This document shows, one piece after another, positions 1-48,822 of a stretch of 48,822 nt of DNA. Below the pieces are notes generated by a model. The model worked only from the letters and a program-made list of their open reading frames with translations, was not told the origin of the DNA and ran no database searches. The stretch lies in the UHGV virus genome UHGV-0098481. One strand, 5' to 3'. The position numbers and the translations under genes were made by a program. The stretch is from a virus. Every line of letters begins with the position of its first letter. Position 1 is the stretch's first letter.

Positions 1-612
<612 letters not shown>

Positions 613-987
613 TAGCTATGTGGGTGGCTCATCGCTGACGGCATGTATGCGTAACAGAGCATCTGTATCATCCGTTTGACGTTTTCGTCGGCGATCCTGC
701 CAGCTATTCGGACATCTTGTGAAACCCAAAGGCAGCGGCTGACGAAGCTTATCCGGTATCCTCTCGCAACAAAGGTACATGTACCATCTACTTTTTGGGC
801 GGCCATTGTCGACAGATTCTTAAGTAGAACAGCTAAGTTTAGATTTAGGAAAAAGTTGTTAAAATCAAGCAAATACTTATCATCATCACTTGATTTCGTA
901 AACGCAAAACTACGATACTATTAACAAATTCTTCTATGCATTCTTACCGAATGTTGGCGGTAGCGTGCTTAATCACTCGGATTTAGT

Positions 988-3900
988 ATGAAAAAAAATT
1001 CTTTAAATGTGATTTTGGATACTGTTTTCTCGGCGAAAAGCATCAATGGTGAGAAATCTCATTCTTTTATATCGTATAAATTAGTTAAAGCTGTAGAAAA
1101 TTTAAGTGGATATGACTTGGATCTTTTCCTCAATCGTGCGATAAACCATCCTAACTTCCCTAGCAATATGGATTTTTCCTTACGAACAGTTTTTACAATT
1201 GAACAATCTAACACTATTGAATTTAAAAATTTCATTTCAGAATTGGTGTGGTACAAGCATATTTTCATACGATATAAAAAACACCTTAATGATATATTAT
1301 CGGCAAAGGCAAGACTTGAGAAGTTAGTTCTTTTCGCAACAGGTAGTGAATGTATAAAATATTTAGATGAAATAGAAAGCTCTTATGGAGTTAGTTTTTG
1401 GAGCATTGATGCTCGTCTCTTAATAAATAAAGTTTTGCTTAACGAAAGCAATGGGTTATATGTTAAATCAATTCTATCTAAAACCCACTATAAACTTACA
1501 GAGTTTATGTTACAGCAGCTATTATTTAAGCATCAAGTACATAACTTTGATGATTTTTCAAAGAACCTTATAAAAATACTAGATGATATGCGCACCACTC
1601 AAGATAATGGGTATGCTAGAAATTTAGCTGATGGTATTTCATCCTTTTTAATACCTTTAGAGTTTGATAAAAATATAGATCTCAAAAATAGAACCTTAGC
1701 ACCATTTACCAACCTTCCTTTAATAGATCAATTTATCATATTCCAGAGAACTATAAGCGATTTACAACTTCATGGAAATGGTTTAAGAAATAGCGAGTTA
1801 AGCTTAATTGCAGAAATTAACAGCTTTATTAAAAATAACTATCTCAACAATATTTTAGATGGAAGAGAGCGTAATATAGAGAATATTGATGAACACTATA
1901 AAAGTGTTATTCGACGTTATACTATAGGTGATTATACTGGGTGTATTTCAGAAATAAATTCAGTTCGAACGCAGAAGACAATTTTGCCATTAATTGAAAT
2001 ATATGCAAAATCCCATGTGTATCTTGATAAGAAAATTTCAGACTCATGCATATTCAATAAATTAACAAACTGGCTTATAGCAATTATAAAATGCGACAGA
2101 CGCGCTGGAAAATACATCGATGAATTTGAACTTTTAGCATCTAAGATATATTTCAATTCAAATTCATCCTCTCTATTCTTCACATTATATAATTTAATAA
2201 GTGATAACCATAATAAATTAAACATATCTCGTATAAATCTAACCAAAAATGGTTCCTTTGTAACATCCCTTCATTTGAATATAACAATCAAGGAACTATG
2301 GACTGAACTTGGAATAAAAGAGAATGAGATACCAAAATATCGATTATTTAAATTCAAAGACCTAGCAAATCTATCCTTTGATGAAATCAAAAAACACTAC
2401 GAAGTATACAATGATAATGTAATAATTCGCTCTGAATATTTAAAAGATTATACTAACTTTTTATTAGAAAATGAAAAGTATGAATTATGCATCCAATTTA
2501 TAGCTGAAAACTGCATCGGCAACCCCGCAAATTATTACTACTTCCCAATCCGAAAAATAATTGATTTTGTAAAAGACAATATTTTTGACTATGCAAGCGT
2601 GGCCTTATCTATATTGATAGATATTTTTGTCAAAAGCACATCAAACACTTCAAATGAGCTTCTTCTCGAAAGTTATGAGAGTTTAGTAGATATTTCAAAT
2701 ATTAATAGGCCATCTACCCATTATTGCTCTAAGCAATTAACTCCATTAGAGCACTATTTCCTTAAGTTTATCTGTATACCTTCCGTGATGGATTCAGACC
2801 CTTCATTCACAGGCACGGACGACTTGAAGAAGGAAAGAATTGCTATTATAGATCTATTATTAAAAGAACACGATGATGCAGATTTATTGAAAGAGAAAGA
2901 CGAAATTATAGATGAAATATCATTCGAAGAAATAAAAACAAAATATGAGACAGGAAAAATATTTGTTGATATAGAAAATTTAAAACGGGCAAAGCTTGAA
3001 AGATACAGATATTATTTTGATGCACTTAAGGATTCGCTTATTCTCGGACTAGAACCACCTGAAGACTTTGCTTTAATTACAGACGATGGGAATATCACAG
3101 CCATTCCATCTGGCGATACAAACTCTATAATCCATGAACTTCTAAAAGAACTAATCTCCGATTTTGTTAAAAATGAAAATTACGGTCTTGATAAATATTT
3201 GAGTGCAGATATACGGCATGGTGTTTTTGAAAATCAACTCAGATCAAGTGCTGAAAAATCGCAATTAATAACTGATATGGATGGTACTGGACAGTATTCG
3301 AAAAGCAATTTAATTATTGAGACATATCCATTAATTAACCCTATTATAAATAACGAAATAGGGACAGCAATAGCTGATTTCTCTTATCACTTTGACATTG
3401 AATTGGCTAAAGCCAATTCCTGGTTCAATGTCAAGACAATGCTCATAAGTGAATCACAGCAAGGTATGATTGATTTCCTCATTTCTGTTGATATGTTTAA
3501 TTCATTTAAAGCAGCAGTTTCAAATCAAGCATCTTTTGAGAAGTTTTTTGACGCTTGTATTAACTTCATGTGGGAAAGAACGTTCAGATGTTTGAATGAT
3601 ATTAAAGAGCGATTGCATTACGAATTTAAGAGGAATATTTTAGATTTAATTGCCACTCTTAGGCATCAAATTGATATCTATAGAAGACGTAGTTCCATGA
3701 GAGAAATCCAGGAGAAAATTGACCTCTTGGCCGAAAGCATTAATAAAGAAATTGCAACAGTCTGCGATTGGTTAAATGTACTTGAGTATAACGAGGAGAA
3801 AATATATAAAATATCATCCGTGATGCAGGCATGTAGGAAAACTTTTTTTAATATACACCATTGTTCTGATGATGCTATCGTTTTTGATTCAATGTATCAT

Positions 3901-4263
3901 GATGATGAACCAAAATTATCTTATAAAGAAGCCAAGCCTCTAATCACATCAATAATAACAGCGTTAAACAATGCTATGGCCTATGGTAATAAAAAAATCT
4001 TTATCAGTATTAAGCCTGAAGAAAAGTCATGGAAAATAACCATCAGAAATTTGATAATTGAGACAAAGAACAGAACTACCAACCAAATTTTACAAGAGAT
4101 TGATGATAAAATAAAACGAGGGGATAATAGTCTAAATATAAAAGAAGGCGGAGCTGGAATATATAAAATATATGATTTATTATGTTCATTACCGCAAAGA
4201 TTTAATGTGAATCATTGCATCCAAAATAACGAATTCATTTTAAATATTGAGATAAAGAAATGA
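988..4263 (+). CDS. Large soluble sensor protein with C-terminal histidine-kinase-like ATPase motifs (DtcA-like)
   Basis: 1091-aa ORF, strongly AT-rich; C-terminal N-box-like ALNNAMAYGN and glycine-rich G-box-like EGGAGIYKIYD; no obvious TM segment; first gene of a translationally coupled three-gene operon. Confidence 0.6.
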   Translation: MKKNSLNVILDTVFSAKSINGEKSHSFISYKLVKAVENLSGYDLDLFLNRAINHPNFPSNMDFSLRTVFTIEQSNTIEFKNFISELVWYKHIFIRYKKHLNDILSAKARLEKLVLFATGSECIKYLDEIESSYGVSFWSIDARLLINKVLLNESNGLYVKSILSKTHYKLTEFMLQQLLFKHQVHNFDDFSKNLIKILDDMRTTQDNGYARNLADGISSFLIPLEFDKNIDLKNRTLAPFTNLPLIDQFIIFQRTISDLQLHGNGLRNSELSLIAEINSFIKNNYLNNILDGRERNIENIDEHYKSVIRRYTIGDYTGCISEINSVRTQKTILPLIEIYAKSHVYLDKKISDSCIFNKLTNWLIAIIKCDRRAGKYIDEFELLASKIYFNSNSSSLFFTLYNLISDNHNKLNISRINLTKNGSFVTSLHLNITIKELWTELGIKENEIPKYRLFKFKDLANLSFDEIKKHYEVYNDNVIIRSEYLKDYTNFLLENEKYELCIQFIAENCIGNPANYYYFPIRKIIDFVKDNIFDYASVALSILIDIFVKSTSNTSNELLLESYESLVDISNINRPSTHYCSKQLTPLEHYFLKFICIPSVMDSDPSFTGTDDLKKERIAIIDLLLKEHDDADLLKEKDEIIDEISFEEIKTKYETGKIFVDIENLKRAKLERYRYYFDALKDSLILGLEPPEDFALITDDGNITAIPSGDTNSIIHELLKELISDFVKNENYGLDKYLSADIRHGVFENQLRSSAEKSQLITDMDGTGQYSKSNLIIETYPLINPIINNEIGTAIADFSYHFDIELAKANSWFNVKTMLISESQQGMIDFLISVDMFNSFKAAVSNQASFEKFFDACINFMWERTFRCLNDIKERLHYEFKRNILDLIATLRHQIDIYRRRSSMREIQEKIDLLAESINKEIATVCDWLNVLEYNEEKIYKISSVMQACRKTFFNIHHCSDDAIVFDSMYHDDEPKLSYKEAKPLITSIITALNNAMAYGNKKIFISIKPEEKSWKITIRNLIIETKNRTTNQILQEIDDKIKRGDNSLNIKEGGAGIYKIYDLLCSLPQRFNVNHCIQNNEFILNIEIKK

Positions 4264-4709
4264 AAATTCTTCTTGTTGAGGATATTGAATATAAGCGTGA
4301 TAAGGTGATCGGTTTACTAGAGTCTATTTCTGCCGATGTATCAGTCGATGTAGCTAAATCTTATGTTTCGGCAGTAAATTCCGCAACCAGTAAAACTTAT
4401 GATCTTATAATATTAGATATGAGCCTTCCCACTTACGATAAGGGGCCTAATGAAAATGGAGGTCGCTTCAGAGTGTACGGAGGGAAAGATATTATTCGCA
4501 AGTTAATGAGAGGAAAAGAGCATCCAGTAGTTGTGGTTTTAACACAACATACAACTTTTGGTGAAATTGGTGAGCAAAAAAATACTGACACTCTATCACA
4601 AGAGTTGAATGCTTTAATGGGATCAAAATTTATAGGTATTGTAAAATATGACTCAACTAAACCTCAATGGAAAGATGAAATAAAAAAAGTCGTACAGGAT
4701 TTGTTATGA
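4260..4709 (+). CDS. Stand-alone receiver (REC/CheY-like) domain protein (DtcB-like)
   Basis: 149 aa; MKILLVEDIE acidic pocket and LIILDMSLP phospho-acceptor Asp motif; start overlaps upstream stop (ATGA). Confidence 0.75.
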   Translation: MKILLVEDIEYKRDKVIGLLESISADVSVDVAKSYVSAVNSATSKTYDLIILDMSLPTYDKGPNENGGRFRVYGGKDIIRKLMRGKEHPVVVVLTQHTTFGEIGEQKNTDTLSQELNALMGSKFIGIVKYDSTKPQWKDEIKKVVQDLL

Positions 4710-5869
4710 TTAAAATATTAATAGTTGATGACAATAAATCTAGAATTGAAAAGCTAAAATCTAGCTTAACTGAACTCATCACAAAAAACATGATAAGGAT
4801 TGATGAGAAATATACAAGTGACGCCGCAAAAATCGCGCTCAAGTTAAATCAATATGATTATTTAATTCTTGATGTCTTTTTACCTAAAAAAGATAACTAT
4901 AGCCCAGATGAAAGAAATGGATTAGGTCTTTTAAAACAAATAAATTCAGATTCTAAATTTTACTCTCCAAAAAAAATAGTTGGCATAACTGCATATCTGA
5001 ATGATATATCCAGATATGAATCCGAATTCAGAGAATATGCTTCAATTATATTCGAGGCTCGACGTAATGATACTGGATGGCTTGAATCACTCAAAAAAAT
5101 CATTGAAAAGGATGTTGAATCTCAAGTAAGTTATAATCTCAATGAAAAAGATAGTGTTTTAATAACAGTACACGGTATAAGAACCTACGCACCTTGGCAA
5201 AATACCATAGAAGAAAAAATAACCAATATATCAAATAAATTTAACTATATAAAATTCAATTATGGTTTTCTAAATATTCTTTGTTTTTTATTCCCTCCGA
5301 CTAGACATCTATTTGCAAGAAAAATAATCCAAGACATACGAATTACAGTGGAATCAAATAAGAATAAAAGAATTTATATTATTTGTCATAGTTTTGGTAC
5401 CTACCTTGTATATTGTGCCTTAAGTAAACTGACACATACGGATGCAAAAATTGAATGTTTAATTTTTTCTGGTAGCGTATTAAAACGTACTACCTCATTG
5501 AAAACATTAAAGCAACATTGTAATGCAATAATAAATGACTGTGCTGTAAGTGATTATATTTTATTACTATGTAAAATGTTAGTCATTGGCTTGGGCGATG
5601 CAGGCAGAAAAGGGTTTATTGAGCCAAATGATGGTGTTTTCATTAACCGCTATTTTAAAGGAGGACATTCAACTTACTTCGAAGATAAAGATTTCATAGA
5701 AGTGAACTGGCTTCCTTTAATTTTTGACAATAAAAATATCGCGTCACGAGATGAAAGAAAAAATCATATTTTTTCCGATGTCACCAATGCTTTGCAAAAT
5801 ATAATTGAATATTTAAAAATACCAATATGGTTATTTTTTTCTTTTTTATTGATAGCACTGGTATTATAA
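4706..5869 (+). CDS. Receiver domain fused to alpha/beta-hydrolase-like effector with C-terminal hydrophobic anchor (DtcC-like)
   Basis: 387 aa; N-terminal REC motifs (ILIVDDN, LILDVFLP); downstream VHGI and nucleophile-elbow-like ICHSFGT; C-terminal IPIWLFFSFLLIALVL; start overlaps upstream stop. Confidence 0.7.
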   Translation: MIKILIVDDNKSRIEKLKSSLTELITKNMIRIDEKYTSDAAKIALKLNQYDYLILDVFLPKKDNYSPDERNGLGLLKQINSDSKFYSPKKIVGITAYLNDISRYESEFREYASIIFEARRNDTGWLESLKKIIEKDVESQVSYNLNEKDSVLITVHGIRTYAPWQNTIEEKITNISNKFNYIKFNYGFLNILCFLFPPTRHLFARKIIQDIRITVESNKNKRIYIICHSFGTYLVYCALSKLTHTDAKIECLIFSGSVLKRTTSLKTLKQHCNAIINDCAVSDYILLLCKMLVIGLGDAGRKGFIEPNDGVFINRYFKGGHSTYFEDKDFIEVNWLPLIFDNKNIASRDERKNHIFSDVTNALQNIIEYLKIPIWLFFSFLLIALVL

Positions 5870-5879
5870 TATCACTGCA

Positions 5880-5912
5880 CATTAAAAATCATATTGGAGC
5901 TTCCCTCATAAA
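5880..5912. terminator. Inverted-repeat hairpin just after the effector gene stop, possible terminator for convergent genes
   Basis: tattggagctt...aagctccaata inverted repeat with A/T-rich flanks; no clean U-tract on the plus strand. Confidence 0.3.
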
Positions 5913-6348
5913 GCTCCAATATAAAACACCATCATTTCAATAGTACCTGCAGCTAATTAAAACTAGTCAACCGAAAACATTAATCACTTTAAACTTTAGT
6001 ATGCACTTATACTTTCTTAATAATAGAAAAACACTTACAAATAAATTAATCATGTCAATCTCCGTAACTACAACCTCGGAAAGTATGTAAACAGGAATCA
6101 TTACTGAAAAAAACACGATTTCAGCAGAATTCTAGAAATATCCTGTGCTGCTGCCGATACCAACTTTCGTATATACTACCCTTCACGTTCCTTCTCGTTT
6201 TTATAAAACTATTCATTTATAACTATCAATAGGCATCATAACCAATGTAAGTGTAAGTACTGGTGAACGAGTGTCAATGGAGTTAAAAGTATCACTTCAT
6301 CCTGCTAAATATAAGTTATCCTACGTTTTAATATACTAGAACTCAAAA

Positions 6349-7314
6349 TTAGAATGGTTTGTTAATATTAATAGATTTACCATTGATATCTTTTGACACC
6401 TTAAAAAAATCTATACCTTTTATCCACTGACATAACTGTTGTAGTGTTTCCATTGCCTGTTCTAACTCATTTTTTTCAATTCTAACGCCCCCATGATGGC
6501 TACAGGAATTTAATAATTCCTGAGCTAGAGTGATGTCATTCTTCAGCTTATTAGGCAGACCGAGAAAATTAATCACCCTCGACAAACTCCCAAGCATTAA
6601 CTTTTGATAGTCTTCTTCAAATTCCTTTTCAGCCCTAATATTTACTAACATCAAAACATACTCAAGATAACGCCGTGCTGTATTTCCCTTTTCTTGTAAC
6701 GCATCTCTATCATACTCTTTAATATCACTCAATTCCTGTAGTAGAAAATCAAACTTAGCTATTGCCAAGTTAAGATTGATGTTATGCATTAGCAATTCGG
6801 ATGCATGATTGCTAACAGGTACACGATTTGGTGGACGTATCATTATAGCCGTCGTGTAACAATTTATATTTGGTATCTGTATAAATTCCTCACCGGAACG
6901 CGTAACACGTTGAACTTCTACCATATAGTGGCCAAATTTATCAATCTCATATGACCGACAACGAGCAGAATATAATTTATTTAGCTTTTTCCTGTCTTGA
7001 TAATATGATTTTATTAATACAAAAAATGCTCTTTCGTGCTCAATAATTAAAATAGTCTCTATTGAAGCATGGTACAACCATCCGTTATTCCATGTTAATT
7101 CAAGCTGTCTATTTCCATCTTTAAAATCAATTTTAGTTATACGATCCCAACTTCCTCTATCAATAAAATCGACAATATTGCGCCCAAATCCTTGATAGTT
7201 ATTTTTAACAATGTGCAATAGTACTGCCTTTATTTTATCCCAATCATGAATTTCTTTTTCATATTCACCATTTAATATATTCGTTAAATCACTGTGAAAA
7301 TTTTCATATGTCAT
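6349..7314 (-). CDS. Hypothetical island cargo protein (321 aa), function unknown
   Basis: Long AT-rich ORF directly downstream of the island integrase; no motif I can assign. Confidence 0.6.
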   Translation of the reverse strand: MTYENFHSDLTNILNGEYEKEIHDWDKIKAVLLHIVKNNYQGFGRNIVDFIDRGSWDRITKIDFKDGNRQLELTWNNGWLYHASIETILIIEHERAFFVLIKSYYQDRKKLNKLYSARCRSYEIDKFGHYMVEVQRVTRSGEEFIQIPNINCYTTAIMIRPPNRVPVSNHASELLMHNINLNLAIAKFDFLLQELSDIKEYDRDALQEKGNTARRYLEYVLMLVNIRAEKEFEEDYQKLMLGSLSRVINFLGLPNKLKNDITLAQELLNSCSHHGGVRIEKNELEQAMETLQQLCQWIKGIDFFKVSKDINGKSININKPF

Positions 7315-7415
7315 AAGTATCTCTTTTTAGATAAAATTGGATTTCGACAAGTAGACGTTGATAACAACAAGACTGGTTAGATAATTTAATCATTGATGCA
7401 ACGTTTAGCGTTGAA

Positions 7416-8600
7416 TCAATTGACATCATTACCAATTCTTCCAATGCAATCAGCATACCACTGCATCATCTCCCTCCGCCCTTCCAGATACAAAGCATGG
7501 TTGTACGTCCCACGAATCGCATTCTTATCGACATGCGCAAGCTGGGTTTCAATCCATGCCGTATTGAACCCTTCCTCGTGCAAAATCGTACTCATCGTGT
7601 GACGGAAACCATGCCCCGTTACCTTCCCCGTATACCCAATCCGTTTGAATACCTGATTCATACTCGCTTCACTCATCGTCTTGCGGGGATCATTTCGCCC
7701 TGGGAATACCAGTGGATATTGCCCAGATATCACCTTGAGTTGTTGTACGATTTCCAGCGCTTGGGTAGATAGGGGGACAAGGTGAGGCCGTTTCATCTTC
7801 ATACGCTCTGCAGGTATTTCCCACACTGCTTTTTCAAGATCAAACTCACTCCAGAAAGCACCTCGTAGCTCGCCAGTACGAACTCCTGTAAGGATCAGCA
7901 GACGAGCGGCAAGAACAACTAACGGGCTTCCTGTGTAGCCTGCGAGAGCTTTAAAGAAGTCTGGTAACTCCTCAACAGTAAGGAAGGGATAATGCTTCGA
8001 TTCATGCCCTGACATTGCGCTGGTTAGATCCGCTGCAGGATTGTATTCCGCACGACCGGTAACGATGGCGTAACGAAAGACTTCACTGCAACGCTGGCGA
8101 ACCTTCTTGGCCTTCTCTGTCGCGCCACGGCTTTCCATTCGACGTAGCACATTCAGCAGAACCAAAGGCTTGATGTCATTCACCGGCAGTTGGCCAATAT
8201 AAGGGAAAATATCTTTATTGAAGGCTTCGATAATGTCGGAGGCATAACCTTCTGACCACCGGCTCACCTTCGTTCCGTGCCATTCAAGTGCCACAGCCTG
8301 AAACGTATTATTGAGCTGCACATCGCGAACCAACTTTTCTTCTTTCTTGGCAAACGATGGGTCGATACCTTCGGCCAGCTTTTTCTTGGCTTCATCACGC
8401 AGTGCCCTCGCTTGTGCAAGGGACACTGCCGGATAGACACCAAAAGCCATACGTTTCTCTTTTCCATTGAAGCGATATTTCATCCGCCAGTATCGAGAAC
8501 CAGAAGGAACAACTTCAAGATACAAGCCTGCACCATCTGCTAGCTTGTAGGCTTTCTCTCTGGGTTTAGCAGCATCTACCTGTCGAGCATTAAGCTTCAT
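7416..8600 (-). CDS. int: Tyrosine integrase, P4/CP4-type
   Basis: ORF 7416-8639, start taken at MKLNARQVDAAKP with AGGGAG upstream; C-terminal catalytic region with R...HGFRHT...Y pattern; immediately downstream of the tRNA 3' fragment on the same strand. Confidence 0.85.
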   Translation of the reverse strand: MKLNARQVDAAKPREKAYKLADGAGLYLEVVPSGSRYWRMKYRFNGKEKRMAFGVYPAVSLAQARALRDEAKKKLAEGIDPSFAKKEEKLVRDVQLNNTFQAVALEWHGTKVSRWSEGYASDIIEAFNKDIFPYIGQLPVNDIKPLVLLNVLRRMESRGATEKAKKVRQRCSEVFRYAIVTGRAEYNPAADLTSAMSGHESKHYPFLTVEELPDFFKALAGYTGSPLVVLAARLLILTGVRTGELRGAFWSEFDLEKAVWEIPAERMKMKRPHLVPLSTQALEIVQQLKVISGQYPLVFPGRNDPRKTMSEASMNQVFKRIGYTGKVTGHGFRHTMSTILHEEGFNTAWIETQLAHVDKNAIRGTYNHALYLEGRREMMQWYADCIGRIGNDVN

Positions 8601-8764
8601 TGGGGGCATCTCCCTGGACCGAACACAGAATGCCCCCACTTATGCCCCCAACTGCGACTTGATTTCGGTTGAGTCCAGTTGATAACAGGAGATAAGATAC
8701 GGGCCAGAAACCGCAGTATACGGGCTTTTAGTTGATTTCGGTAGACTTGGGAAGAGTTTGAAAT

Positions 8765-8810
8765 GGTGCCGATAATAGGAGTCGAACCTACGACCTTCGC
8801 ATTACGAATC
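8765..8810 (-). repeat. 46-nt 3' fragment of tRNA-Thr (anticodon loop CGT, T-arm GGTTCGA, CCA end); attachment-site core
   Basis: Reverse complement reads ATTCGTAATGCGAAGGTCGTAGGTTCGACTCCTATTATCGGCACCA; sequence 5' of this (8811 onward) does not continue a tRNA, so it is a partial att copy and not a gene. Confidence 0.8.
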
Positions 8811-9094
8811 TGTAGCACCAATCATAACTATCTGTTTTAGCAAGCATTAACCGCATTCACTAAGCTATAGTTGATGGCACAAACAGAAAGCTGATGCATG
8901 ATGTTGTCATGTGTATGTCACAAATACGGCACAACGATCTTCAAACATGTAGCCACACATCCACAGAAGAGCACAACGCCTTGCAATCAAGTGCAAAGCT
9001 TTGTGTGCATCAGTTTTGTCTCATAGGTAATGAGGCTTTAACTGCGATGCAGTAATACATACTAAAATTTACTTAAAATTCATAAATACACCAG

Positions 9095-9124
9095 ATAAAA
9101 ACAATCCCGCATTTTTTATGCGGG
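9095..9124 (-). terminator. Rho-independent terminator downstream of tailspike
   Basis: cccgcat / atgcggg stem with T-rich tract following on the minus strand. Confidence 0.6.
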
Positions 9125-9144
9125 ATATACTGCATTTATTGCAA

Positions 9145-11850
9145 CTACATTGCCATTAATATAAACATAGCCAATTCGTCATAACGAATTCCGTAGCGTC
9201 CTCCTGCTTTTTTTACAAGAATCATATCTCCTGTTTTATATTGAGAATAAATTTTCTCACCTGTATCAGGATCTGTGCTCTCTTCAGTTATCACCTCTTC
9301 ATCCCATACGTCAGGCCATTCATCGTAACACCAAAAAGCATATTTCTCAGGGTTTAAACCATGCTTTCTAAGAATATCCCCTACGGTTTGAGCGCCAACG
9401 CCAAAATGATACCTGGACGACTCAATTCCTTTGTGATTAATTGAGTCATTAAATTTAAATTTATAGATGACTGACTTTATTTCAATAGCGGCATCACGCT
9501 CTGCATTAAGAATATCATATCTTGTTTTAAGAGTTTCATCTGATGTATTGATTGACCCGGTTCCTGCATAAATAACAGAGCATCTGTTTGATGGCTGTCC
9601 AATAGCTTTAACATTATCATCAACAGGAGCTATTTTATTAGCATCTGCCAACCACCAGTCTGTTCCATCAGCGTGACCGATTCTTACTCTTATCCCACTT
9701 CTAATATTTAAACTTCCAGTATTACTCTGTAAATTACAATCTCCTGACGTTGGTCCAAGCAGTACAGTTTTACCAACACCACATACTACTCTGGCATTTC
9801 CTTTTTGTGATACGAGTCTTGACTCACCTCCTGACTGCTCAGGAAGAGATTTATGGTCTATAAATGCATCGCGGGGGTTAAATACACCGTCTCCAGAATT
9901 ATATCTTCCTCCTGTATAGTTGTTAAATACAGGACCCCAGTCAACGCCATTGCCTTCAGAGCACCCGACCATTCTAAGCACTCGAGTATTCCCTGCTGCA
10001 TATGGTAATGAGCTTGTTGATTGCCGGGAAGCTATCATACGTGCTCCATAACCAATAGCATTACCACCATTTATAGTTACATATGCTTGCTGGCTTTCGA
10101 AATATGTACTGTAAAAGTTCATATTTCCACAGTCATGTAGATGAATAAGAACATCATCCCATCCCTGAATGGTTCCTGCATGTACCTGTACACCGCGAAC
10201 TGGTTCCCCTGAAACCTCCATACACTCTGATGGTCGGCTGAATGGTTGAGACAGGTATTGCGATGTGGCAAGCAGATGTGTGTGGTGATACAGGCTGGTA
10301 ATGTAGCAATCGAAAAATTGCGTTCCCGCCATACCAAAGTTATCTATGTCATTTCGCCGTATAGTAGAACCTACTGTTGCCTCAGAAGCGTTAGACACTC
10401 CAGTAAATACTAACTTATCACCGGATACGGATAATCCTGAATAAGTGAAATTCCTGCCTCCAGATCTTAAAACCCCGGACGTTTCGAAGGTGTGGCTTGC
10501 TGACCATGGGATTTCGATAGTGCTGGACGTTACCGCTGTAATTCGGAATACATCATGGGCGCGGATCGAAACACCCTTGAATCCCTGGAATCTACAGTGA
10601 TAATAGTTTTCATCCTCGCCCTGAGCAGCCAGCGTGTCAGATACAGGAATGTTCGTTTTTAAAAGTGCCGTCTTGCGCCAGTATCCAACCACCTGCAAAT
10701 TGCGGTATTCATTGCCAAAAGACGCACGTGACCAAATACCTACATCCCACTCATCGCCAAGACCGGTATTTGCAATGTCTTTATAACCATCCAGACCATT
10801 GAAATATGGAACAATACGAAAGTTCTCAAGGCGAACACATCCTGTCTCAGGCATCAATATTGCGGCAGAGAATGGTTTAAGCGTGGCTCTTGTAGTCCCA
10901 TTAGCATCACCGTTAGTAAAATCCAATAAATCATATGATGACGCAGGTGCCGTTGTTGTATACGGGTCTTCGGAAGATGGATTAGAAACCACACCACCAC
11001 TAACATCCATATTAGAAACACAATCTACAGTATATTTTTTATTTCCTACCCCGTACATCAGGAATGTGGTCCCTGTGGTAATATCAGGAGCAAATGTTGC
11101 AGTATATCCTGAGACCCATTTGCCCACACCAAGACAAATTATCCCACCACCAGAAACAGGTGTTAACGTATCCGTTATTACATACGCATTATCAGTACCA
11201 TAAATAACCTTTCCTGTGTTAAGGGCAGCTTGCCACGCGGCCCAGTCTATTGACTGAGATAATGAGTCAACAAAAGGATATAAGGATTTTGCTTCAGAAA
11301 TTGAAGAAAACCACTCAGATAATGGATGATATTTCCCATCCCCAATTGCTCCAAATTGTTTTACATTTAAGAAAAGAGCATTGTTTTCATGCTGAGTTAT
11401 AGTTACAGCCCCGGTAAATGGCTGCCTTACCCCAATTAATGCATCACCTTTTGAATCATCATTAATGTATGCTCCTGATTGAGATAACTGCTCTTTGAAG
11501 TCTGGGCCAAACTGATCTGGATCGTATTTTAATACATTTGGAAAATAGAACTGCTTCGCACCATACGCATCATAAACAGCCATAGAATGGCCTTGCACAG
11601 TTACGAATTTGGCAATCTGTCCGTTATATACCGGATAACCAGCAGCGTTAATGATGATTGGTTGAGAAACAGGAACGTGAGAACCGTCTTCGTTCTCTAC
11701 ATAAACCTGAATCCGGTTTTCTGGATTTACCGGGTCAGCGTCAATTTTACCGATATAAATTTTTCCATTGGCAACCGCTTTAAAAGAACGCGCCATAGTG
11801 AAGAGTTGCGAAGGCATACTCACTACAACATTGGCTGTAATGTCTGTCAT
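9145..11850 (-). CDS. Tailspike protein: P22-like N-terminal head-binding domain, divergent receptor-binding body, C-terminal chaperone-like domain
   Basis: N-terminus [11 protein letters not shown]...[12 protein letters not shown]...VQGHSMA...LKYDPDQ closely matches the P22 gp9 head-binding domain; remainder unlike P22; C-terminal ...[11 protein letters not shown]... resembles auto-cleaving intramolecular chaperone domains. Confidence 0.85.
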
Positions 11851-11918
11851 TTAATTTGCTCCAGATACAAGAAATCGCCGCAGCATTGCCACAGTGATGC
11901 ATTATTAATCAAATAAAG

Positions 11919-11933
11919 AGACCGCTGTGGTCT
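11919..11933. promoter_or_regulatory. Operator-like inverted repeat AGACC-N5-GGTCT between divergent mnt and tailspike starts
   Basis: Dyad in the 146-bp intergenic region; form is similar to the P22 Mnt operator as remembered. Confidence 0.35.
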
Positions 11934-11996
11934 TATTGAGGATGCAACCAGCAGATAATAAGATGCCGATCCACTCACAAAAGCGAGGCATCAAGA

Positions 11997-12248
11997 ATGG
12001 GAAGAGATGACCCGCAATTTAATCTGCGGCTACCTTACGAATTAAAGGAAAAACTAAAACAGCGAGCCAAATCCAATGGCCGCTATCTTAATTCAGAATT
12101 AGTTCAGATAGTGACTGATGCTGTATCAAAGCCATCCAAAATTTCAGGCTATCGAGACGATGCGGAACGCATCGCTGATGAGCAGTCTGAACTTGTTAAG
12201 AAGATGGTGTTTGATACGCTGAAGGATTTGTACAAAAAACCCACCTGA
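11997..12248 (+). CDS. mnt: Mnt repressor (Arc/MetJ-type ribbon-helix-helix)
   Basis: 83 aa, near-identical to P22 Mnt as remembered (…RLPYELKEKLKQRAKSNGR…DAERIADEQSELVKKMVFDTLKDLYKK). Confidence 0.85.
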   Translation: MGRDDPQFNLRLPYELKEKLKQRAKSNGRYLNSELVQIVTDAVSKPSKISGYRDDAERIADEQSELVKKMVFDTLKDLYKKPT

Positions 12249-12262
12249 CGGTGGGTTTTATT
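12240..12262. terminator. Bidirectional rho-independent terminator between convergent mnt and the putative toxin gene
   Basis: cccacc-tgac-ggtggg hairpin flanked by A-run upstream and T-run downstream. Confidence 0.65.
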
Positions 12263-12680
12263 AGTGCTTGTATAGGTTGAACTCTCTATCAAGCCATATA
12301 ACAAAAAATGTCGATCCAAGACGATAACCAACCATGGCTTTCAAATCATCAAATCTAAAAGCCAAGAAATGATCTACGTCTTCCGTTATATGACTGGGGA
12401 TACCTGCTTTAATTGCACCCCTTGCAATCTTCTCAAATCCAAGCTTATGCCTACCTTGCTGCTTAATATCTGCCCATGTTAGTTGACTTAATCTGTATAA
12501 TTTATCAGCTAAGCCAGCTTTCTCATCTTTTTGGCATTTCGTTATGCAGTGAGAGCTTTGGATGTAACAGAATGAAAATTTCGGTTTCTTTTGATCTGAA
12601 TTCCCCCCTGACTGCGGCCCTAACTTTAACTTACCTGTAGATTCAGCAGGGGGGATAATCCTTTTAGATTTTCTTGCCAT
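12261..12680 (-). CDS. Hypothetical protein, candidate toxin partner of the Panacea-domain protein
   Basis: ~139 aa from MARKSKRIIPP...; starts 4 nt after the upstream ORF stop; basic N-terminus; no family assigned. Confidence 0.5.
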   Translation of the reverse strand: MARKSKRIIPPAESTGKLKLGPQSGGNSDQKKPKFSFCYIQSSHCITKCQKDEKAGLADKLYRLSQLTWADIKQQGRHKLGFEKIARGAIKAGIPSHITEDVDHFLAFRFDDLKAMVGYRLGSTFFVIWLDREFNLYKH

Positions 12681-12684
12681 CTCG

Positions 12685-13134
12685 TTAGTTAATCCGAGTT
12701 GCAAAGTACTCTGCCATCTCCTTAGAACTAATTTCAGAACCACCAACACCCTCAATATAGTTTGATCTCCATGGTGACTCTTCGTGTGTCATGTTCCTCA
12801 GTTTCCAGGCAGAAAATTGCCCAAAAACATCCCAGACTTCTTCTAATAGCTCTAACTGTTCTTCGCTGAATTTTTCAGCATCAAAAGACTCTGGAGAAGG
12901 GATAGCACCATTACCATATTGTTTATAACGGTGATAAAGCTCAGGGACAACAGGGCCATGCATCCAAGCTTCCATCTTATTCTGAAAAAGAGGCTCGCCA
13001 AGCAACGCCAATGAAAAACCCTGAGCATAGTAAACAAGCTTTTGTAATTTTAAATTAGAGATTGCGTCACCGCTATCCTCGTCACACCGCGACAGGAAGT
13101 AGTCGGCGACATCAAAACAAGTAAGCATGAACAC
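12685..13134 (-). CDS. DUF4065/Panacea-domain protein (SocA-like antitoxin family)
   Basis: 149 aa; LKLQKLVYYAQGFSLALLGEPLF...EAWMHGPVVPELYHRYKQYG pattern typical of the phage-associated Panacea domain. Confidence 0.7.
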   Translation of the reverse strand: MFMLTCFDVADYFLSRCDEDSGDAISNLKLQKLVYYAQGFSLALLGEPLFQNKMEAWMHGPVVPELYHRYKQYGNGAIPSPESFDAEKFSEEQLELLEEVWDVFGQFSAWKLRNMTHEESPWRSNYIEGVGGSEISSKEMAEYFATRIN

Positions 13135-13502
13135 ACCTCCATCTTGATAGCCACAGCTAAGTATCCAACTATGTCAAATGTCATTTAATACTATAACAAA
13201 GCTATCAGCAATCCTTCTGAGGCTAACTTACAACCACTTTAGCGACATGTTTAAACCATTACGTTTCACATTTACTGCATTTTCGCCGAAGTTACCTATA
13301 AGGTAATGTCACATTTCCTGCAAGTTTCATGCAATGTTGAAAAGTGAGCTATTCACTTTTCTATGACACCAAACACCAAAAATAGCACTTTTTGCTAAAT
13401 CATTCGTCCAAGTTGTGGATGGTTTGTCGTTGACACGTTTTCACACACCACTCCACCAATAAAGTATCATCTGGTATCCTGCTCAAAACTAAGGAGGTTG
13501 GT

Positions 13503-13832
13503 GTGCTTGAATGGTTTCTGTTGGCTGCATTAGTCGTTTCTGGTTTGGTGTATGAGTATCGAATGCACTCTCTAACAAAAAAAATAGGAATTCTAGAAAA
13601 CGAATATTGTGCTCTCAAATCCTCACTGGAACGTGAGCAAGGGGACTTAAAAATCTCTCTGTCTAGCATTGAGCGTTCTATAGAGAGCTTAGAGGATAAG
13701 GTTGATCGTATAAAGAATGAGGATATTCATGATATTAAGGACGACATATCCTTCTTAAAATCTTGGTTGAAAAATGTTGGGAAAATTGCCACATCAACAC
13801 GAGATAAGCTCAATCCATCCATGGATGACTAA
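13503..13832 (+). CDS. Small membrane-anchored coiled-coil protein (moron in the sieA-equivalent slot)
   Basis: GTG start 5 nt after AAGGAGG; N-terminal TM helix (WFLLAALVVSGLVY) then heptad-rich region; convergent with gp16. Confidence 0.6.
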   Translation: MLEWFLLAALVVSGLVYEYRMHSLTKKIGILENEYCALKSSLEREQGDLKISLSSIERSIESLEDKVDRIKNEDIHDIKDDISFLKSWLKNVGKIATSTRDKLNPSMDD

Positions 13833-15968
13833 TTACTCCTGTGCCATTCCGCTTAGTGATGCCACAATTCCAGCCCTTGCTAAACGCTGGAACTCTTCGT
13901 TTCCTAGTGCCTCGCGTATTGCTTTTACGGCGGCCTTATTTGCCATAAATCTGCGTTCCGCCGCCGCTAATGCACCATCACTTGCCCCAACCTTAACGGC
14001 CTTTGTTGCCTCTTGAACAGCCTTTTCAATAGCGTAACGACCACTTCTAGTTGCGGATAATTTCGCTATCGCTCCTTTTGCCATTGCATCAATTGCTCCA
14101 CCTGCAGCGCCACCCGCTATTGCTCCAATAACGCCTCCTCCAGAGAACCCTGCGATAGTGCCAGTAGTTCTAAAAGCGCCAGACAATGCGCTCTCTAAAA
14201 CTGGATGAAGGCCATTCTCAAGAGTGCTAATGGCTGGCATAGATCGCCCTGTCTGTTCAACATATCGAAGTGGCTTTGTTGCTGCTCGTGCAAGTTCTCC
14301 GTATGAACTTGTAATCCTGCCAAGTTCTGGAGAATATCGACTAATTGCCTTCACGTTTTGTGGGGTAAGAATAGTCGCGATATGCTTAATTCCAGCCTCT
14401 TCAGACTTACCTCCGCGTACCCCTTGCGACATTGCATCTTGTAATATTGATGCAATTGCTGGCGCGCGTTCCGACTCAGGTAGGGCGCTTATTATTTTAT
14501 GGAACTGACCTGTTCCACTTTTTGCTGAACCCTGTAACGCCTTAGATCCATTAGTTACCAACTGATCAGTTGCAAGGTCTCTACCAAACGCTGCTTCAGC
14601 CTGTTCTTGTGCTGTAAATCTTGCCTTTGACAGATCATTAGCTTTTTGCCAGTCATCAAGAAAACCACCATTTTGAGCCATTATGCGCATATCTTCCGTT
14701 GCTGCATCACGAAGCTCAGCCATGCGCCTTGCCGTATTTGCCTCACCAGACCTTATATACTTCTGCTCTGCGTCAGCAAGTTTACTTCGCCATGCCTTCA
14801 TGGCATCAAACGTGATTCCTTTTTTACCAGTTTTAGCATAAGCAGATGCGAATTGTTTCATCTCAGGAGTTAGCGGCATGCCAGCCAAAATATCACCCTG
14901 AATTGTAGCGTTCAGGTTTGACATTCTGGCCTTTGCGTCAGGCATCGTGGAGCGAACGCTATCCCATGCGGCCTTTTCTGAATTTTTCATTTTATCAATA
15001 CTTGCCAAAACCCTTTGTTTTATGGCTGCACTTTTTTCTGATGCAGTTCCTGCTTCAGCCCCAAACTCATCCAATGCTGAGTTAAATTTCGACTCTATTT
15101 CACTGAATGCTTTGGTGTGTGCATCCTGTGTAATTCCGGGCTTTGACGCCAGAATCCCCTCCGCCTGAGCAAGACCACGACTACCTGATCTCATGCCAGG
15201 AGTTAATGCGTTGATATCTATTCCAGCAGTATCTGCTGCTTTTGCTATTTCTTCTGACACATTAGCTGACTGTCTGGCGATAATCTCTCTTCCTGTACCA
15301 GACTTTGCCATTTTCGAAACATCAGCAGCGGAATTTATTGCCCCGCCACCAAGAACTTGAGGTGATTTAGAGGTTAAGATCCTTCCAGCCCCAGAAAGTA
15401 TCCCCTGAGCACCAATATTGATACCACCGTTAATGGCAGCATTTTGTGCAAAGTCGCCCTCCTGATTTGCAGCATCAGCAAGAGAACCTGCAATCATGTT
15501 TCCTGCGGAACCGATATCTCCAGCGAGCTTTGCTGGCGCTCCAGCAGCTTTTGCCGCTGTGCCAATTGGCAGGAGATACCCACCAATTGTTTCACCGGCT
15601 TGCGCGTAAGGGTCTGTCGGTCGATCGACAGGACGATAGACATCATCCAATACTTTTGGCCCACCAAGCCCCTGACTGATTGCATTAATCAGACTTGCGC
15701 CACCCTGCAATACGTCAAATGGTATGTTTACCAGACCACGACCAGCCTGTTCTGCAATTTGCCCTGCACTTTGACCACCAGTGAGCCAATCGCCAGCTTG
15801 TTGCATCAATGATGGTTCTTCCCGTGTTGGTGCATTATTGGCCTGATTAACTGTTTGTTGCTGAACAGCCTGACCAGCAAAATACTCATCAATGGCGGTG
15901 CCAATATCTTCGGTGCTCGTACCATCAGGAAAGGTAAATGTCTTACCGTTTGCAGTTACTTTCATCAT
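13833..15968 (-). CDS. Ejection protein gp16-like
   Basis: Position and size in P22-type gene order after gp20; Ala/Gly-rich. Confidence 0.75.
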
Positions 15969-17371
15969 TCCACCGTAAATTGAATGCCTGATTTTGAGGT
16001 ATATGATCCAACCTGATTCCGTGGTTCTCCTGAAGGTGTCGAATCTTGTGCTGGCGCTGCGTCAGTATTCATTGACATATACCGCTTAACGGCACTCCCC
16101 AATGATTCACCTTTTTTAACATCCAACCCCAATATCTGACCGCCATTACGCGATTGTCCAGGGTTGCCATTCGCGCTCATCCACTCAGCTTTAAACTCAT
16201 TAAACTGCGCGTTTCGTCGCTCAAGGTTTGCCATTGCATCAAGCCATCTTGCGACCGTCTCAGGGTTATCCATGTCAGTTGGCGCACCCTGTCGAACGAT
16301 CTCAACGTCTTTATCCGTTGCTGGGCCGGGAGGTAGGAATTTAAGAACCTGACTGTTAACAAGGGCATTTTGGCGAATGCGCAAATCACGCAATGTCGTA
16401 TCGCTTCCGGTAAGTTTTGCGAACATGTTCTGTGCGTTACCGAACAAACCGGTCGTTGGTTTTTCTGCTCTGAACTGTTGAGCAAGCGCACTCATGGAAT
16501 TGGCTGAGTTTGATGATGCTGTGGCATTGTTTACAGCCGTCTCGATGCCTTTTTCCATGTTTACTGACAGCTTAGGTGCTTCGCTAATCAACTGCTGAGC
16601 CTTTTCCTGCGCTTGCTGCATCTTAAACCCGAACTCTTGCTGATCCAGAGCCAAGCGTTGTGCTGCGATATTGTGCCCAGTCATTGCTGACTGATAGGAA
16701 AGGTTTTGCCCTCTCGCCTGAAGTGCTTCACCAGCCTGATTGCTGCGGATTGTCTCTACCAGTCTGCCTCGGTCAATCTCACGACCAGCCATCTTGTCCT
16801 GAACATTGAAGTAGTCAATCGGACCGAGAGCAGCCATCCCAAGGTGATCAACAAACTCACCAAATCCTGAAGGGTTCTGCTGATACATCTGAGCAACGCT
16901 GTTAGGGTCAACACCGACGCGAGTCAGTTCCTTGGCGTTGTTTTGCAGCCATGATTGCATTGCTTCTGGAGACGATGACGCAAGGCGTGCGCCAGCCGCT
17001 AAGGTGCCGATAGAATTGCGCTGGTCTTCATCAATGAATCCCATGCCTTTACGAACGGATTCAATCTGGTCTGGATATTGAGTAGCCAGCTGACGCAAAG
17101 CACCGCGATCACCAGACGCATAAGCATTAGCGTATGCCTGCTGAAATTCTTTCTGCCGCTGAGCCTGCTTTTCCTGCTGAAACACCCCCGCAATACCTGA
17201 AAGGCCTTGCAAAGCAGTCAGCCCAACATTGTTAGCGCCTGAACGCTCAATATCATTGTTCTGTCTGATAAGCTGAAGCGTATTGCCGATGTCATTTACG
17301 CTCGGAGCGTTTGAGTTGACACCACCGATACCAGCCAACAATCCGCCATTTGTTCCTTGCCAAGTAGCCAT
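15965..17371 (-). CDS. Ejection protein gp20-like
   Basis: 468 aa, synteny with P22 gene 20. Confidence 0.75.
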
Positions 17372-17380
17372 GATTACCTC

Positions 17381-18073
17381 TTAAAACAACGATCCAAGCA
17401 GGCCAAGTCCGCCGCCAATTGCCGCACCTAATCCAGTGCCAAGTCCGGGAACAATAGAGCCAAGAGCAGCGCCAGTCATAGCCCCTGAAGCTCCGCCGCT
17501 AATTGCTGTCTGAAGACCTGATGGTTTATTGGCATTAGCAGCGGCAAGAGCCGCACTTTGCTGCGAAATCTGACTCATGTTGTTGGCATATGTCTGCCCG
17601 GCGTTTGCCTGACCTTGCAGTGCGCCAAGACCAATATTTGCCAGATTCTGGTAGTTGTTCATCTGACCAGACAGCCACTGCTGACCAAGCGTTGGTGCGA
17701 TTGTTGCTAACTGATTACCGGTTGCAGTGGAACCCAATCCACCTGTTGCTTCCGCTGCAGCCAGACTCTGATAGCGAGCCTGACCAGCAAGATCTTTGTA
17801 CTGCTGAGAGTTGTAATACTGGTTAAGTGCCTGACCTTGCCCCTGAAGAGAGGAAAGATTCTGCAATTGTGATACGTACTGCTGAGCGAGTGGCGTGAAC
17901 GGAGCAAGGTTTTTCATGATCGTCTGCCACTGCTGATTCTGCAGGTCTGCGGCATACTTCTGAGCTTCTGCTGCATACTTTGCGCTTTTATCGGAGCCAC
18001 CTTTCCCGCCTTTTTCAGGGCAATAAGGTTCCTCGCCGCGCAGTTTTCTGCCCAGCTTAAATGCATATAACAT
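17381..18073 (-). CDS. Ejection protein gp7-like
   Basis: 230 aa, Gln/Ala/Gly-rich, synteny with P22 gene 7. Confidence 0.75.
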   Translation of the reverse strand: MLYAFKLGRKLRGEEPYCPEKGGKGGSDKSAKYAAEAQKYAADLQNQQWQTIMKNLAPFTPLAQQYVSQLQNLSSLQGQGQALNQYYNSQQYKDLAGQARYQSLAAAEATGGLGSTATGNQLATIAPTLGQQWLSGQMNNYQNLANIGLGALQGQANAGQTYANNMSQISQQSAALAAANANKPSGLQTAISGGASGAMTGAALGSIVPGLGTGLGAAIGGGLGLLGSLF

Positions 18074-18075
18074 GG

Positions 18076-18531
18076 CTATCTCCCGTGATTCAGGAAGTCG
18101 ATTAGTTCTTCGCGTGTAGCACTGTAAAATGTCACGTCATCCACGCCTTTGAAGTATTTCTTGATGGTTCCTACTCGCTTAAGGCCAATCATTGCGCAGT
18201 ACATCTGACCGTGGCGGAATTTGCGCGCAGCGAACGATGTGACGCACTGAACGGTGGTGTTAGTCAGAATGTACCGCCAGAACGCCATCCCTATTTCCTT
18301 GCTGAAGCCGCGAATCTCTGGCAGGTACATGGCGTGGCAATCGAATGTCAGCGGCTGAATCTCCTGATAGTAAACAATGCCGCCGAACTGCCCGTGCACG
18401 TTCACCTCAAAGTAACGGCATTCAGGCTTGTAGTCGTATCCATCACCGTTGTTGCTCCCGGCGATAATGTCAGGGTGATTTCCTACTGCTTCTATCAGGT
18501 CGATGTTTCGCGTTGGTTTGAATGTAATCAT
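18076..18531 (-). CDS. gp14-like ejection/tail accessory protein
   Basis: 151 aa, synteny between tail needle and gp7. Confidence 0.65.
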   Translation of the reverse strand: MITFKPTRNIDLIEAVGNHPDIIAGSNNGDGYDYKPECRYFEVNVHGQFGGIVYYQEIQPLTFDCHAMYLPEIRGFSKEIGMAFWRYILTNTTVQCVTSFAARKFRHGQMYCAMIGLKRVGTIKKYFKGVDDVTFYSATREELIDFLNHGR

Positions 18532-19232
18532 CAGTCAATCAGCCCATGTAATCTAAGTGCTGTTTCAAGCGCCAGAATACGCTGCCGCGCCTGCTGCAAA
18601 CCTGTAGCGAGAGCCGCGACTTCGGATTGTGTGTACGTAGTGCCGACCGTGTATGACTGGTTAGCGTTGAATGAGCCAAGAAGAGGTGTACCTGTGGCTG
18701 CAGTCCATCCGGTATTTCTTGCTCCAACGACCTGAATTCCATCAACTGAATATGATGTTTTTACATCCAGCGGTGACGCAAGAGACTGCGATTCTGTTAC
18801 GGTTTTCGATACGTAATCACTCTTAATGCCAGAGACATCGTTTTCTACGTCATCCAGTCTTTGGTCAACAGTGACCAGATGCGCCTGAATATCGATAACC
18901 TCATCCAGCAAGTAATCAACATCGCTACGCAGTACGACTATCTTCCCTTCGGCGGTTGTTAACCTGACCTCAAGGAGATTTATCGCTTTTGTGTTTGCGG
19001 TGATTCTTGCATCGTGGTCAGCCAGTTCGACGTCCTGTTCATCGTTTTTTACCTGGGCATCGTAAGCGCCCTGACCAGCCTGATTTGCTTTCCCGGCAAT
19101 TGCACCGACATCAGCTCCCTGATTTATGACATACAGTAGGTAAGACTGGCTGAATATATTGCGTGGAAGGATTGATGTATCGAGTCGTGTAGCCTGAATT
19201 GTTACCGGCTTATTGAGATTCGAATCCGCCAT
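18531..19232 (-). CDS. Tail needle protein gp26-like
   Basis: 233 aa; N- and C-termini match P22 gp26 as remembered. Confidence 0.85.
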
Positions 19233-20650
19233 TACTCAATCCTTATCTGGCAGCCAGACAGAGTGACAGGTGACTTCGTGATAACGCGCAATTTGAAGCC
19301 GACATTTTTCCTGATGCGCCCGACTCGCTTCCACAAAACGCGTTTGTCGTAAACGAATGGTTCATTCTGCTCAATCATCTGCTCACGCCCGTAATTGATG
19401 CCGTCAGTGGTTGCAGAGAGAAAAAGGCGGTCAGCATACTGCGCAACACCAGTTGAAGATTCAACTTCAAGGTCGAAAACTCTGCCGTTATCAGCTTTGA
19501 ACAACGGAGTAAACAGCAGGTGTTCCTGTTGCTTGTCGTACTGGCTGCTGATGTCGAATTGCAATTTCCCGGTCACGGACTCCAGCTTATCGCCGCACGT
19601 TATCTGATTGCCTTCGTAAATGAAGTCGATAGCGCGGTACACATCGTCATACAGGCCTGTTTTCAGCACACACCATTGCGGACCATTGGCGCTTGAAGAT
19701 GCGTCGTATACGAGGACATGGCGCGGAAGATGGATAATCAGCAGCTCATGCGCATCAAATCGCAGAGACTCCATCACGCCATCAGCCAGTTCATCAGCAG
19801 TGTAGGAGCGTAGTATTTTCTCAATGCTCGCGCTGGCGATTGGTGATACCTGACCAGAGCCGATGATATACACAGACGGCGCACCTGTTGCCGGATTGCT
19901 GATGAACGCATAAGAATCAGCGAATGGCGTTTTGCAGTAAGTCCCAGCAATACCTTTCTGCACCATCAGTGATGGCTGTGCAACATACAAAGCGGCACCA
20001 ACGGTGGTTGCGCCAGTAAGGGAGAAATATTCAATAGTCGATGAACCAAAGCAGACGATGAAGTCTCGCCATGTGCCGATGCCGATGATGCCGTCAGGCT
20101 GCGATTCTGCGCGATATTGTGCGCTGTATCGGTCAGGATGTGATTCGTCTTCAAGGTCAGTGATAAACCATGAATCAGTGCCGTCTTTTGACCACGCATA
20201 ACGCCCACGTAAGCGCGTAATGTCGCGTACTGAGCCTAACTCATACTGCGTGAATCCGCTGTCTGTAGGCCAGTTTGAGACGGTTTTAACCGTGCCATCA
20301 TAGCGATACTCGACCAGTTGACCATTAACGCCTACCGCCTGTGATGTCCGACCATGCGCCATTGATACGCGACCACTTCCGGCAACATCACCGACTTCAC
20401 TTTCGCCTTTGTACAGCTTGCCACCACACACGCGATAAACAGCACCCTGCGCCATGTTGTACTCGACGCCGCGAGATACACCGTTCACATCAGAACGTTT
20501 GGCAATGCCCGGGAATGAGCGAAGATATCCGCTGCTGTTCAGGATTTCTTTGGGTGTAGCCAGCATATTCACTGGCAGATAGTCGATATAGTCGGCGTTT
20601 CGAAAGTCTTTGCCGACACCTTTCATAAGCGGAAGTTGCTGAATCGGCAT
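19232..20650 (-). CDS. Tail accessory protein gp10-like
   Basis: 472 aa, same size and position as P22 gp10. Confidence 0.8.
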
Positions 20651-20659
20651 TTATTCACC

Positions 20660-21121
20660 TCACGTACTCGGATCATCTTTCTCGATGTAAAACCGATTCC
20701 ACGTAAACGCGCTTTTGTTACCACTACCGCGAGGCATGTCATTTCGCCGCTCAAGTGGTGGTATTTTGGTTAAAGCGATGCAAATTGTCTGGTATGCACT
20801 GTCAGCAGTGGTAAGGAGAGCGTCTGACGGCTGAATGACGTTATCCATGCACACTTGCACAGCGAGTTTCAAAGCGACGCCATCATTTGCCCATGCAGGG
20901 ATACCTGAATCATCGTCAGGTAACGGCATGATGCCGTTTTCTGTATCAGCAAACTGATATCCAAGCTCGATACCTTTCGCCTGCCATGCTGCCATCATGT
21001 CTTCGAGGTCATTAATGGCATCTTCAATTGCCTGAGGGTCGGCATCTGTCAACGTGGCATTGGAATACAGCCCGGCTTTTCGTAAAGCCTTTAGAACGAG
21101 ATCACCCTTCGTTTTCGCCAT
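20660..21121 (-). CDS. Head completion/tail adaptor gp4-like
   Basis: 153 aa; MAKTKGDLVLKALRKAGL...TLTD...DLE.MMA resembles P22 gp4 N-terminus. Confidence 0.8.
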   Translation of the reverse strand: MAKTKGDLVLKALRKAGLYSNATLTDADPQAIEDAINDLEDMMAAWQAKGIELGYQFADTENGIMPLPDDDSGIPAWANDGVALKLAVQVCMDNVIQPSDALLTTADSAYQTICIALTKIPPLERRNDMPRGSGNKSAFTWNRFYIEKDDPST

Positions 21122-21290
21122 CTTCTTCCGCCTTAGCCACTTTTTGCTTCGTTGCGGTTTCTTCAGGAGTTTTTACCCAACCTTTTTTCAGGTGAGATTT
21201 AACTTCTTCGTCATCAACAATGATGTAATCGACAGCAAACTGACCACAGGTGATCATGTTGCCCGGCTTATAGAGCATTGTTCGTGCCAT
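21102..21290 (-). CDS. Small hypothetical protein between coat and gp4
   Basis: ORF 21102-21329, start chosen at MARTM with GGGAGA upstream. Confidence 0.4.
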   Translation of the reverse strand: MARTMLYKPGNMITCGQFAVDYIIVDDEEVKSHLKKGWVKTPEETATKQKVAKAEEDGENEG

Positions 21291-21299
21291 TGTCTTCTC

Positions 21300-21325
21300 C
21301 CAATAAAAATGGGGCCGAAGCCCCA
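21300..21325 (-). terminator. Hairpin plus T-tract immediately after coat gene stop (terminator/attenuator)
   Basis: ggggc-cgaa-gcccc on plus strand; minus-strand transcript has hairpin followed by AUUUUUAUU. Confidence 0.55.
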
Positions 21326-21331
21326 CCAAAA

Positions 21332-22591
21332 TTACTGCCCGGCAATAACGATGCCCGTATATTCAGGAACAAGTACAGAGCAGCCGTACAGAGTGGTGAA
21401 ACGCGCAGTGGTTACGCCTTTGATGTGGTCGAAGGCGTAAGACATGATCAGCGTAGCGCCCTGCTCGGTGGTTGCCGTCATTACCTGTGGACCCTGACCA
21501 GTCGGGAACGCCAGTTTGCCGTACATCAGCTCAACAGAACCATCAGCCCAGAACAGGTTAGCAGGTGCTGCGTTCTTGTTGAGAATGGTGATTGCTGCAG
21601 TTTCTGCCGGCTTGGCATCGACGTTTGCATATGGACGGCTCGCAACATCGGCATTTCCAACAGGGAGAATCTTTGGAGAGATTGTTACGGTGGTTCCTGC
21701 TGTGTCTACTGCCAGAACGCGGAATACCTGCGGCTGCCCGGTGGTATCTTTGGTGATCTGGTGTACGGAATTCACACCTGCGATGGTAAACGCATCGCCA
21801 ACCTGCAAGCCTTTAGCAGATACCGTAATGGTCCCCTGTCGGTTATCAACAGGCATGCCATTTGAATCTTTCGCTTCAACCTTGTGTTCAGGTTGATTTG
21901 ATACTGTCAAGGTTTCAGTGCTTCCTGCCGGTAATCGACCGGAAATATCGGTCTTGTAGCTATCAAAGGAAGCAACCGGAGGGATCTGCGCTTTTTCGTA
22001 TGCTGTCAGGGTTGCGCCCTGAGCGTAGGCACGGTGACCAAGCTCGCCAGCAAGGTCTTTGTAGTTGAATGGGTCCCAGAAAGAGCGACGGTTGATACCC
22101 TGAGGTACACCAATCGCCGTCATGGTGGCATCAATATCTGCCGCACCATTCCACAAGGCAAGGCCCCGTGAGCCATTTTCTGAGGCAGGAATTGCGACCA
22201 CGTTAGTAGCACGCTGCGTAACCATGGAAATCAGGTCAGAGTCAATCTGTGCAGCAAGGCGCATACCTGCAGCGCGACCAGCTTCAGTTTTATGTTCCGG
22301 GTCACGCATTTCACGCGCATCCAGAGTGTACAGTATGTTTTTCGGCTCCTTGAACACAGAAGGAACAAGGCGCTGAACCAGTGCTGTTGGCGTTTTGCCG
22401 CTGAGGTCTAGGCCTTCCTCAATGTTCATGTGGTAATGCTGCGGACGATACAGAACATCACCTGCTCGCTGCATTGCTGTATCACCGGGACGGAATTTTT
22501 TAGCGTTACGGGAAACTACGCAGGCGGCCTCAAAGCCTTCAACGTAGTTTTCGAACATGATTTCAAGGTCTTTTGCTAATTGGTTAGTCAT
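21332..22591 (-). CDS. Major coat protein (P22/Sf6-like)
   Basis: 419 aa, synteny after scaffold; HK97-fold coat of P22-like phages by position and size. Confidence 0.85.
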   Translation of the reverse strand: MTNQLAKDLEIMFENYVEGFEAACVVSRNAKKFRPGDTAMQRAGDVLYRPQHYHMNIEEGLDLSGKTPTALVQRLVPSVFKEPKNILYTLDAREMRDPEHKTEAGRAAGMRLAAQIDSDLISMVTQRATNVVAIPASENGSRGLALWNGAADIDATMTAIGVPQGINRRSFWDPFNYKDLAGELGHRAYAQGATLTAYEKAQIPPVASFDSYKTDISGRLPAGSTETLTVSNQPEHKVEAKDSNGMPVDNRQGTITVSAKGLQVGDAFTIAGVNSVHQITKDTTGQPQVFRVLAVDTAGTTVTISPKILPVGNADVASRPYANVDAKPAETAAITILNKNAAPANLFWADGSVELMYGKLAFPTGQGPQVMTATTEQGATLIMSYAFDHIKGVTTARFTTLYGCSVLVPEYTGIVIAGQ

Positions 22592-22609
22592 GCTTAATGC
22601 TCCGATAGG

Positions 22610-23503
22610 TTATTTTTTTGCCTTTTTAGCGGCGAAATACGGCGTCCAGTCACCAGTTTCCAGCGCCTTGGCTTTCAGTTTGTCGAGGTTATTGATTACT
22701 GCGCCGTTGCTCCCCTTAACTGTCGGGGTTGTGGCTGCCGTGGTTTTTGCTTTTGGCATGATTCTGGCCTTAGATTCGATACGTTCCAGCAGACGACCAA
22801 TTGCTACGGGGTTGGTAGCTTCTGCCAGTTGCTTGCGCAGTTCAGCGTTGCGACCAAGCGCCAGAACAACGATTTCCGGCTTCTCTGACTCAAGAAGGAT
22901 CATGTCCTGAATATGAACAGGAACATCTTCGCGTACAGCCTGCTCTGCATCCTGGTAGCCAGCCACTTTCAGTGCTTTTACTCTCTGCATGTAATTGGCT
23001 GCTTTCTGCTGAAGCGTTGCGGTACGCGCCTCTTCCTCTCGTTTCCGCTCTCGTACTTGCTCCTGGTATTTGCCGTTTTCCTCTGCCCACTTAGCCATAC
23101 GTTGCTGATAGATTTCTTCATCGAAACCGATGTCCTCATCATCCAGTTTTGGCATTCGCGGTGGTTGAGTGATTACCGGCTGCTGCTCGACGGGTTTCTG
23201 AGACTGACGCATCAGCTCTTTCAGCTCGCGGTCTTTCTCTTTAATCGTCTTGCGCAGGTGTTTTACCAGTCCATGCTCTGCGCCATCTTCGCTGGTTGGC
23301 GAATCCAGCTTTTCGTCACCAAAGTAGAATTCCTGTTCTGATTCGTCGTCATCAGTTTCAGTGGCTTCCTCTGCATCATCGCCGGAGGACTCTCTGCCAT
23401 CTTCTGTTTCGACTTCTTCAGCCAGTTCGACATCATCAGGAATCTGCTCTGACGCGTCGGTTTCGATTTCAACTTCTGGTGTGTTTTCTGCCATCTGGTC
23501 CAT
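22610..23503 (-). CDS. Scaffolding protein
   Basis: 297 aa, highly acidic N-terminus, charged helical composition, position between portal and coat. Confidence 0.8.
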   Translation of the reverse strand: MDQMAENTPEVEIETDASEQIPDDVELAEEVETEDGRESSGDDAEEATETDDDESEQEFYFGDEKLDSPTSEDGAEHGLVKHLRKTIKEKDRELKELMRQSQKPVEQQPVITQPPRMPKLDDEDIGFDEEIYQQRMAKWAEENGKYQEQVRERKREEEARTATLQQKAANYMQRVKALKVAGYQDAEQAVREDVPVHIQDMILLESEKPEIVVLALGRNAELRKQLAEATNPVAIGRLLERIESKARIMPKAKTTAATTPTVKGSNGAVINNLDKLKAKALETGDWTPYFAAKKAKK

Positions 23504-23593
23504 TTGTTACCCCTGTTTACTCGATGTTCAGCCCATCGGAAGGCAATAGGGTGCCAGGCCTCATAAAGACAGCCATTGCACGTTATGGGTTAA

Positions 23594-25792
23594 TTACTGC
23601 TGTGGTTGTTGCTGAGTTGATTTTTGCAGGATGCTGCTGATGTCCATGCGCTGCGCATGGCCCTGTGCCTGACTTTTCAGGACAAGCTCTGCATCAGCAC
23701 GGGCATTATCTCCTTGCTGTTGCTGGAACTGTCCGAGCAGTTTCAGCGCCTCACGGATGTCAGATTTTTGCTGGCTATCGGCAGATGCGAGGATTTTCAC
23801 AACATTTGCCGCAGCAACCTGAGCATCCGTCTGTGCCTGGAATGCTTTAACCTGAATGGCTGCTTGTTCGTTCTGCGCTTTCTGCAATTCAGCCTGACCA
23901 GCAAGAAGCTGACCTTGCGCAGCAACCATAGCCGGATCTGGCTGACTGGCCTGTTGTCGTTTCGCCTGCTCAACCATTTGCTGTTCTTCAGGCGTTCTCG
24001 GCTTGATAACGCCAGACAGAAGCAACTGATTGCGGTTGTATTCTTTAAGGTCGTCCATCCCTTCGCCGTCCATATTGTCGAGAATCATCGACGATACAAG
24101 GTCGTGCTTCGGCGTCCCTGGCGGGATAAGTGCCAGCATGGAAAGTAACGACTTAACCGTTGCATCACGGCGAGTAGCGAACGACTGACCGACATCGACA
24201 GTCACTTCATAGTTGCCCTGCGAAAGGTCATTAAGCGCGATAACCTGCCCTGTCTGACGGTCAACAACTTCACCAGTCATCAGCGCCACGTCATCGCTGC
24301 CGTCCTCATTAACGATACGCATCGGCGTATCACTGCCATAGACCTCACGCGCCATAGAAAGCCACACGACGCCAGCGCGGCGCATGGATTTAGCCATGTT
24401 GTCCATGTAGATATAGGACTGCGTATCCATCCGGTTAAAAATGCTATCAACGGTATCGGTGGCGACGTTGCTCGGCATGTTCTCAAGCTGCGACGCACCT
24501 GTAATTTGCTGAATAGCCGTTCCGGTGTACTGCAATAGCCCGGCAAGAGCTGGCGGCATTTGTGTCGGAGGTGTATAACTGCTGACCTGAGCCTGCGCAG
24601 TAATATCTCCGTTTTTGTTTTTCAGACTGACCATCGGCAGGAACGCCGGGCGCTTTTTGTTGCGCTCCGCCCAATGAGTGGCAAGAGGACCAGGAATCAT
24701 GTCAACATCAACTACAGGAATGCCATCACCGCCAGCCTGAGTAGCGTTATCTGCAATCATGGAAACCATCAGGTTCTCAAGACGCTGTGCATCCATCGCT
24801 TTTGCTGCGTGGCCTTCTATTCGCTCCTGATTATCAACAAATGAGCGACGCCCATATACCGGGATGAGAGGAATATGTTCGCCCGGAATACGCTTCGGTT
24901 CTTCCAGCCATTCAGCGCCAGACAGAAGACCGCAATAAACTCTGCGTTTCTTCACTGTCCGCTCACCAATCAGTTCGAATGCGCCATCGGTCAGCTCGTC
25001 GACAATATCTTTGATTTGCTCTTCATCATAGATTGCCGTTTCTCCGCTGACAGGGTTACGCCACGCCGTGAGCTTCACCTTCTCTATGCGAACTTCGTAG
25101 TAGCGTCCAACATAGATGGCATCGGGCGTTGACCAGTCATATTGAGTGCCAGTGTCATCACGAGAAAGGCTTGCCGCGATGGAATCAGGGTATTCAGCCT
25201 CGAACGCTTTAGGCGTCATGGAGAACATTTCCATAGCCCACATAGCATCAGAACGGTCATATTGCTTGCTGTCCTGATCGAAGAAGACGCATGTCGCTGG
25301 GTCGTAAACAGGAAGAAGGCTGATGCGTCGCTGCTCGTTACTCGGATCCATTTCATCTTCGTAATCGGCACACATGCGGAAACAACCGAATCCGCCCGTT
25401 ACAGCATCATCAAATGCGTTATCACACGCTTCACCACCGGATGTTTCCTGATAATCAGCGCGGAATTTGCCGTTCATCTTTTCGGCTAACGCTTCCGATG
25501 CCTTATCGTCCTTCGGCCTGAATTTAACGCTGATGCGATTCTGCCGATACTCGCCAATGATGCGATCGCATTCACGGGCAATCTTATTCAGTTCAAAGCG
25601 CGGATAATGCTCAAACCTGCCTTCATCAAATGAGTAACCAGCGTTTGTGCTGCCTTCCCACTGTGCGCCGGATACCCGGACGAAACGTTGAGCCTCAATA
25701 ATCTGCTCGCGCATATCCTGCGTTGCTGACCAGGCATTATCAAAGTTGCACAGCACCTTGCGATGCCAGTCAGTCATCTTTTTTTCTGCCAT
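23594..25792 (-). CDS. Portal protein (P22 gp1-like)
   Basis: 732 aa; conserved core (…RRRVY…GEHIPLIPV…) and Gln-rich C-terminal barrel region typical of P22-like portals. Confidence 0.9.
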   Translation of the reverse strand: MAEKKMTDWHRKVLCNFDNAWSATQDMREQIIEAQRFVRVSGAQWEGSTNAGYSFDEGRFEHYPRFELNKIARECDRIIGEYRQNRISVKFRPKDDKASEALAEKMNGKFRADYQETSGGEACDNAFDDAVTGGFGCFRMCADYEDEMDPSNEQRRISLLPVYDPATCVFFDQDSKQYDRSDAMWAMEMFSMTPKAFEAEYPDSIAASLSRDDTGTQYDWSTPDAIYVGRYYEVRIEKVKLTAWRNPVSGETAIYDEEQIKDIVDELTDGAFELIGERTVKKRRVYCGLLSGAEWLEEPKRIPGEHIPLIPVYGRRSFVDNQERIEGHAAKAMDAQRLENLMVSMIADNATQAGGDGIPVVDVDMIPGPLATHWAERNKKRPAFLPMVSLKNKNGDITAQAQVSSYTPPTQMPPALAGLLQYTGTAIQQITGASQLENMPSNVATDTVDSIFNRMDTQSYIYMDNMAKSMRRAGVVWLSMAREVYGSDTPMRIVNEDGSDDVALMTGEVVDRQTGQVIALNDLSQGNYEVTVDVGQSFATRRDATVKSLLSMLALIPPGTPKHDLVSSMILDNMDGEGMDDLKEYNRNQLLLSGVIKPRTPEEQQMVEQAKRQQASQPDPAMVAAQGQLLAGQAELQKAQNEQAAIQVKAFQAQTDAQVAAANVVKILASADSQQKSDIREALKLLGQFQQQQGDNARADAELVLKSQAQGHAQRMDISSILQKSTQQQPQQ

Positions 25793-25793
25793 A

Positions 25794-27209
25794 TCAACCT
25801 ACACCACAAGGAATTGAGTAACTGGAATAGTCGGGTTGCGCAGCCGACTCCGGGCAATGCATACACATCATCAGCGCATCAGCCAGGTTAGGAGATGGAA
25901 TACCGAGCTTCTGCTTCATTTCGACCTTAGTCATTAGCTCCAGCTTCCCGTTGTTATTGAATTTGCGCTGAATCTGCGTCAGCTCTGCAAACAGCTTCTC
26001 CAGCATCTTCTCGCCTATCGCTTCTTTGTCGAAACTCAGCATGTCGTCGGGGTCTGCATACTCACCGTGGACAACCGCCCGATATGTCAGATACAACCTG
26101 TCAGCCAGCGCGTAATAGAATTGCGCTCGCTTATTGCGGAACACATCGCCAATAGTGCGAACGTTGTCGCCCTGCACGACTTCATCAGCCCATGCTCCAG
26201 CCTGATATGGTGCATCTTCATCAAATGGCGATTCGCTGCCCTTGAACATCGTGGCGGTGATTTTCTTGCCGGAGAATGCTTCCGTTGTCTGTCTGCGTAG
26301 CCCTGCACCGACACCATCGCCATCCCACAGGTAATGGTCAGCGCCGTCTTCAATCGCCAGCGAAGTAGCCCAGTCAGCACCCTCGTTGATGTCCATCAGC
26401 AGACCTTCGGCAATGCGCTTAACTACCGAACCGTGACGCGATGCATAACCTTTAGCATCTGGCCCTGTATCTGACGGGTCATGTGCAGAAACAACAGCGC
26501 CTTTCGCTTTCCATCCGAGTTTCTTGTGCGCATCGGTTGCAGCTTCAAGCCATTCACGTTTGATGATTGCCATATCACTTGCGCTTACCGGCTCACCAAG
26601 CCAGATGTGACGATACAGTGTCGGATTTCTGCGTTTGCACTCTTCCATCTCCAGACGGAGAACTTCAGGAAAGTGCGGGTTGTCGGTGTAGTTCACCGTC
26701 AGCAGACAAATATCATCAGGAGGATTTACGACGAATCGCTGATAGGTATCGTCGAGGATGTTCTTCGGGTTAAAGCTCACCCATATTTCAGAGAACGGCT
26801 TACGGATGGTTGGTATCAGGATATCCCATGATTCCTTCGTTACCGCCTCCGCTTCTTCCACCCAGCAGATATCAATGCCTTCGAGCGATTTAATCTTCGT
26901 CGGGTTGTTTTTGATGCCGTAGAACATGAACTCAGCATTCGTTCCGAGATGACGAATCATGGAACGCTGAATTTCAAACTCAGCCGAATACCCTTCCCGC
27001 TCTATGGTGTCTTCAAGCAACCGGATTACCGAATCGCTGATACTGTTTTGCAGTTCACGAGCGCAAAGAATACGCACAGGCTGCCGACGCGCCGCTTCAA
27101 CAAGCAGCCTCGCAATTGCCCATGATTTACCGCTACCTCGACCGCCTTTGGCGACTTTGTAGCGATGCGCCTTAATGAACGGTTCAAAGATAGGATTAAT
27201 CGAGGTCAT
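25794..27209 (-). CDS. Terminase large subunit (P22 gp2-like)
   Basis: 471 aa; Walker A KGGRGSGKS; near-identical to P22/Sf6 large terminase as remembered. Confidence 0.9.
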   Translation of the reverse strand: MTSINPIFEPFIKAHRYKVAKGGRGSGKSWAIARLLVEAARRQPVRILCARELQNSISDSVIRLLEDTIEREGYSAEFEIQRSMIRHLGTNAEFMFYGIKNNPTKIKSLEGIDICWVEEAEAVTKESWDILIPTIRKPFSEIWVSFNPKNILDDTYQRFVVNPPDDICLLTVNYTDNPHFPEVLRLEMEECKRRNPTLYRHIWLGEPVSASDMAIIKREWLEAATDAHKKLGWKAKGAVVSAHDPSDTGPDAKGYASRHGSVVKRIAEGLLMDINEGADWATSLAIEDGADHYLWDGDGVGAGLRRQTTEAFSGKKITATMFKGSESPFDEDAPYQAGAWADEVVQGDNVRTIGDVFRNKRAQFYYALADRLYLTYRAVVHGEYADPDDMLSFDKEAIGEKMLEKLFAELTQIQRKFNNNGKLELMTKVEMKQKLGIPSPNLADALMMCMHCPESAAQPDYSSYSIPCGVG

Positions 27210-27646
27210 TTTCCGAATAGAGTGCTCATCGGTGATGTTTCAATCTGGATTGCGCCGCCGTCTTTGCCTGTTAGCTCGTGATCAACCTTGTCGCGCCATT
27301 TATCCTTCTGTCGGTTCTTAAGCCAGAAGATGGCAGCTGTTGTATCAGGAGGGTAATACTTCTCAAGCGGAGTTTCGACAATTCTGTTTTCAATAACACG
27401 AATATCGATGTCTGGAGCCACGAAGCCCATAGCGCGTTGATAAAGACGGTCACTAACTTCTGCATCAGCGACGGCCTTACCCTTTTTTATGGACTCCGAA
27501 AACTTAGGATAATCAAGCTTCCACTTGTTAATAGTTGACTCACTGACTTCAAAGAAATCAGCAAGTTCTGCATCGGTGTAGCCCAGCAAGCACAGTTTGC
27601 GTGCCTGTTCGGCATACGCCTCTTGATACTTTGTTGGGCGCGCCAT
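27206..27646 (-). CDS. Terminase small subunit (Sf6 gp1-like)
   Basis: 146 aa; N-terminal HTH, C-terminus ...LTGKDGGAIQIETSPMSTLFGK matches Sf6-type small terminase; overlaps large terminase start. Confidence 0.85.
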   Translation of the reverse strand: MARPTKYQEAYAEQARKLCLLGYTDAELADFFEVSESTINKWKLDYPKFSESIKKGKAVADAEVSDRLYQRAMGFVAPDIDIRVIENRIVETPLEKYYPPDTTAAIFWLKNRQKDKWRDKVDHELTGKDGGAIQIETSPMSTLFGK

Positions 27647-27648
27647 GT

Positions 27649-27891
27649 TTATGCTCCGGTGGTGAACAGGTCTAACGCTTCCTTCGATTTACGCACCGCT
27701 TCGATAGTGCGGGTCGTGATATCTGAATTAGCGCCACCTGACTGGAAGTGAATTTTGAATAGCTCAAGCTTCAGTTCGTCAGTGCCAATGAATTGAAATG
27801 CTTCTTCTGCGGCTGCGTTCCGGTTCATGACCAGTTTGTAAATCTCTAACTGGAATTTCTGTTCTTCAGTCATGGGAATAATCTCTGCCAT
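27649..27891 (-). CDS. Hypothetical protein upstream of terminase
   Basis: 80-aa ORF, co-directional, 2-nt gap to the small terminase gene. Confidence 0.5.
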   Translation of the reverse strand: MAEIIPMTEEQKFQLEIYKLVMNRNAAAEEAFQFIGTDELKLELFKIHFQSGGANSDITTRTIEAVRKSKEALDLFTTGA

Positions 27892-28185
27892 TGTTGGCTC
27901 CGTTTATCCGTTAAAAGGGATATCAGTTAAGTTATCCCGTGTAGGGTATAAGCCATTGTCGAGACCACTCATTGAATGGTCTCTGCAATAACCGATGTCT
28001 TTCCATCAGTCCGCCACCACAAAGAATCTTTTTTGCCATAAGGCAGGAGGTTCATCTTTCAGTGGCTGCCAGTGTTATTTCCCCACTTTCTGGCTTGGGT
28101 TGTTTCGCTGTACTGCCGTAACTGGTTTCCCAGAATAAATTCCGGTTTCATTATCAAGCCCACCCGTAGATGGGCTTTGTAATGG

Positions 28186-28473
28186 CTACTTCTTCAGAAC
28201 TGATTCGATGAATTCACGTCGGGGATGACGATAGTTCAGAATATCTTCTGGCATCCTCATAAAGCGGTTGTTGCCGTCTTTGGCAGTAACAAAACAGCTG
28301 TGAACTCCGCAGACATCCGTTTTGATTGTGTCGCTATACTCAAAAAGCAACTGAGCCATCTTCTCTTGCCATTCTGGCGGCATAGCCTCCATGAATACTC
28401 GCGGCATCACGCAGAACGGCGCATGCGTAAGACCAAACCACAGTTGCAGGTCTTTACGATATTCTTCATCCAT
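28186..28473 (-). CDS. Hypothetical protein
   Basis: ORF 28186-28593, start at internal MDEEYRKD with SD-like AAAGG upstream. Confidence 0.45.
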   Translation of the reverse strand: MDEEYRKDLQLWFGLTHAPFCVMPRVFMEAMPPEWQEKMAQLLFEYSDTIKTDVCGVHSCFVTAKDGNNRFMRMPEDILNYRHPRREFIESVLKK

Positions 28474-28692
28474 CGTCTTTACCTTTGTTGCAATAAAAAG
28501 CCCCGCAAATGCGAGGCTAAATCCTGGTATTTGTAATGAACTGGCTCTTATCTCAACGCAGCCCCTTACTGCGCGCCAGATGCTCAATATCAAGCATCAG
28601 CAATGAGATGTTTAATCTGGATTCACTCCAGAAGTGATCACCACCCTGTCTACAGAGCCAGATGTGAAGGATGATGAGTAAAATTATCGCTA

Positions 28693-29130
28693 TCATCGAA
28701 GGCATTGCGTCCTGATGTATTCCTGCAGGTAGTTAACCTGCGCGGTTATCCTGTCGATTCCACTTCTGAGACGGTAATAATTGAGTTCAGCATCTGCTGT
28801 AAGTCTTGGGCTTTCTCCATCGCCCATGCTGCTGGCTCCGGTCGTTGACTTTGCACAGGTGGCGGCGACTTGCAGGCGCTTACGACCAGCAGAAACATCA
28901 GCACGGAGACTTTCGATAGTCGCGTTAGCATCAGCAAGCTCCTTTGTGTATCTGGCGTCAAGTTCTGCTACATCACGTTGACGCTTCTGCATGTCAGCGA
29001 TTGTGGATGTGGCCTTATCGCGCTGCTCTTTGTAGGCGATTGCATTATCACGGTAATGATTAACAGCCCATGACAGGCAGACGATGATGCAGATAACCAG
29101 AGCGGAGATAATCGCGGTGACTCTGCTCAT
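28693..29130 (-). CDS. Rz: Spanin, inner-membrane subunit Rz
   Basis: Near-identical to lambda Rz as remembered; N-terminal TM. Confidence 0.9.
28746..28931 (-). CDS. Rz1: Spanin, outer-membrane lipoprotein Rz1 (embedded in Rz, +1 frame)
   Basis: Embedded ORF with lipoprotein signal ending VVSAC and Pro-rich mature part; start chosen at MLTRLSKV. Confidence 0.7.
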
Positions 29131-29603
29131 ACCTCAATCTCTCTGACCGTTCCGCCTGCTTCTTTGAATTTTGCAATCAGGTTGTCAGCCTTATGCTCGA
29201 ACTGACCATAACCAGCGCCCGGCAGTGAAGCCCAGATATTGCTGCAACGGTCGATTGCCTGACGGATATCACCGCGATCAATCATCGGCAAAGCGCCACG
29301 CTCCTTAATCTGCTGCAATGCAACAGCATCCTGGCTTTTAGGAGAGAAGTCTTTCAGGCCAAGCTGCTTACGGTAGGCGTCCCACCAACGGGAAAGAAGC
29401 TGGTAACGTCCGGCAGCTGTTGATTTGAGTTTGGGGTTTAGCGTGACAAGTTTGCGAGGGTGATCTGAGTAATCAGTGAATAGCTCTCCGCCAACAATGA
29501 CGTCATAACCATGATTTCTGGTTTTCTGACGTCCGTTATCAGTTCCCTCTGACCACGCCAGCATATCGAGGAACGCCTTACGTTGATTATTGATTTCCAC
29601 CAT
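29127..29603 (-). CDS. R: Endolysin R (lytic transglycosylase)
   Basis: 158 aa, matches lambda R as remembered ([26 protein letters not shown]...). Confidence 0.9.
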
Positions 29604-29910
29604 CTTCTACTCCGGCTTTTTTAGCAGCGAAGCGTTTGATAAGCGAACCAATCGAGTCAGTACCGATGTAGCCAATGAACACGCTCGTTATATAAGCGAG
29701 ATTGCTACTTAGTCCGGCGAAGTCGAGAAGGTCACGAATGAACCAGGCGATAATGGCGCACATCGTTGCGTCGATTACTGTTTTTGTAAACGCACCGCCA
29801 TTATATCTGCCGCGAAGGTACGCCATTGCAAACGCAAGGATTGCCCCGATGCCTTGTTCCTTTGCCGCGAGAATGGCGGCTAACAGGTCATGTTTTTCTG
29901 GCATCTTCAT
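29587..29910 (-). CDS. S: Holin S (dual-start S107/S105)
   Basis: 107 aa, matches lambda S ([20 protein letters not shown]...). Confidence 0.9.
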
Positions 29911-30505
29911 GTCTTACCCACAATAAGGGGATTTGCTCTATTTAATTAGGAATAAGGTCGATTACTGATAGAACAAATCCAGGCTACTGTGTTTAGTAAT
30001 CAGATTTGTTCGTGACCGATATGCACGGGCAAAACGGCATGAGGTTGTTAGCGCAACCTCCTGCCACCGCTTTCACGAAGGTCATGTGTAGAAAGACGCA
30101 GCATAACTATCACTGATGAATTCAGGATAGCCAGTGGCTACGGCTCAGGTTGGGTTGTGGCGGTCGGTGCTGAACTCCGACTTAATGACGATAGGCGTGT
30201 ACCGACGCCTCGTTTTACTTCCTCCGCTTTCACGGCTTCACCCTAGACCAGCTTTACGAAATCCTCGTAAACCTAACCGCGGCAGATATGACCGGCACGG
30301 TGTGCCATATCACGGACCGGCGGGTGTCTCGTTCACCTGATTAACGCATCAGCCTGCGTATTCACCACAACGATAAGAGCACTGCGCGGCACCTTTCACC
30401 AATTCCGCGAGGTCTGCGGGTTCAATGCTCTTACCTGTTGTGCAAACAAAAAAGCCACCGTTGCAACTTAAGAGTCACTAACGGCAGCTTACCCTCTAAT
30501 TATGG
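29911..30505 (-). promoter_or_regulatory. Late promoter/antitermination region between Q-like gene and holin
   Basis: Minus strand just downstream of the Q-like stop has TTGACA-18 nt-CATAAT, followed by a GC-rich segment and T-run; exact qut/terminator not resolved. Confidence 0.35.
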
Positions 30506-31024
30506 CTAAATGGCTAATTGCATGTCAAGGCTTTTAACAGCAACATGCTTAACTTTCTCAACACGTTTACGCATTTTGAAAGCATTTTGCATTGGTTGGT
30601 ACAAAACAAATAATGACGCTTTCAGGATATCGTCAATTTCGTTTCTACAGGTTGCCAGTGAAGGTTTTCTCCATCCCTCGCCACCGCGTCCACACATCTT
30701 GCGTGGCTTTGCAGTCGCGTGATAGTAGGATGCAATTGCTCTCTTAGATGAACCATGAGCGTAGTAGCTGAGGAGGATGCCAAAGGCTTTCTTGTCAATG
30801 TACATGACGGAATCGACGACCTGAGAAATCAACATTCCATCATCATCATTACACATTGGCCTTGTCATAATTCTTCCCGGCTCTACGCTCTCCATGAACT
30901 TCGCTATTACGCTGCTCATGCGCTTTTCCAGACGACCTGAATAAACCCATGCGCCCCACAGTTCAAGCCAGCCATTCAGCCACTCGTGCTGCTCTTTGGT
31001 GAGGTTTAGTTCTCTTATGCTCAT
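30506..31024 (-). CDS. Late-gene antiterminator Q (QuuD/phage 21-82 type, not lambda Q)
   Basis: 172 aa; LELWGAW...CNDDDGMLIS...LLSYYAHG resembles QuuD-family Q; position between ninH and lysis genes. Confidence 0.7.
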   Translation of the reverse strand: MSIRELNLTKEQHEWLNGWLELWGAWVYSGRLEKRMSSVIAKFMESVEPGRIMTRPMCNDDDGMLISQVVDSVMYIDKKAFGILLSYYAHGSSKRAIASYYHATAKPRKMCGRGGEGWRKPSLATCRNEIDDILKASLFVLYQPMQNAFKMRKRVEKVKHVAVKSLDMQLAI

Positions 31025-31209
31025 CGTCTTCCCCTCTTGCCTTGTTTGACCATCAGGACGCCGTTAACTATTACGTGACGCTCGCCTTTGCTGTCTCGGT
31101 TGTACTTGAGCACTGTTCCTCTTGCGCAGGAAAGCATCCTCGCCACTTCGGTCTGATTGCCTCGTGTCTGGATAAGAAGCTCTGGTATCGTTTGAATTGT
31201 GGCGTTCAT
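31021..31209 (-). CDS. ninH: NinH-like protein
   Basis: 62 aa; ...YGNQTEVARMLSCARGTVLKY... resembles lambda NinH. Confidence 0.7.
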   Translation of the reverse strand: MNATIQTIPELLIQTRGNQTEVARMLSCARGTVLKYNRDSKGERHVIVNGVLMVKQGKRGRR

Positions 31210-31568
31210 GCGTTCTCCAGTTCGGTGATTTTTATTCCAAGCCGTCCGCCTGGTACTTTCACACCACGAATTACGCGAATGTCATCGAATTGCTCGTCGT
31301 CTTCCGCAAATCCGGCGTGGATAAGGGAGTCGAGTAAACCTTTCAGGATGTTGTCGAGGTCGCGGCGGCGGGAGTCTGGAACGTCTGCGATGACTTTGAT
31401 GCGGAGTCGTGATTTGGTGAAAATGTCTAACTTGAGTTGGTGGATGATTTGCTGAACGTCTTTTCGGTATTTCTGGCCTTTATCGCTGATGTAGTATTGG
31501 CTTCCCCGTCTTCGCCAGTAGGTATTCACCGACGGCGGATATGGAAGCACAAACTGATATTCTTTCAT
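31206..31568 (-). CDS. rusA: Holliday junction resolvase RusA
   Basis: 120 aa; ...RRRDLDN...GGRL...I.ELE.. signature of RusA. Confidence 0.85.
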   Translation of the reverse strand: MKEYQFVLPYPPSVNTYWRRRGSQYYISDKGQKYRKDVQQIIHQLKLDIFTKSRLRIKVIADVPDSRRRDLDNILKGLLDSLIHAGFAEDDEQFDDIRVIRGVKVPGGRLGIKITELENA

Positions 31569-31855
31569 GGCTTAATCTTCCCCTCCTTCAGCAGTATCGC
31601 CTGCGTCCTGATCACGCCTTCGAGGTGGTAAAGTCTGGCGTCTTTGTTGTCGAGATTATGGGTGCGTCGGTCGATTTCATCGTGACACGCGCTACAAGCC
31701 CATGCGCCGATCAGGTCGTCAGGCTTCATTCCCGTTCCACAAATTCCAGCCATCCGGTAATGTGCCAGAACTGTAGTTTCAGGGTTGCCATTGCATACGC
31801 CGTAAATACGTACCTGGCATTCTCTGCCGCGCGCTTCTTTGCGTAGGTTAGCCAT
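31565..31855 (-). CDS. YbcO/NinX-like protein (DUF1364)
   Basis: 96 aa; MANLRKEARGRECQVRIYGVCNGNPETTVLAH...CSACHDEIDRR matches DLP12 YbcO as remembered. Confidence 0.75.
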   Translation of the reverse strand: MANLRKEARGRECQVRIYGVCNGNPETTVLAHYRMAGICGTGMKPDDLIGAWACSACHDEIDRRTHNLDNKDARLYHLEGVIRTQAILLKEGKIKP

Positions 31856-32576
31856 TAAGCAGCCTCCCCTGTTACTTTCAGCATTCCGTTATCGAGCAGC
31901 TTTCTGGTCAGCCACTGTTGACCACGCCCGGTTATTTTTGTGGTGAACGATATCTGTATTCCGTGATTTGTGTTGACCGCTGTTTCTTTCACTGTGAAAT
32001 AGCCGCGATCCATATATTCCTGCATTGGCACATTGCGCCGGGAACCTGAAGCAATAAGGATTTTGTGATCACGCATCCACGCAAACAGTTTGTTTGGACC
32101 AATACCGACAACCTTTGCAAAGTTTCCAATCAAAATTCCGCTGGCCTCGCCAACGCGATCGGCAAACTCAACTTTAGGTGCGGCAATTGCGAGCTGGTTT
32201 TCCAGCTGCATTTTCTGCTCAGCAAGATCAGCAGCAAGGCGCAACGCTTCCGGTAGCGTTTTGGGGATATTAACCGCAGCTTCTTCAAGCTCTCGCCAAC
32301 GGTCAACAAGGCGAGCGGTGAACTCTGGCGACAACTGGGCAACAACAACAATACTATCTCGCTTACCTTGTTCGCCTTCGAAGACGTAATGCTCGTACTG
32401 AACATTGAACCTAAGTTATTGATTCTTTCGGAAACCTCAATTTGAGGAAGCCGGATAACACCATTTTTAGCCAGCGTTTCGATGGTACGTTTCACATTGT
32501 CATGACGCTTACCCACCAACTCAGCGATTTCAATGCTTGTCATTTTGATGGCATTGCCATTTATTAACTCATTCAT
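31855..32576 (-). pseudogene. Rha-family regulatory protein, interrupted by a -1 frameshift near 32408-32411
   Basis: N-terminal Rha domain in ORF 32130-32576 runs into nonsense after ...RINNLG; correct continuation (FNVQYEHYVFEGEQG...SPEFTARLVDRW...) is in the frame of ORF 31855-32334; consistent with loss of one T in GGTTTC. Confidence 0.65.
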
Positions 32577-32739
32577 CGTCTTCTTCCTCGTACATTGAGC
32601 TATTCGGATCGCTCATCAGCTCTGCGCAGCAATCGGAGCACACGTGAACTTCCAGCATATGCAGCTTCTGACCGCAGTTAGCGCACGTTAAAGCCCGCTC
32701 GACGCTTTCTTGTTCGTAACTTCGATTTGGGTCAATCAC
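32569..32739 (-). CDS. ninF: NinF-like protein
   Basis: 56-aa ORF (GTG start overlapping ninE stop): [34 protein letters not shown]...[20 protein letters not shown], close to lambda NinF as remembered. Confidence 0.65.
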
Positions 32740-32918
32740 CTTGTATTCCTCGCACGTTCTCTAAGCCACCTGATATCCCACAGGTGAGCTGTGTAATTGA
32801 AGGTTTTTACGTCAGATTCTTTTGGGATTGGCTTGCGTTTATTTCTGGAGCGTTTCGTTGGAAGGTATTTGCAGTTTTCACAGATTATGTCGGTGATACT
32901 TCGTCGCTGTCTCGCCAC
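32736..32918 (-). CDS. ninE: NinE-like protein
   Basis: 60 aa, GTG start; [19 protein letters not shown]...[20 protein letters not shown] matches lambda NinE. Confidence 0.8.
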
Positions 32919-33058
32919 ACGTCCTCCTTTTCCTGCGGTAGTGGTAACACCCCTGTTGGTGTTCTTTCACACCGGAGACACCATCGATTCCAGTAAGGTT
33001 GATTTGGTCGGAAGCGGTTATCTTCTTTGCATTCACCGCACCGATAACATCGCATCAT
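32885..33058 (-). CDS. ninD: NinD-like zinc-ribbon protein
   Basis: 57-aa ORF below the track cutoff: [16 protein letters not shown]...; ATG overlaps ninC stop (ATGA). Confidence 0.65.
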
Positions 33059-33927
33059 GCAGCTTCCCTCCCGAAGTCGAAATCAAGCTGCCCTCCAAAT
33101 ATTTCGCATGACTCAGAACAAGAGCCGGTATCGAATCTTTTAGCTCGTACCATGTCCTGATACAGGGCTTGATAATCATTTTCTGAATACATTTTCGCGA
33201 TACCGTCCAGCGACATTCTTCCTCGGTACATAATCTCTTTTGGCGTTTCCCGATGTCCGTCACGCACATGGGATCCCGTGATGACCTCATTAAAAACACG
33301 CTGCAATCCCTCCTCATCTTTGCAGGCAAGTCCGATTTTTTGCGTTGATTTTTTAATGCAGAATATGCAGTTACCGAGATGTTCCGGTATTTGCAAATCG
33401 AATGGTTGTTGCTTCCACCATGCGAGGATATCTTCCTTCTCAAAGTCTGACAGTTCAGCAAGATATCTGATTCCAGGCTTTGGCTTTAGCCGCTTCGGTT
33501 CATCAGCTCTGATGCCAATCCACGTGGTGTAATTCCCTCGCCCGAAATGGTCATCACAGTATTTGGTGAAGGGAACGAGTTTTAATCTGTCAGTGCAGAA
33601 CGCGCCGCCGACGTATGGAGTGCCATATTTCTTTACCATATCGATAAATGGCTTCAGAACAGGCATTCGCGTCTGAATATCCTTTGGTTCCCATACCGTA
33701 TAACCATTTGGCTGTCCAAGCTCCGGGTTGATATCAACCTGCAATACGGTGAGCGGTATATCCCAGAACTTCACAACTTCCCTGACAAACCGATATGTCA
33801 TTGGATGTTCACAACCTGTATCCATGAAAACGTAATGCACGTCTTTACCTGCCCGTCGCTTTTGCTCCATTAGCCAGAGCAAATATGCTGACGTCCTGCC
33901 ACCGGAGAAACTAACGACATTTATCAT
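33055..33927 (-). CDS. ninC: NinC (PAPS-reductase-like fold)
   Basis: Start at [17 protein letters not shown] (PP-loop SGGxxS); matches lambda NinC as remembered; overlaps ninB stop. Confidence 0.85.
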
Positions 33928-34364
33928 GCAGCCCTGTCTCCCCATCTCGCTTTCCACTCCAGAGCCAGTCGCGCTTCGTCTGACCACTTAACGCCACGCT
34001 CTGTACCGAATGCCTGTATAAGCTCTAATAGCTCCGCAAATTCGTTTACACGCATCCTGCTGGTTGACTGTCCTATTACCACAAAGCCATTCCCGGCAAG
34101 GTTAGGAACAACGTCCTGCTGCTTTAATGCTGCGGTAAACACACACTTCCAGCTTTCTGCATCCAGCCAGCGACCATGCCATTCAACCTGACGCGAAACG
34201 TCACCAAGGCAAGCCCAAAGCTTCCGATTTTGGTCTAAGCTGCGGTTGCGTTCCTGAATGGTTACTACGATTGGTTTGGTTGGGTCTGGAAGAATTTGCT
34301 GTACCGCGTGAATAGCGTTTTGCTGATGTGCTGGAGATCGAATTTCAAAGGTTAGTTTTTTCAT
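33924..34364 (-). CDS. ninB: NinB (Orf recombination mediator)
   Basis: Start at MKKLTFEIRSPAHQQNAIHAVQQILPD; matches lambda NinB. Confidence 0.9.
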   Translation of the reverse strand: MKKLTFEIRSPAHQQNAIHAVQQILPDPTKPIVVTIQERNRSLDQNRKLWACLGDVSRQVEWHGRWLDAESWKCVFTAALKQQDVVPNLAGNGFVVIGQSTSRMRVNEFAELLELIQAFGTERGVKWSDEARLALEWKARWGDRAA

Positions 34365-34441
34365 GACTTCCCTCTCCCCCAAATAAAAAGGCCTGCGATT
34401 ACCAGCAGGCCTGTTATTAACTCAGTGATGTAGATGGTCAT

Positions 34442-36322
34442 TTAATACTCCGTCACGTTTTCCTGTCGCCACGCCTCGTCATATTCCGATTTCGGCATAT
34501 TGGCGATGTAGCTATATGGCGATCCTGATTCAAGTTGCAGGAACTGGTGCGATTGCTCGTCAAGGAACAACGGGACACCACCTTCCCAACCTTCGCCGTT
34601 ACGTTGTTTTTCAAGCATCAAAACAGATGCCGGAGATGCCAGTAGCTGTTCGTCCTTCTCTGACATCTTTTCACCACTCTGAACTCTCTGTAACGCTCTC
34701 TCGCGAGCCTTGTTACGCCAGATGATGAAAAGGTTGTCTGTTAGGTCTGTTATCGCTCCAGAGCCTTTTACGTCCATTTTCCCGGTTGGTTTTTCTTCGC
34801 TGTCTCCTTTTCGCGAGTGAGTAACGAGAATGACGTGGGAGTTTGTTTTGTTTTTGAAGTCGCAAATCGAGTCAACAAACGCCTTCTGCCCGTTATAGTC
34901 ATCGTCGCCTATGCCACATTTCATCAGGCTGTCGATGATGAATAACTGGATCCCGTATCGGCGGCGAGCGTAGTCGAATATTTCGATCAGCCTGTCGGCT
35001 TTCGCCGTTCCGGTCAGGCCAAACACCCAAAGTCTTTCGTCATAAAATTTAAATGCAGAGTCAATTTCCAGCACTGGCGGCATCTTGCAGCACGTCGCCT
35101 GACGGGTAAGTCGCTTAAGGAGAATGCCTGGCTTCAGCTCAAGTGATGCAATGCAGGTCTTTACACCCTGACGCATTGCCTCAAGTGCCATATGCCCGAC
35201 AACCTCCGTTTTTCCGTGACCGTTCACACCATTGACCAGCGTCAACTCGGCCTCACGGAACTGGAATTTATCTGCCAGAGATTCCCACGGTGGATTAAAC
35301 AGATATTGCTGCTTGCCGTAGAAAGCGTTGATAGTGTCCTGGTAAAACTCTCGCGCGCTGTAGAGTTCTTCAGGGTCGAAGTAGGATGCCGTGCCGATGT
35401 ACTGCCAGATTTCATCCTCGGTAACACCGTTCATCAGGCATTCGTTGATGTCTTTGTACGGCAGAGTAACAAGACGGCAACGATGTTCACCGAGTCGGCT
35501 TGCGATTTCCCTTGCGGCTTCACGACCAACATCATCAACATCCATCGAGATGAATATTTCCTCAAACCTGTCGAGGTTGTGATACTCAAACTCAATCCAC
35601 TGTTGCTTAGCGCCTTTCCCGCCACCAAACGGCACGGATAACGCCGAGATGCCGTATTGCGCATAGCTCATACAATCAATTTCGCCTTCGCAAAGTACAA
35701 CCGCCCTCACGCCAGCGTCCAGAGCCTGCCATCCGAACAGACAAGGTTCGCAATCACCTTCTGCCATAATGACTTTCTTCCCGTCCGGGCGCTCAGTGCT
35801 GATTCGCTTGACCTGCAACAACTCACCATCGCGTTTGTACGGAAGCACCAGAGCATCCAGTTCTCGTTCTCCATTCCACACCTTTCCGCTGACAACCTCG
35901 TAGCGCTTTACGACTTCTGGCGATATGCCACGCGATTGCAGGTACTCAAGATGGGATTCTGTTCTGGTAACGTAGCGGGCGATTTTCTTGCGATCAGGTC
36001 TGGAGAATTTCTTCTCACGTTTGGCATCGAAATGGTGATCGTCATCCTTGATACCGAGAAATGCTTTCGCTTCCTGCATAGCCTGATGCAGGTTAATTCC
36101 ACGACATGCCATCCACAAATCAAGCATGTCACCGCCGTCTCCCTCAGCGAAATCAGCCCATTTTTTCTTGCCGCTAAGGTTGACCTTAAGGCTGTTTCCC
36201 TTGTCACCGTTGACGTTACCGGCAACCCACTCATGCCCCTCTTTCTTGCCGTTTGGCAACAGGTGCGGAGCCACCCTGTCAACCTGCGCCCAAAGCAGGT
36301 TGCTAAGTTCACTTGGCCTCAT
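34442..36322 (-). CDS. Bifunctional primase-helicase (toprim primase N-terminus, SF4 DnaB-like helicase C-terminus)
   Basis: 626 aa; C-terminal Walker A GVNGHGKT and helicase motifs; position downstream of O-like gene. Confidence 0.75.
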   Translation of the reverse strand: MRPSELSNLLWAQVDRVAPHLLPNGKKEGHEWVAGNVNGDKGNSLKVNLSGKKKWADFAEGDGGDMLDLWMACRGINLHQAMQEAKAFLGIKDDDHHFDAKREKKFSRPDRKKIARYVTRTESHLEYLQSRGISPEVVKRYEVVSGKVWNGERELDALVLPYKRDGELLQVKRISTERPDGKKVIMAEGDCEPCLFGWQALDAGVRAVVLCEGEIDCMSYAQYGISALSVPFGGGKGAKQQWIEFEYHNLDRFEEIFISMDVDDVGREAAREIASRLGEHRCRLVTLPYKDINECLMNGVTEDEIWQYIGTASYFDPEELYSAREFYQDTINAFYGKQQYLFNPPWESLADKFQFREAELTLVNGVNGHGKTEVVGHMALEAMRQGVKTCIASLELKPGILLKRLTRQATCCKMPPVLEIDSAFKFYDERLWVFGLTGTAKADRLIEIFDYARRRYGIQLFIIDSLMKCGIGDDDYNGQKAFVDSICDFKNKTNSHVILVTHSRKGDSEEKPTGKMDVKGSGAITDLTDNLFIIWRNKARERALQRVQSGEKMSEKDEQLLASPASVLMLEKQRNGEGWEGGVPLFLDEQSHQFLQLESGSPYSYIANMPKSEYDEAWRQENVTEY

Positions 36323-36429
36323 GATTCCCTCAGATTGAGATTTTTAAACCAGAAATCGACAAACGAAATACTTAACCAGCCGTGGTTATAACCAGCGACC
36401 AGTAGCGATTTGATTTTTGATTTCATGGT

Positions 36430-37290
36430 TCACCTGTCGAAAAACACGTAGCCAGTTTTCGATACGGTGATTGCGGATGATGGTTTGGATTGTGGTTGAA
36501 TGGTTTCTGGCTTTTCGTCGTTCCAGCGCTGACCGTTCAGGTAGCTCGATGGTAACAACCTGTCGAATCCGAACTGCTTACCATTCCTGCATGCGATGTC
36601 TTCTGCCAGCATCGTGGCAAACTCGCTTGCCGTACCCCTTGTAGTTTTACGCCATTCCCTGAACTGTGTTCTGAATGCCGAAGCCGCGTTTTTCTTCCCG
36701 GCTTTCCGCATGCCTGCACACCAGAATATTTCCTCGAATGCCTTGTCGGTTTCTTCGTGACGGTCAGGTGATTTTTCACACTCCGTCCGAACACTTTCGG
36801 ACATAGTGTTTTTATTATTTCTTTTTTCTTTTGTAATAGTTTCTTTTGTGTGTCCCTGTTTTGGTGACAGCGCTGTCACCGTTTTGGTGACACTTTTTGT
36901 CACCAATGCAGTGACATTATCACCAGAGTAGTGACACCCTTCGATTTGCCATTCTTCGATGTTCTTGTTAGGACCGATTTGCTGGCCTTCGCGAAGGATA
37001 ACCTTCATCGCGATAAGCTCATTCTTGGCCTTGTTTACCTTCTGTCTTGGCAGCCTGGTAATTTGAGCTAACTGACTATCAGAGATGCGATCCATCTTTT
37101 TACCGTAGCCGTATGTTTTACGGCATATGGCGTGGGCAACCTTGCTCTGATTTTTCGTTAAATCTGCGCCGATAAGCTCTTCATACAGGGCATTTGCAAG
37201 ACGGGTATAACCATCTTCAACTTCTGCCACACGACGCTCCACAGGCCGTTGTGAAGGCCTTAAATGTGTTACGGTTGCAAGATTACTCAT
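36430..37290 (-). CDS. Replication initiator, lambda O-like
   Basis: 286 aa; N-terminal ...[14 protein letters not shown]...[10 protein letters not shown]... and C-terminal ...[41 protein letters not shown].. match lambda O as remembered; internal iterons. Confidence 0.8.
36808..36940. repeat. Origin of replication: AT-rich tract plus GGTGACA/TGTCACC iterons inside the O-like gene
   Basis: Five or more copies of the GTGACA/TGTCAC motif at ~36858-36940 next to an AT-rich stretch (36808-36840), as in lambdoid ori. Confidence 0.6.
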
Positions 37291-37429
37291 GACCTTTCTC
37301 CTTCTGCATCAGCTTCACTTTTTCCAACTCAGCCCGGAATCGACCAGGCTGCTTGAAGCTGGACAGGAAGCGATCACGTAGTATGTGTTTGTGAATTTTG
37401 TCCTGGTAAGGACTGAGTTGTTTTGTCAT
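37283..37429 (-). CDS. Small hypothetical ORF (48 aa) between cII-like and O-like genes
   Basis: ATG preceded by CAGGAG; stop overlaps the O-like start; below the ORF-track cutoff. Confidence 0.3.
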
Positions 37430-37461
37430 AATGACTCCTGTTGATAGATCCAGTAATGACC

Positions 37462-37761
37462 TCAGAATTCCATCTGGATTTGTTCAGAACGCTCGGTCTT
37501 GCACACCGGGCGTTTTTTATTGGTGAGTCCATCAAGCGCATACTTAAAAGCCCTGCTAATCGGACTGATGTCTGATGCCATTCCGAAAGCACACAAGACC
37601 GAAGCAATAAATCTCCAGTCCGTTCTGCTTATCTTCGATTCATGACAGCCAATCATCTTTGCCAGACCGCGCTGGGTAAGCGTTGACAGGTTGATGAGTA
37701 AATCTGTTTCTGCGCGATCAACGTCACGCTGTGATAGTTTGCTGTAACTTGTTCTTTCCAT
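37462..37761 (-). CDS. CII-like transcriptional activator
   Basis: 99 aa; C-terminus ...[18 protein letters not shown] matches lambda CII, N-terminal part diverged; position after cro. Confidence 0.7.
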
Positions 37762-37899
37762 TTCTTAAGATTTCCAATAGTGAATAGTTAGTTGAAAGGT
37801 ATGCGTGGAAACGCATATGGCCTTAGTTGGTCAGATATATTGGGACTCGCTTTGTCAGCGACGTAGGACGAATGTCCATTGTGAAAATAGCGGTGTTAC

Positions 37900-38914
<1,015 letters not shown>

Positions 38915-38991
38915 GGCCAGCAACGGATCACAACAAACACATGGGGCGGCGGATTAAGGGTGATGGAGAATCGAAATAAGTTGAGGTCAAC

Positions 38992-39147
38992 ATGAACACG
39001 TTCAGCATAATCGCGATACCTTTTTTTGCCCTTTCAGTGGTTCTGTTGACTCTTGGCGCTACCAGGAAGAACCAAGCCAGCTTCATCGTTGGCGGCGTGT
39101 TTATGGCGTCATGCGTGGTTAATGCCATTATCGGCATGTCTCTTTGA
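38992..39147 (+). CDS. Small two-TM membrane protein (51 aa) immediately downstream of cI
   Basis: GAGG 6 nt upstream of ATG; MNTFSIIAIPFFALSVVLLTLGATRKNQASFIVGGVFMASCVVNAIIGMSL; below the ORF-track cutoff. Confidence 0.45.
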   Translation: MNTFSIIAIPFFALSVVLLTLGATRKNQASFIVGGVFMASCVVNAIIGMSL

Positions 39148-39339
39148 GCGCTATGAGATCAGGCATCCTCGTTACTTTGTCATGTGTGACAGCCTGGTAT
39201 GCACTCTGCGAGCTTTGATGTGGTTTACCACTTTAATAGTCACCGTATCACTAAACTGATTAGCTTTACTCATACTCTTGTGGATTCGCTATTTCTGATG
39301 TCAATGCAAAAAAATACTAAGGAAACAAAAAGGATACTT

Positions 39340-39606
39340 ATGTCAGATAACACTATTAAAATCATACCTCAGCACATGACCGCCACATCAGTTCTTATTA
39401 CGCCTGATCGTGCTGAAACAATCATTACTTTTTACCGCCATGAATTTGAGCATCACATGCAGTCTGATGAGCAAGGAAATAATAGCTTCCAAGTAAAAGT
39501 TGAGTTGACCCCTAACATGTCAGTCTCAATGAGCCCGGATCAAGCTGTTGCATTAGTAAAATCATTACAGGTAGCTCTCAGGGATAATGGGCTATGGAAA
39601 GACTGA
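39340..39606 (+). CDS. Hypothetical protein (88 aa) in the rexAB-equivalent position
   Basis: ORF 39199-39606, start chosen at MSDNTIKII with AAGGA upstream. Confidence 0.45.
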   Translation: MSDNTIKIIPQHMTATSVLITPDRAETIITFYRHEFEHHMQSDEQGNNSFQVKVELTPNMSVSMSPDQAVALVKSLQVALRDNGLWKD

Positions 39607-40244
39607 AGCCAGTTTCTTCAGTTCAACCTACCTCAGGAACAACATCATCAGTTCTTCCAAGTATTATAGTTAGTGCAACCCTAGCAGCGACAACCGTTTC
39701 TCCTTATGGGGATCCATCTCAGTACCAAAGTATTGGTATTGATGCTAAGGTATCAAATAGAGTTTCATACGCCATGGACGAAACGGGTTTGCGCCCAAGT
39801 AAGGAAGATGTAGCGATGAAGAGTGATACCCTGGAGGTAAGCGTGAGCGGAATGTCCAGAGAAGAACTTGACGCAAAGCTTTCACAAAACAAATCAGAGG
39901 TAGAGTCTATTGCTGCGGAAATGCGTCGCGAATCAGCTGACTTTAAAACCTATTATACTCAGCAATTTTCTTCTATTGAGAGAGGTATTGCTGAAATTAA
40001 AGGTGAAATCGGCGGTTTGAAAACGGGACTTACAACGACTCAGTGGGCGATGGCCGTTGGCTTGACTTTAGTTACTGTGATTCTGTCTGGCGTGATGTTA
40101 GCCTCAAGTTGGATTATCTCCGGCAATGACAAGTCACCATCAGTAACCAGCCCGGCTCCAATTATAATACAGGTACCGACACAGCAACCATTAACGAGCG
40201 CTCCAACTAACCAATCGTCATCACAACAAGCTCCTAAGCAATAA
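39594..40244 (+). CDS. Hypothetical coiled-coil protein with C-terminal TM helix
   Basis: 216 aa; central heptad-like region, TM segment WAMAVGLTLVTVILSGVMLASSWII, Ser/Pro/Gln-rich tail; start uncertain. Confidence 0.55.
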   Translation: MERLKPVSSVQPTSGTTSSVLPSIIVSATLAATTVSPYGDPSQYQSIGIDAKVSNRVSYAMDETGLRPSKEDVAMKSDTLEVSVSGMSREELDAKLSQNKSEVESIAAEMRRESADFKTYYTQQFSSIERGIAEIKGEIGGLKTGLTTTQWAMAVGLTLVTVILSGVMLASSWIISGNDKSPSVTSPAPIIIQVPTQQPLTSAPTNQSSSQQAPKQ

Positions 40245-40248
40245 ATAA

Positions 40249-40276
40249 ACCCGGCCACCGCGCCGGGTTTTCTTTG
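40249..40276 (+). terminator. Rho-independent terminator ending the cI-side operon (tIMM equivalent)
   Basis: cccggcc...gccggg GC-rich hairpin followed by TTTTCTTT. Confidence 0.75.
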
Positions 40277-40425
40277 CCTCACGTTCGCCCCAAAACACAT
40301 AACCAATTGTATTTATTTGGAAATTAATAGATACAACTCACTAAACATCGCAATTCAGATCTCTCGATCACCTTCCCAATCCACACAACCCTGCAAAAAA
40401 TAAATCTATATAAAAAACATACAGA

Positions 40426-40495
40426 TAACCATCTGCGGTGATAAATTATCTCTGGCGGTGTTGACATAAATACCACTGGCGGTGATACTAAACAC
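40426..40495 (+). promoter_or_regulatory. oL operators and pL promoter (lambda type)
   Basis: ACATCTGCGGTGATAAATTATCTCTGGCGGTGTTGACATAAATACCACTGGCGGTGATACT: three operator sites, -35 TTGACA and -10 GATACT, as in lambda pL. Confidence 0.85.
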
Positions 40496-40557
40496 ATCAG
40501 CAGGACGCACTACTCACCAGGGCGGTGAATATACAACGATTCGAATATGAATCTACG

Positions 40558-40572
40558 GCGCTGACAAAGCGC
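40558..40572 (+). promoter_or_regulatory. nutL boxB-like hairpin (P22 type)
   Basis: GCGCTGACAAAGCGC stem-loop ~60 nt downstream of pL; matches the P22 boxB as remembered. Confidence 0.5.
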
Positions 40573-40737
40573 AATAACCAAAGTGAACTTTGGGGTGTGG
40601 TGAAGGGTTCATGGACGGGAATATGTCGCACGTAAAGCGGCGAGGCCTGCGGGACTATTGCCGAATTGAAGTAGGCCGAAACAGGTCGAAATGGGTCTCC
40701 CACCTACCACACCACCAAAGTTCATCAGGAGGTCTAT

Positions 40738-41121
40738 ATGACACGCAGAACTCAGTTCAAAGGCAATTCACGTTCTCGTCGTCGTGAGCGTTTAAAGGCA
40801 AAGGCATTAGCTAACGGCGTACTGGCCCGCGAAGAAGCAATAAGTTCAGAAGTATTACACCGCCCTACTCTAAGCAGAGCGCAGATTCAGGCTAAAGGTA
40901 CTCACGAAACGCCTGAGCGCATAGAAGACGCTAAGCCAATTAAGTTCATGGCACAGGACGTGATCTGGCAACAGAAAGAATACAGACGCAATCTGGAGAG
41001 AGCGGCCATTGTGTACGCGAATGAGTTTGGGCATAGGCAACCAGAAACTGGTGTATGTCTTCCAAATGTAGCTCTTTACGCGGCAGGCTACAGGAAATCA
41101 AAACAACTGACAGCAAGGTGA
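40738..41121 (+). CDS. N-type antiterminator (P22 gp24-like)
   Basis: AGGAGG 7 nt upstream; arginine-rich motif RSRRRERLKAKA near N-terminus; C-terminus ...LPNVALYAAGYRKSKQLTAR resembles P22 gp24. Confidence 0.7.
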   Translation: MTRRTQFKGNSRSRRRERLKAKALANGVLAREEAISSEVLHRPTLSRAQIQAKGTHETPERIEDAKPIKFMAQDVIWQQKEYRRNLERAAIVYANEFGHRQPETGVCLPNVALYAAGYRKSKQLTAR

Positions 41122-41179
41122 CTTGTGTTGGTCGCCAGAAAATGAAATTAGGCAGCAAACCACTTATTTGAGGTGATAT

Positions 41180-41431
41180 ATGGAATTTCATGAAAGTGCG
41201 ATTTGTGATTTTCGCGCTAACGCAAATTCAGTAAAACCACAGCCAATTGCAGTTCTTTTTAAAACAATGGGTGCGTGGGCTGTTTTATGCTTCGCCGCTG
41301 ATGACACTGACGCAAGAATGGCAATAGGCCAAGAGATGGAGATGGACCCGACAAACGATGAATTCATAATTTATGGTGCTCCATCTAATTACTTACTTGA
41401 TACCTGCAACATTTACAACAAGGCTGCCTGA
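41180..41431 (+). CDS. Hypothetical early protein
   Basis: 83-aa ORF with GAGG upstream in the pL operon. Confidence 0.5.
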   Translation: MEFHESAICDFRANANSVKPQPIAVLFKTMGAWAVLCFAADDTDARMAIGQEMEMDPTNDEFIIYGAPSNYLLDTCNIYNKAA

Positions 41432-41446
41432 TGGTGGCCTTTATTT

Positions 41447-41761
41447 TTGGCACAAACAACAGAGGCTAACATGGAATTTAAAGGTACTGAAGGTAAGTGG
41501 GAAATAATGATGGATGGCGATGAGATTAAAATCATCCAGGCAGACTCACTTGAAAATGGCGCAGGCTGGCGTTCGTATATTGCAATCTGTGAGGAAGTTC
41601 AATGCATTGAAGATGCCAATCTAATAGCGGCAGCACCAGACCTTTTAAATGCCCTGCAAGCGATGCTAAACAAGGCATACAAGCAAAACTGGAATGACCA
41701 TTATCCTGATGAAGTATCGAAAGCACAGTCAGCAATCAGCAAAGCTCTTGGGGACGAATGA
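41447..41761 (+). CDS. Hypothetical early protein
   Basis: 104-aa ORF, co-directional; start uncertain. Confidence 0.5.
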   Translation: MAQTTEANMEFKGTEGKWEIMMDGDEIKIIQADSLENGAGWRSYIAICEEVQCIEDANLIAAAPDLLNALQAMLNKAYKQNWNDHYPDEVSKAQSAISKALGDE

Positions 41762-41919
41762 TGAATAAGAAATACATCGTTGAAGTTATAGAGCGAGAAA
41801 CGAAAGAAGTAATTAAACATTTCGAATTTGATAATTATAGAAAAGCTGACTGCGTCGAAGAAGGATTGTTGCGACAAAGTAATCTCGAAAAATTTGATGT
41901 TGTCATGCGATGCGAATAA
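41758..41919 (+). CDS. Small hypothetical protein (~53 aa)
   Basis: Start overlaps upstream stop (ATGATG); below the ORF-track cutoff. Confidence 0.35.
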   Translation: MMNKKYIVEVIERETKEVIKHFEFDNYRKADCVEEGLLRQSNLEKFDVVMRCE

Positions 41920-41956
41920 GCGCCTATAGCAGATTTACGAGTCTGCTATGTGAGCA

Positions 41957-42190
41957 ATGTCGCTCGTAACTAAACAGGAGCCGACTTGTTCTGATTATTG
42001 GAAATCATTCCTTGATAGTCTTGCCGCTCTATATGGGCGGCATTCTTTTGGTCTGGAGAAAAATATGGAATACGAATTAATGAGAGTAATTGATTTTATC
42101 AGCGCGAAATGGGCTGAATTCGAAGCATTTTGTGAAGACAACGGAGACAACCCGGACGACATCATTGATGTTCTTGAAAAGAATCAATAG
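41957..42190 (+). CDS. Hypothetical early protein
   Basis: 77-aa acidic ORF. Confidence 0.5.
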   Translation: MSLVTKQEPTCSDYWKSFLDSLAALYGRHSFGLEKNMEYELMRVIDFISAKWAEFEAFCEDNGDNPDDIIDVLEKNQ

Positions 42191-42280
42191 CAAATAGCCG
42201 CCTGTTGGCGGCTTTACCGCATACCAATAACGCTTCACTCGAGGCGTTTTCGTTATGCAATCAAACAGAAGGAGCATCCT

Positions 42281-42451
42281 ATGCAACAGTTCGCTATTGC
42301 AGGGGCGGCATCGGTTCGCCCTTTCAACCCGATTTTATCGGTACAGCATTCACGAAAAAATATTTTAACCGGAGCAGACTTTAAACAACCAAGAATGAAA
42401 AGCTTGCTCGAAAAGCTTTGGGATATTTTGAAACAACAAGGCCGTCCATGA
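42281..42451 (+). CDS. CIII-like protein (FtsH inhibitor family)
   Basis: 56 aa, AAGGAG upstream; MQQFAIAG...SLLEKLWDILKQQG resembles lambda CIII (MQYAIAG...LIDILNQPG). Confidence 0.55.
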   Translation: MQQFAIAGAASVRPFNPILSVQHSRKNILTGADFKQPRMKSLLEKLWDILKQQGRP

Positions 42452-42606
42452 GTTTTACAGATAACTGGTCAGACGAAGAATTCATTCGTCAGATGAAAGA
42501 TTTAATCGGTAACGAAGGAGATATTCATGTCACTTGCAACCACAGTGAAGGAGAGCAAGTTACAGAGACGCATGTACACGCAGAAAGCTCTCTGGTATCG
42601 CCATAA
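42448..42606 (+). CDS. Small hypothetical protein (kil-equivalent position)
   Basis: ATG overlapping the CIII-like stop (ATGA), MSFTDNWSDEEF... Confidence 0.4.
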   Translation: MSFTDNWSDEEFIRQMKDLIGNEGDIHVTCNHSEGEQVTETHVHAESSLVSP

Positions 42607-42705
42607 TGGCGACCGCGAAGGAATGCGGGTATGCCTTAATTTGTCACGAGTCGAAGTATTAAATCAGCGTTATTTCCTTGGGCCGTGTCCATTCTGAGGT
42701 GAATT

Positions 42706-43413
42706 ATGGATTTGAATAAATTCGATGAGCCATTCAGCCCTGAAGATATCGAATGGCGAATACAGCAAAGCGGTAAAACACGCGATGGCAAAGTGTGGGC
42801 TATGGTGCTGGCTTATGTCACGAACCGGGCAATCATGAAACGCCTGGACGATGTTTGCGGCAAAGCAGGATGGCGCAATGAATACCGCGATATTCCCAAC
42901 AACGGCGGAGTTGAATGCGGCATATCAATCAAGATTGATTCCGAATGGGTAACCAAATGGGATGCTGCTGAAAACACGCAGGTAGAAGCCGTCAAAGGTG
43001 GTCGTTCCGGTGCAATGAAGCGCGCTGCCGTTCAGTGGGGAATCGGTCGGTATCTGTATAACCTTGAGGAAGGTTTCGCACAAACATCTCTCGATAAAAA
43101 GCAGGGATGGCACAGGGCAAAACTGAAAGATGGAACAGGATTTTACTGGTCCCCTCCATCGCTGCCGGGATGGGCAATGCCAGCATCTGGCAATCAACCA
43201 TCACCAGAAAATACCAACCAGAAATCTCCATCGGTTGACTGCGAACAAATCCTGAAAGACTTCAGCGATTATGCATCGACAGAAACTGACAAGAAAAAAC
43301 TCATAGAACGTTATCAGCATGACTGGCAATTAATGGCTGGCAATGAGGATGCGCAGGCTAAATGCGTTCAGGTAATGAACATCAGAGTTAACGAACTAAA
43401 ACAGGCGGCATAA
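42706..43413 (+). CDS. erf: Single-strand annealing recombinase, Erf/Rad52-like
   Basis: 235 aa; C-terminal ...ILKDFSDYASTETDKKKLIERYQHDWQL...CVQVMNIRVNELKQ matches P22 Erf C-terminal domain; N-terminal part carries GIGRYLY. Confidence 0.8.
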   Translation: MDLNKFDEPFSPEDIEWRIQQSGKTRDGKVWAMVLAYVTNRAIMKRLDDVCGKAGWRNEYRDIPNNGGVECGISIKIDSEWVTKWDAAENTQVEAVKGGRSGAMKRAAVQWGIGRYLYNLEEGFAQTSLDKKQGWHRAKLKDGTGFYWSPPSLPGWAMPASGNQPSPENTNQKSPSVDCEQILKDFSDYASTETDKKKLIERYQHDWQLMAGNEDAQAKCVQVMNIRVNELKQAA

Positions 43414-43920
43414 ATGGCAAGCAGAGGCGTAAATAAGGTGATTATCCTTGGTCGGGTAGGACAAGACCCGGAAGTTCGATACTCACCATCAGGTACAGCG
43501 TTCGCTAACCTGACAATAGCCACTTCAGAACAATGGCGAGATAAAAATACTGGCGAGCAAAAGGAATTGACTGAATGGCATCGTGTTGCTGTATCCGGGA
43601 AACTGGCTGAGGTCGTGGGGAAGTATGTGAAAAAAGGTGATCAGATTTATTTCGAGGGAATGCTGAGAACCAGAAAGTGGAAAGACCAGTCAGGGCAAGA
43701 CCGTTACACAACCGAGGTTCATGTCGGAATTAATGGCGTGATGCAAATGCTTGGCGGAATTGGCGACAGCAAACAACAAGCAGCCAGCAGGCAATCACAG
43801 AAGCCACAGCAGCAATCATCACCAGCACAACACAACGAACCACCGATGAATTTTGACGACGATATACCCTTTGCACCAGTAACTCTCCCCTTCCCTCGTC
43901 ACGCTATTCACGCAATTTAA
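43414..43920 (+). CDS. ssb: Single-stranded DNA-binding protein SSB with C-terminal extension
   Basis: OB-fold N-terminus ([18 protein letters not shown]...), Gln/Pro-rich linker, canonical ...NFDDDIPF followed by 15 extra residues ([15 protein letters not shown]). Confidence 0.85.
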
Positions 43921-43933
43921 TCAGGAGAAAATC

Positions 43934-44230
43934 ATGCCAGCGCCTCTGTATGGTGCGGATGACGCGCGCCGCTGTTCCGGCAATTCCGTATCGGAGGTGC
44001 TGGATAAATTCAGAAAAAACTACGATCGGATAATGTCGCTACCGCAGGAAACGAAAGAGGAAAAGGAATTTCGCCATTGTATATGGCTTGCAGAGAAAGA
44101 AGAACGCGAGCGAATTTACCAGACATCAATCCGACCATTCCGCAAAGCCACATATACCCACTTCCCTGAATATATCGACCCGCGCCTGCGTAATTACCGC
44201 TCACGCTATGGCGCTATCAGTAATGACTGA
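43934..44230 (+). CDS. Hypothetical early protein
   Basis: 98-aa ORF with AGGAG upstream. Confidence 0.5.
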   Translation: MPAPLYGADDARRCSGNSVSEVLDKFRKNYDRIMSLPQETKEEKEFRHCIWLAEKEERERIYQTSIRPFRKATYTHFPEYIDPRLRNYRSRYGAISND

Positions 44231-44240
44231 GGAATTAACA

Positions 44241-44531
44241 ATGAAAACAATGAAGCTAAACATCGACCTCGGAAAATACGTTATTACCGGAACCAAACAC
44301 GACCTGATTCTTAGTGAAAGAGGAATTATCAAAGAAGGCGAGAATGCAGGGAAAGAAACACTAAGCCGTATCGGTTATTACAGCAAGTTTGAGCATCTGG
44401 TCAAAGAGTTATGCAACCGTGAAATCCTGTTATCTCAGGCGCAGACGCTACAGGATATTCAGCAGCATATCGAGACTTTAGGTGTATCACTTAGCATGGC
44501 TATTGACCAGTTCGTGGAGAGTAAATCATGA
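44241..44531 (+). CDS. Hypothetical early protein
   Basis: ORF 44088-44531, start chosen at [10 protein letters not shown] with GAGG upstream. Confidence 0.5.
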
Positions 44532-44692
44532 GAGGACTTGCATACAATCCCGGCATTCTTCCGGCAGAAATGATTGTTCGCCAACGCGTAAAGCCAATGC
44601 CATCGAGAGAGGAATTGCTTAAGAGAAATTCTTTTCCATCAGTGAATCAAAACAAATATCTGAATGCGATGTTGCGGAGTGGGAAGAAATGA
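44528..44692 (+). CDS. Small hypothetical protein (54 aa)
   Basis: ATGA overlaps at both ends; below the ORF-track cutoff. Confidence 0.35.
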
Positions 44693-45108
44693 AACAAATG
44701 TCACTAATTGAGATGGATGGTTTTCTGAAAGGTAAATGCATCCCATGTGATTTAAAGGTTAACGAAACAAACGCTGAATATCTGGTGCGTAAATTTGCTG
44801 AAGCGGAGGCCAAGTGCGCGTCGCTAGCAGCGGAGAATGCGGCGCTTAAACAGTCGGAGAAGGAATTTAATAACTTCTGTCGTCAGGAGTACTACGGTTG
44901 GGAGGGCGACTTCACGGAAACCCCAGCCACCGATGCTTTCCTGGCTGAAGTACGGGCGCAGGGGGTAGAGATGTACGCAGATAACCTCGACAACGGAGCA
45001 GACGACGCAGAACGAGGTGGTTTTGATTATGCCGTTAAGTTTCTACGCAGTGAAGCGTCTGGTGTACGTTTGTTCGCCGACCAGCTTCGCAAAGGAGGCA
45101 ACCAGTGA
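44689..45108 (+). CDS. Ead/Ea22-like early protein
   Basis: 139 aa; composition and position typical of lambdoid Ead/Ea22-family proteins; assignment from memory. Confidence 0.5.
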
Positions 45109-45542
45109 GCGAAATTAATTACCAGGCACTGCGTGAGGCGGCACAGAACGCGAAAGATTTAGGTGGGATTAAGAATTACAAGCGAGGTGAGCAAGCTGTT
45201 GCCGAATTTGAGTCCTTAATAACGCCACACATTGTGCTGACACTGCTGGATGAACGGGAAAGAAACCAGCAATACATCAAACGCCGCGACCAGGAGAACG
45301 AGGAGATTGCGCTTACGGTTGGGAGGCTGCGCGTTGAGCTTGAGGCAGAAAAACAGCGGGCAAAGGATCTGTTTATGGAAAATGCTCGGCTTAAGTCAGG
45401 TATAGCCGGTCTGATACACCTCGGTATTCGATATGCAGATGTTGAGGTCATGAAAATTGCTGGAGATGCCCAGCTTTCTACCCCATGCACTGACAGCATC
45501 ATAAACAGCATTGCAACAGGCATTCGCATCAAAGGAGAGTGA
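45105..45542 (+). CDS. Hypothetical early protein (coiled-coil)
   Basis: 145 aa, overlapping start/stop with neighbours. Confidence 0.5.
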   Translation: MSEINYQALREAAQNAKDLGGIKNYKRGEQAVAEFESLITPHIVLTLLDERERNQQYIKRRDQENEEIALTVGRLRVELEAEKQRAKDLFMENARLKSGIAGLIHLGIRYADVEVMKIAGDAQLSTPCTDSIINSIATGIRIKGE

Positions 45543-45543
45543 T

Positions 45544-45741
45544 ATGGATAAAAATACCCCTGCTTACTGGAGTCTATCACTTGATACCGAATGCCCGAAA
45601 TGCGGTCACAATTTCGATCTACTTTGTGATGCTGATTTCTGGGAGTTTTCTGGAGCAAAACAGGCATGTGAAGAAATAACAGGTTACGAAACATGCTGTC
45701 CAGAATGCAACCATGAATTTAAAACAGATTTCGTGTATTGA
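45544..45741 (+). CDS. Small zinc-ribbon protein
   Basis: Start at MDKNTPAYW; two CxxC pairs (CPKCGH...CCPECNH). Confidence 0.5.
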   Translation: MDKNTPAYWSLSLDTECPKCGHNFDLLCDADFWEFSGAKQACEEITGYETCCPECNHEFKTDFVY

Positions 45742-45751
45742 GGCATAACAA

Positions 45752-46375
45752 ATGACCACCTTTACTAAAGAACAACTAATTGATCATATTAATGATCGCA
45801 AAGATGTCCGTCAGAGAATGTTGGAAACTGCGACGATTTCTTCTGGATTCAGAGAATATCTTGAAAGAGAGCTTGCCACCGATCGGATTGCCCTGGCGTC
45901 GCTGGAAGCAAAACCAATAGGTGCATTCCACATTGCAGAACAGCAAGTTGAAGGCACAAGTGACTATCTCAAGGATGGAGAATGGCCTATTGATAATGGA
46001 ATTATTGAGGTCTACGCCGCTCCACCCGTTCCAGTAGTACCGGAAGAAAAACCAATGCCTAATCCTCTTAGCATGTACGCGGTTGATGCTGTTGCCGCTA
46101 TTGCAGAGGTGAGAGGATGGAACGCCTGCCGCGCAGCCATACTTCAGAGTCAAGATAGGGGCATTAAGGATGGTTGGATAAGCTGTAGTGAGCGAATGCC
46201 AGATGATGGTCAGCACGTAATTATTTTATGTGATGGCGCATTCGTTCTTTATGCGCAATATCGAGACGGTGAGTTTTTTGATGTCGTCCGCAATGGTGAG
46301 GAGTTCTTCGAAACACAGAGCCGCAATGTAACACACTGGATGCCGCTACCGGAACCGCCGCAGGAGGTGAAGTAA
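45752..46375 (+). CDS. DUF551-like prophage protein
   Basis: 207 aa; C-terminal ...HVIILCDGAF...THWMPLPEPP pattern typical of DUF551. Confidence 0.55.
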   Translation: MTTFTKEQLIDHINDRKDVRQRMLETATISSGFREYLERELATDRIALASLEAKPIGAFHIAEQQVEGTSDYLKDGEWPIDNGIIEVYAAPPVPVVPEEKPMPNPLSMYAVDAVAAIAEVRGWNACRAAILQSQDRGIKDGWISCSERMPDDGQHVIILCDGAFVLYAQYRDGEFFDVVRNGEEFFETQSRNVTHWMPLPEPPQEVK

Positions 46376-46653
46376 TGGACTCCTTCGCGAAATATACAAT
46401 TATTGACTGGATAGCCTTCCTTCAGGTTTTGCTCATCTGGTTTTATATGGCTTACAGGAGTGGACAGTGGATTGTCAGTTTAGCCTGTAGCAAGGGATGG
46501 CGTTGGTGGAACAGAAAGAATAAAAAAGCACTGGCATTGGATTCGTTTTACGAAGCATTCAATCTTAACAGCCTTCAGCCTGGTTCTGTCATTGTAGTCA
46601 CCATTCAAAGCGGCATGACCATTCAGATTCATAAACCAAAAGAGGAAAAATGA
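46375..46653 (+). CDS. Hypothetical small membrane protein
   Basis: 92 aa, hydrophobic N-terminal segment. Confidence 0.45.
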   Translation: MDSFAKYTIIDWIAFLQVLLIWFYMAYRSGQWIVSLACSKGWRWWNRKNKKALALDSFYEAFNLNSLQPGSVIVVTIQSGMTIQIHKPKEEK

Positions 46654-46811
46654 TGTGGCCTATATGTGTTAATTGCGGACGGATGTGCCTATCTGGATGG
46701 TGCCGAAAGTGCGACAAATGCACGAAGCAAAGACAATAACAATCCTCGCATTCGCGGGGCTTTCTTTTATCTGAACTCGCTACGGCGAGTTTTGTTTTAT
46801 GGAGATGATAA

Positions 46812-46979
46812 ATGCACTTCCGAGTCACAGGTGAATGGAATGGAGAACCATTCAACAGAGTTATCGAAGCAGAGGACATCAACGACTGCTATAACCACTG
46901 GATGATATGGGCGCAGATAGCACATGCAGACGTAACCAATATTCGAATTGAAGAACTGAAAGAACACCAATCCGCCTGA
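46812..46979 (+). CDS. Small hypothetical protein (55 aa)
   Basis: GGAG upstream; ends inside the terminator hairpin. Confidence 0.4.
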   Translation: MHFRVTGEWNGEPFNRVIEAEDINDCYNHWMIWAQIAHADVTNIRIEELKEHQSA

Positions 46980-46993
46980 TGGCGGTTTTTTAT
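46972..46993 (+). terminator. Rho-independent terminator/attenuator upstream of the xis-int segment
   Basis: ccgcc-tgat-ggcgg hairpin followed by TTTTTTATT. Confidence 0.6.
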
Positions 46994-47005
46994 TGGAGAC
47001 AAGAA

Positions 47006-47350
47006 ATGTCAGATTTGGCTATGAAGGTTTTGAAATGGCAATCGACTGGCGATGTTGGCATCAGTAGCGCAACTCTTGCCTCAATCGCATGTGGACTGAA
47101 AAAGAATATCTATGGTCATCACTTCGGCGCTCCACATGACGCAGCCGATTTCAGACGATGCGTTGCACTTGTTGAGCAGATTCCAGAAATCAGAGATTCA
47201 TTCGACAAGGTTGCAAAGCGCGTTCCGGCATTCAAAGGAATCCTCAACGAATGGGATTCACTCGTTGCTCTGTTGAAGTCTGAAATGAAGACGTACGGGA
47301 ACAAAGCACCAGAGACTTACAGAAGAATCAGCGAGCTACGCAAGGACTAA
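47006..47350 (+). CDS. Hypothetical protein
   Basis: ORF 46979-47350, start chosen at MSDLAMKV with GGAGA upstream. Confidence 0.5.
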   Translation: MSDLAMKVLKWQSTGDVGISSATLASIACGLKKNIYGHHFGAPHDAADFRRCVALVEQIPEIRDSFDKVAKRVPAFKGILNEWDSLVALLKSEMKTYGNKAPETYRRISELRKD

Positions 47351-47437
47351 CCCGCCTCACACTCGATGAGGCCTGTCCATTTCTCAAGATATCCAGACCT
47401 ACCGCAATAATACCAACTCAATAAATGGAGATTCCAA

Positions 47438-47785
47438 GTGGAAGAAGAAATCTTCACTCGTGAAGAGGCAGCATCGTATCTGAAGGTAGACAAAGGCACT
47501 ATCACGCAGTGGATACGAAGTGGACGACTTCAGGCCGCAAAGATAAATCCAGATAAACCTAAAAGCCCATATCGCATTTGCAAGTCAGACTGCATTGCGG
47601 CGCTTAAGTCTGTAAGACACAATAGCGCGGTGAATGCGGTTGATGTGCAGGAGGTTAAAGCATGTCAATCAAACTACGCGGTGGCACGTGGCACTGTGAT
47701 TTCGTCGCGCCAGATGGATCAAGAGTTAGACGCTCTCTTGAAACATCGGACAAAAGGCAAGCGCAAGAACTTCACGATCGTCTGA
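47438..47785 (+). CDS. xis: Excisionase (HTH, AlpA/Xis family)
   Basis: 115 aa; ...FTREEAASYLKVDKGTITQWIRSGRL... HTH; 3' end overlaps int start. Confidence 0.7.
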   Translation: MEEEIFTREEAASYLKVDKGTITQWIRSGRLQAAKINPDKPKSPYRICKSDCIAALKSVRHNSAVNAVDVQEVKACQSNYAVARGTVISSRQMDQELDALLKHRTKGKRKNFTIV

Positions 47786-48822
47786 AAGCAGAAGCGTGGA
47801 GAGTAAAAAATCTCGGGGAATCACCGAAAAAGCTATTCAAGGAAGCCTGCATACGGTGGCTGCGTGATAAATCGGATAAGAAGTCCATTGATGATGACAA
47901 GAGCATTATATCGTTCTGGATGTTGCACTTCAGAGAAACCATTCTCTCTGACATAACAACAGAAAAAATAATGGAGGCGGTAGACGGGATGGAAAACCGC
48001 CGCCATCGCCTGAACTGGGAGATGAGCCGGGACAGGTGTTTGCGGCTTGGCAAGCCAGTGCCGGAGTATAAACCAAAGCTGGCAAGCAAAGGAACGAAGA
48101 CGCGGCATCTGGCAATACTTCGCGCTATTCTCAATATGGCTGTTGAATGGGGATGGCTTGACAGGGCGCCCAAAATATCAACACCACGCGTTAAGAATGG
48201 ACGAATCAGATGGCTTACAGAGGAGGAATCGAAGCGCCTGTTTGCAGAAATTGCTCCTCATTTCTTCCCTGTGGTCATGTTTGCAATCACGACAGGCCTT
48301 CGCCGTTCCAACGTTACAGACCTTGAGTGGTCACAGGTCGATCTGGATAAGAAAATGGCATGGATGCACCCTGATGAAACAAAAGCTGGCAATGCGATCG
48401 GAGTTCCTCTTAACGAAACCGCATGCCAGATATTAAGAAAACAGCAGGGTCTCCATAAGAGATGGGTGTTTGTCCACACCAAACCTGCCTACCGAAGCGA
48501 CGGAACAAAAACAGCAGCGGTAAGGAAGATGAGAACCGACAGCAACAAGGCATGGAAGGGAGCGTTAAAGCGGGCAGGCATTAGCAACTTCCGCTTCCAT
48601 GACCTGAGGCATACCTGGGCAAGCTGGCTGGTTCAGTCCGGTGTCTCTCTTCTTGCACTTAAAGAGATGGGAGGATGGGAAACTCTCGAAATGGTTCAAA
48701 GATACGCTCACCTTTCAGCCGGGCATCTCACCGAGCACGCGAGCAAAATCGATGCGATTATAAGTCGCAATGGCACAAATACGGCACAAGAGGAGAACGT
48801 GGTTTACTTAAATATGAGGTAA
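47662..48822 (+). CDS. int: Tyrosine integrase, P22/lambdoid family
   Basis: 386 aa; aligns with P22 Int as remembered (…KDKRQAQELHDRLKAEAWRV…RFHDLRHTWASWLVQSGV…YAHL); stop codon is the last 3 nt of the window. Confidence 0.9.
   Translation: MSIKLRGGTWHCDFVAPDGSRVRRSLETSDKRQAQELHDRLKAEAWRVKNLGESPKKLFKEACIRWLRDKSDKKSIDDDKSIISFWMLHFRETILSDITTEKIMEAVDGMENRRHRLNWEMSRDRCLRLGKPVPEYKPKLASKGTKTRHLAILRAILNMAVEWGWLDRAPKISTPRVKNGRIRWLTEEESKRLFAEIAPHFFPVVMFAITTGLRRSNVTDLEWSQVDLDKKMAWMHPDETKAGNAIGVPLNETACQILRKQQGLHKRWVFVHTKPAYRSDGTKTAAVRKMRTDSNKAWKGALKRAGISNFRFHDLRHTWASWLVQSGVSLLALKEMGGWETLEMVQRYAHLSAGHLTEHASKIDAIISRNGTNTAQEENVVYLNMR

Follow-up and report, generated by a model that had tools for sequence, protein, structure and literature searches.

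Why does a gene of an otherwise complete-looking temperate phage lie in two different reading frames? The window analysed here is a 48,822-nt stretch of viral DNA (UHGV-0098481), and positions given without further qualification refer to it. The gene, roi, occupies 31855–32576 on the minus strand and has 722 nt, not 723 nt. Once repaired, it encodes a Phage_pRha domain and an ANT/KilAC domain. Sequence comparison indicates that roi very probably carries a genuine, heritable one-base deletion of single origin, and that it is probably a recent null allele of an accessory gene of a P22-like prophage.

The roi locus and the surrounding prophage

The ORF map places the roi start codon (ATG) at 32576 and the natural stop codon (TAA) at 31857–31855, on the minus strand. 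The ORF encoded from this start (32130–32576, minus) has 148 aa: 56 native residues (MNELING...RINNLG) followed by 92 out-of-frame residues, a low-complexity nonsense sequence that runs to a stop codon at 32130. The rest of Roi, residues 57–240, lies in the -1 frame, which is open from 32415 to 31855 (minus), reads LRFNVQYEHYVFEGEQGKRD... as far as the natural stop codon and encodes the remaining half of the Rha domain, followed by the linker and the ANT/KilAC domain. From 32415 the sequence of this frame is LRFNVQYEHYVFEGEQGKRDSIVVVAQLSPEF..., ending at the TAA at 31857–31855. The first start codon in it is a TTG at 32334, which gives an ORF of 159 aa. The bases that remain at the lesion are GG (32411–32410) and TT (32409–32408) on the minus strand, and the deletion allele reads TTAGGTTC there. 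When one base is added at codon 56 (TTA-GG-TTC), a 240-aa ORF results, and its product is 100% identical to WP_001003984.1 (E. coli EC291 and 23CRST013). The coordinates, frames and repaired peptide given in the preliminary description were therefore correct.

The neighbours are those of a standard nin region, in the order ninB, PAPS reductase gene, ninD, ninE, ninF, roi, ybcO, rusA, ninH and Q. The stop codon of ninF (32569–32739, minus) overlaps the roi start codon (ATGAATGA). On the other side is a ybcO-like gene for a putative nuclease (DUF1364; 31565–31855, minus; PF07102, 150 bits). Its ATG overlaps the natural roi stop codon (TAATG), and it has its own Shine-Dalgarno motif, GGGGAGG.

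With 100% query coverage, the 722 nt were 98.9%, 97.9% and 98.1% identical to the annotated roi genes of HK140, HK620 and CUS-3, respectively. The nucleotide identity was approximately 97% to Stx phages and approximately 91% (90.8%) to HK022. Full-length roi matches were present in about 975 of 5,426 complete E. coli genomes. The repaired protein matched PHROG 63, 'anti-repressor Ant', at 1e-99, and a PDB sequence search with it returned no match at E ≤ 1. It matched Pfam PF09669 (Phage_pRha) at residues 12–99 with 36.7 bits, above the gathering score of 29.9. The encoded 148-aa ORF reached 28.4 bits, below that score, and covered profile positions 1–27 of 91 only. The ANT/KilAC domain (PF03374, residues 126–228; gathering score 25.3) scored 113.5 bits in the repaired protein and 114.6 bits in the 159-aa ORF. 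Both domains had been described as intact; this holds for the C-terminal KilAC domain (126–228) and not for the N-terminal Rha domain (12–99), which is split after residue 56, so that the break falls in the middle of a domain rather than between the two domains. Because the repaired protein missed the NCBIfam cut-off for the Rha family (TIGR02681; 17.9 against 45.95 bits), 'Rha-domain-containing Roi' is a more accurate label than 'Rha'. The uninterrupted ORF of about 240 aa that characterizes the roi group is replaced in the window by ORFs of 148 and 159 aa in different frames. The window gene is a pseudogene member of the lambdoid/P22-like roi orthologue group.

The prophage otherwise looks complete. 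It carries int, N (127 aa), cI, cro, cII, replication genes, Q, a lysis cassette and the terminase, together with genes for a 732-aa portal, a scaffold, a coat protein and a tailspike with a P22 head-binding domain, and its nearest phage is CUS-3. The 127-aa ORF at 40738–41121 (plus strand) gave a full-length match to Pfam N_peptide with 57.8 bits. The N region of the E. coli strain CS5L, whose prophage is compared with the window below, is identical to that of the window, and PGAP gives there only a 69-nt pseudogene, 'incomplete antitermination protein'. The short feature probably reflects the annotation and not a defect in N. Between cI and N, at 39340–40244 (plus), are two genes of 88 aa (phrog_26809) and 216 aa (phrog_5820), in the position occupied by rexAB or sieB in other lambdoid phages. 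PADLOC returned no match for either of them; the pair could be a superinfection-exclusion or defence cassette. The tailspike gene (9145–11850, minus) encodes 901 aa. Besides the P22 head-binding domain, the protein shows weak matches to the end of the endosialidase catalytic domain and to the Peptidase_S74 intramolecular chaperone, and it resembles that of CUS-3, which suggests a capsule-specific receptor-binding protein.

Positions 1–8800 form a separate island outside the prophage, whose end is near 8809–9000. The island matches E. coli 23CRST013 and XH992 with 100% identity. It encodes part of an IS3-family transposase (1–523), a hypothetical protein of 1,091 aa, two small response regulators, a fragment of an alpha/beta hydrolase and, at 7416–8639, a second tyrosine integrase. 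The other end of the window, 48822, coincides exactly with the stop codon of the integrase ORF of the prophage (47662–48822; Pfam Phage_integrase), and the attachment site on the integrase side consequently lies outside the window.

The position and nature of the lost base

The window roi was aligned with nine other copies, three of them from phages and six close ones from E. coli. The alignment contained one gap only, at codon 56 (722 against 723 nt). The core of the earlier proposal, that a gene with a Rha domain was inactivated when a short homopolymer lost a single base, is right. The comparison with orthologues, which had been suggested as a check, gave the same answer: the intact gene has 723 nt in 214 phage records (726 nt in HK022 and HK542) and in the approximately 975 E. 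coli genomes with full-length matches, and the window copy is one base shorter at codon 56.

The missing base had been taken for a T from a T run. The loss of a single base stands, and its assignment to T is probably wrong. Eight of the nine comparators, including the three phages and the five closest copies (5–6 substitutions away), have TTA-GGG-TTC, and strain E4 (8 substitutions away) is the lone comparator with TTA-GGT-TTC. Across the complete E. coli genomes, the 62-mer with GGG was found exactly in 409 records and the 62-mer with GGT-TTC in approximately 7. The most parsimonious and most likely event is the loss of a G from the G3 run (C3 on the plus strand) of the Gly56 codon, and the GG at 32410–32411 (minus) would then be the remainder of an ancestral GGG. 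Loss of a T from a T3 run is possible but less likely. Intact roi alleles vary at the Gly56 codon (32409–32411), with 409 GGG records and about 7 GGT records, which leaves some uncertainty over which base was lost.

Apart from the indel, the window gene differed from the nearest intact alleles at 5 positions, and all 5 differences were synonymous. Since the repaired protein is the same as WP_001003984.1 and the differences are synonymous, the lesion looks young, although these two observations by themselves fit a mutation and an artefact equally. Of the explanations that had been offered, recent pseudogenisation is the one that is supported.

Recurrence of the deletion allele in other data

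A sequencing or assembly error would mean that the true genome has GGG (or GGTTT) at this site and an intact roi. The lesion lies within a 3-base homopolymer, the rest of the gene is intact and differs only synonymously, and the published methods for CS5L are silent on how its complete assembly was closed (PMC11385413), all of which would suit an artefact. A 3-base run is, however, an atypical site for such an error, and 409 other genomes show GGG there. More importantly, the deletion recurs. E. coli CS5L (NZ_CP158311.1: 1939002–1939723, ABR757_RS09435) contains the same 722 nt with 100% identity and the same deletion, and PGAP labels this copy 'phage antirepressor KilAC domain-containing protein; frameshifted'.

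The CS5L prophage is not a duplicate of the window. The two have 26.4 kb in common at 99.9% identity, with 23 SNPs. The CS5L prophage is located at argW with intS/torI, whereas the window has a different integrase at 47662–48822. An IS3-family element interrupts the portal gene in CS5L (28528–29837 of the extracted locus L004), whereas the portal gene of the window is uninterrupted at the corresponding site (24050–24052, minus). An uninterrupted portal gene of 732 aa was also found in a contig identical to the window (L015). The replication-gene region holds 13 of the 23 SNPs within 1 kb (36011–36973), a pattern that looks like a recombination patch within an otherwise near-identical phage; 22104–34741 is identical in both.

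An exact-protein look-up found the 148-aa frameshift product on 4–7 public Logan/ENA contigs. Identity to the window is 100% over 20,447 nt in ERZ920153 (ENA; human gut metagenome run ERR1018284) and over 2,763 nt and 3,480 nt in the Logan assemblies SRR11392840 and DRR300785, respectively; the deletion is present in all three. One matching public assembly may be the source of the window itself, which would make the independent confirmations one fewer and still leave several. All carriers represent a single haplotype; one of its marks is a synonymous A at gene nt 645, absent from all nine intact comparators.

The roi deletion allele is rare. It was found in one of approximately 410 complete-genome copies with otherwise identical flanks, that is, in one of the 5,426 complete E. 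coli genomes. An exact search with a 35-mer of the deletion allele gave no match in IMG/VR, JGI metagenome contigs or GTDB representative genomes, and the two-frame arrangement was not found in any phage record examined. CM2 (NZ_CP158308.1), a sister strain from the CS5L study, was not among the roi or prophage matches listed. Over approximately 140 kb sampled, the CS5L annotation contained two 'frameshifted' features only, both in mobile DNA. This low number indicates that the CS5L assembly is not rich in indel errors, and there is no frameshift excess that would favour an artefact.

Because the same deletion and the same haplotype recur in independent data, namely the diverged CS5L copy (23 SNPs, an IS insertion and a different integrase) and at least three further assemblies from other sequencing runs, a sequencing error is effectively excluded. 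The homopolymer error that had been offered as an explanation is thus extremely improbable, and we regard the deletion as real.

A real deletion could still be overcome during expression. Full-length Roi would sometimes be rebuilt if ribosomes underwent a programmed -1 frameshift at the lesion or if transcription slipped there, since a -1 shift within the 2–3 codons around TTA-GGT would remake the native protein. Homopolymer slippage does occur in other phage genes. However, the slippery-site scan found no X-XXY-YYZ heptamer at TTA-GGT-TCA, where the longest run is 2 bases. The tRNA-Gly that decodes GGU would be unable to re-pair on AGG, and the GG/TT run is far too short for slippage of RNA polymerase. 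The two-frame arrangement is also not conserved, being confined to one haplotype and to one of about 410 comparable sites in complete genomes. Recoding at the roi lesion was rejected for these reasons (no slippery motif, runs of 2 nt, no conservation), and we consider it highly unlikely. The suggestion of a slippage-prone or phase-variable site finds no support either, for the same single haplotype and the same single occurrence. The gene contains a single canonical heptamer, C-CCA-AAA (32262–32268, minus; gene nt 312–318), which lies 48 codons into the nonsense frame and would leave the Rha domain broken. It is in phase with the frameshifted ORF, where it would lead into the KilAC frame, and out of phase in intact roi, and it was judged to be a chance occurrence.

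Predicted consequences of the deletion and relation to known systems

The preferred reading remains a true deletion in the nin region of a temperate phage resembling CUS-3 and HK620 (P22-like). One base pair would have been deleted once, most likely one G of the GGG at Gly56. Translation from the roi start codon is predicted to change frame midway through the Rha domain, a putative DNA-binding domain, and to end 92 nonsense residues later. The N-terminal product would consist of about half of the Rha domain and these 92 residues. The KilAC/ANT domain would be left without an efficient start, full-length Roi would not be made, and the allele would be null or nearly so. The internal-start scan of the roi gene found no Shine-Dalgarno motif upstream of the TTG at 32334 or of the ATG at residue 123, and independent expression of the KilAC half should accordingly be weak at best. 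Low-level expression of the C-terminal part is possible.

The intact ANT domain (114.6 bits) raises a different reading, in which the KilAC/ANT half is translated separately from an internal start and remains active, perhaps as an antirepressor, or in which loss of the Rha half was favoured by selection, Roi being harmful to lytic growth when IHF is scarce. HK022 Roi, in the title of Clerget and Boccard (1996) as cited in later papers, and Rha of phi80 and P22 (PMC4936722) are described as inhibiting the growth of phages on IHF mutants. Public contigs with an identical C-terminal 159-aa ORF show at least six different lesions upstream of residue 82, namely indels in the G3, A5 and A6 runs and three nonsense codons, and IS629 insertions in roi have been reported (PMC4587872). 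However, these contigs were looked up by the exact C-terminal ORF, so that N-terminal lesions alone could be found, and this ascertainment bias means that selection is not shown. The candidate internal starts, without Shine-Dalgarno motifs, also speak against this reading, as does the rarity of disrupted alleles in complete genomes (1 of about 410 at the window site and 1 of 168 at the A6 run described below). We therefore consider a functional split or a selected inactivation at this locus improbable. It is similarly doubtful that selection has repeatedly inactivated roi in E. coli prophages in general, with the KilAC half possibly made at a low level and acting alone; if this were true, the proposed cause would be that full-length Roi penalises lytic growth under limiting IHF. 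In this comparison, which covered roi itself, the rare disrupted alleles look like ordinary background decay.

Other lesions in the N-terminal part of roi, with the same 159-aa C-terminal ORF, were present on at least 24 contigs; in the Logan/ENA contigs examined as loci L017–L026, roi is at about 1257–1980 of each. They include nonsense codons at 50, 62 and 73 and the loss of an A from an A5 run (gene nt 109–113). In a variant N-terminal allele, an insertion that changes A6 to A7 was found in five different phage contexts. Of the complete E. coli genomes, 167 records had the intact A6 form and 1 (strain TB354) had A7. The A7 run as a conserved slippery site was rejected on these counts, which point to a mutational hotspot and not to programmed recoding.

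The nin region is classically non-essential, and transcription modified by N is resistant to Rho. Ribosomes would terminate 275 nt upstream of the ybcO-like gene, and the translational coupling through TAATG would be lost. Strong polarity on rusA-ninH-Q is not expected, and any polarity on ybcO-rusA-ninH-Q would be tolerated, because ybcO has its own Shine-Dalgarno motif and N-antiterminated transcription resists Rho. Since the nin region is non-essential and roi is disrupted by IS629 in Stx2a phages, roi is probably dispensable in this phage. In line with dispensability, the broken allele has not been lost and occurs today in several E. coli hosts and assemblies. The change looks like the loss of a single accessory gene rather than the general decay of a dead prophage.

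The locus should be annotated as a frameshifted roi pseudogene, neither as two hypothetical genes nor as an assembly error. The allele is a handy natural marker for one prophage lineage, and as a natural roi-null it could be compared with a repaired phage to study the function of Roi in P22-like phages. It is an ordinary pseudogene of an already known kind, as RefSeq flags the sister copy in CS5L, and it has little importance beyond annotation hygiene.

Compared with the Roi proteins of HK022, HK620, CUS-3 and Stx phages, the window gene is alike in nucleotide identity, synteny and, once repaired, the architecture of a Rha and a KilAC domain. The annotated phage roi copies examined were all intact, whereas that of the window is one base short at codon 56. 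HK022 Roi reportedly binds a DNA site within roi and is linked through IHF to the inhibition of lytic growth, in work ascribed to Clerget and Boccard in 1996. The Rha family was named after a function of phi80 and P22 that blocks growth on IHF-defective hosts (PMC4936722). The N-terminal domain (PF09669) is common to these proteins (Rha of phi80 and orf201 of P22) and the repaired window Roi; the window protein differs from Rha in its C-terminal KilAC/ANT domain, and is thus a Roi-type protein with a Rha domain and not a Rha orthologue. A comparable case is that of the Stx2a-converting phages of O157:H7 (sequence types PST1-3 and PST1-6), in which IS629 disrupts roi (PMC4587872). Because that disruption has already been described, it is neither new nor surprising that a lambdoid or P22-like prophage should lose roi. 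Both are natural losses of function in a lambdoid prophage; the lesion is an IS element in the Stx2a phages and a one-nucleotide deletion in the window.

Follow-up and report, generated by a model that had tools for sequence, protein, structure and literature searches.

The DNA analysed here, referred to as the window, is the 48,822-nt virus genome UHGV-0098481, in which three open reading frames lie on the plus strand downstream of, and co-directional with, a lambda-type cI gene (Table 1). The cI product matched the lambda repressor (3BDN) at E = 4.5e-156 and the cro product matched lambda Cro at 1e-38. The lambda operators oL1-3 can be read beside pL, the hexamers of which (TTGACA-17-GATACT) occupy positions 40461-40489. 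An earlier note on this DNA had described the interval as a three-ORF cassette in the slot that holds rexAB in lambda; the places and orientation of the ORFs and the lambda type of cI, cro and operators were borne out. Hydropathy analysis likewise agrees with its account of the products as a 51-aa peptide with two transmembrane (TM) segments (ORF51; hydrophobic at residues 6-22 and 31-47, a predicted hairpin), an 88-aa soluble protein with no hydrophobic segment and a 216-aa protein with one TM helix and a Ser/Pro/Gln-rich tail.

Table 1. Features of the cI-to-pL interval of the window.
Feature	Position	Strand	Remarks
cI repressor, lambda type	38201-38914	+	First gene of a presumed pRM transcript continuing into the cassette
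ORF51 unit	38941-39159	+	Conserved leader of ~50 nt, GAGG Shine-Dalgarno sequence, 51-aa CDS at 38992-39147
Non-coding spacer	39160-39339	+	Upstream of gp49
gp49 homologue, 88 aa	39340-39606	+	Soluble partner; predicted beta strands and C-terminal helix
gp48 homologue, long form, 216 aa	39594-40244	+	N-terminus 1-83, coiled coil ~89-139, TM ~151-176, tail 177-216
Predicted internal start of gp48	39833-39845	+	GGAGG at 39833-39837, 5-nt spacer, GTG at 39843-39845 (codon 84)
gp48 TM helix, residues ~151-176	40044-40121	+	Follows near-invariant Q150-W151
gp48 tail motif, (A/Q)-P-[IV]-[VI]-[IV]-x-V-P	40155-40178	+	APIIIQVP in the window; presumed periplasmic
Intrinsic terminator	40247-40278	+	Closes the operon; conserved right-hand junction of the cargo slot
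oL3-oL2-oL1 and pL	40430-40493	+	Start of the early-left operon, outside the cassette; lambda operators read directly

Identity of the genes and organization of the locus

The cassette sequence is already known. Over 1386 bp it is 99.8% identical at the nucleotide level to the gp49/gp48 region of phage HK97, with the same gene order and the same position between cI and pL, and these genes have been annotated since 2000 (Gp49, NP_037734; Gp48, NP_037733). The HK97 annotation omits ORF51 and assigns no function to gp49 or gp48. The 88-aa protein, hereafter gp49, belongs to PHROG 26809 (4e-62) and the 216-aa protein, hereafter gp48, to PHROG 5820 (1e-68), neither family having an assigned function. 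The immunity and early-left region of the window as a whole is HK97-like, and its virion genes are P22-like (CUS-3/Sf101-type), unlike those of HK97.

All three ORFs are real genes under purifying selection, as the earlier note had left to a conservation check. In all three, non-synonymous change is far below synonymous change, unlike in chance ORFs, and each has length-conserved homologues in other genera. The dN/dS of ORF51 is 0.07-0.13 (0.07 against Atlantibacter), and its 36 homologue clusters, from at least seven genera, are nearly all 51 aa long and 67-98% identical. Compared with Klebsiella, gp49 gave pN 0.23 and pS 0.90, the homologue there being 66% identical, of equal length and with the same start; the value for gp48 was 0.26. 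In phage HK225, ORFs were instead annotated on the minus strand where ORF51 lies, and ORF51 is missing from the annotation of most RefSeq genomes.

Between cI and the terminator lies a site at which cargo is exchanged. In lambda it holds rexAB, as the earlier note had pointed out, and in mEp234, mEp506 and HK106 it holds HicA/HicB/'HicC', bounded by the same linkers as the cassette. The region downstream of cI has been described as a hotspot of accessory loci, which holds rexAB in lambda and bstA in BTP1 (PMC7067206). The strong terminator reported just before oL/pL was also recovered: a hairpin at 40247-40270 with a 9-bp G+C-rich stem and a 6-nt loop, followed by the U-tract (UUUUCUUU), has a fold energy of -19.1 kcal/mol (z = -3.05). 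mEp234 and HK106 share its sequence at 100% identity and 933W-type phages at ~95%, all with other cargo.

The location is thus RexAB-like, being downstream of cI, on the same strand and bounded by a terminator just before oL/pL. A scan from cI to 40247-40278 revealed no other intrinsic terminator and no convincing promoter, and co-transcription with cI, from pRM through the cassette, appears likely from this layout. A pLIT-like internal promoter upstream of gp49 was considered and rejected: no promoter was recognized in the spacer by scan or by eye, nor a terminator by scan, and the spacer shows no conservation with that of Klebsiella. A search of 37800-40800 against Rfam yielded no RNA family.

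Architecture of gp48 and its predicted internal start

The stop codon of gp49 overlaps the start codon of gp48 (ATGgaaagacTGA), and the long gp48 start is preceded by only a weak Shine-Dalgarno (SD) sequence; on these grounds, the two genes are read as a translationally coupled pair. The gp48 family comprises at least 179 clusters at E <= 1e-3, and the column, hydropathy and Pfam statistics given below refer to 96 of its members. A profile scan of genome contigs with a narrow gp48 alignment retrieved four loci. Exactly one C-terminal hydrophobic segment is present in 94 of the 96 members, flanked by an N-terminal part and a tail with median lengths of 146 and 37 aa, respectively. Proteins are classed as tail-anchored by a single C-terminal hydrophobic segment, a long helical N-terminal part and the lack of a signal peptide, and all three features were found here. 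The family is therefore predicted to consist of tail-anchored coiled-coil membrane proteins, a structural class rather than a homology family. In keeping with this, only generic coiled-coil Pfam families (CCDC90-like, Baculo_PEP_C) were matched, and in a third of the members. The AF2 model of gp48 has a pLDDT of 52 and is confident for the helices only, with a helix at 89-139 (pLDDT ~85), another at 148-177 and the remainder disordered.

Conservation within gp48 is uneven. The N-terminal 83 residues evolve fast (pN/pS 0.4-0.8, as against 0.12-0.20 in the core). The TM helix bears a stripe of conserved small residues at 154, 158, 161, 165 and 172, with G, A, S or T making up 94-100% of the residues at the first four of these positions, and Q150 is kept in 89 of the 96 members. 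The Pro/Gln/Ser-rich tail carries a family-wide QPxVIxVP motif. Its prolines are strongly retained (P189 in 80/86 members, P199 in 79/83 and P204 in 92/92), the final residue is Lys in 58 of 90, and some tails in the family contain (AP)n spacers. A second TM helix in the N-terminus of HK97-type gp48 (VLPSIIVSATLAATTV) was rejected as a family feature, since this segment is conserved within the subfamily and absent elsewhere, and its 19-residue hydropathy of 1.0-1.55 lies below the usual TM threshold.

Several observations suggest that gp48 is probably made as long and short in-frame isoforms. Of 95 members, 65 have Met and six have Val in the column of codon 84, and every Val for which DNA is available is encoded by GTG. 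The strongest SD-like sequence within the gene precedes the internal start in the window, in Klebsiella and in Xenorhabdus. Enrichment of an SD-like sequence at this place was significant over nine loci (Fisher p = 4.5e-5) and was replicated over 11 further loci (p = 2.5e-6). The acidic residues before the internal Met could reflect selection at the protein level; the first Glu codon before it is GAG in all five loci read by eye, which argues for nucleotide-level selection. Initiation at the GTG would yield a 133-aa product (39843-40244) consisting of the coiled coil, the TM helix and the tail.

The remote-homology and structure searches that the earlier note had advised did not lead to a function, whether in Pfam, NCBIfam, PADLOC, PHROG, PDB or with Foldseek. 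Scans of the three proteins against Pfam, NCBIfam and PADLOC at E <= 1 detected neither RexA/RexB, to which they had rightly been called unrelated, nor any defence family; no Pfam SieB match was obtained, and the Pfam and PHROG scans revealed no similarity to SieA or gp15/YebO, with matches only to families that have no assigned function. No enzymatic or channel domain was seen in Pfam, NCBIfam and PDB profile searches, the last of which gave no significant match with gp48-family or gp49-like alignments. No toxin or antitoxin family resembled gp49, gp48 or the alternative partners described below, and Pfam, NCBIfam, PADLOC and PHROG scans of eight neighbour and partner proteins returned nothing informative. 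The gp49 model is of low confidence (pLDDT 52), which makes the outcome of a Foldseek search with it against PDB and BFVD (no match at E <= 0.001) meaningless. No functional study came to light in a literature search that covered HK97 gp48/gp49, the rex slot of HK97 and prophage defence by tail-anchored proteins.

Modularity and distribution of the cassette

In ~20 distinct prophage contexts, the gp49/gp48 pair recurs as a module that directly follows a repressor gene on the same strand. Repressors of the cI type (HTH+S24) precede it in the window (HK97-type cI), HK225, L004/L023, L005, L008, L020, L052, L054/55/57, L066, L068 and L073, and at least two further repressor types of this kind flank an identical cassette. 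Short HTH repressors do so in L009-11, L012/L021/L059, L022, L058 and L067, and Mnt/Arc repressors in L065, L051, L056 and L007/L053/L062; in L065 an mnt homologue immediately precedes the module, which adjoins arc in L007, L051 and L056. Two loci, L069 and L071, showed no adjacent repressor, and all other loci examined are phage or prophage DNA beside immunity genes. At >=99% identity, the cassette is flanked by at least four repressor-side and at least six pL-side sequence types. Sequence comparison thus presents gp49 and gp48 as a real module, a widespread two-gene prophage unit behind repressor genes.

The pairing of a soluble with a membrane component, to which the earlier note had drawn attention in the window, holds as a rule across the gp48 family, with at least four unrelated partner types. 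The partner and the gp48 N-terminus co-vary (92%/67%, L004 versus L023). The C-terminal part of gp48 appears to follow another history: that of the window is 65% identical to L004 and only 35% identical to Klebsiella, the partner of which is 66% identical to gp49, and that of L012 is 79% identical to Phytobacter, the partner of which is unrelated. As judged from these comparisons, the gp48 core recombines independently of the partner and the N-terminus.

ORF51 lies outside this conserved module. Its homology with a Rac-like prophage (L026) begins at 38941, with the leader, and ends ~12 nt past the stop codon. It has relatives on the chromosomes of Atlantibacter, Lelliottia, Klebsiella and Raoultella, one of them directly after dinI, and phage-borne ones in E. 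coli. The three-ORF cassette of the earlier note therefore stands as regards the presence of three genes; as a single unit it does not, and it is better described as a composite of two independently mobile units, ORF51 and gp49/gp48, as far as these alignments go. A parallel is found in HK97 gp15, a host gene (yebO) captured by the phage and placed under lysogenic expression (PMC3594210). ORF51, likewise a small membrane protein with chromosomal relatives, may have a comparable origin, although the two proteins are unrelated.

Proposed function and alternative explanations

It is position and architecture that suggest an exclusion or abortive-infection function. We tentatively propose, with somewhat less than even confidence, that the cassette is a lysogen-expressed sensor/effector exclusion system, similar in action to RexAB or SieB/Esc and a member of neither family. 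According to this proposal, cI, ORF51, gp49, gp48 and the terminator would form a lysogenic-conversion operon read through from cI, the functional core of which would be the coupled gp49 and gp48. gp48 is predicted to be a tail-anchored inner-membrane protein with a cytoplasmic N-terminus and a periplasmic Pro-rich tail, a topology that we infer from its sequence, and it probably oligomerises through the coiled coil and the small-residue face of the TM helix. Its long form would bear the fast-evolving N-terminal extension, and its short form would be the conserved core from GTG codon 84. The soluble partner and the N-terminal extension may thus be the specificity or regulatory part, and the coiled coil, TM helix and tail the membrane effector. 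The system would detect a superinfecting phage in the cytoplasm of the lysogen and abort the infection by permeabilising the inner membrane or collapsing its potential; the ratio of long to short isoform may set the threshold or provide self-immunity. As a counterpoint, a protein with one TM helix and a coiled coil is no proven pore former. Further, conservation outside the helices is highest in the extracytoplasmic tail motif; this could point to an action on the envelope, such as a block of injection or signalling.

The closest precedent by location is lambda RexAB, which occupies the same slot, is co-directional with cI, ends at a terminator just before oL/pL and pairs a soluble protein with a membrane protein. 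There is, however, no sequence relationship. RexA has ~280 aa and RexB is polytopic in the membrane, whereas gp48 is a predicted single-TM, tail-anchored coiled-coil protein, and its soluble partner has 88 aa. Where rexAB has the internal promoter pLIT, the internal start of gp48 would be a possible means of controlling the ratio. Given the internal-start signature of its family, gp48 may resemble SieB/Esc of P22, a prophage membrane-associated protein with a shorter in-frame product. As Ranade and Poteete are said to have found in 1993, this shorter product, Esc, neutralises exclusion for the phage itself. No homology links SieB (its phenotype is summarised in PMC10883804) to gp48.

Other inner-membrane proteins expressed in lysogens of temperate enterobacterial phages include SieA (PMC10883804) and HK97 gp15 (PMC3594210). 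SieA, with three predicted TM segments, works on its own (PMC10883804), and gp15 is a small YebO-derived protein (PMC3594210). In contrast, gp48 is predicted to have a single TM helix and a long coiled coil on the cytoplasmic side, and it comes with an obligatory partner gene. Holin/antiholin pairs differ in location, as they are lysis-cassette genes, and gp48 follows the repressor within the immunity region at all loci examined except L069 and L071.

A broader proposal, held a little more tentatively than the first, is that the gp49/gp48 pair represents an undescribed prophage defence family that extends from Enterobacterales to Betaproteobacteria. It would combine a two-isoform tail-anchored coiled-coil effector with swappable small sensors and matching N-termini, co-expressed with the repressor in charge of lysogeny, be it cI, short HTH or Mnt. 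Such a family, with HK97 among its carriers, would parallel RexAB and SieB/Esc in mechanism while sharing none of their components.

An alternative that we regard as unlikely is superinfection exclusion by a block of DNA injection, as with P22 SieA or HK97 gp15, in place of abortive infection. The periplasmic tail would then disturb the DNA-passage channel or a host factor, with gp49 and the N-terminus merely stabilising or regulating gp48. The predicted inner-membrane location and the conserved extracytoplasmic motif would suit such a role, as would the loci beside mnt (L065) and arc (L007, L051, L056), which on the P22 map is presumably the neighbourhood of sieA. HK97, moreover, already has one protein of this kind in gp15 (PMC3594210). 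However, the variable, fast-evolving parts (the partner and the gp48 N-terminus) are on the predicted cytoplasmic side and the periplasmic part is conserved, the opposite of what would be expected for recognition of diverse phage tail or ejection proteins. In addition, the known blockers are single proteins (PMC10883804), whereas the gp48 module always has a coupled soluble partner, and similarity to the SieA or gp15 families is lacking.

Less probable still is a regulatory or lysis-timing device of the prophage itself, with gp48 isoforms that would influence induction, lysis or the passage from lysogeny to lysis. Its models would be RexA/RexB assisting the lambda switch and the holin/antiholin pairs that time lysis, and the dual-start lambda membrane protein S107/S105 offers a resemblance to add to the tight linkage of the module to repressor genes. 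Against it, the cassette is dispensable, as the same cI, operators and terminator accompany unrelated cargo in mEp234 and lambda, and it moves unchanged between at least four immunity types, which argues against a component of the switch, expected to co-evolve with the repressor. The module is also not in the lysis cassette, and its partner type varies among unrelated families.

Two further explanations are, in our view, improbable to a similar degree. In the first, the genes would form an addiction pair that stabilises the prophage, with any phage defence as a by-product: the toxin would be the membrane protein gp48, and its antidote gp49, the short isoform or both. A small soluble upstream gene translationally coupled to a downstream membrane protein would be in line with this, and the HicAB toxin-antitoxin genes of mEp234, mEp506 and HK106 occupy the same slot; the similarity searches, however, linked the pair to no toxin or antitoxin family. 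To our knowledge, the membrane toxins of such systems are short peptides, none being a coiled-coil protein of 150-270 aa. Many toxin-antitoxin systems, besides, act as abortive-infection systems, so that this explanation overlaps with the exclusion system proposed above.

In the second, the cassette would convert the envelope physiology of the host for purposes unrelated to phages, for example through stress tolerance or through anchoring to peptidoglycan or a periplasmic partner by the tail, with a benefit to the host in the gut or the environment. The E. coli tail-anchored coiled-coil proteins ElaB, YqjD and YgaM are stress-related, ORF51 has relatives among ordinary chromosomal genes, including the one right after dinI, and the composition of the gp48 tail (Pro/Gln-rich, frequent Lys end, occasional (AP)n spacers) would be compatible with such anchoring. 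The restriction of all loci except L069 and L071 to phage or prophage DNA beside immunity genes speaks against it, as do the fast evolution and module shuffling, which are typical of arms-race genes. Finally, that one or more of the ORFs are chance non-coding frames, for example with the antisense HK225 ORFs being real instead of ORF51, as those minus-strand calls and the RefSeq omissions might suggest, is hardly credible in view of the constant length and low dN/dS of ORF51 across its clusters and genera and of pN far below pS in gp49 and gp48, with homologues in many genera.

Although HK97 serves as a model phage, no function has been assigned to the genes that occupy its rex slot. In lambdoid prophages, the slot between cI and pL ranks among the best-documented sites of lysogen-expressed exclusion genes, such as rexAB and bstA, to which nun and stk can be added. 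Across many genera, the module described here is found behind many different repressors, and it corresponds to none of the catalogued defence families. Should it give no protection, it would still be a conserved, repressor-linked prophage function. If it is protective, it would represent a new membrane-based immunity mechanism of clearly modular build, with a conserved effector and a swappable sensor, and a second natural case, after SieB/Esc, of an exclusion protein controlled by its isoforms.

Immunity region and slot content

The slot between cI and the terminator before oL/pL holds rexAB in lambda, and in the window it holds ORF51 (a predicted two-TM peptide), gp49 (a soluble protein) and gp48 (a membrane coiled-coil protein). 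The earlier note described lambda-type operators, cI and cro followed by these three ORFs and a terminator, and all of these elements were found. By sequence, cI and cro are lambda's own.

Features of the window around the cassette (the + strand of the window is the l-strand of lambda)
Feature	Position	Strand	Remarks
cro	37900-38100	-	Lambda Cro match, 1e-38
cI	38201-38914	+	Lambda repressor 3BDN match, E = 4.5e-156
ORF51 leader, ~50 nt	38941-38991		Conserved at least as well as the coding sequence (window vs Rac-like prophage L026)
Mini-ORF in leader, 12 codons	38941 (ATG) to 38979 (TAA)
ORF51 (51 aa)	38992-39147	+
gp49 (88 aa)	39340-39606	+
gp48 (216 aa)	39594-40244	+
Hydrophobic VLPSIIVSATLAATTV	39651-39698		gp48 residues 20-35
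Sigma-70-like TTGATA-16-AATACT	39756-39729	-	9/12 matches; antisense within gp48 N-terminal coding region
Predicted internal gp48 start	39833-39845		GGAGG-taagc-GTG
Terminator	40247-40278	+	G+C-rich hairpin and U-tract; dG -19.1 kcal/mol, z = -3.05
pL	40461-40489		Lambda oL3/oL2/oL1
N gene	40738-41121		HK97/933W-type

Conservation analysis shows that all three ORFs are genes. Homologues of ORF51 fall into 36 clusters (67-98% identity) from at least seven enterobacterial genera, are almost all precisely 51 aa long and have a dN/dS of 0.07-0.13. A gp49 homologue of equal length in Klebsiella is 66% identical (pN 0.23, pS 0.90, with synonymous sites saturated), and in comparisons with Klebsiella and Yersinia the pN/pS of gp48 is about 0.26-0.5. 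Given this selection and these homologues, the minus-strand ORFs annotated across ORF51 in phage HK225 are not the conserved reading, as the constant length and dN/dS of ORF51 indicate. The antisense sigma-70-like site is directed at the gp49/gp48 junction, reminiscent of the P22 sieB antisense RNA sas; in a promoter scan, promoter-like sites in the region were no more numerous than expected from shuffling.

The cassette sequence is already known from phage HK97. Over the 1386 bp between the cI stop and a point past the terminator, the window shares 99.8% identity with HK97, whose Gp49 and Gp48 correspond to the two larger ORFs, and 99.8-99.9% with HK225 and PDP110P1. Of 5426 complete E. coli genomes, 52 contain the cassette at 99% identity or more, as do 22 IMG/VR contigs. 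Because the flanks of these copies are of at least four kinds on the repressor side and at least six on the pL side, the cassette moves as one piece from one immunity type to another. The prophage studied here combines P22-like (CUS-3/Sf101-type) virion genes with an HK97-like early region. Within this mosaic, ~11500-24000 matches virion genes of CUS-3, Sf101 and phiv205-1, and matches in the early region are to HK97 and mEp043; for the first ~11.5 kb, which is probably chromosome, no phage record matched. Pfam, NCBIfam and PADLOC scans of the cassette proteins returned no match, PHROGs 26809 and 5820 were matched but carry no assigned function, and literature searches found no published work on the gp49/gp48 genes.

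The repressor-to-N region is described as a hotspot of accessory loci, rexAB and bstA among them (PMC7067206). The first 51 nt past cI are common to the window and mEp506, and the terminator is identical (100%) in mEp234 and HK106 and ~95% identical in 933W-type phages. The same linkers enclose HicA, HicB and a third gene in mEp234 and mEp506 (mEp234 locus 1865-2995, mEp506 locus 3364-4494, with the cI-side linker and/or terminator of the window); this third gene is annotated 'HicC chaperone' in PV340542. In two Yersinia-type prophages (L004, 4746-5691; L068, 1517-2162), extra small proteins with an N-terminal TM segment lie between cI and the partner/gp48-family pair and look like added cargo of the same operon; those of L004 (132 and 135 aa) are weakly paralogous (E = 1e-4). 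In the Rac-like and several other prophages (L009-L011, L026, L005, L012, L021, L002), the module or slot is followed by a small gene on the minus strand, convergent with it and encoding 64-69 aa (DUF2767 wherever Pfam data are available); the window lacks this gene.

A conserved gp49/gp48 module and a separate ORF51

The three-ORF cassette of the earlier note stands as a conserved gp49/gp48 pair, from which ORF51 separates. The window resembles the Rac-like prophage L026 only over ~38941-39159, that is, ORF51 (90% identity) with its ~50-nt leader; in L026, a different repressor precedes and different cargo follows. The conserved leader with its mini-ORF may represent a leader peptide, what is left of a donor gene, or an RNA element. 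The L026 cargo, a 331-aa protein (L026/L027, 4296-5291) with a weak SDH_protease (ClpP/SppA-like) match, is another uncharacterised occupant of the repressor-downstream slot. ORF51 is absent from all other gp48-family loci and in E. coli is confined to this cassette; in Atlantibacter, Lelliottia, Klebsiella and Raoultella its relatives belong to the chromosome as ordinary genes. In Klebsiella michiganensis (L018/L019, 4755-5183) one lies directly 3' of dinI, overlapping its stop. The Raoultella relative (L028, 3738-4156) likewise lies directly 3' of a DUF6500 gene and overlaps its stop, amid small toxin genes (GhoT/OrtT, GnsAB, YncL). The cassette is composite, and ORF51 parallels HK97 gp15, a derivative of host YebO (PMC3594210).

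A profile run against 1.84 billion representative proteins placed 179 clusters in the gp48 family, 106 at E <= 1e-10. Members span 90-370 aa, except for one 1514-aa protein that matches merely over a short repeated stretch, and come from Escherichia, Citrobacter, Klebsiella, Kosakonia, Phytobacter, Yersinia, Sodalis, Xenorhabdus, Morganella and Proteus, as well as the betaproteobacterium Aquitalea. Every readable locus has a small same-strand gene 5' of the gp48-family gene, usually overlapping it or ending a few bases short, which points to gp49 plus gp48 as the conserved module. Upstream of the pair lies a repressor gene: cI-type HTH+S24 in ten or more distinct contexts, short Rac-type HTH in five or more, and Mnt or Arc in four. 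Among the loci read, such 'obligatory' placement holds except at L069 and L071, which lack an adjacent repressor. This position behind a lysogen-expressed repressor is the strongest, albeit indirect, argument for expression in the lysogen.

Anatomy of gp48 and exchange of its partners

Exactly one hydrophobic segment near the C-terminus is found in 94 of 96 family members (medians: 146 aa before it, a 37-aa tail after it). The AlphaFold2 model of gp48 is confident only for helix 89-139 (pLDDT ~85) and TM helix 148-177, with the first 88 residues and the tail disordered. Column statistics define the conserved helix as S-R-E-E-L-D-A-K-L-x-x-N-K-A-E-V-x-x-x-A-A-x-M-R-x-E-M-A-x-(W/F)-R, and some members contain variable numbers of 11-residue repeats. 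The near-invariant Q150-W151 precedes the TM helix, in which positions 154, 158, 161 and 165 are G/A/S/T in 94-100% of members; all these small residues lie on the same side of the helix, as would suit close packing of TM segments. The tail bears (Q/A)-P-[IV][VI][IV]-x-V-P and further invariant prolines, and the final residue is Lys in 58 of 90. Since a signal peptide is absent and the N-terminus is long and hydrophilic, the predicted topology is N-in/C-out. The hydrophobic VLPSIIVSATLAATTV is kept in the HK97-type subfamily (Klebsiella L009, L052, L054) and may be a contact site for gp49-type partners; as a family-wide second TM helix it was rejected, falling below the TM threshold and being absent from the rest of the family. 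In near-identical genes of E. coli KMi029 (L012, 3797-4432) and Citrobacter pasteurii (L021, 3848-4453), the predicted periplasmic tail is (Ala-Pro)n with about 13 and 8 repeats, respectively, suggesting a length-variable rigid spacer.

In a stretch that otherwise lacks conservation, 3-5 residues N-terminal to the conserved helix, one column is Met in 65 and Val in 6 of 95 members. At every locus with DNA available it is encoded by ATG or GTG, each Val being GTG. In the window, the SD-like sequence upstream of this GTG is the gene's strongest (-10.6 kcal/mol, vs -4.9 at the annotated start), and rank tests of SD strength gave Fisher p = 4.5e-5 for nine loci and 2.5e-6 for eleven further loci. 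The long ORF stays open in all members despite the predicted internal start, so that two products are likely, a long one and a short one that in the window would have 133 aa.

At least four kinds of partner occur: gp49-like proteins of 84-108 aa, connected by a chain of divergent similarities, Zn-ribbon proteins of 111-131 aa, and two others of 143-147 and 165 aa. Partner and N-terminal extension (gp48 residues 1-83) co-vary, with identities of 92% and 67% between L004 and L023 and of 69% and 33% between L005 and L012. The core (coiled coil, TM helix and tail) groups otherwise: that of the window is 65% identical to L004 and merely 35% to Klebsiella, despite the Klebsiella partner being closest to gp49, and the L012 core is 79% identical to that of Phytobacter, whose partner is unrelated. 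Evolution is rapid in the N-terminus (pN/pS 0.4-0.8) and slow in the core (0.12-0.20). Such a pattern would be expected if partner and extension made up a specificity unit linked to a conserved effector unit and recombination took place close to the predicted internal start.

Possible function

Position, soluble-membrane coupling, fast-diversifying cytoplasmic parts and a conserved membrane part tentatively suggest a sensor/effector exclusion system that is expressed in the lysogen and acts at the inner membrane; the two predicted gp48 isoforms may set a threshold or provide self-immunity. The proposed function resembles that of RexAB and SieB/Esc; sequence tests and Pfam/PADLOC did not place the proteins in either family, in agreement with the earlier note on RexA/RexB. 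The main rival, an injection block of the SieA/gp15 type, would account for the conserved extracytoplasmic motif of gp48 and the mnt/arc neighbourhood of some members; the cytoplasmic location of the variable parts and the partner gene in every readable locus speak against it. Regulatory or lysis-timing, toxin-antitoxin-like and envelope-physiology roles are further possibilities. Exclusion, as first proposed, is a reasonable hypothesis. What appears to be newly seen lies at the level of the family: a tail-anchored coiled-coil protein with a predicted dual start and swappable partners, placed behind repressors.

Follow-up and report, generated by a model that had tools for sequence, protein, structure and literature searches.

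More than a dozen genome-maintenance proteins dock on the free C-terminal ...DDDIPF end of bacterial SSB. An acidic C-terminal tail ending in an aromatic residue is also the interaction hub of T7 gp2.5 and T4 gp32, two non-homologous ssDNA-binding proteins of phages. Partners of SSB hold the tip with a hydrophobic pocket around its last Phe, an ionic contact to the carboxylate of this residue and a basic rim for the Asp residues; for E. coli SSB, it is a basic residue of the partner pockets that contacts the free carboxylate (PMC5872125). Among SSBs encoded by phages, that of HK620 has an extreme C-terminus that controls partner recruitment (PMC5928155). A 2025 survey of lambdoid phages defined the HK75-type class of recombination modules, treated an adjacent HNH gene as a probable module member and stated that SSB-1 proteins had not been studied experimentally (PMC12315714); a term search of its text returned no mention of a C-terminal extension of SSB-1.

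Here, we analysed an SSB gene carried by the virus genome UHGV-0098481 (48,822 nucleotides; this whole stretch of DNA is referred to below as the window), in which the acidic tip is not the end of the protein. The best explanation overall, to which we give a probability of roughly 0.5, is that the residues beyond the tip form a conserved phage-borne post-tip module that would cap or re-specify the SSB tip.

The SSB gene and its recombination module

The SSB gene lies on the + strand at 43414..43920 and encodes a protein of 168 aa, from an ATG start to a TAA stop at 43918-43920. The OB-fold DNA-binding domain (residues 6-104; 43429..43725, +) was matched by Pfam SSB (PF00436, E=2.4e-36) and its beta-barrel was given a pLDDT of 85-90 in the AlphaFold monomer model. 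It is followed by a Gln/Pro-rich linker (residues ~117-142; 43762..43839, +), predicted to be disordered (pLDDT <50 for residues 117-149), and then by a canonical acidic tip (residues 143-153; 43840..43872, +), i.e. the disordered linker and D-D-D-I-P-F motif of bacterial-type SSBs. The TIGR00621 ssb profile scores 164.6 bits (cut-off 53.95) and covers residues 4-153 up to its own last position (165/165), its end coinciding exactly with F153. The post-tip extension, i.e. residues 154-168 (43873..43917, +), a conserved and portable C-terminal module, falls outside this family model. Both the ORF translation and the end of the profile confirm the 15 residues reported after the tip in the initial annotation.

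With 15 residues beyond F153, the tip Phe is not C-terminal and its carboxylate is not free. The protein fits the bacterial-type family in each tested respect bar this one defining feature. All the PDB matches to the SSB terminate at IPF, no solved structure with the extension was found among PDB chains, and AlphaFold gave no confident placement of the extension by intramolecular docking on the OB fold (pLDDT ~50). A read-through of 15 codons is not significant by itself, since the chance of 15 sense codons past a given codon is about (61/64)^15 = 0.49; the non-random part is the conservation of these codons elsewhere.

The gene belongs to the early-left operon of a prophage of the lambdoid type, with mEp043, HK97 and HK75 as relatives. 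Directly upstream is the gene of a Rad52-like single-strand annealing protein of 235 aa (42706..43413, +; Pfam Rad52_Rad22 on residues 4-136, E=5e-26), whose stop runs into the SSB start (TAAATG). The last member of the module is the Abc2 anti-RecBCD gene (43934..44230, +; Pfam Anti-RecBCD_p2, E=4e-61). Annealing protein, SSB and anti-RecBCD genes are contiguous within 42706-44230, with gaps of at most 13 nt and without a nuclease, which is the organisation of the HK75-type module, where the SSB is named SSB-1. The ORF represents an intact phage SSB within the Rad52-like annealase / SSB / Abc2 module of an HK97/mEp043-like lambdoid prophage.

Two further observations were made on modules of this kind. 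The annealase has a C-terminal domain (~56 aa) that shares 38 % identity with the C-terminus of an Erf protein (E=8e-10). This domain, shared by Rad52-like and Erf-type annealases (43240-43410 in the window; contigs L287, L288 and L290), ends in ..KCV.V...R..ELKQAA, lies outside both Pfam core domains and is present whatever the tail state of the SSB; it may be a shuffled partner-binding domain. No significant similarity was detected by BLAST between this Rad52/Erf C-terminal domain and the C-terminus of Sak4. A second nuclease gene, of mobile appearance (HNH_3 in Pfam, 155 aa), was also seen between the Rad52-like annealase and the extended SSB in 17 viral contigs among L088-L281.

Conservation, distribution and selection

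The initial annotation had considered the loss of a stop codon, a sequencing error or a deliberate variant, and had proposed a comparison with related prophages. The extension was found to be kept in mEp235, mEpX2, HK75, epsilon34, g341c and ECP1. The full SSB gene, extension included, shows 98.6-99.2 % identity to that of the viable phages mEp235, mEpX2 and HK75, 88.6 % to that of the Salmonella phages epsilon34, g341c and NM-3, and ~73 % to that of ECP1 and HZ41; in translation, an identical IPF-APVTL junction is found on four diverged SSB bodies. The extension is present in ~111 of the 120 best SSB protein clusters, with conservative variation (e.g. APIGLQFSRHSIHAI, APVGLPYPRHCIYLI and SPVGLQYGKHRVYAL). 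The clusters bearing it, some of which are large (880 and 1030 members), come from E. coli, Salmonella, Klebsiella, Citrobacter, Enterobacter, Kluyvera, Pluralibacter, Phytobacter and Atlantibacter. In P0079, which represents a Salmonella cluster of 588 members, the extension is three residues short, a natural truncation that could be informative. Among 5426 complete E. coli genomes, matches were found in 412 and were full length in 273.

A control set was drawn from a genome-contig scan that returned mostly host chromosomal ssb genes. In this sample of SSB genes from bacterial genomes, mostly chromosomal, 67 out of 71 end at IPF and the four exceptions bear tails of the third class described below. 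Some SSBs with neither extension nor endonuclease gene are 88-91 % identical to that of the window and adjoin a different Abc2 variant; the SSBs of the close relatives L355 and L356 end at IPF.

That canonical SSB family models and some close relatives end at IPF would be in line with an accident of this genome, i.e. with a sequencing error or the disappearance of a stop codon behind DDDIPF. However, the same 45 nt and the same junction recur in independent phage isolates and in hundreds of genomes, which refutes a sequencing error, and the peptide is conserved with synonymous variation in distant lineages. The loss of a stop codon is refuted by the wide conservation of the extension in functional phages and by the purifying selection acting on it, both of which support a deliberate variant. 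The probability left to an accident is negligible.

The consensus of the extension is [AS]-P-[IV]-[GT]-L-[QP]-[YF]-x-[RK]-H-x-I-[HY]-[AVS]-[IL], always placed directly after ...DDDIPF. A wider form, [AS]P[IV][GT]L[QP][YF] plus 7-9 residues, was found behind the tip of at least five phage SSB-like families that are unrelated in sequence, among them those of large virulent phages and of Vibrio phages. Three classes of extension were distinguished: a first one of 14 residues, APIGLQYPALL(N/M)CM; a second one of 15 residues, AP[IV][GT]L[PQ][YF][PG][RK]H.I[HY][AVS][IL], to which the window belongs; and a third one of 15-16 residues, [IL]G[FH]GYG..[RK].AI[HY]A[IL].

A 36-position profile of the tip and extension was searched against 1.84 billion representatives. 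The composite ends proteins of phrog_44, 743 and 7364, which are annotated as SSB, and also proteins of phrog_3284, 4477 and 2544 (250-400 aa), for which the PHROG function label is unknown. The family profiles that reach the C-terminus stop at IPF or earlier and none of them covers the whole extension. When 50,697 phage records were searched by tblastn, the tip was found in 636 and the tip followed by the extension in 156 of these 636, among them 140-kb virulent Vequintavirinae and phages of Vibrio, Serratia, Proteus, Klebsiella and Yersinia. In plasmid records, the extension was covered in 125 of the 620 that matched the tip, mostly on non-mobilisable plasmids. Members of the three families of unknown label (P0213, P0219 and P0223, for phrog_3284, 4477 and 2544; L291 601-1872) have 250-420 aa with ends in ..DFDDDIPF, and no Pfam match was obtained on the members scanned. 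These families, to which ORF199 of the rV5-like phage JES2013 belongs, probably represent ssDNA-binding or hub proteins of phages that have gone unrecognised. This distribution shows that the extension is a conserved phage-borne post-tip module of 14-16 residues, borne by many SSB lineages and by several unrelated SSB-like families.

Selection was assessed on 83 unique extension-bearing genes, which were gathered, as was the codon sample, with patterns fixing some positions; under this sampling, dN/dS came to 0.02 in the tip, 0.13 in the OB fold and 0.17 in the extension, compared with 0.39 in the linker. Across 64 SSB clusters sharing <80 % identity, the extension has a length of 14, 15 or 16 residues, and its conserved positions make use of every synonymous codon, i.e. 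four each for Ala, Pro and Gly and six for Leu. In two unrelated contigs (L284 and L285), APIGLQY is coded with five synonymous differences in seven codons. These data show purifying selection on the extension as a peptide. Synonymous divergence is low in the extension (dS 0.28 vs ~1.0 elsewhere in the gene), most likely as a result of recombination at the module boundary, so part of the conservation may be due to DNA-level constraint or to recombination. Its 45 nt were also seen to be identical between phages whose SSB bodies differ by 20-27 %. RNA structure in the tail, including the option that the C/T-rich tail sequesters the ribosome-binding site of abc2, received no support (z=+0.82), and no promoter or terminator signal that could account for the low dS was found in the tail.

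An HNH-like gene at the junction of tip and extension

Phages harbour free-standing homing endonuclease genes, e.g. those of the T4 seg/mob type. Alignment of the window with related phages delimited an endonuclease-free insertion site at 43842..43876, an HNH-like gene being present between 43872 and 43873 in Sf6 and Huey and lacking in the window and in mEp235. In Sf6 and Huey, this gene of ~470-480 bp is inserted exactly after the Phe153 codon, ahead of the codon that comes next in the window. The SSBs of Huey and Sf6 end canonically (..DDEIPF and ..DDSDIPF, respectively, each followed by a stop) and precede a Cys-rich ORF of 155-159 aa, then abc2. This Cys-rich ORF reads out through the extension, i.e. 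its last 14 residues are those of the tail, and the Sf6 record notes 14 residues in common with an 'E. coli SSB'. The window, mEp235, Huey and Sf6 share 100 % identity in the tail DNA, though their SSB bodies differ.

Comparison of the window with Huey revealed 4 mismatches in nt 1-428 of the SSB gene and 8, all in third position, in nt 429-456, vs a single mismatch in the 91 nt of the right flank. The patch recoded in Huey is the 28 bp to the left of the insertion (43842-43869), and this region is presumed to be that of cleavage or recognition. Such a cluster of mismatches is the pattern expected of a co-conversion tract or of a self-immune target. Endonuclease-bearing alleles often have altered tips (DDSDIPF, DDQDIPF and DDEIPF). 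As for a homing site, the polymorphism concerns one exact position with near-identical flanks, where the gene is either there or lacking, and clustered substitutions are adjacent to it. On the evidence of these alignments, the boundary between tip and extension is an insertion point of an HNH-like endonuclease gene; the window carries the allele without this gene, which is presumably cleavable.

A homologue annotated as 'endonuclease VII' starts inside the extension, in another frame, in mEp554, JES2013 and the metagenomic contig L284. Several other arrangements were encountered. In Klebsiella phage phiKp_30 (L007 1351-1554), an unannotated and decayed HNH-like remnant has kept its start (MKICSRCH) and its end, the middle being replaced. 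In E. coli ETEC1702 (NZ_CP122929.1; L282 2058-2559), a stretch of 500 bp between ssb and abc2 has no annotated RefSeq feature; this is the position of the HNH-like ORF in Sf6-type modules, and tail-only matches elsewhere (H63) are also labelled 'none'. In P0024, P0053, P0060 and P0063, an N-terminal HNH-like part is joined to a DnaQ-like 3'-5' exonuclease (PF16473), and these proteins look like the products of deletions across the 3' end of the HNH gene, the tail and the start of the next gene.

An origin of the tail within the HNH protein family, from which the SSB would have gained it by deletion, was rejected on three grounds: the phrog_2340 profile ends at residue 143, short of the tail; most homologues terminate shortly beyond ..KPIY, in unrelated residues; and HNH copies behind other SSBs, including a non-canonical OB-type SSB, are devoid of the tail. 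The idea that HNH proteins ending in ..AA are inserted at the annealase/SSB junction also proved wrong, P0003 and P0019 being located directly after the SSB as well.

The data on this junction bear on a reading in which the extension has no protein function and is a by-product of the insertion and loss of the endonuclease gene, together with mosaic recombination at the 3' end of SSB, conserved only as module-boundary DNA, as a homing target or as an overlap with the endonuclease start. The identity of the tail DNA in four phages with differing SSB bodies, its low dS and the HNH start codons lying inside it in another frame are all consistent with such an origin, as are the viability of tail-less alleles and the finding of the tail behind either an SSB or an HNH gene and ahead of either abc2 or a DnaQ-like exonuclease. 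On the other hand, the HNH gene is downstream in only 8 of 60 diverse motif-bearing contigs, so the extension is not explained by the endonuclease, and HNH homologues occur at other SSB loci without the tail. The dN/dS of 0.17, a length kept strictly at 14-16 codons, the use of all synonymous codons at conserved positions and a tail free of RNA structure, promoter or terminator signals also run counter to conservation as DNA only. We consider that a by-product without protein function is improbable.

Possible functions of the extension and comparison with known systems

The extension turns the tip Phe (F153) into an internal residue. As an internal Phe lacks the carboxylate contact, the extension should weaken or change the canonical docking of host proteins. 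Its most likely effect would be to cap or re-specify the SSB tip, while presenting a new hydrophobic/basic C-terminus. Recombination and replication intermediates would then be covered by a 'private' phage SSB, either shielded from the host enzymes that bind the tip or steered towards one specific partner, probably a host one. The extension would be advantageous yet not essential, since close relatives exist without it; viable phages such as Sf6 and Huey also have an SSB that ends at IPF, which together with these relatives makes the extension dispensable. A search for a phage-encoded neighbour common to all 64 extension-bearing clusters found none. A counterpoint to capping is that, if insulation were the sole aim, loss of the tip would be simpler, and the retention of a perfect tip suggests that it is still in use. 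The masking of the docking tip suggested in the initial annotation would follow from the structural data on the SSB C-terminus; the dominant-negative action evoked there is speculation.

Retention of the tip is accounted for if the extension is a pro-peptide or a degron, i.e. if it is clipped to expose the canonical tip, which would be kept for use after cleavage, or if it is a proteolysis target that limits a host-interfering SSB in time. The ends of the extension loosely resemble C-terminal protease tags (ssrA-like ..LAA and MuA-like ..RRKKAI), and a hydrophobic end is preceded by basic or His residues (..RHAIHAI, ..KHRIYAL and ..ALLNCM). The termini (..HAI, ..YAL, ..YVI and ..NCM) show partial likeness to ..KAI with no consistent match to a protease tag; they vary by class (HAI, YAL and CM) and comply with no known degron consensus. 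Moreover, conservation extends to all 15 positions, including the N-terminal half AP[IV]GL[QP][YF], and not just to the last 3-5. Proteolytic processing is in our opinion unlikely.

The core of the extension, PVTLPF in the window, was also compared with the beta-clamp-binding motif, whose consensus is QL[SD]LF or QLxLxL. The [IV]-[GT]-L-[QP]-[YF] segment conserved across the 64 clusters fits the spacing of this motif (hydrophobic-x-Leu-x-aromatic/Leu). The Gln expected at the first position is absent: position 2 of the extension is never Gln, and is Pro in 32 of 38 fifteen-residue tails and in 21 of 22 fourteen-residue tails. The [IV]xLx[FY] core may thus be said to resemble a clamp-binding motif without its Gln, this being a resemblance only.

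Another candidate partner is the cognate phage annealing protein, the extension being a docking peptide recognised by the annealase C-terminal domain. Extended SSBs usually adjoin an annealase (Rad52-like in 118 cases, Erf in 4 and Sak4 in 2), and the Rad52-like and Erf-like partners have a C-terminal domain in common. Precedents exist in HK620, whose annealase needs the last six residues of the phage SSB (PMC5928155), and in Red-beta, whose C-terminal domain is reported to interact with E. coli SSB (PMC6393309). However, no co-variation was observed between the annealase C-terminal domain and the tail state: the domain is the same beside SSBs with the extension, without it or followed by the endonuclease gene. 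The extension is also found in 140-kb virulent phages, on proteins with other neighbours. Docking of the cognate annealase is quite improbable.

We return to a post-tip module that caps or re-specifies the tip. In a more specific version, which we put forward tentatively as a possibility, the extension would be a portable second interaction motif of gamma-proteobacterial phages, placed after a mimic of the host tip so as to make a general hub signal specific. It would either shield the tip against nucleases, helicases or SSB-sensing defences of the host, or form with it a two-part ligand for one host factor, and the HNH family would be specialised in homing to tip-coding DNA.

No paper describing or testing the extension was found by motif-string and keyword searches, the subscription-only literature being outside reach; public records have contained the gene, annotated simply as SSB, from the CP-1639 and Sf6 entries onwards. 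These records hold a large conserved class of phage SSB-like proteins in which a perfect host-type tip is buried under a conserved peptide of 14-16 residues, which points to an uncharacterised mode of interaction. Possible uses include keeping host enzymes off phage recombination intermediates or capturing one particular host factor. There is also a bearing on recombineering, where portability is restricted by how annealase and SSB pair via the SSB tail. We regard the observation as both solid and general and the mechanism as directly testable, natural IPF-ending alleles and endonuclease-split alleles providing ready-made controls.

Compared with known systems, the window SSB is like E. coli SSB (SSB-Ct, ...MDFDDDIPF) in its OB fold, its disordered Gln/Pro-rich linker and its identical acidic tip motif, and unlike it in that the tip is not C-terminal and 15 conserved residues lie beyond. 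It is the same protein as SSB-1 of the lambdoid modules (HK75-type and ES18-type), with the same order of annealase, SSB and Abc2; whereas the adjacent HNH gene was viewed as a probable member of these modules (PMC12315714), the presence/absence data obtained here fit a mobile gene. As in HK620 with its SSB and Sak4, a phage SSB adjoins a phage annealase, but the HK620 SSB belongs to another SSB family and has a tip-like NDYPPF end without extension (PMC5928155).

The HNH-like gene is like homing genes of the T4 seg/mob type in its presence/absence polymorphism with near-identical flanks, its clustered substitution tract, its decayed copies (phiKp_30) and its highly conserved target sequence. 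It differs from them in being placed within the 3' end of a coding sequence, where it supplies the SSB stop and continues in frame into the old SSB tail. Finally, proteins of phrog_3284, 4477 and 2544 resemble T7 gp2.5 and T4 gp32 in having a C-terminal acidic tail, theirs being a host-like tip; in the tails of T7 gp2.5 and T4 gp32 the aromatic residue is the last one, while here it is followed by a second conserved peptide.
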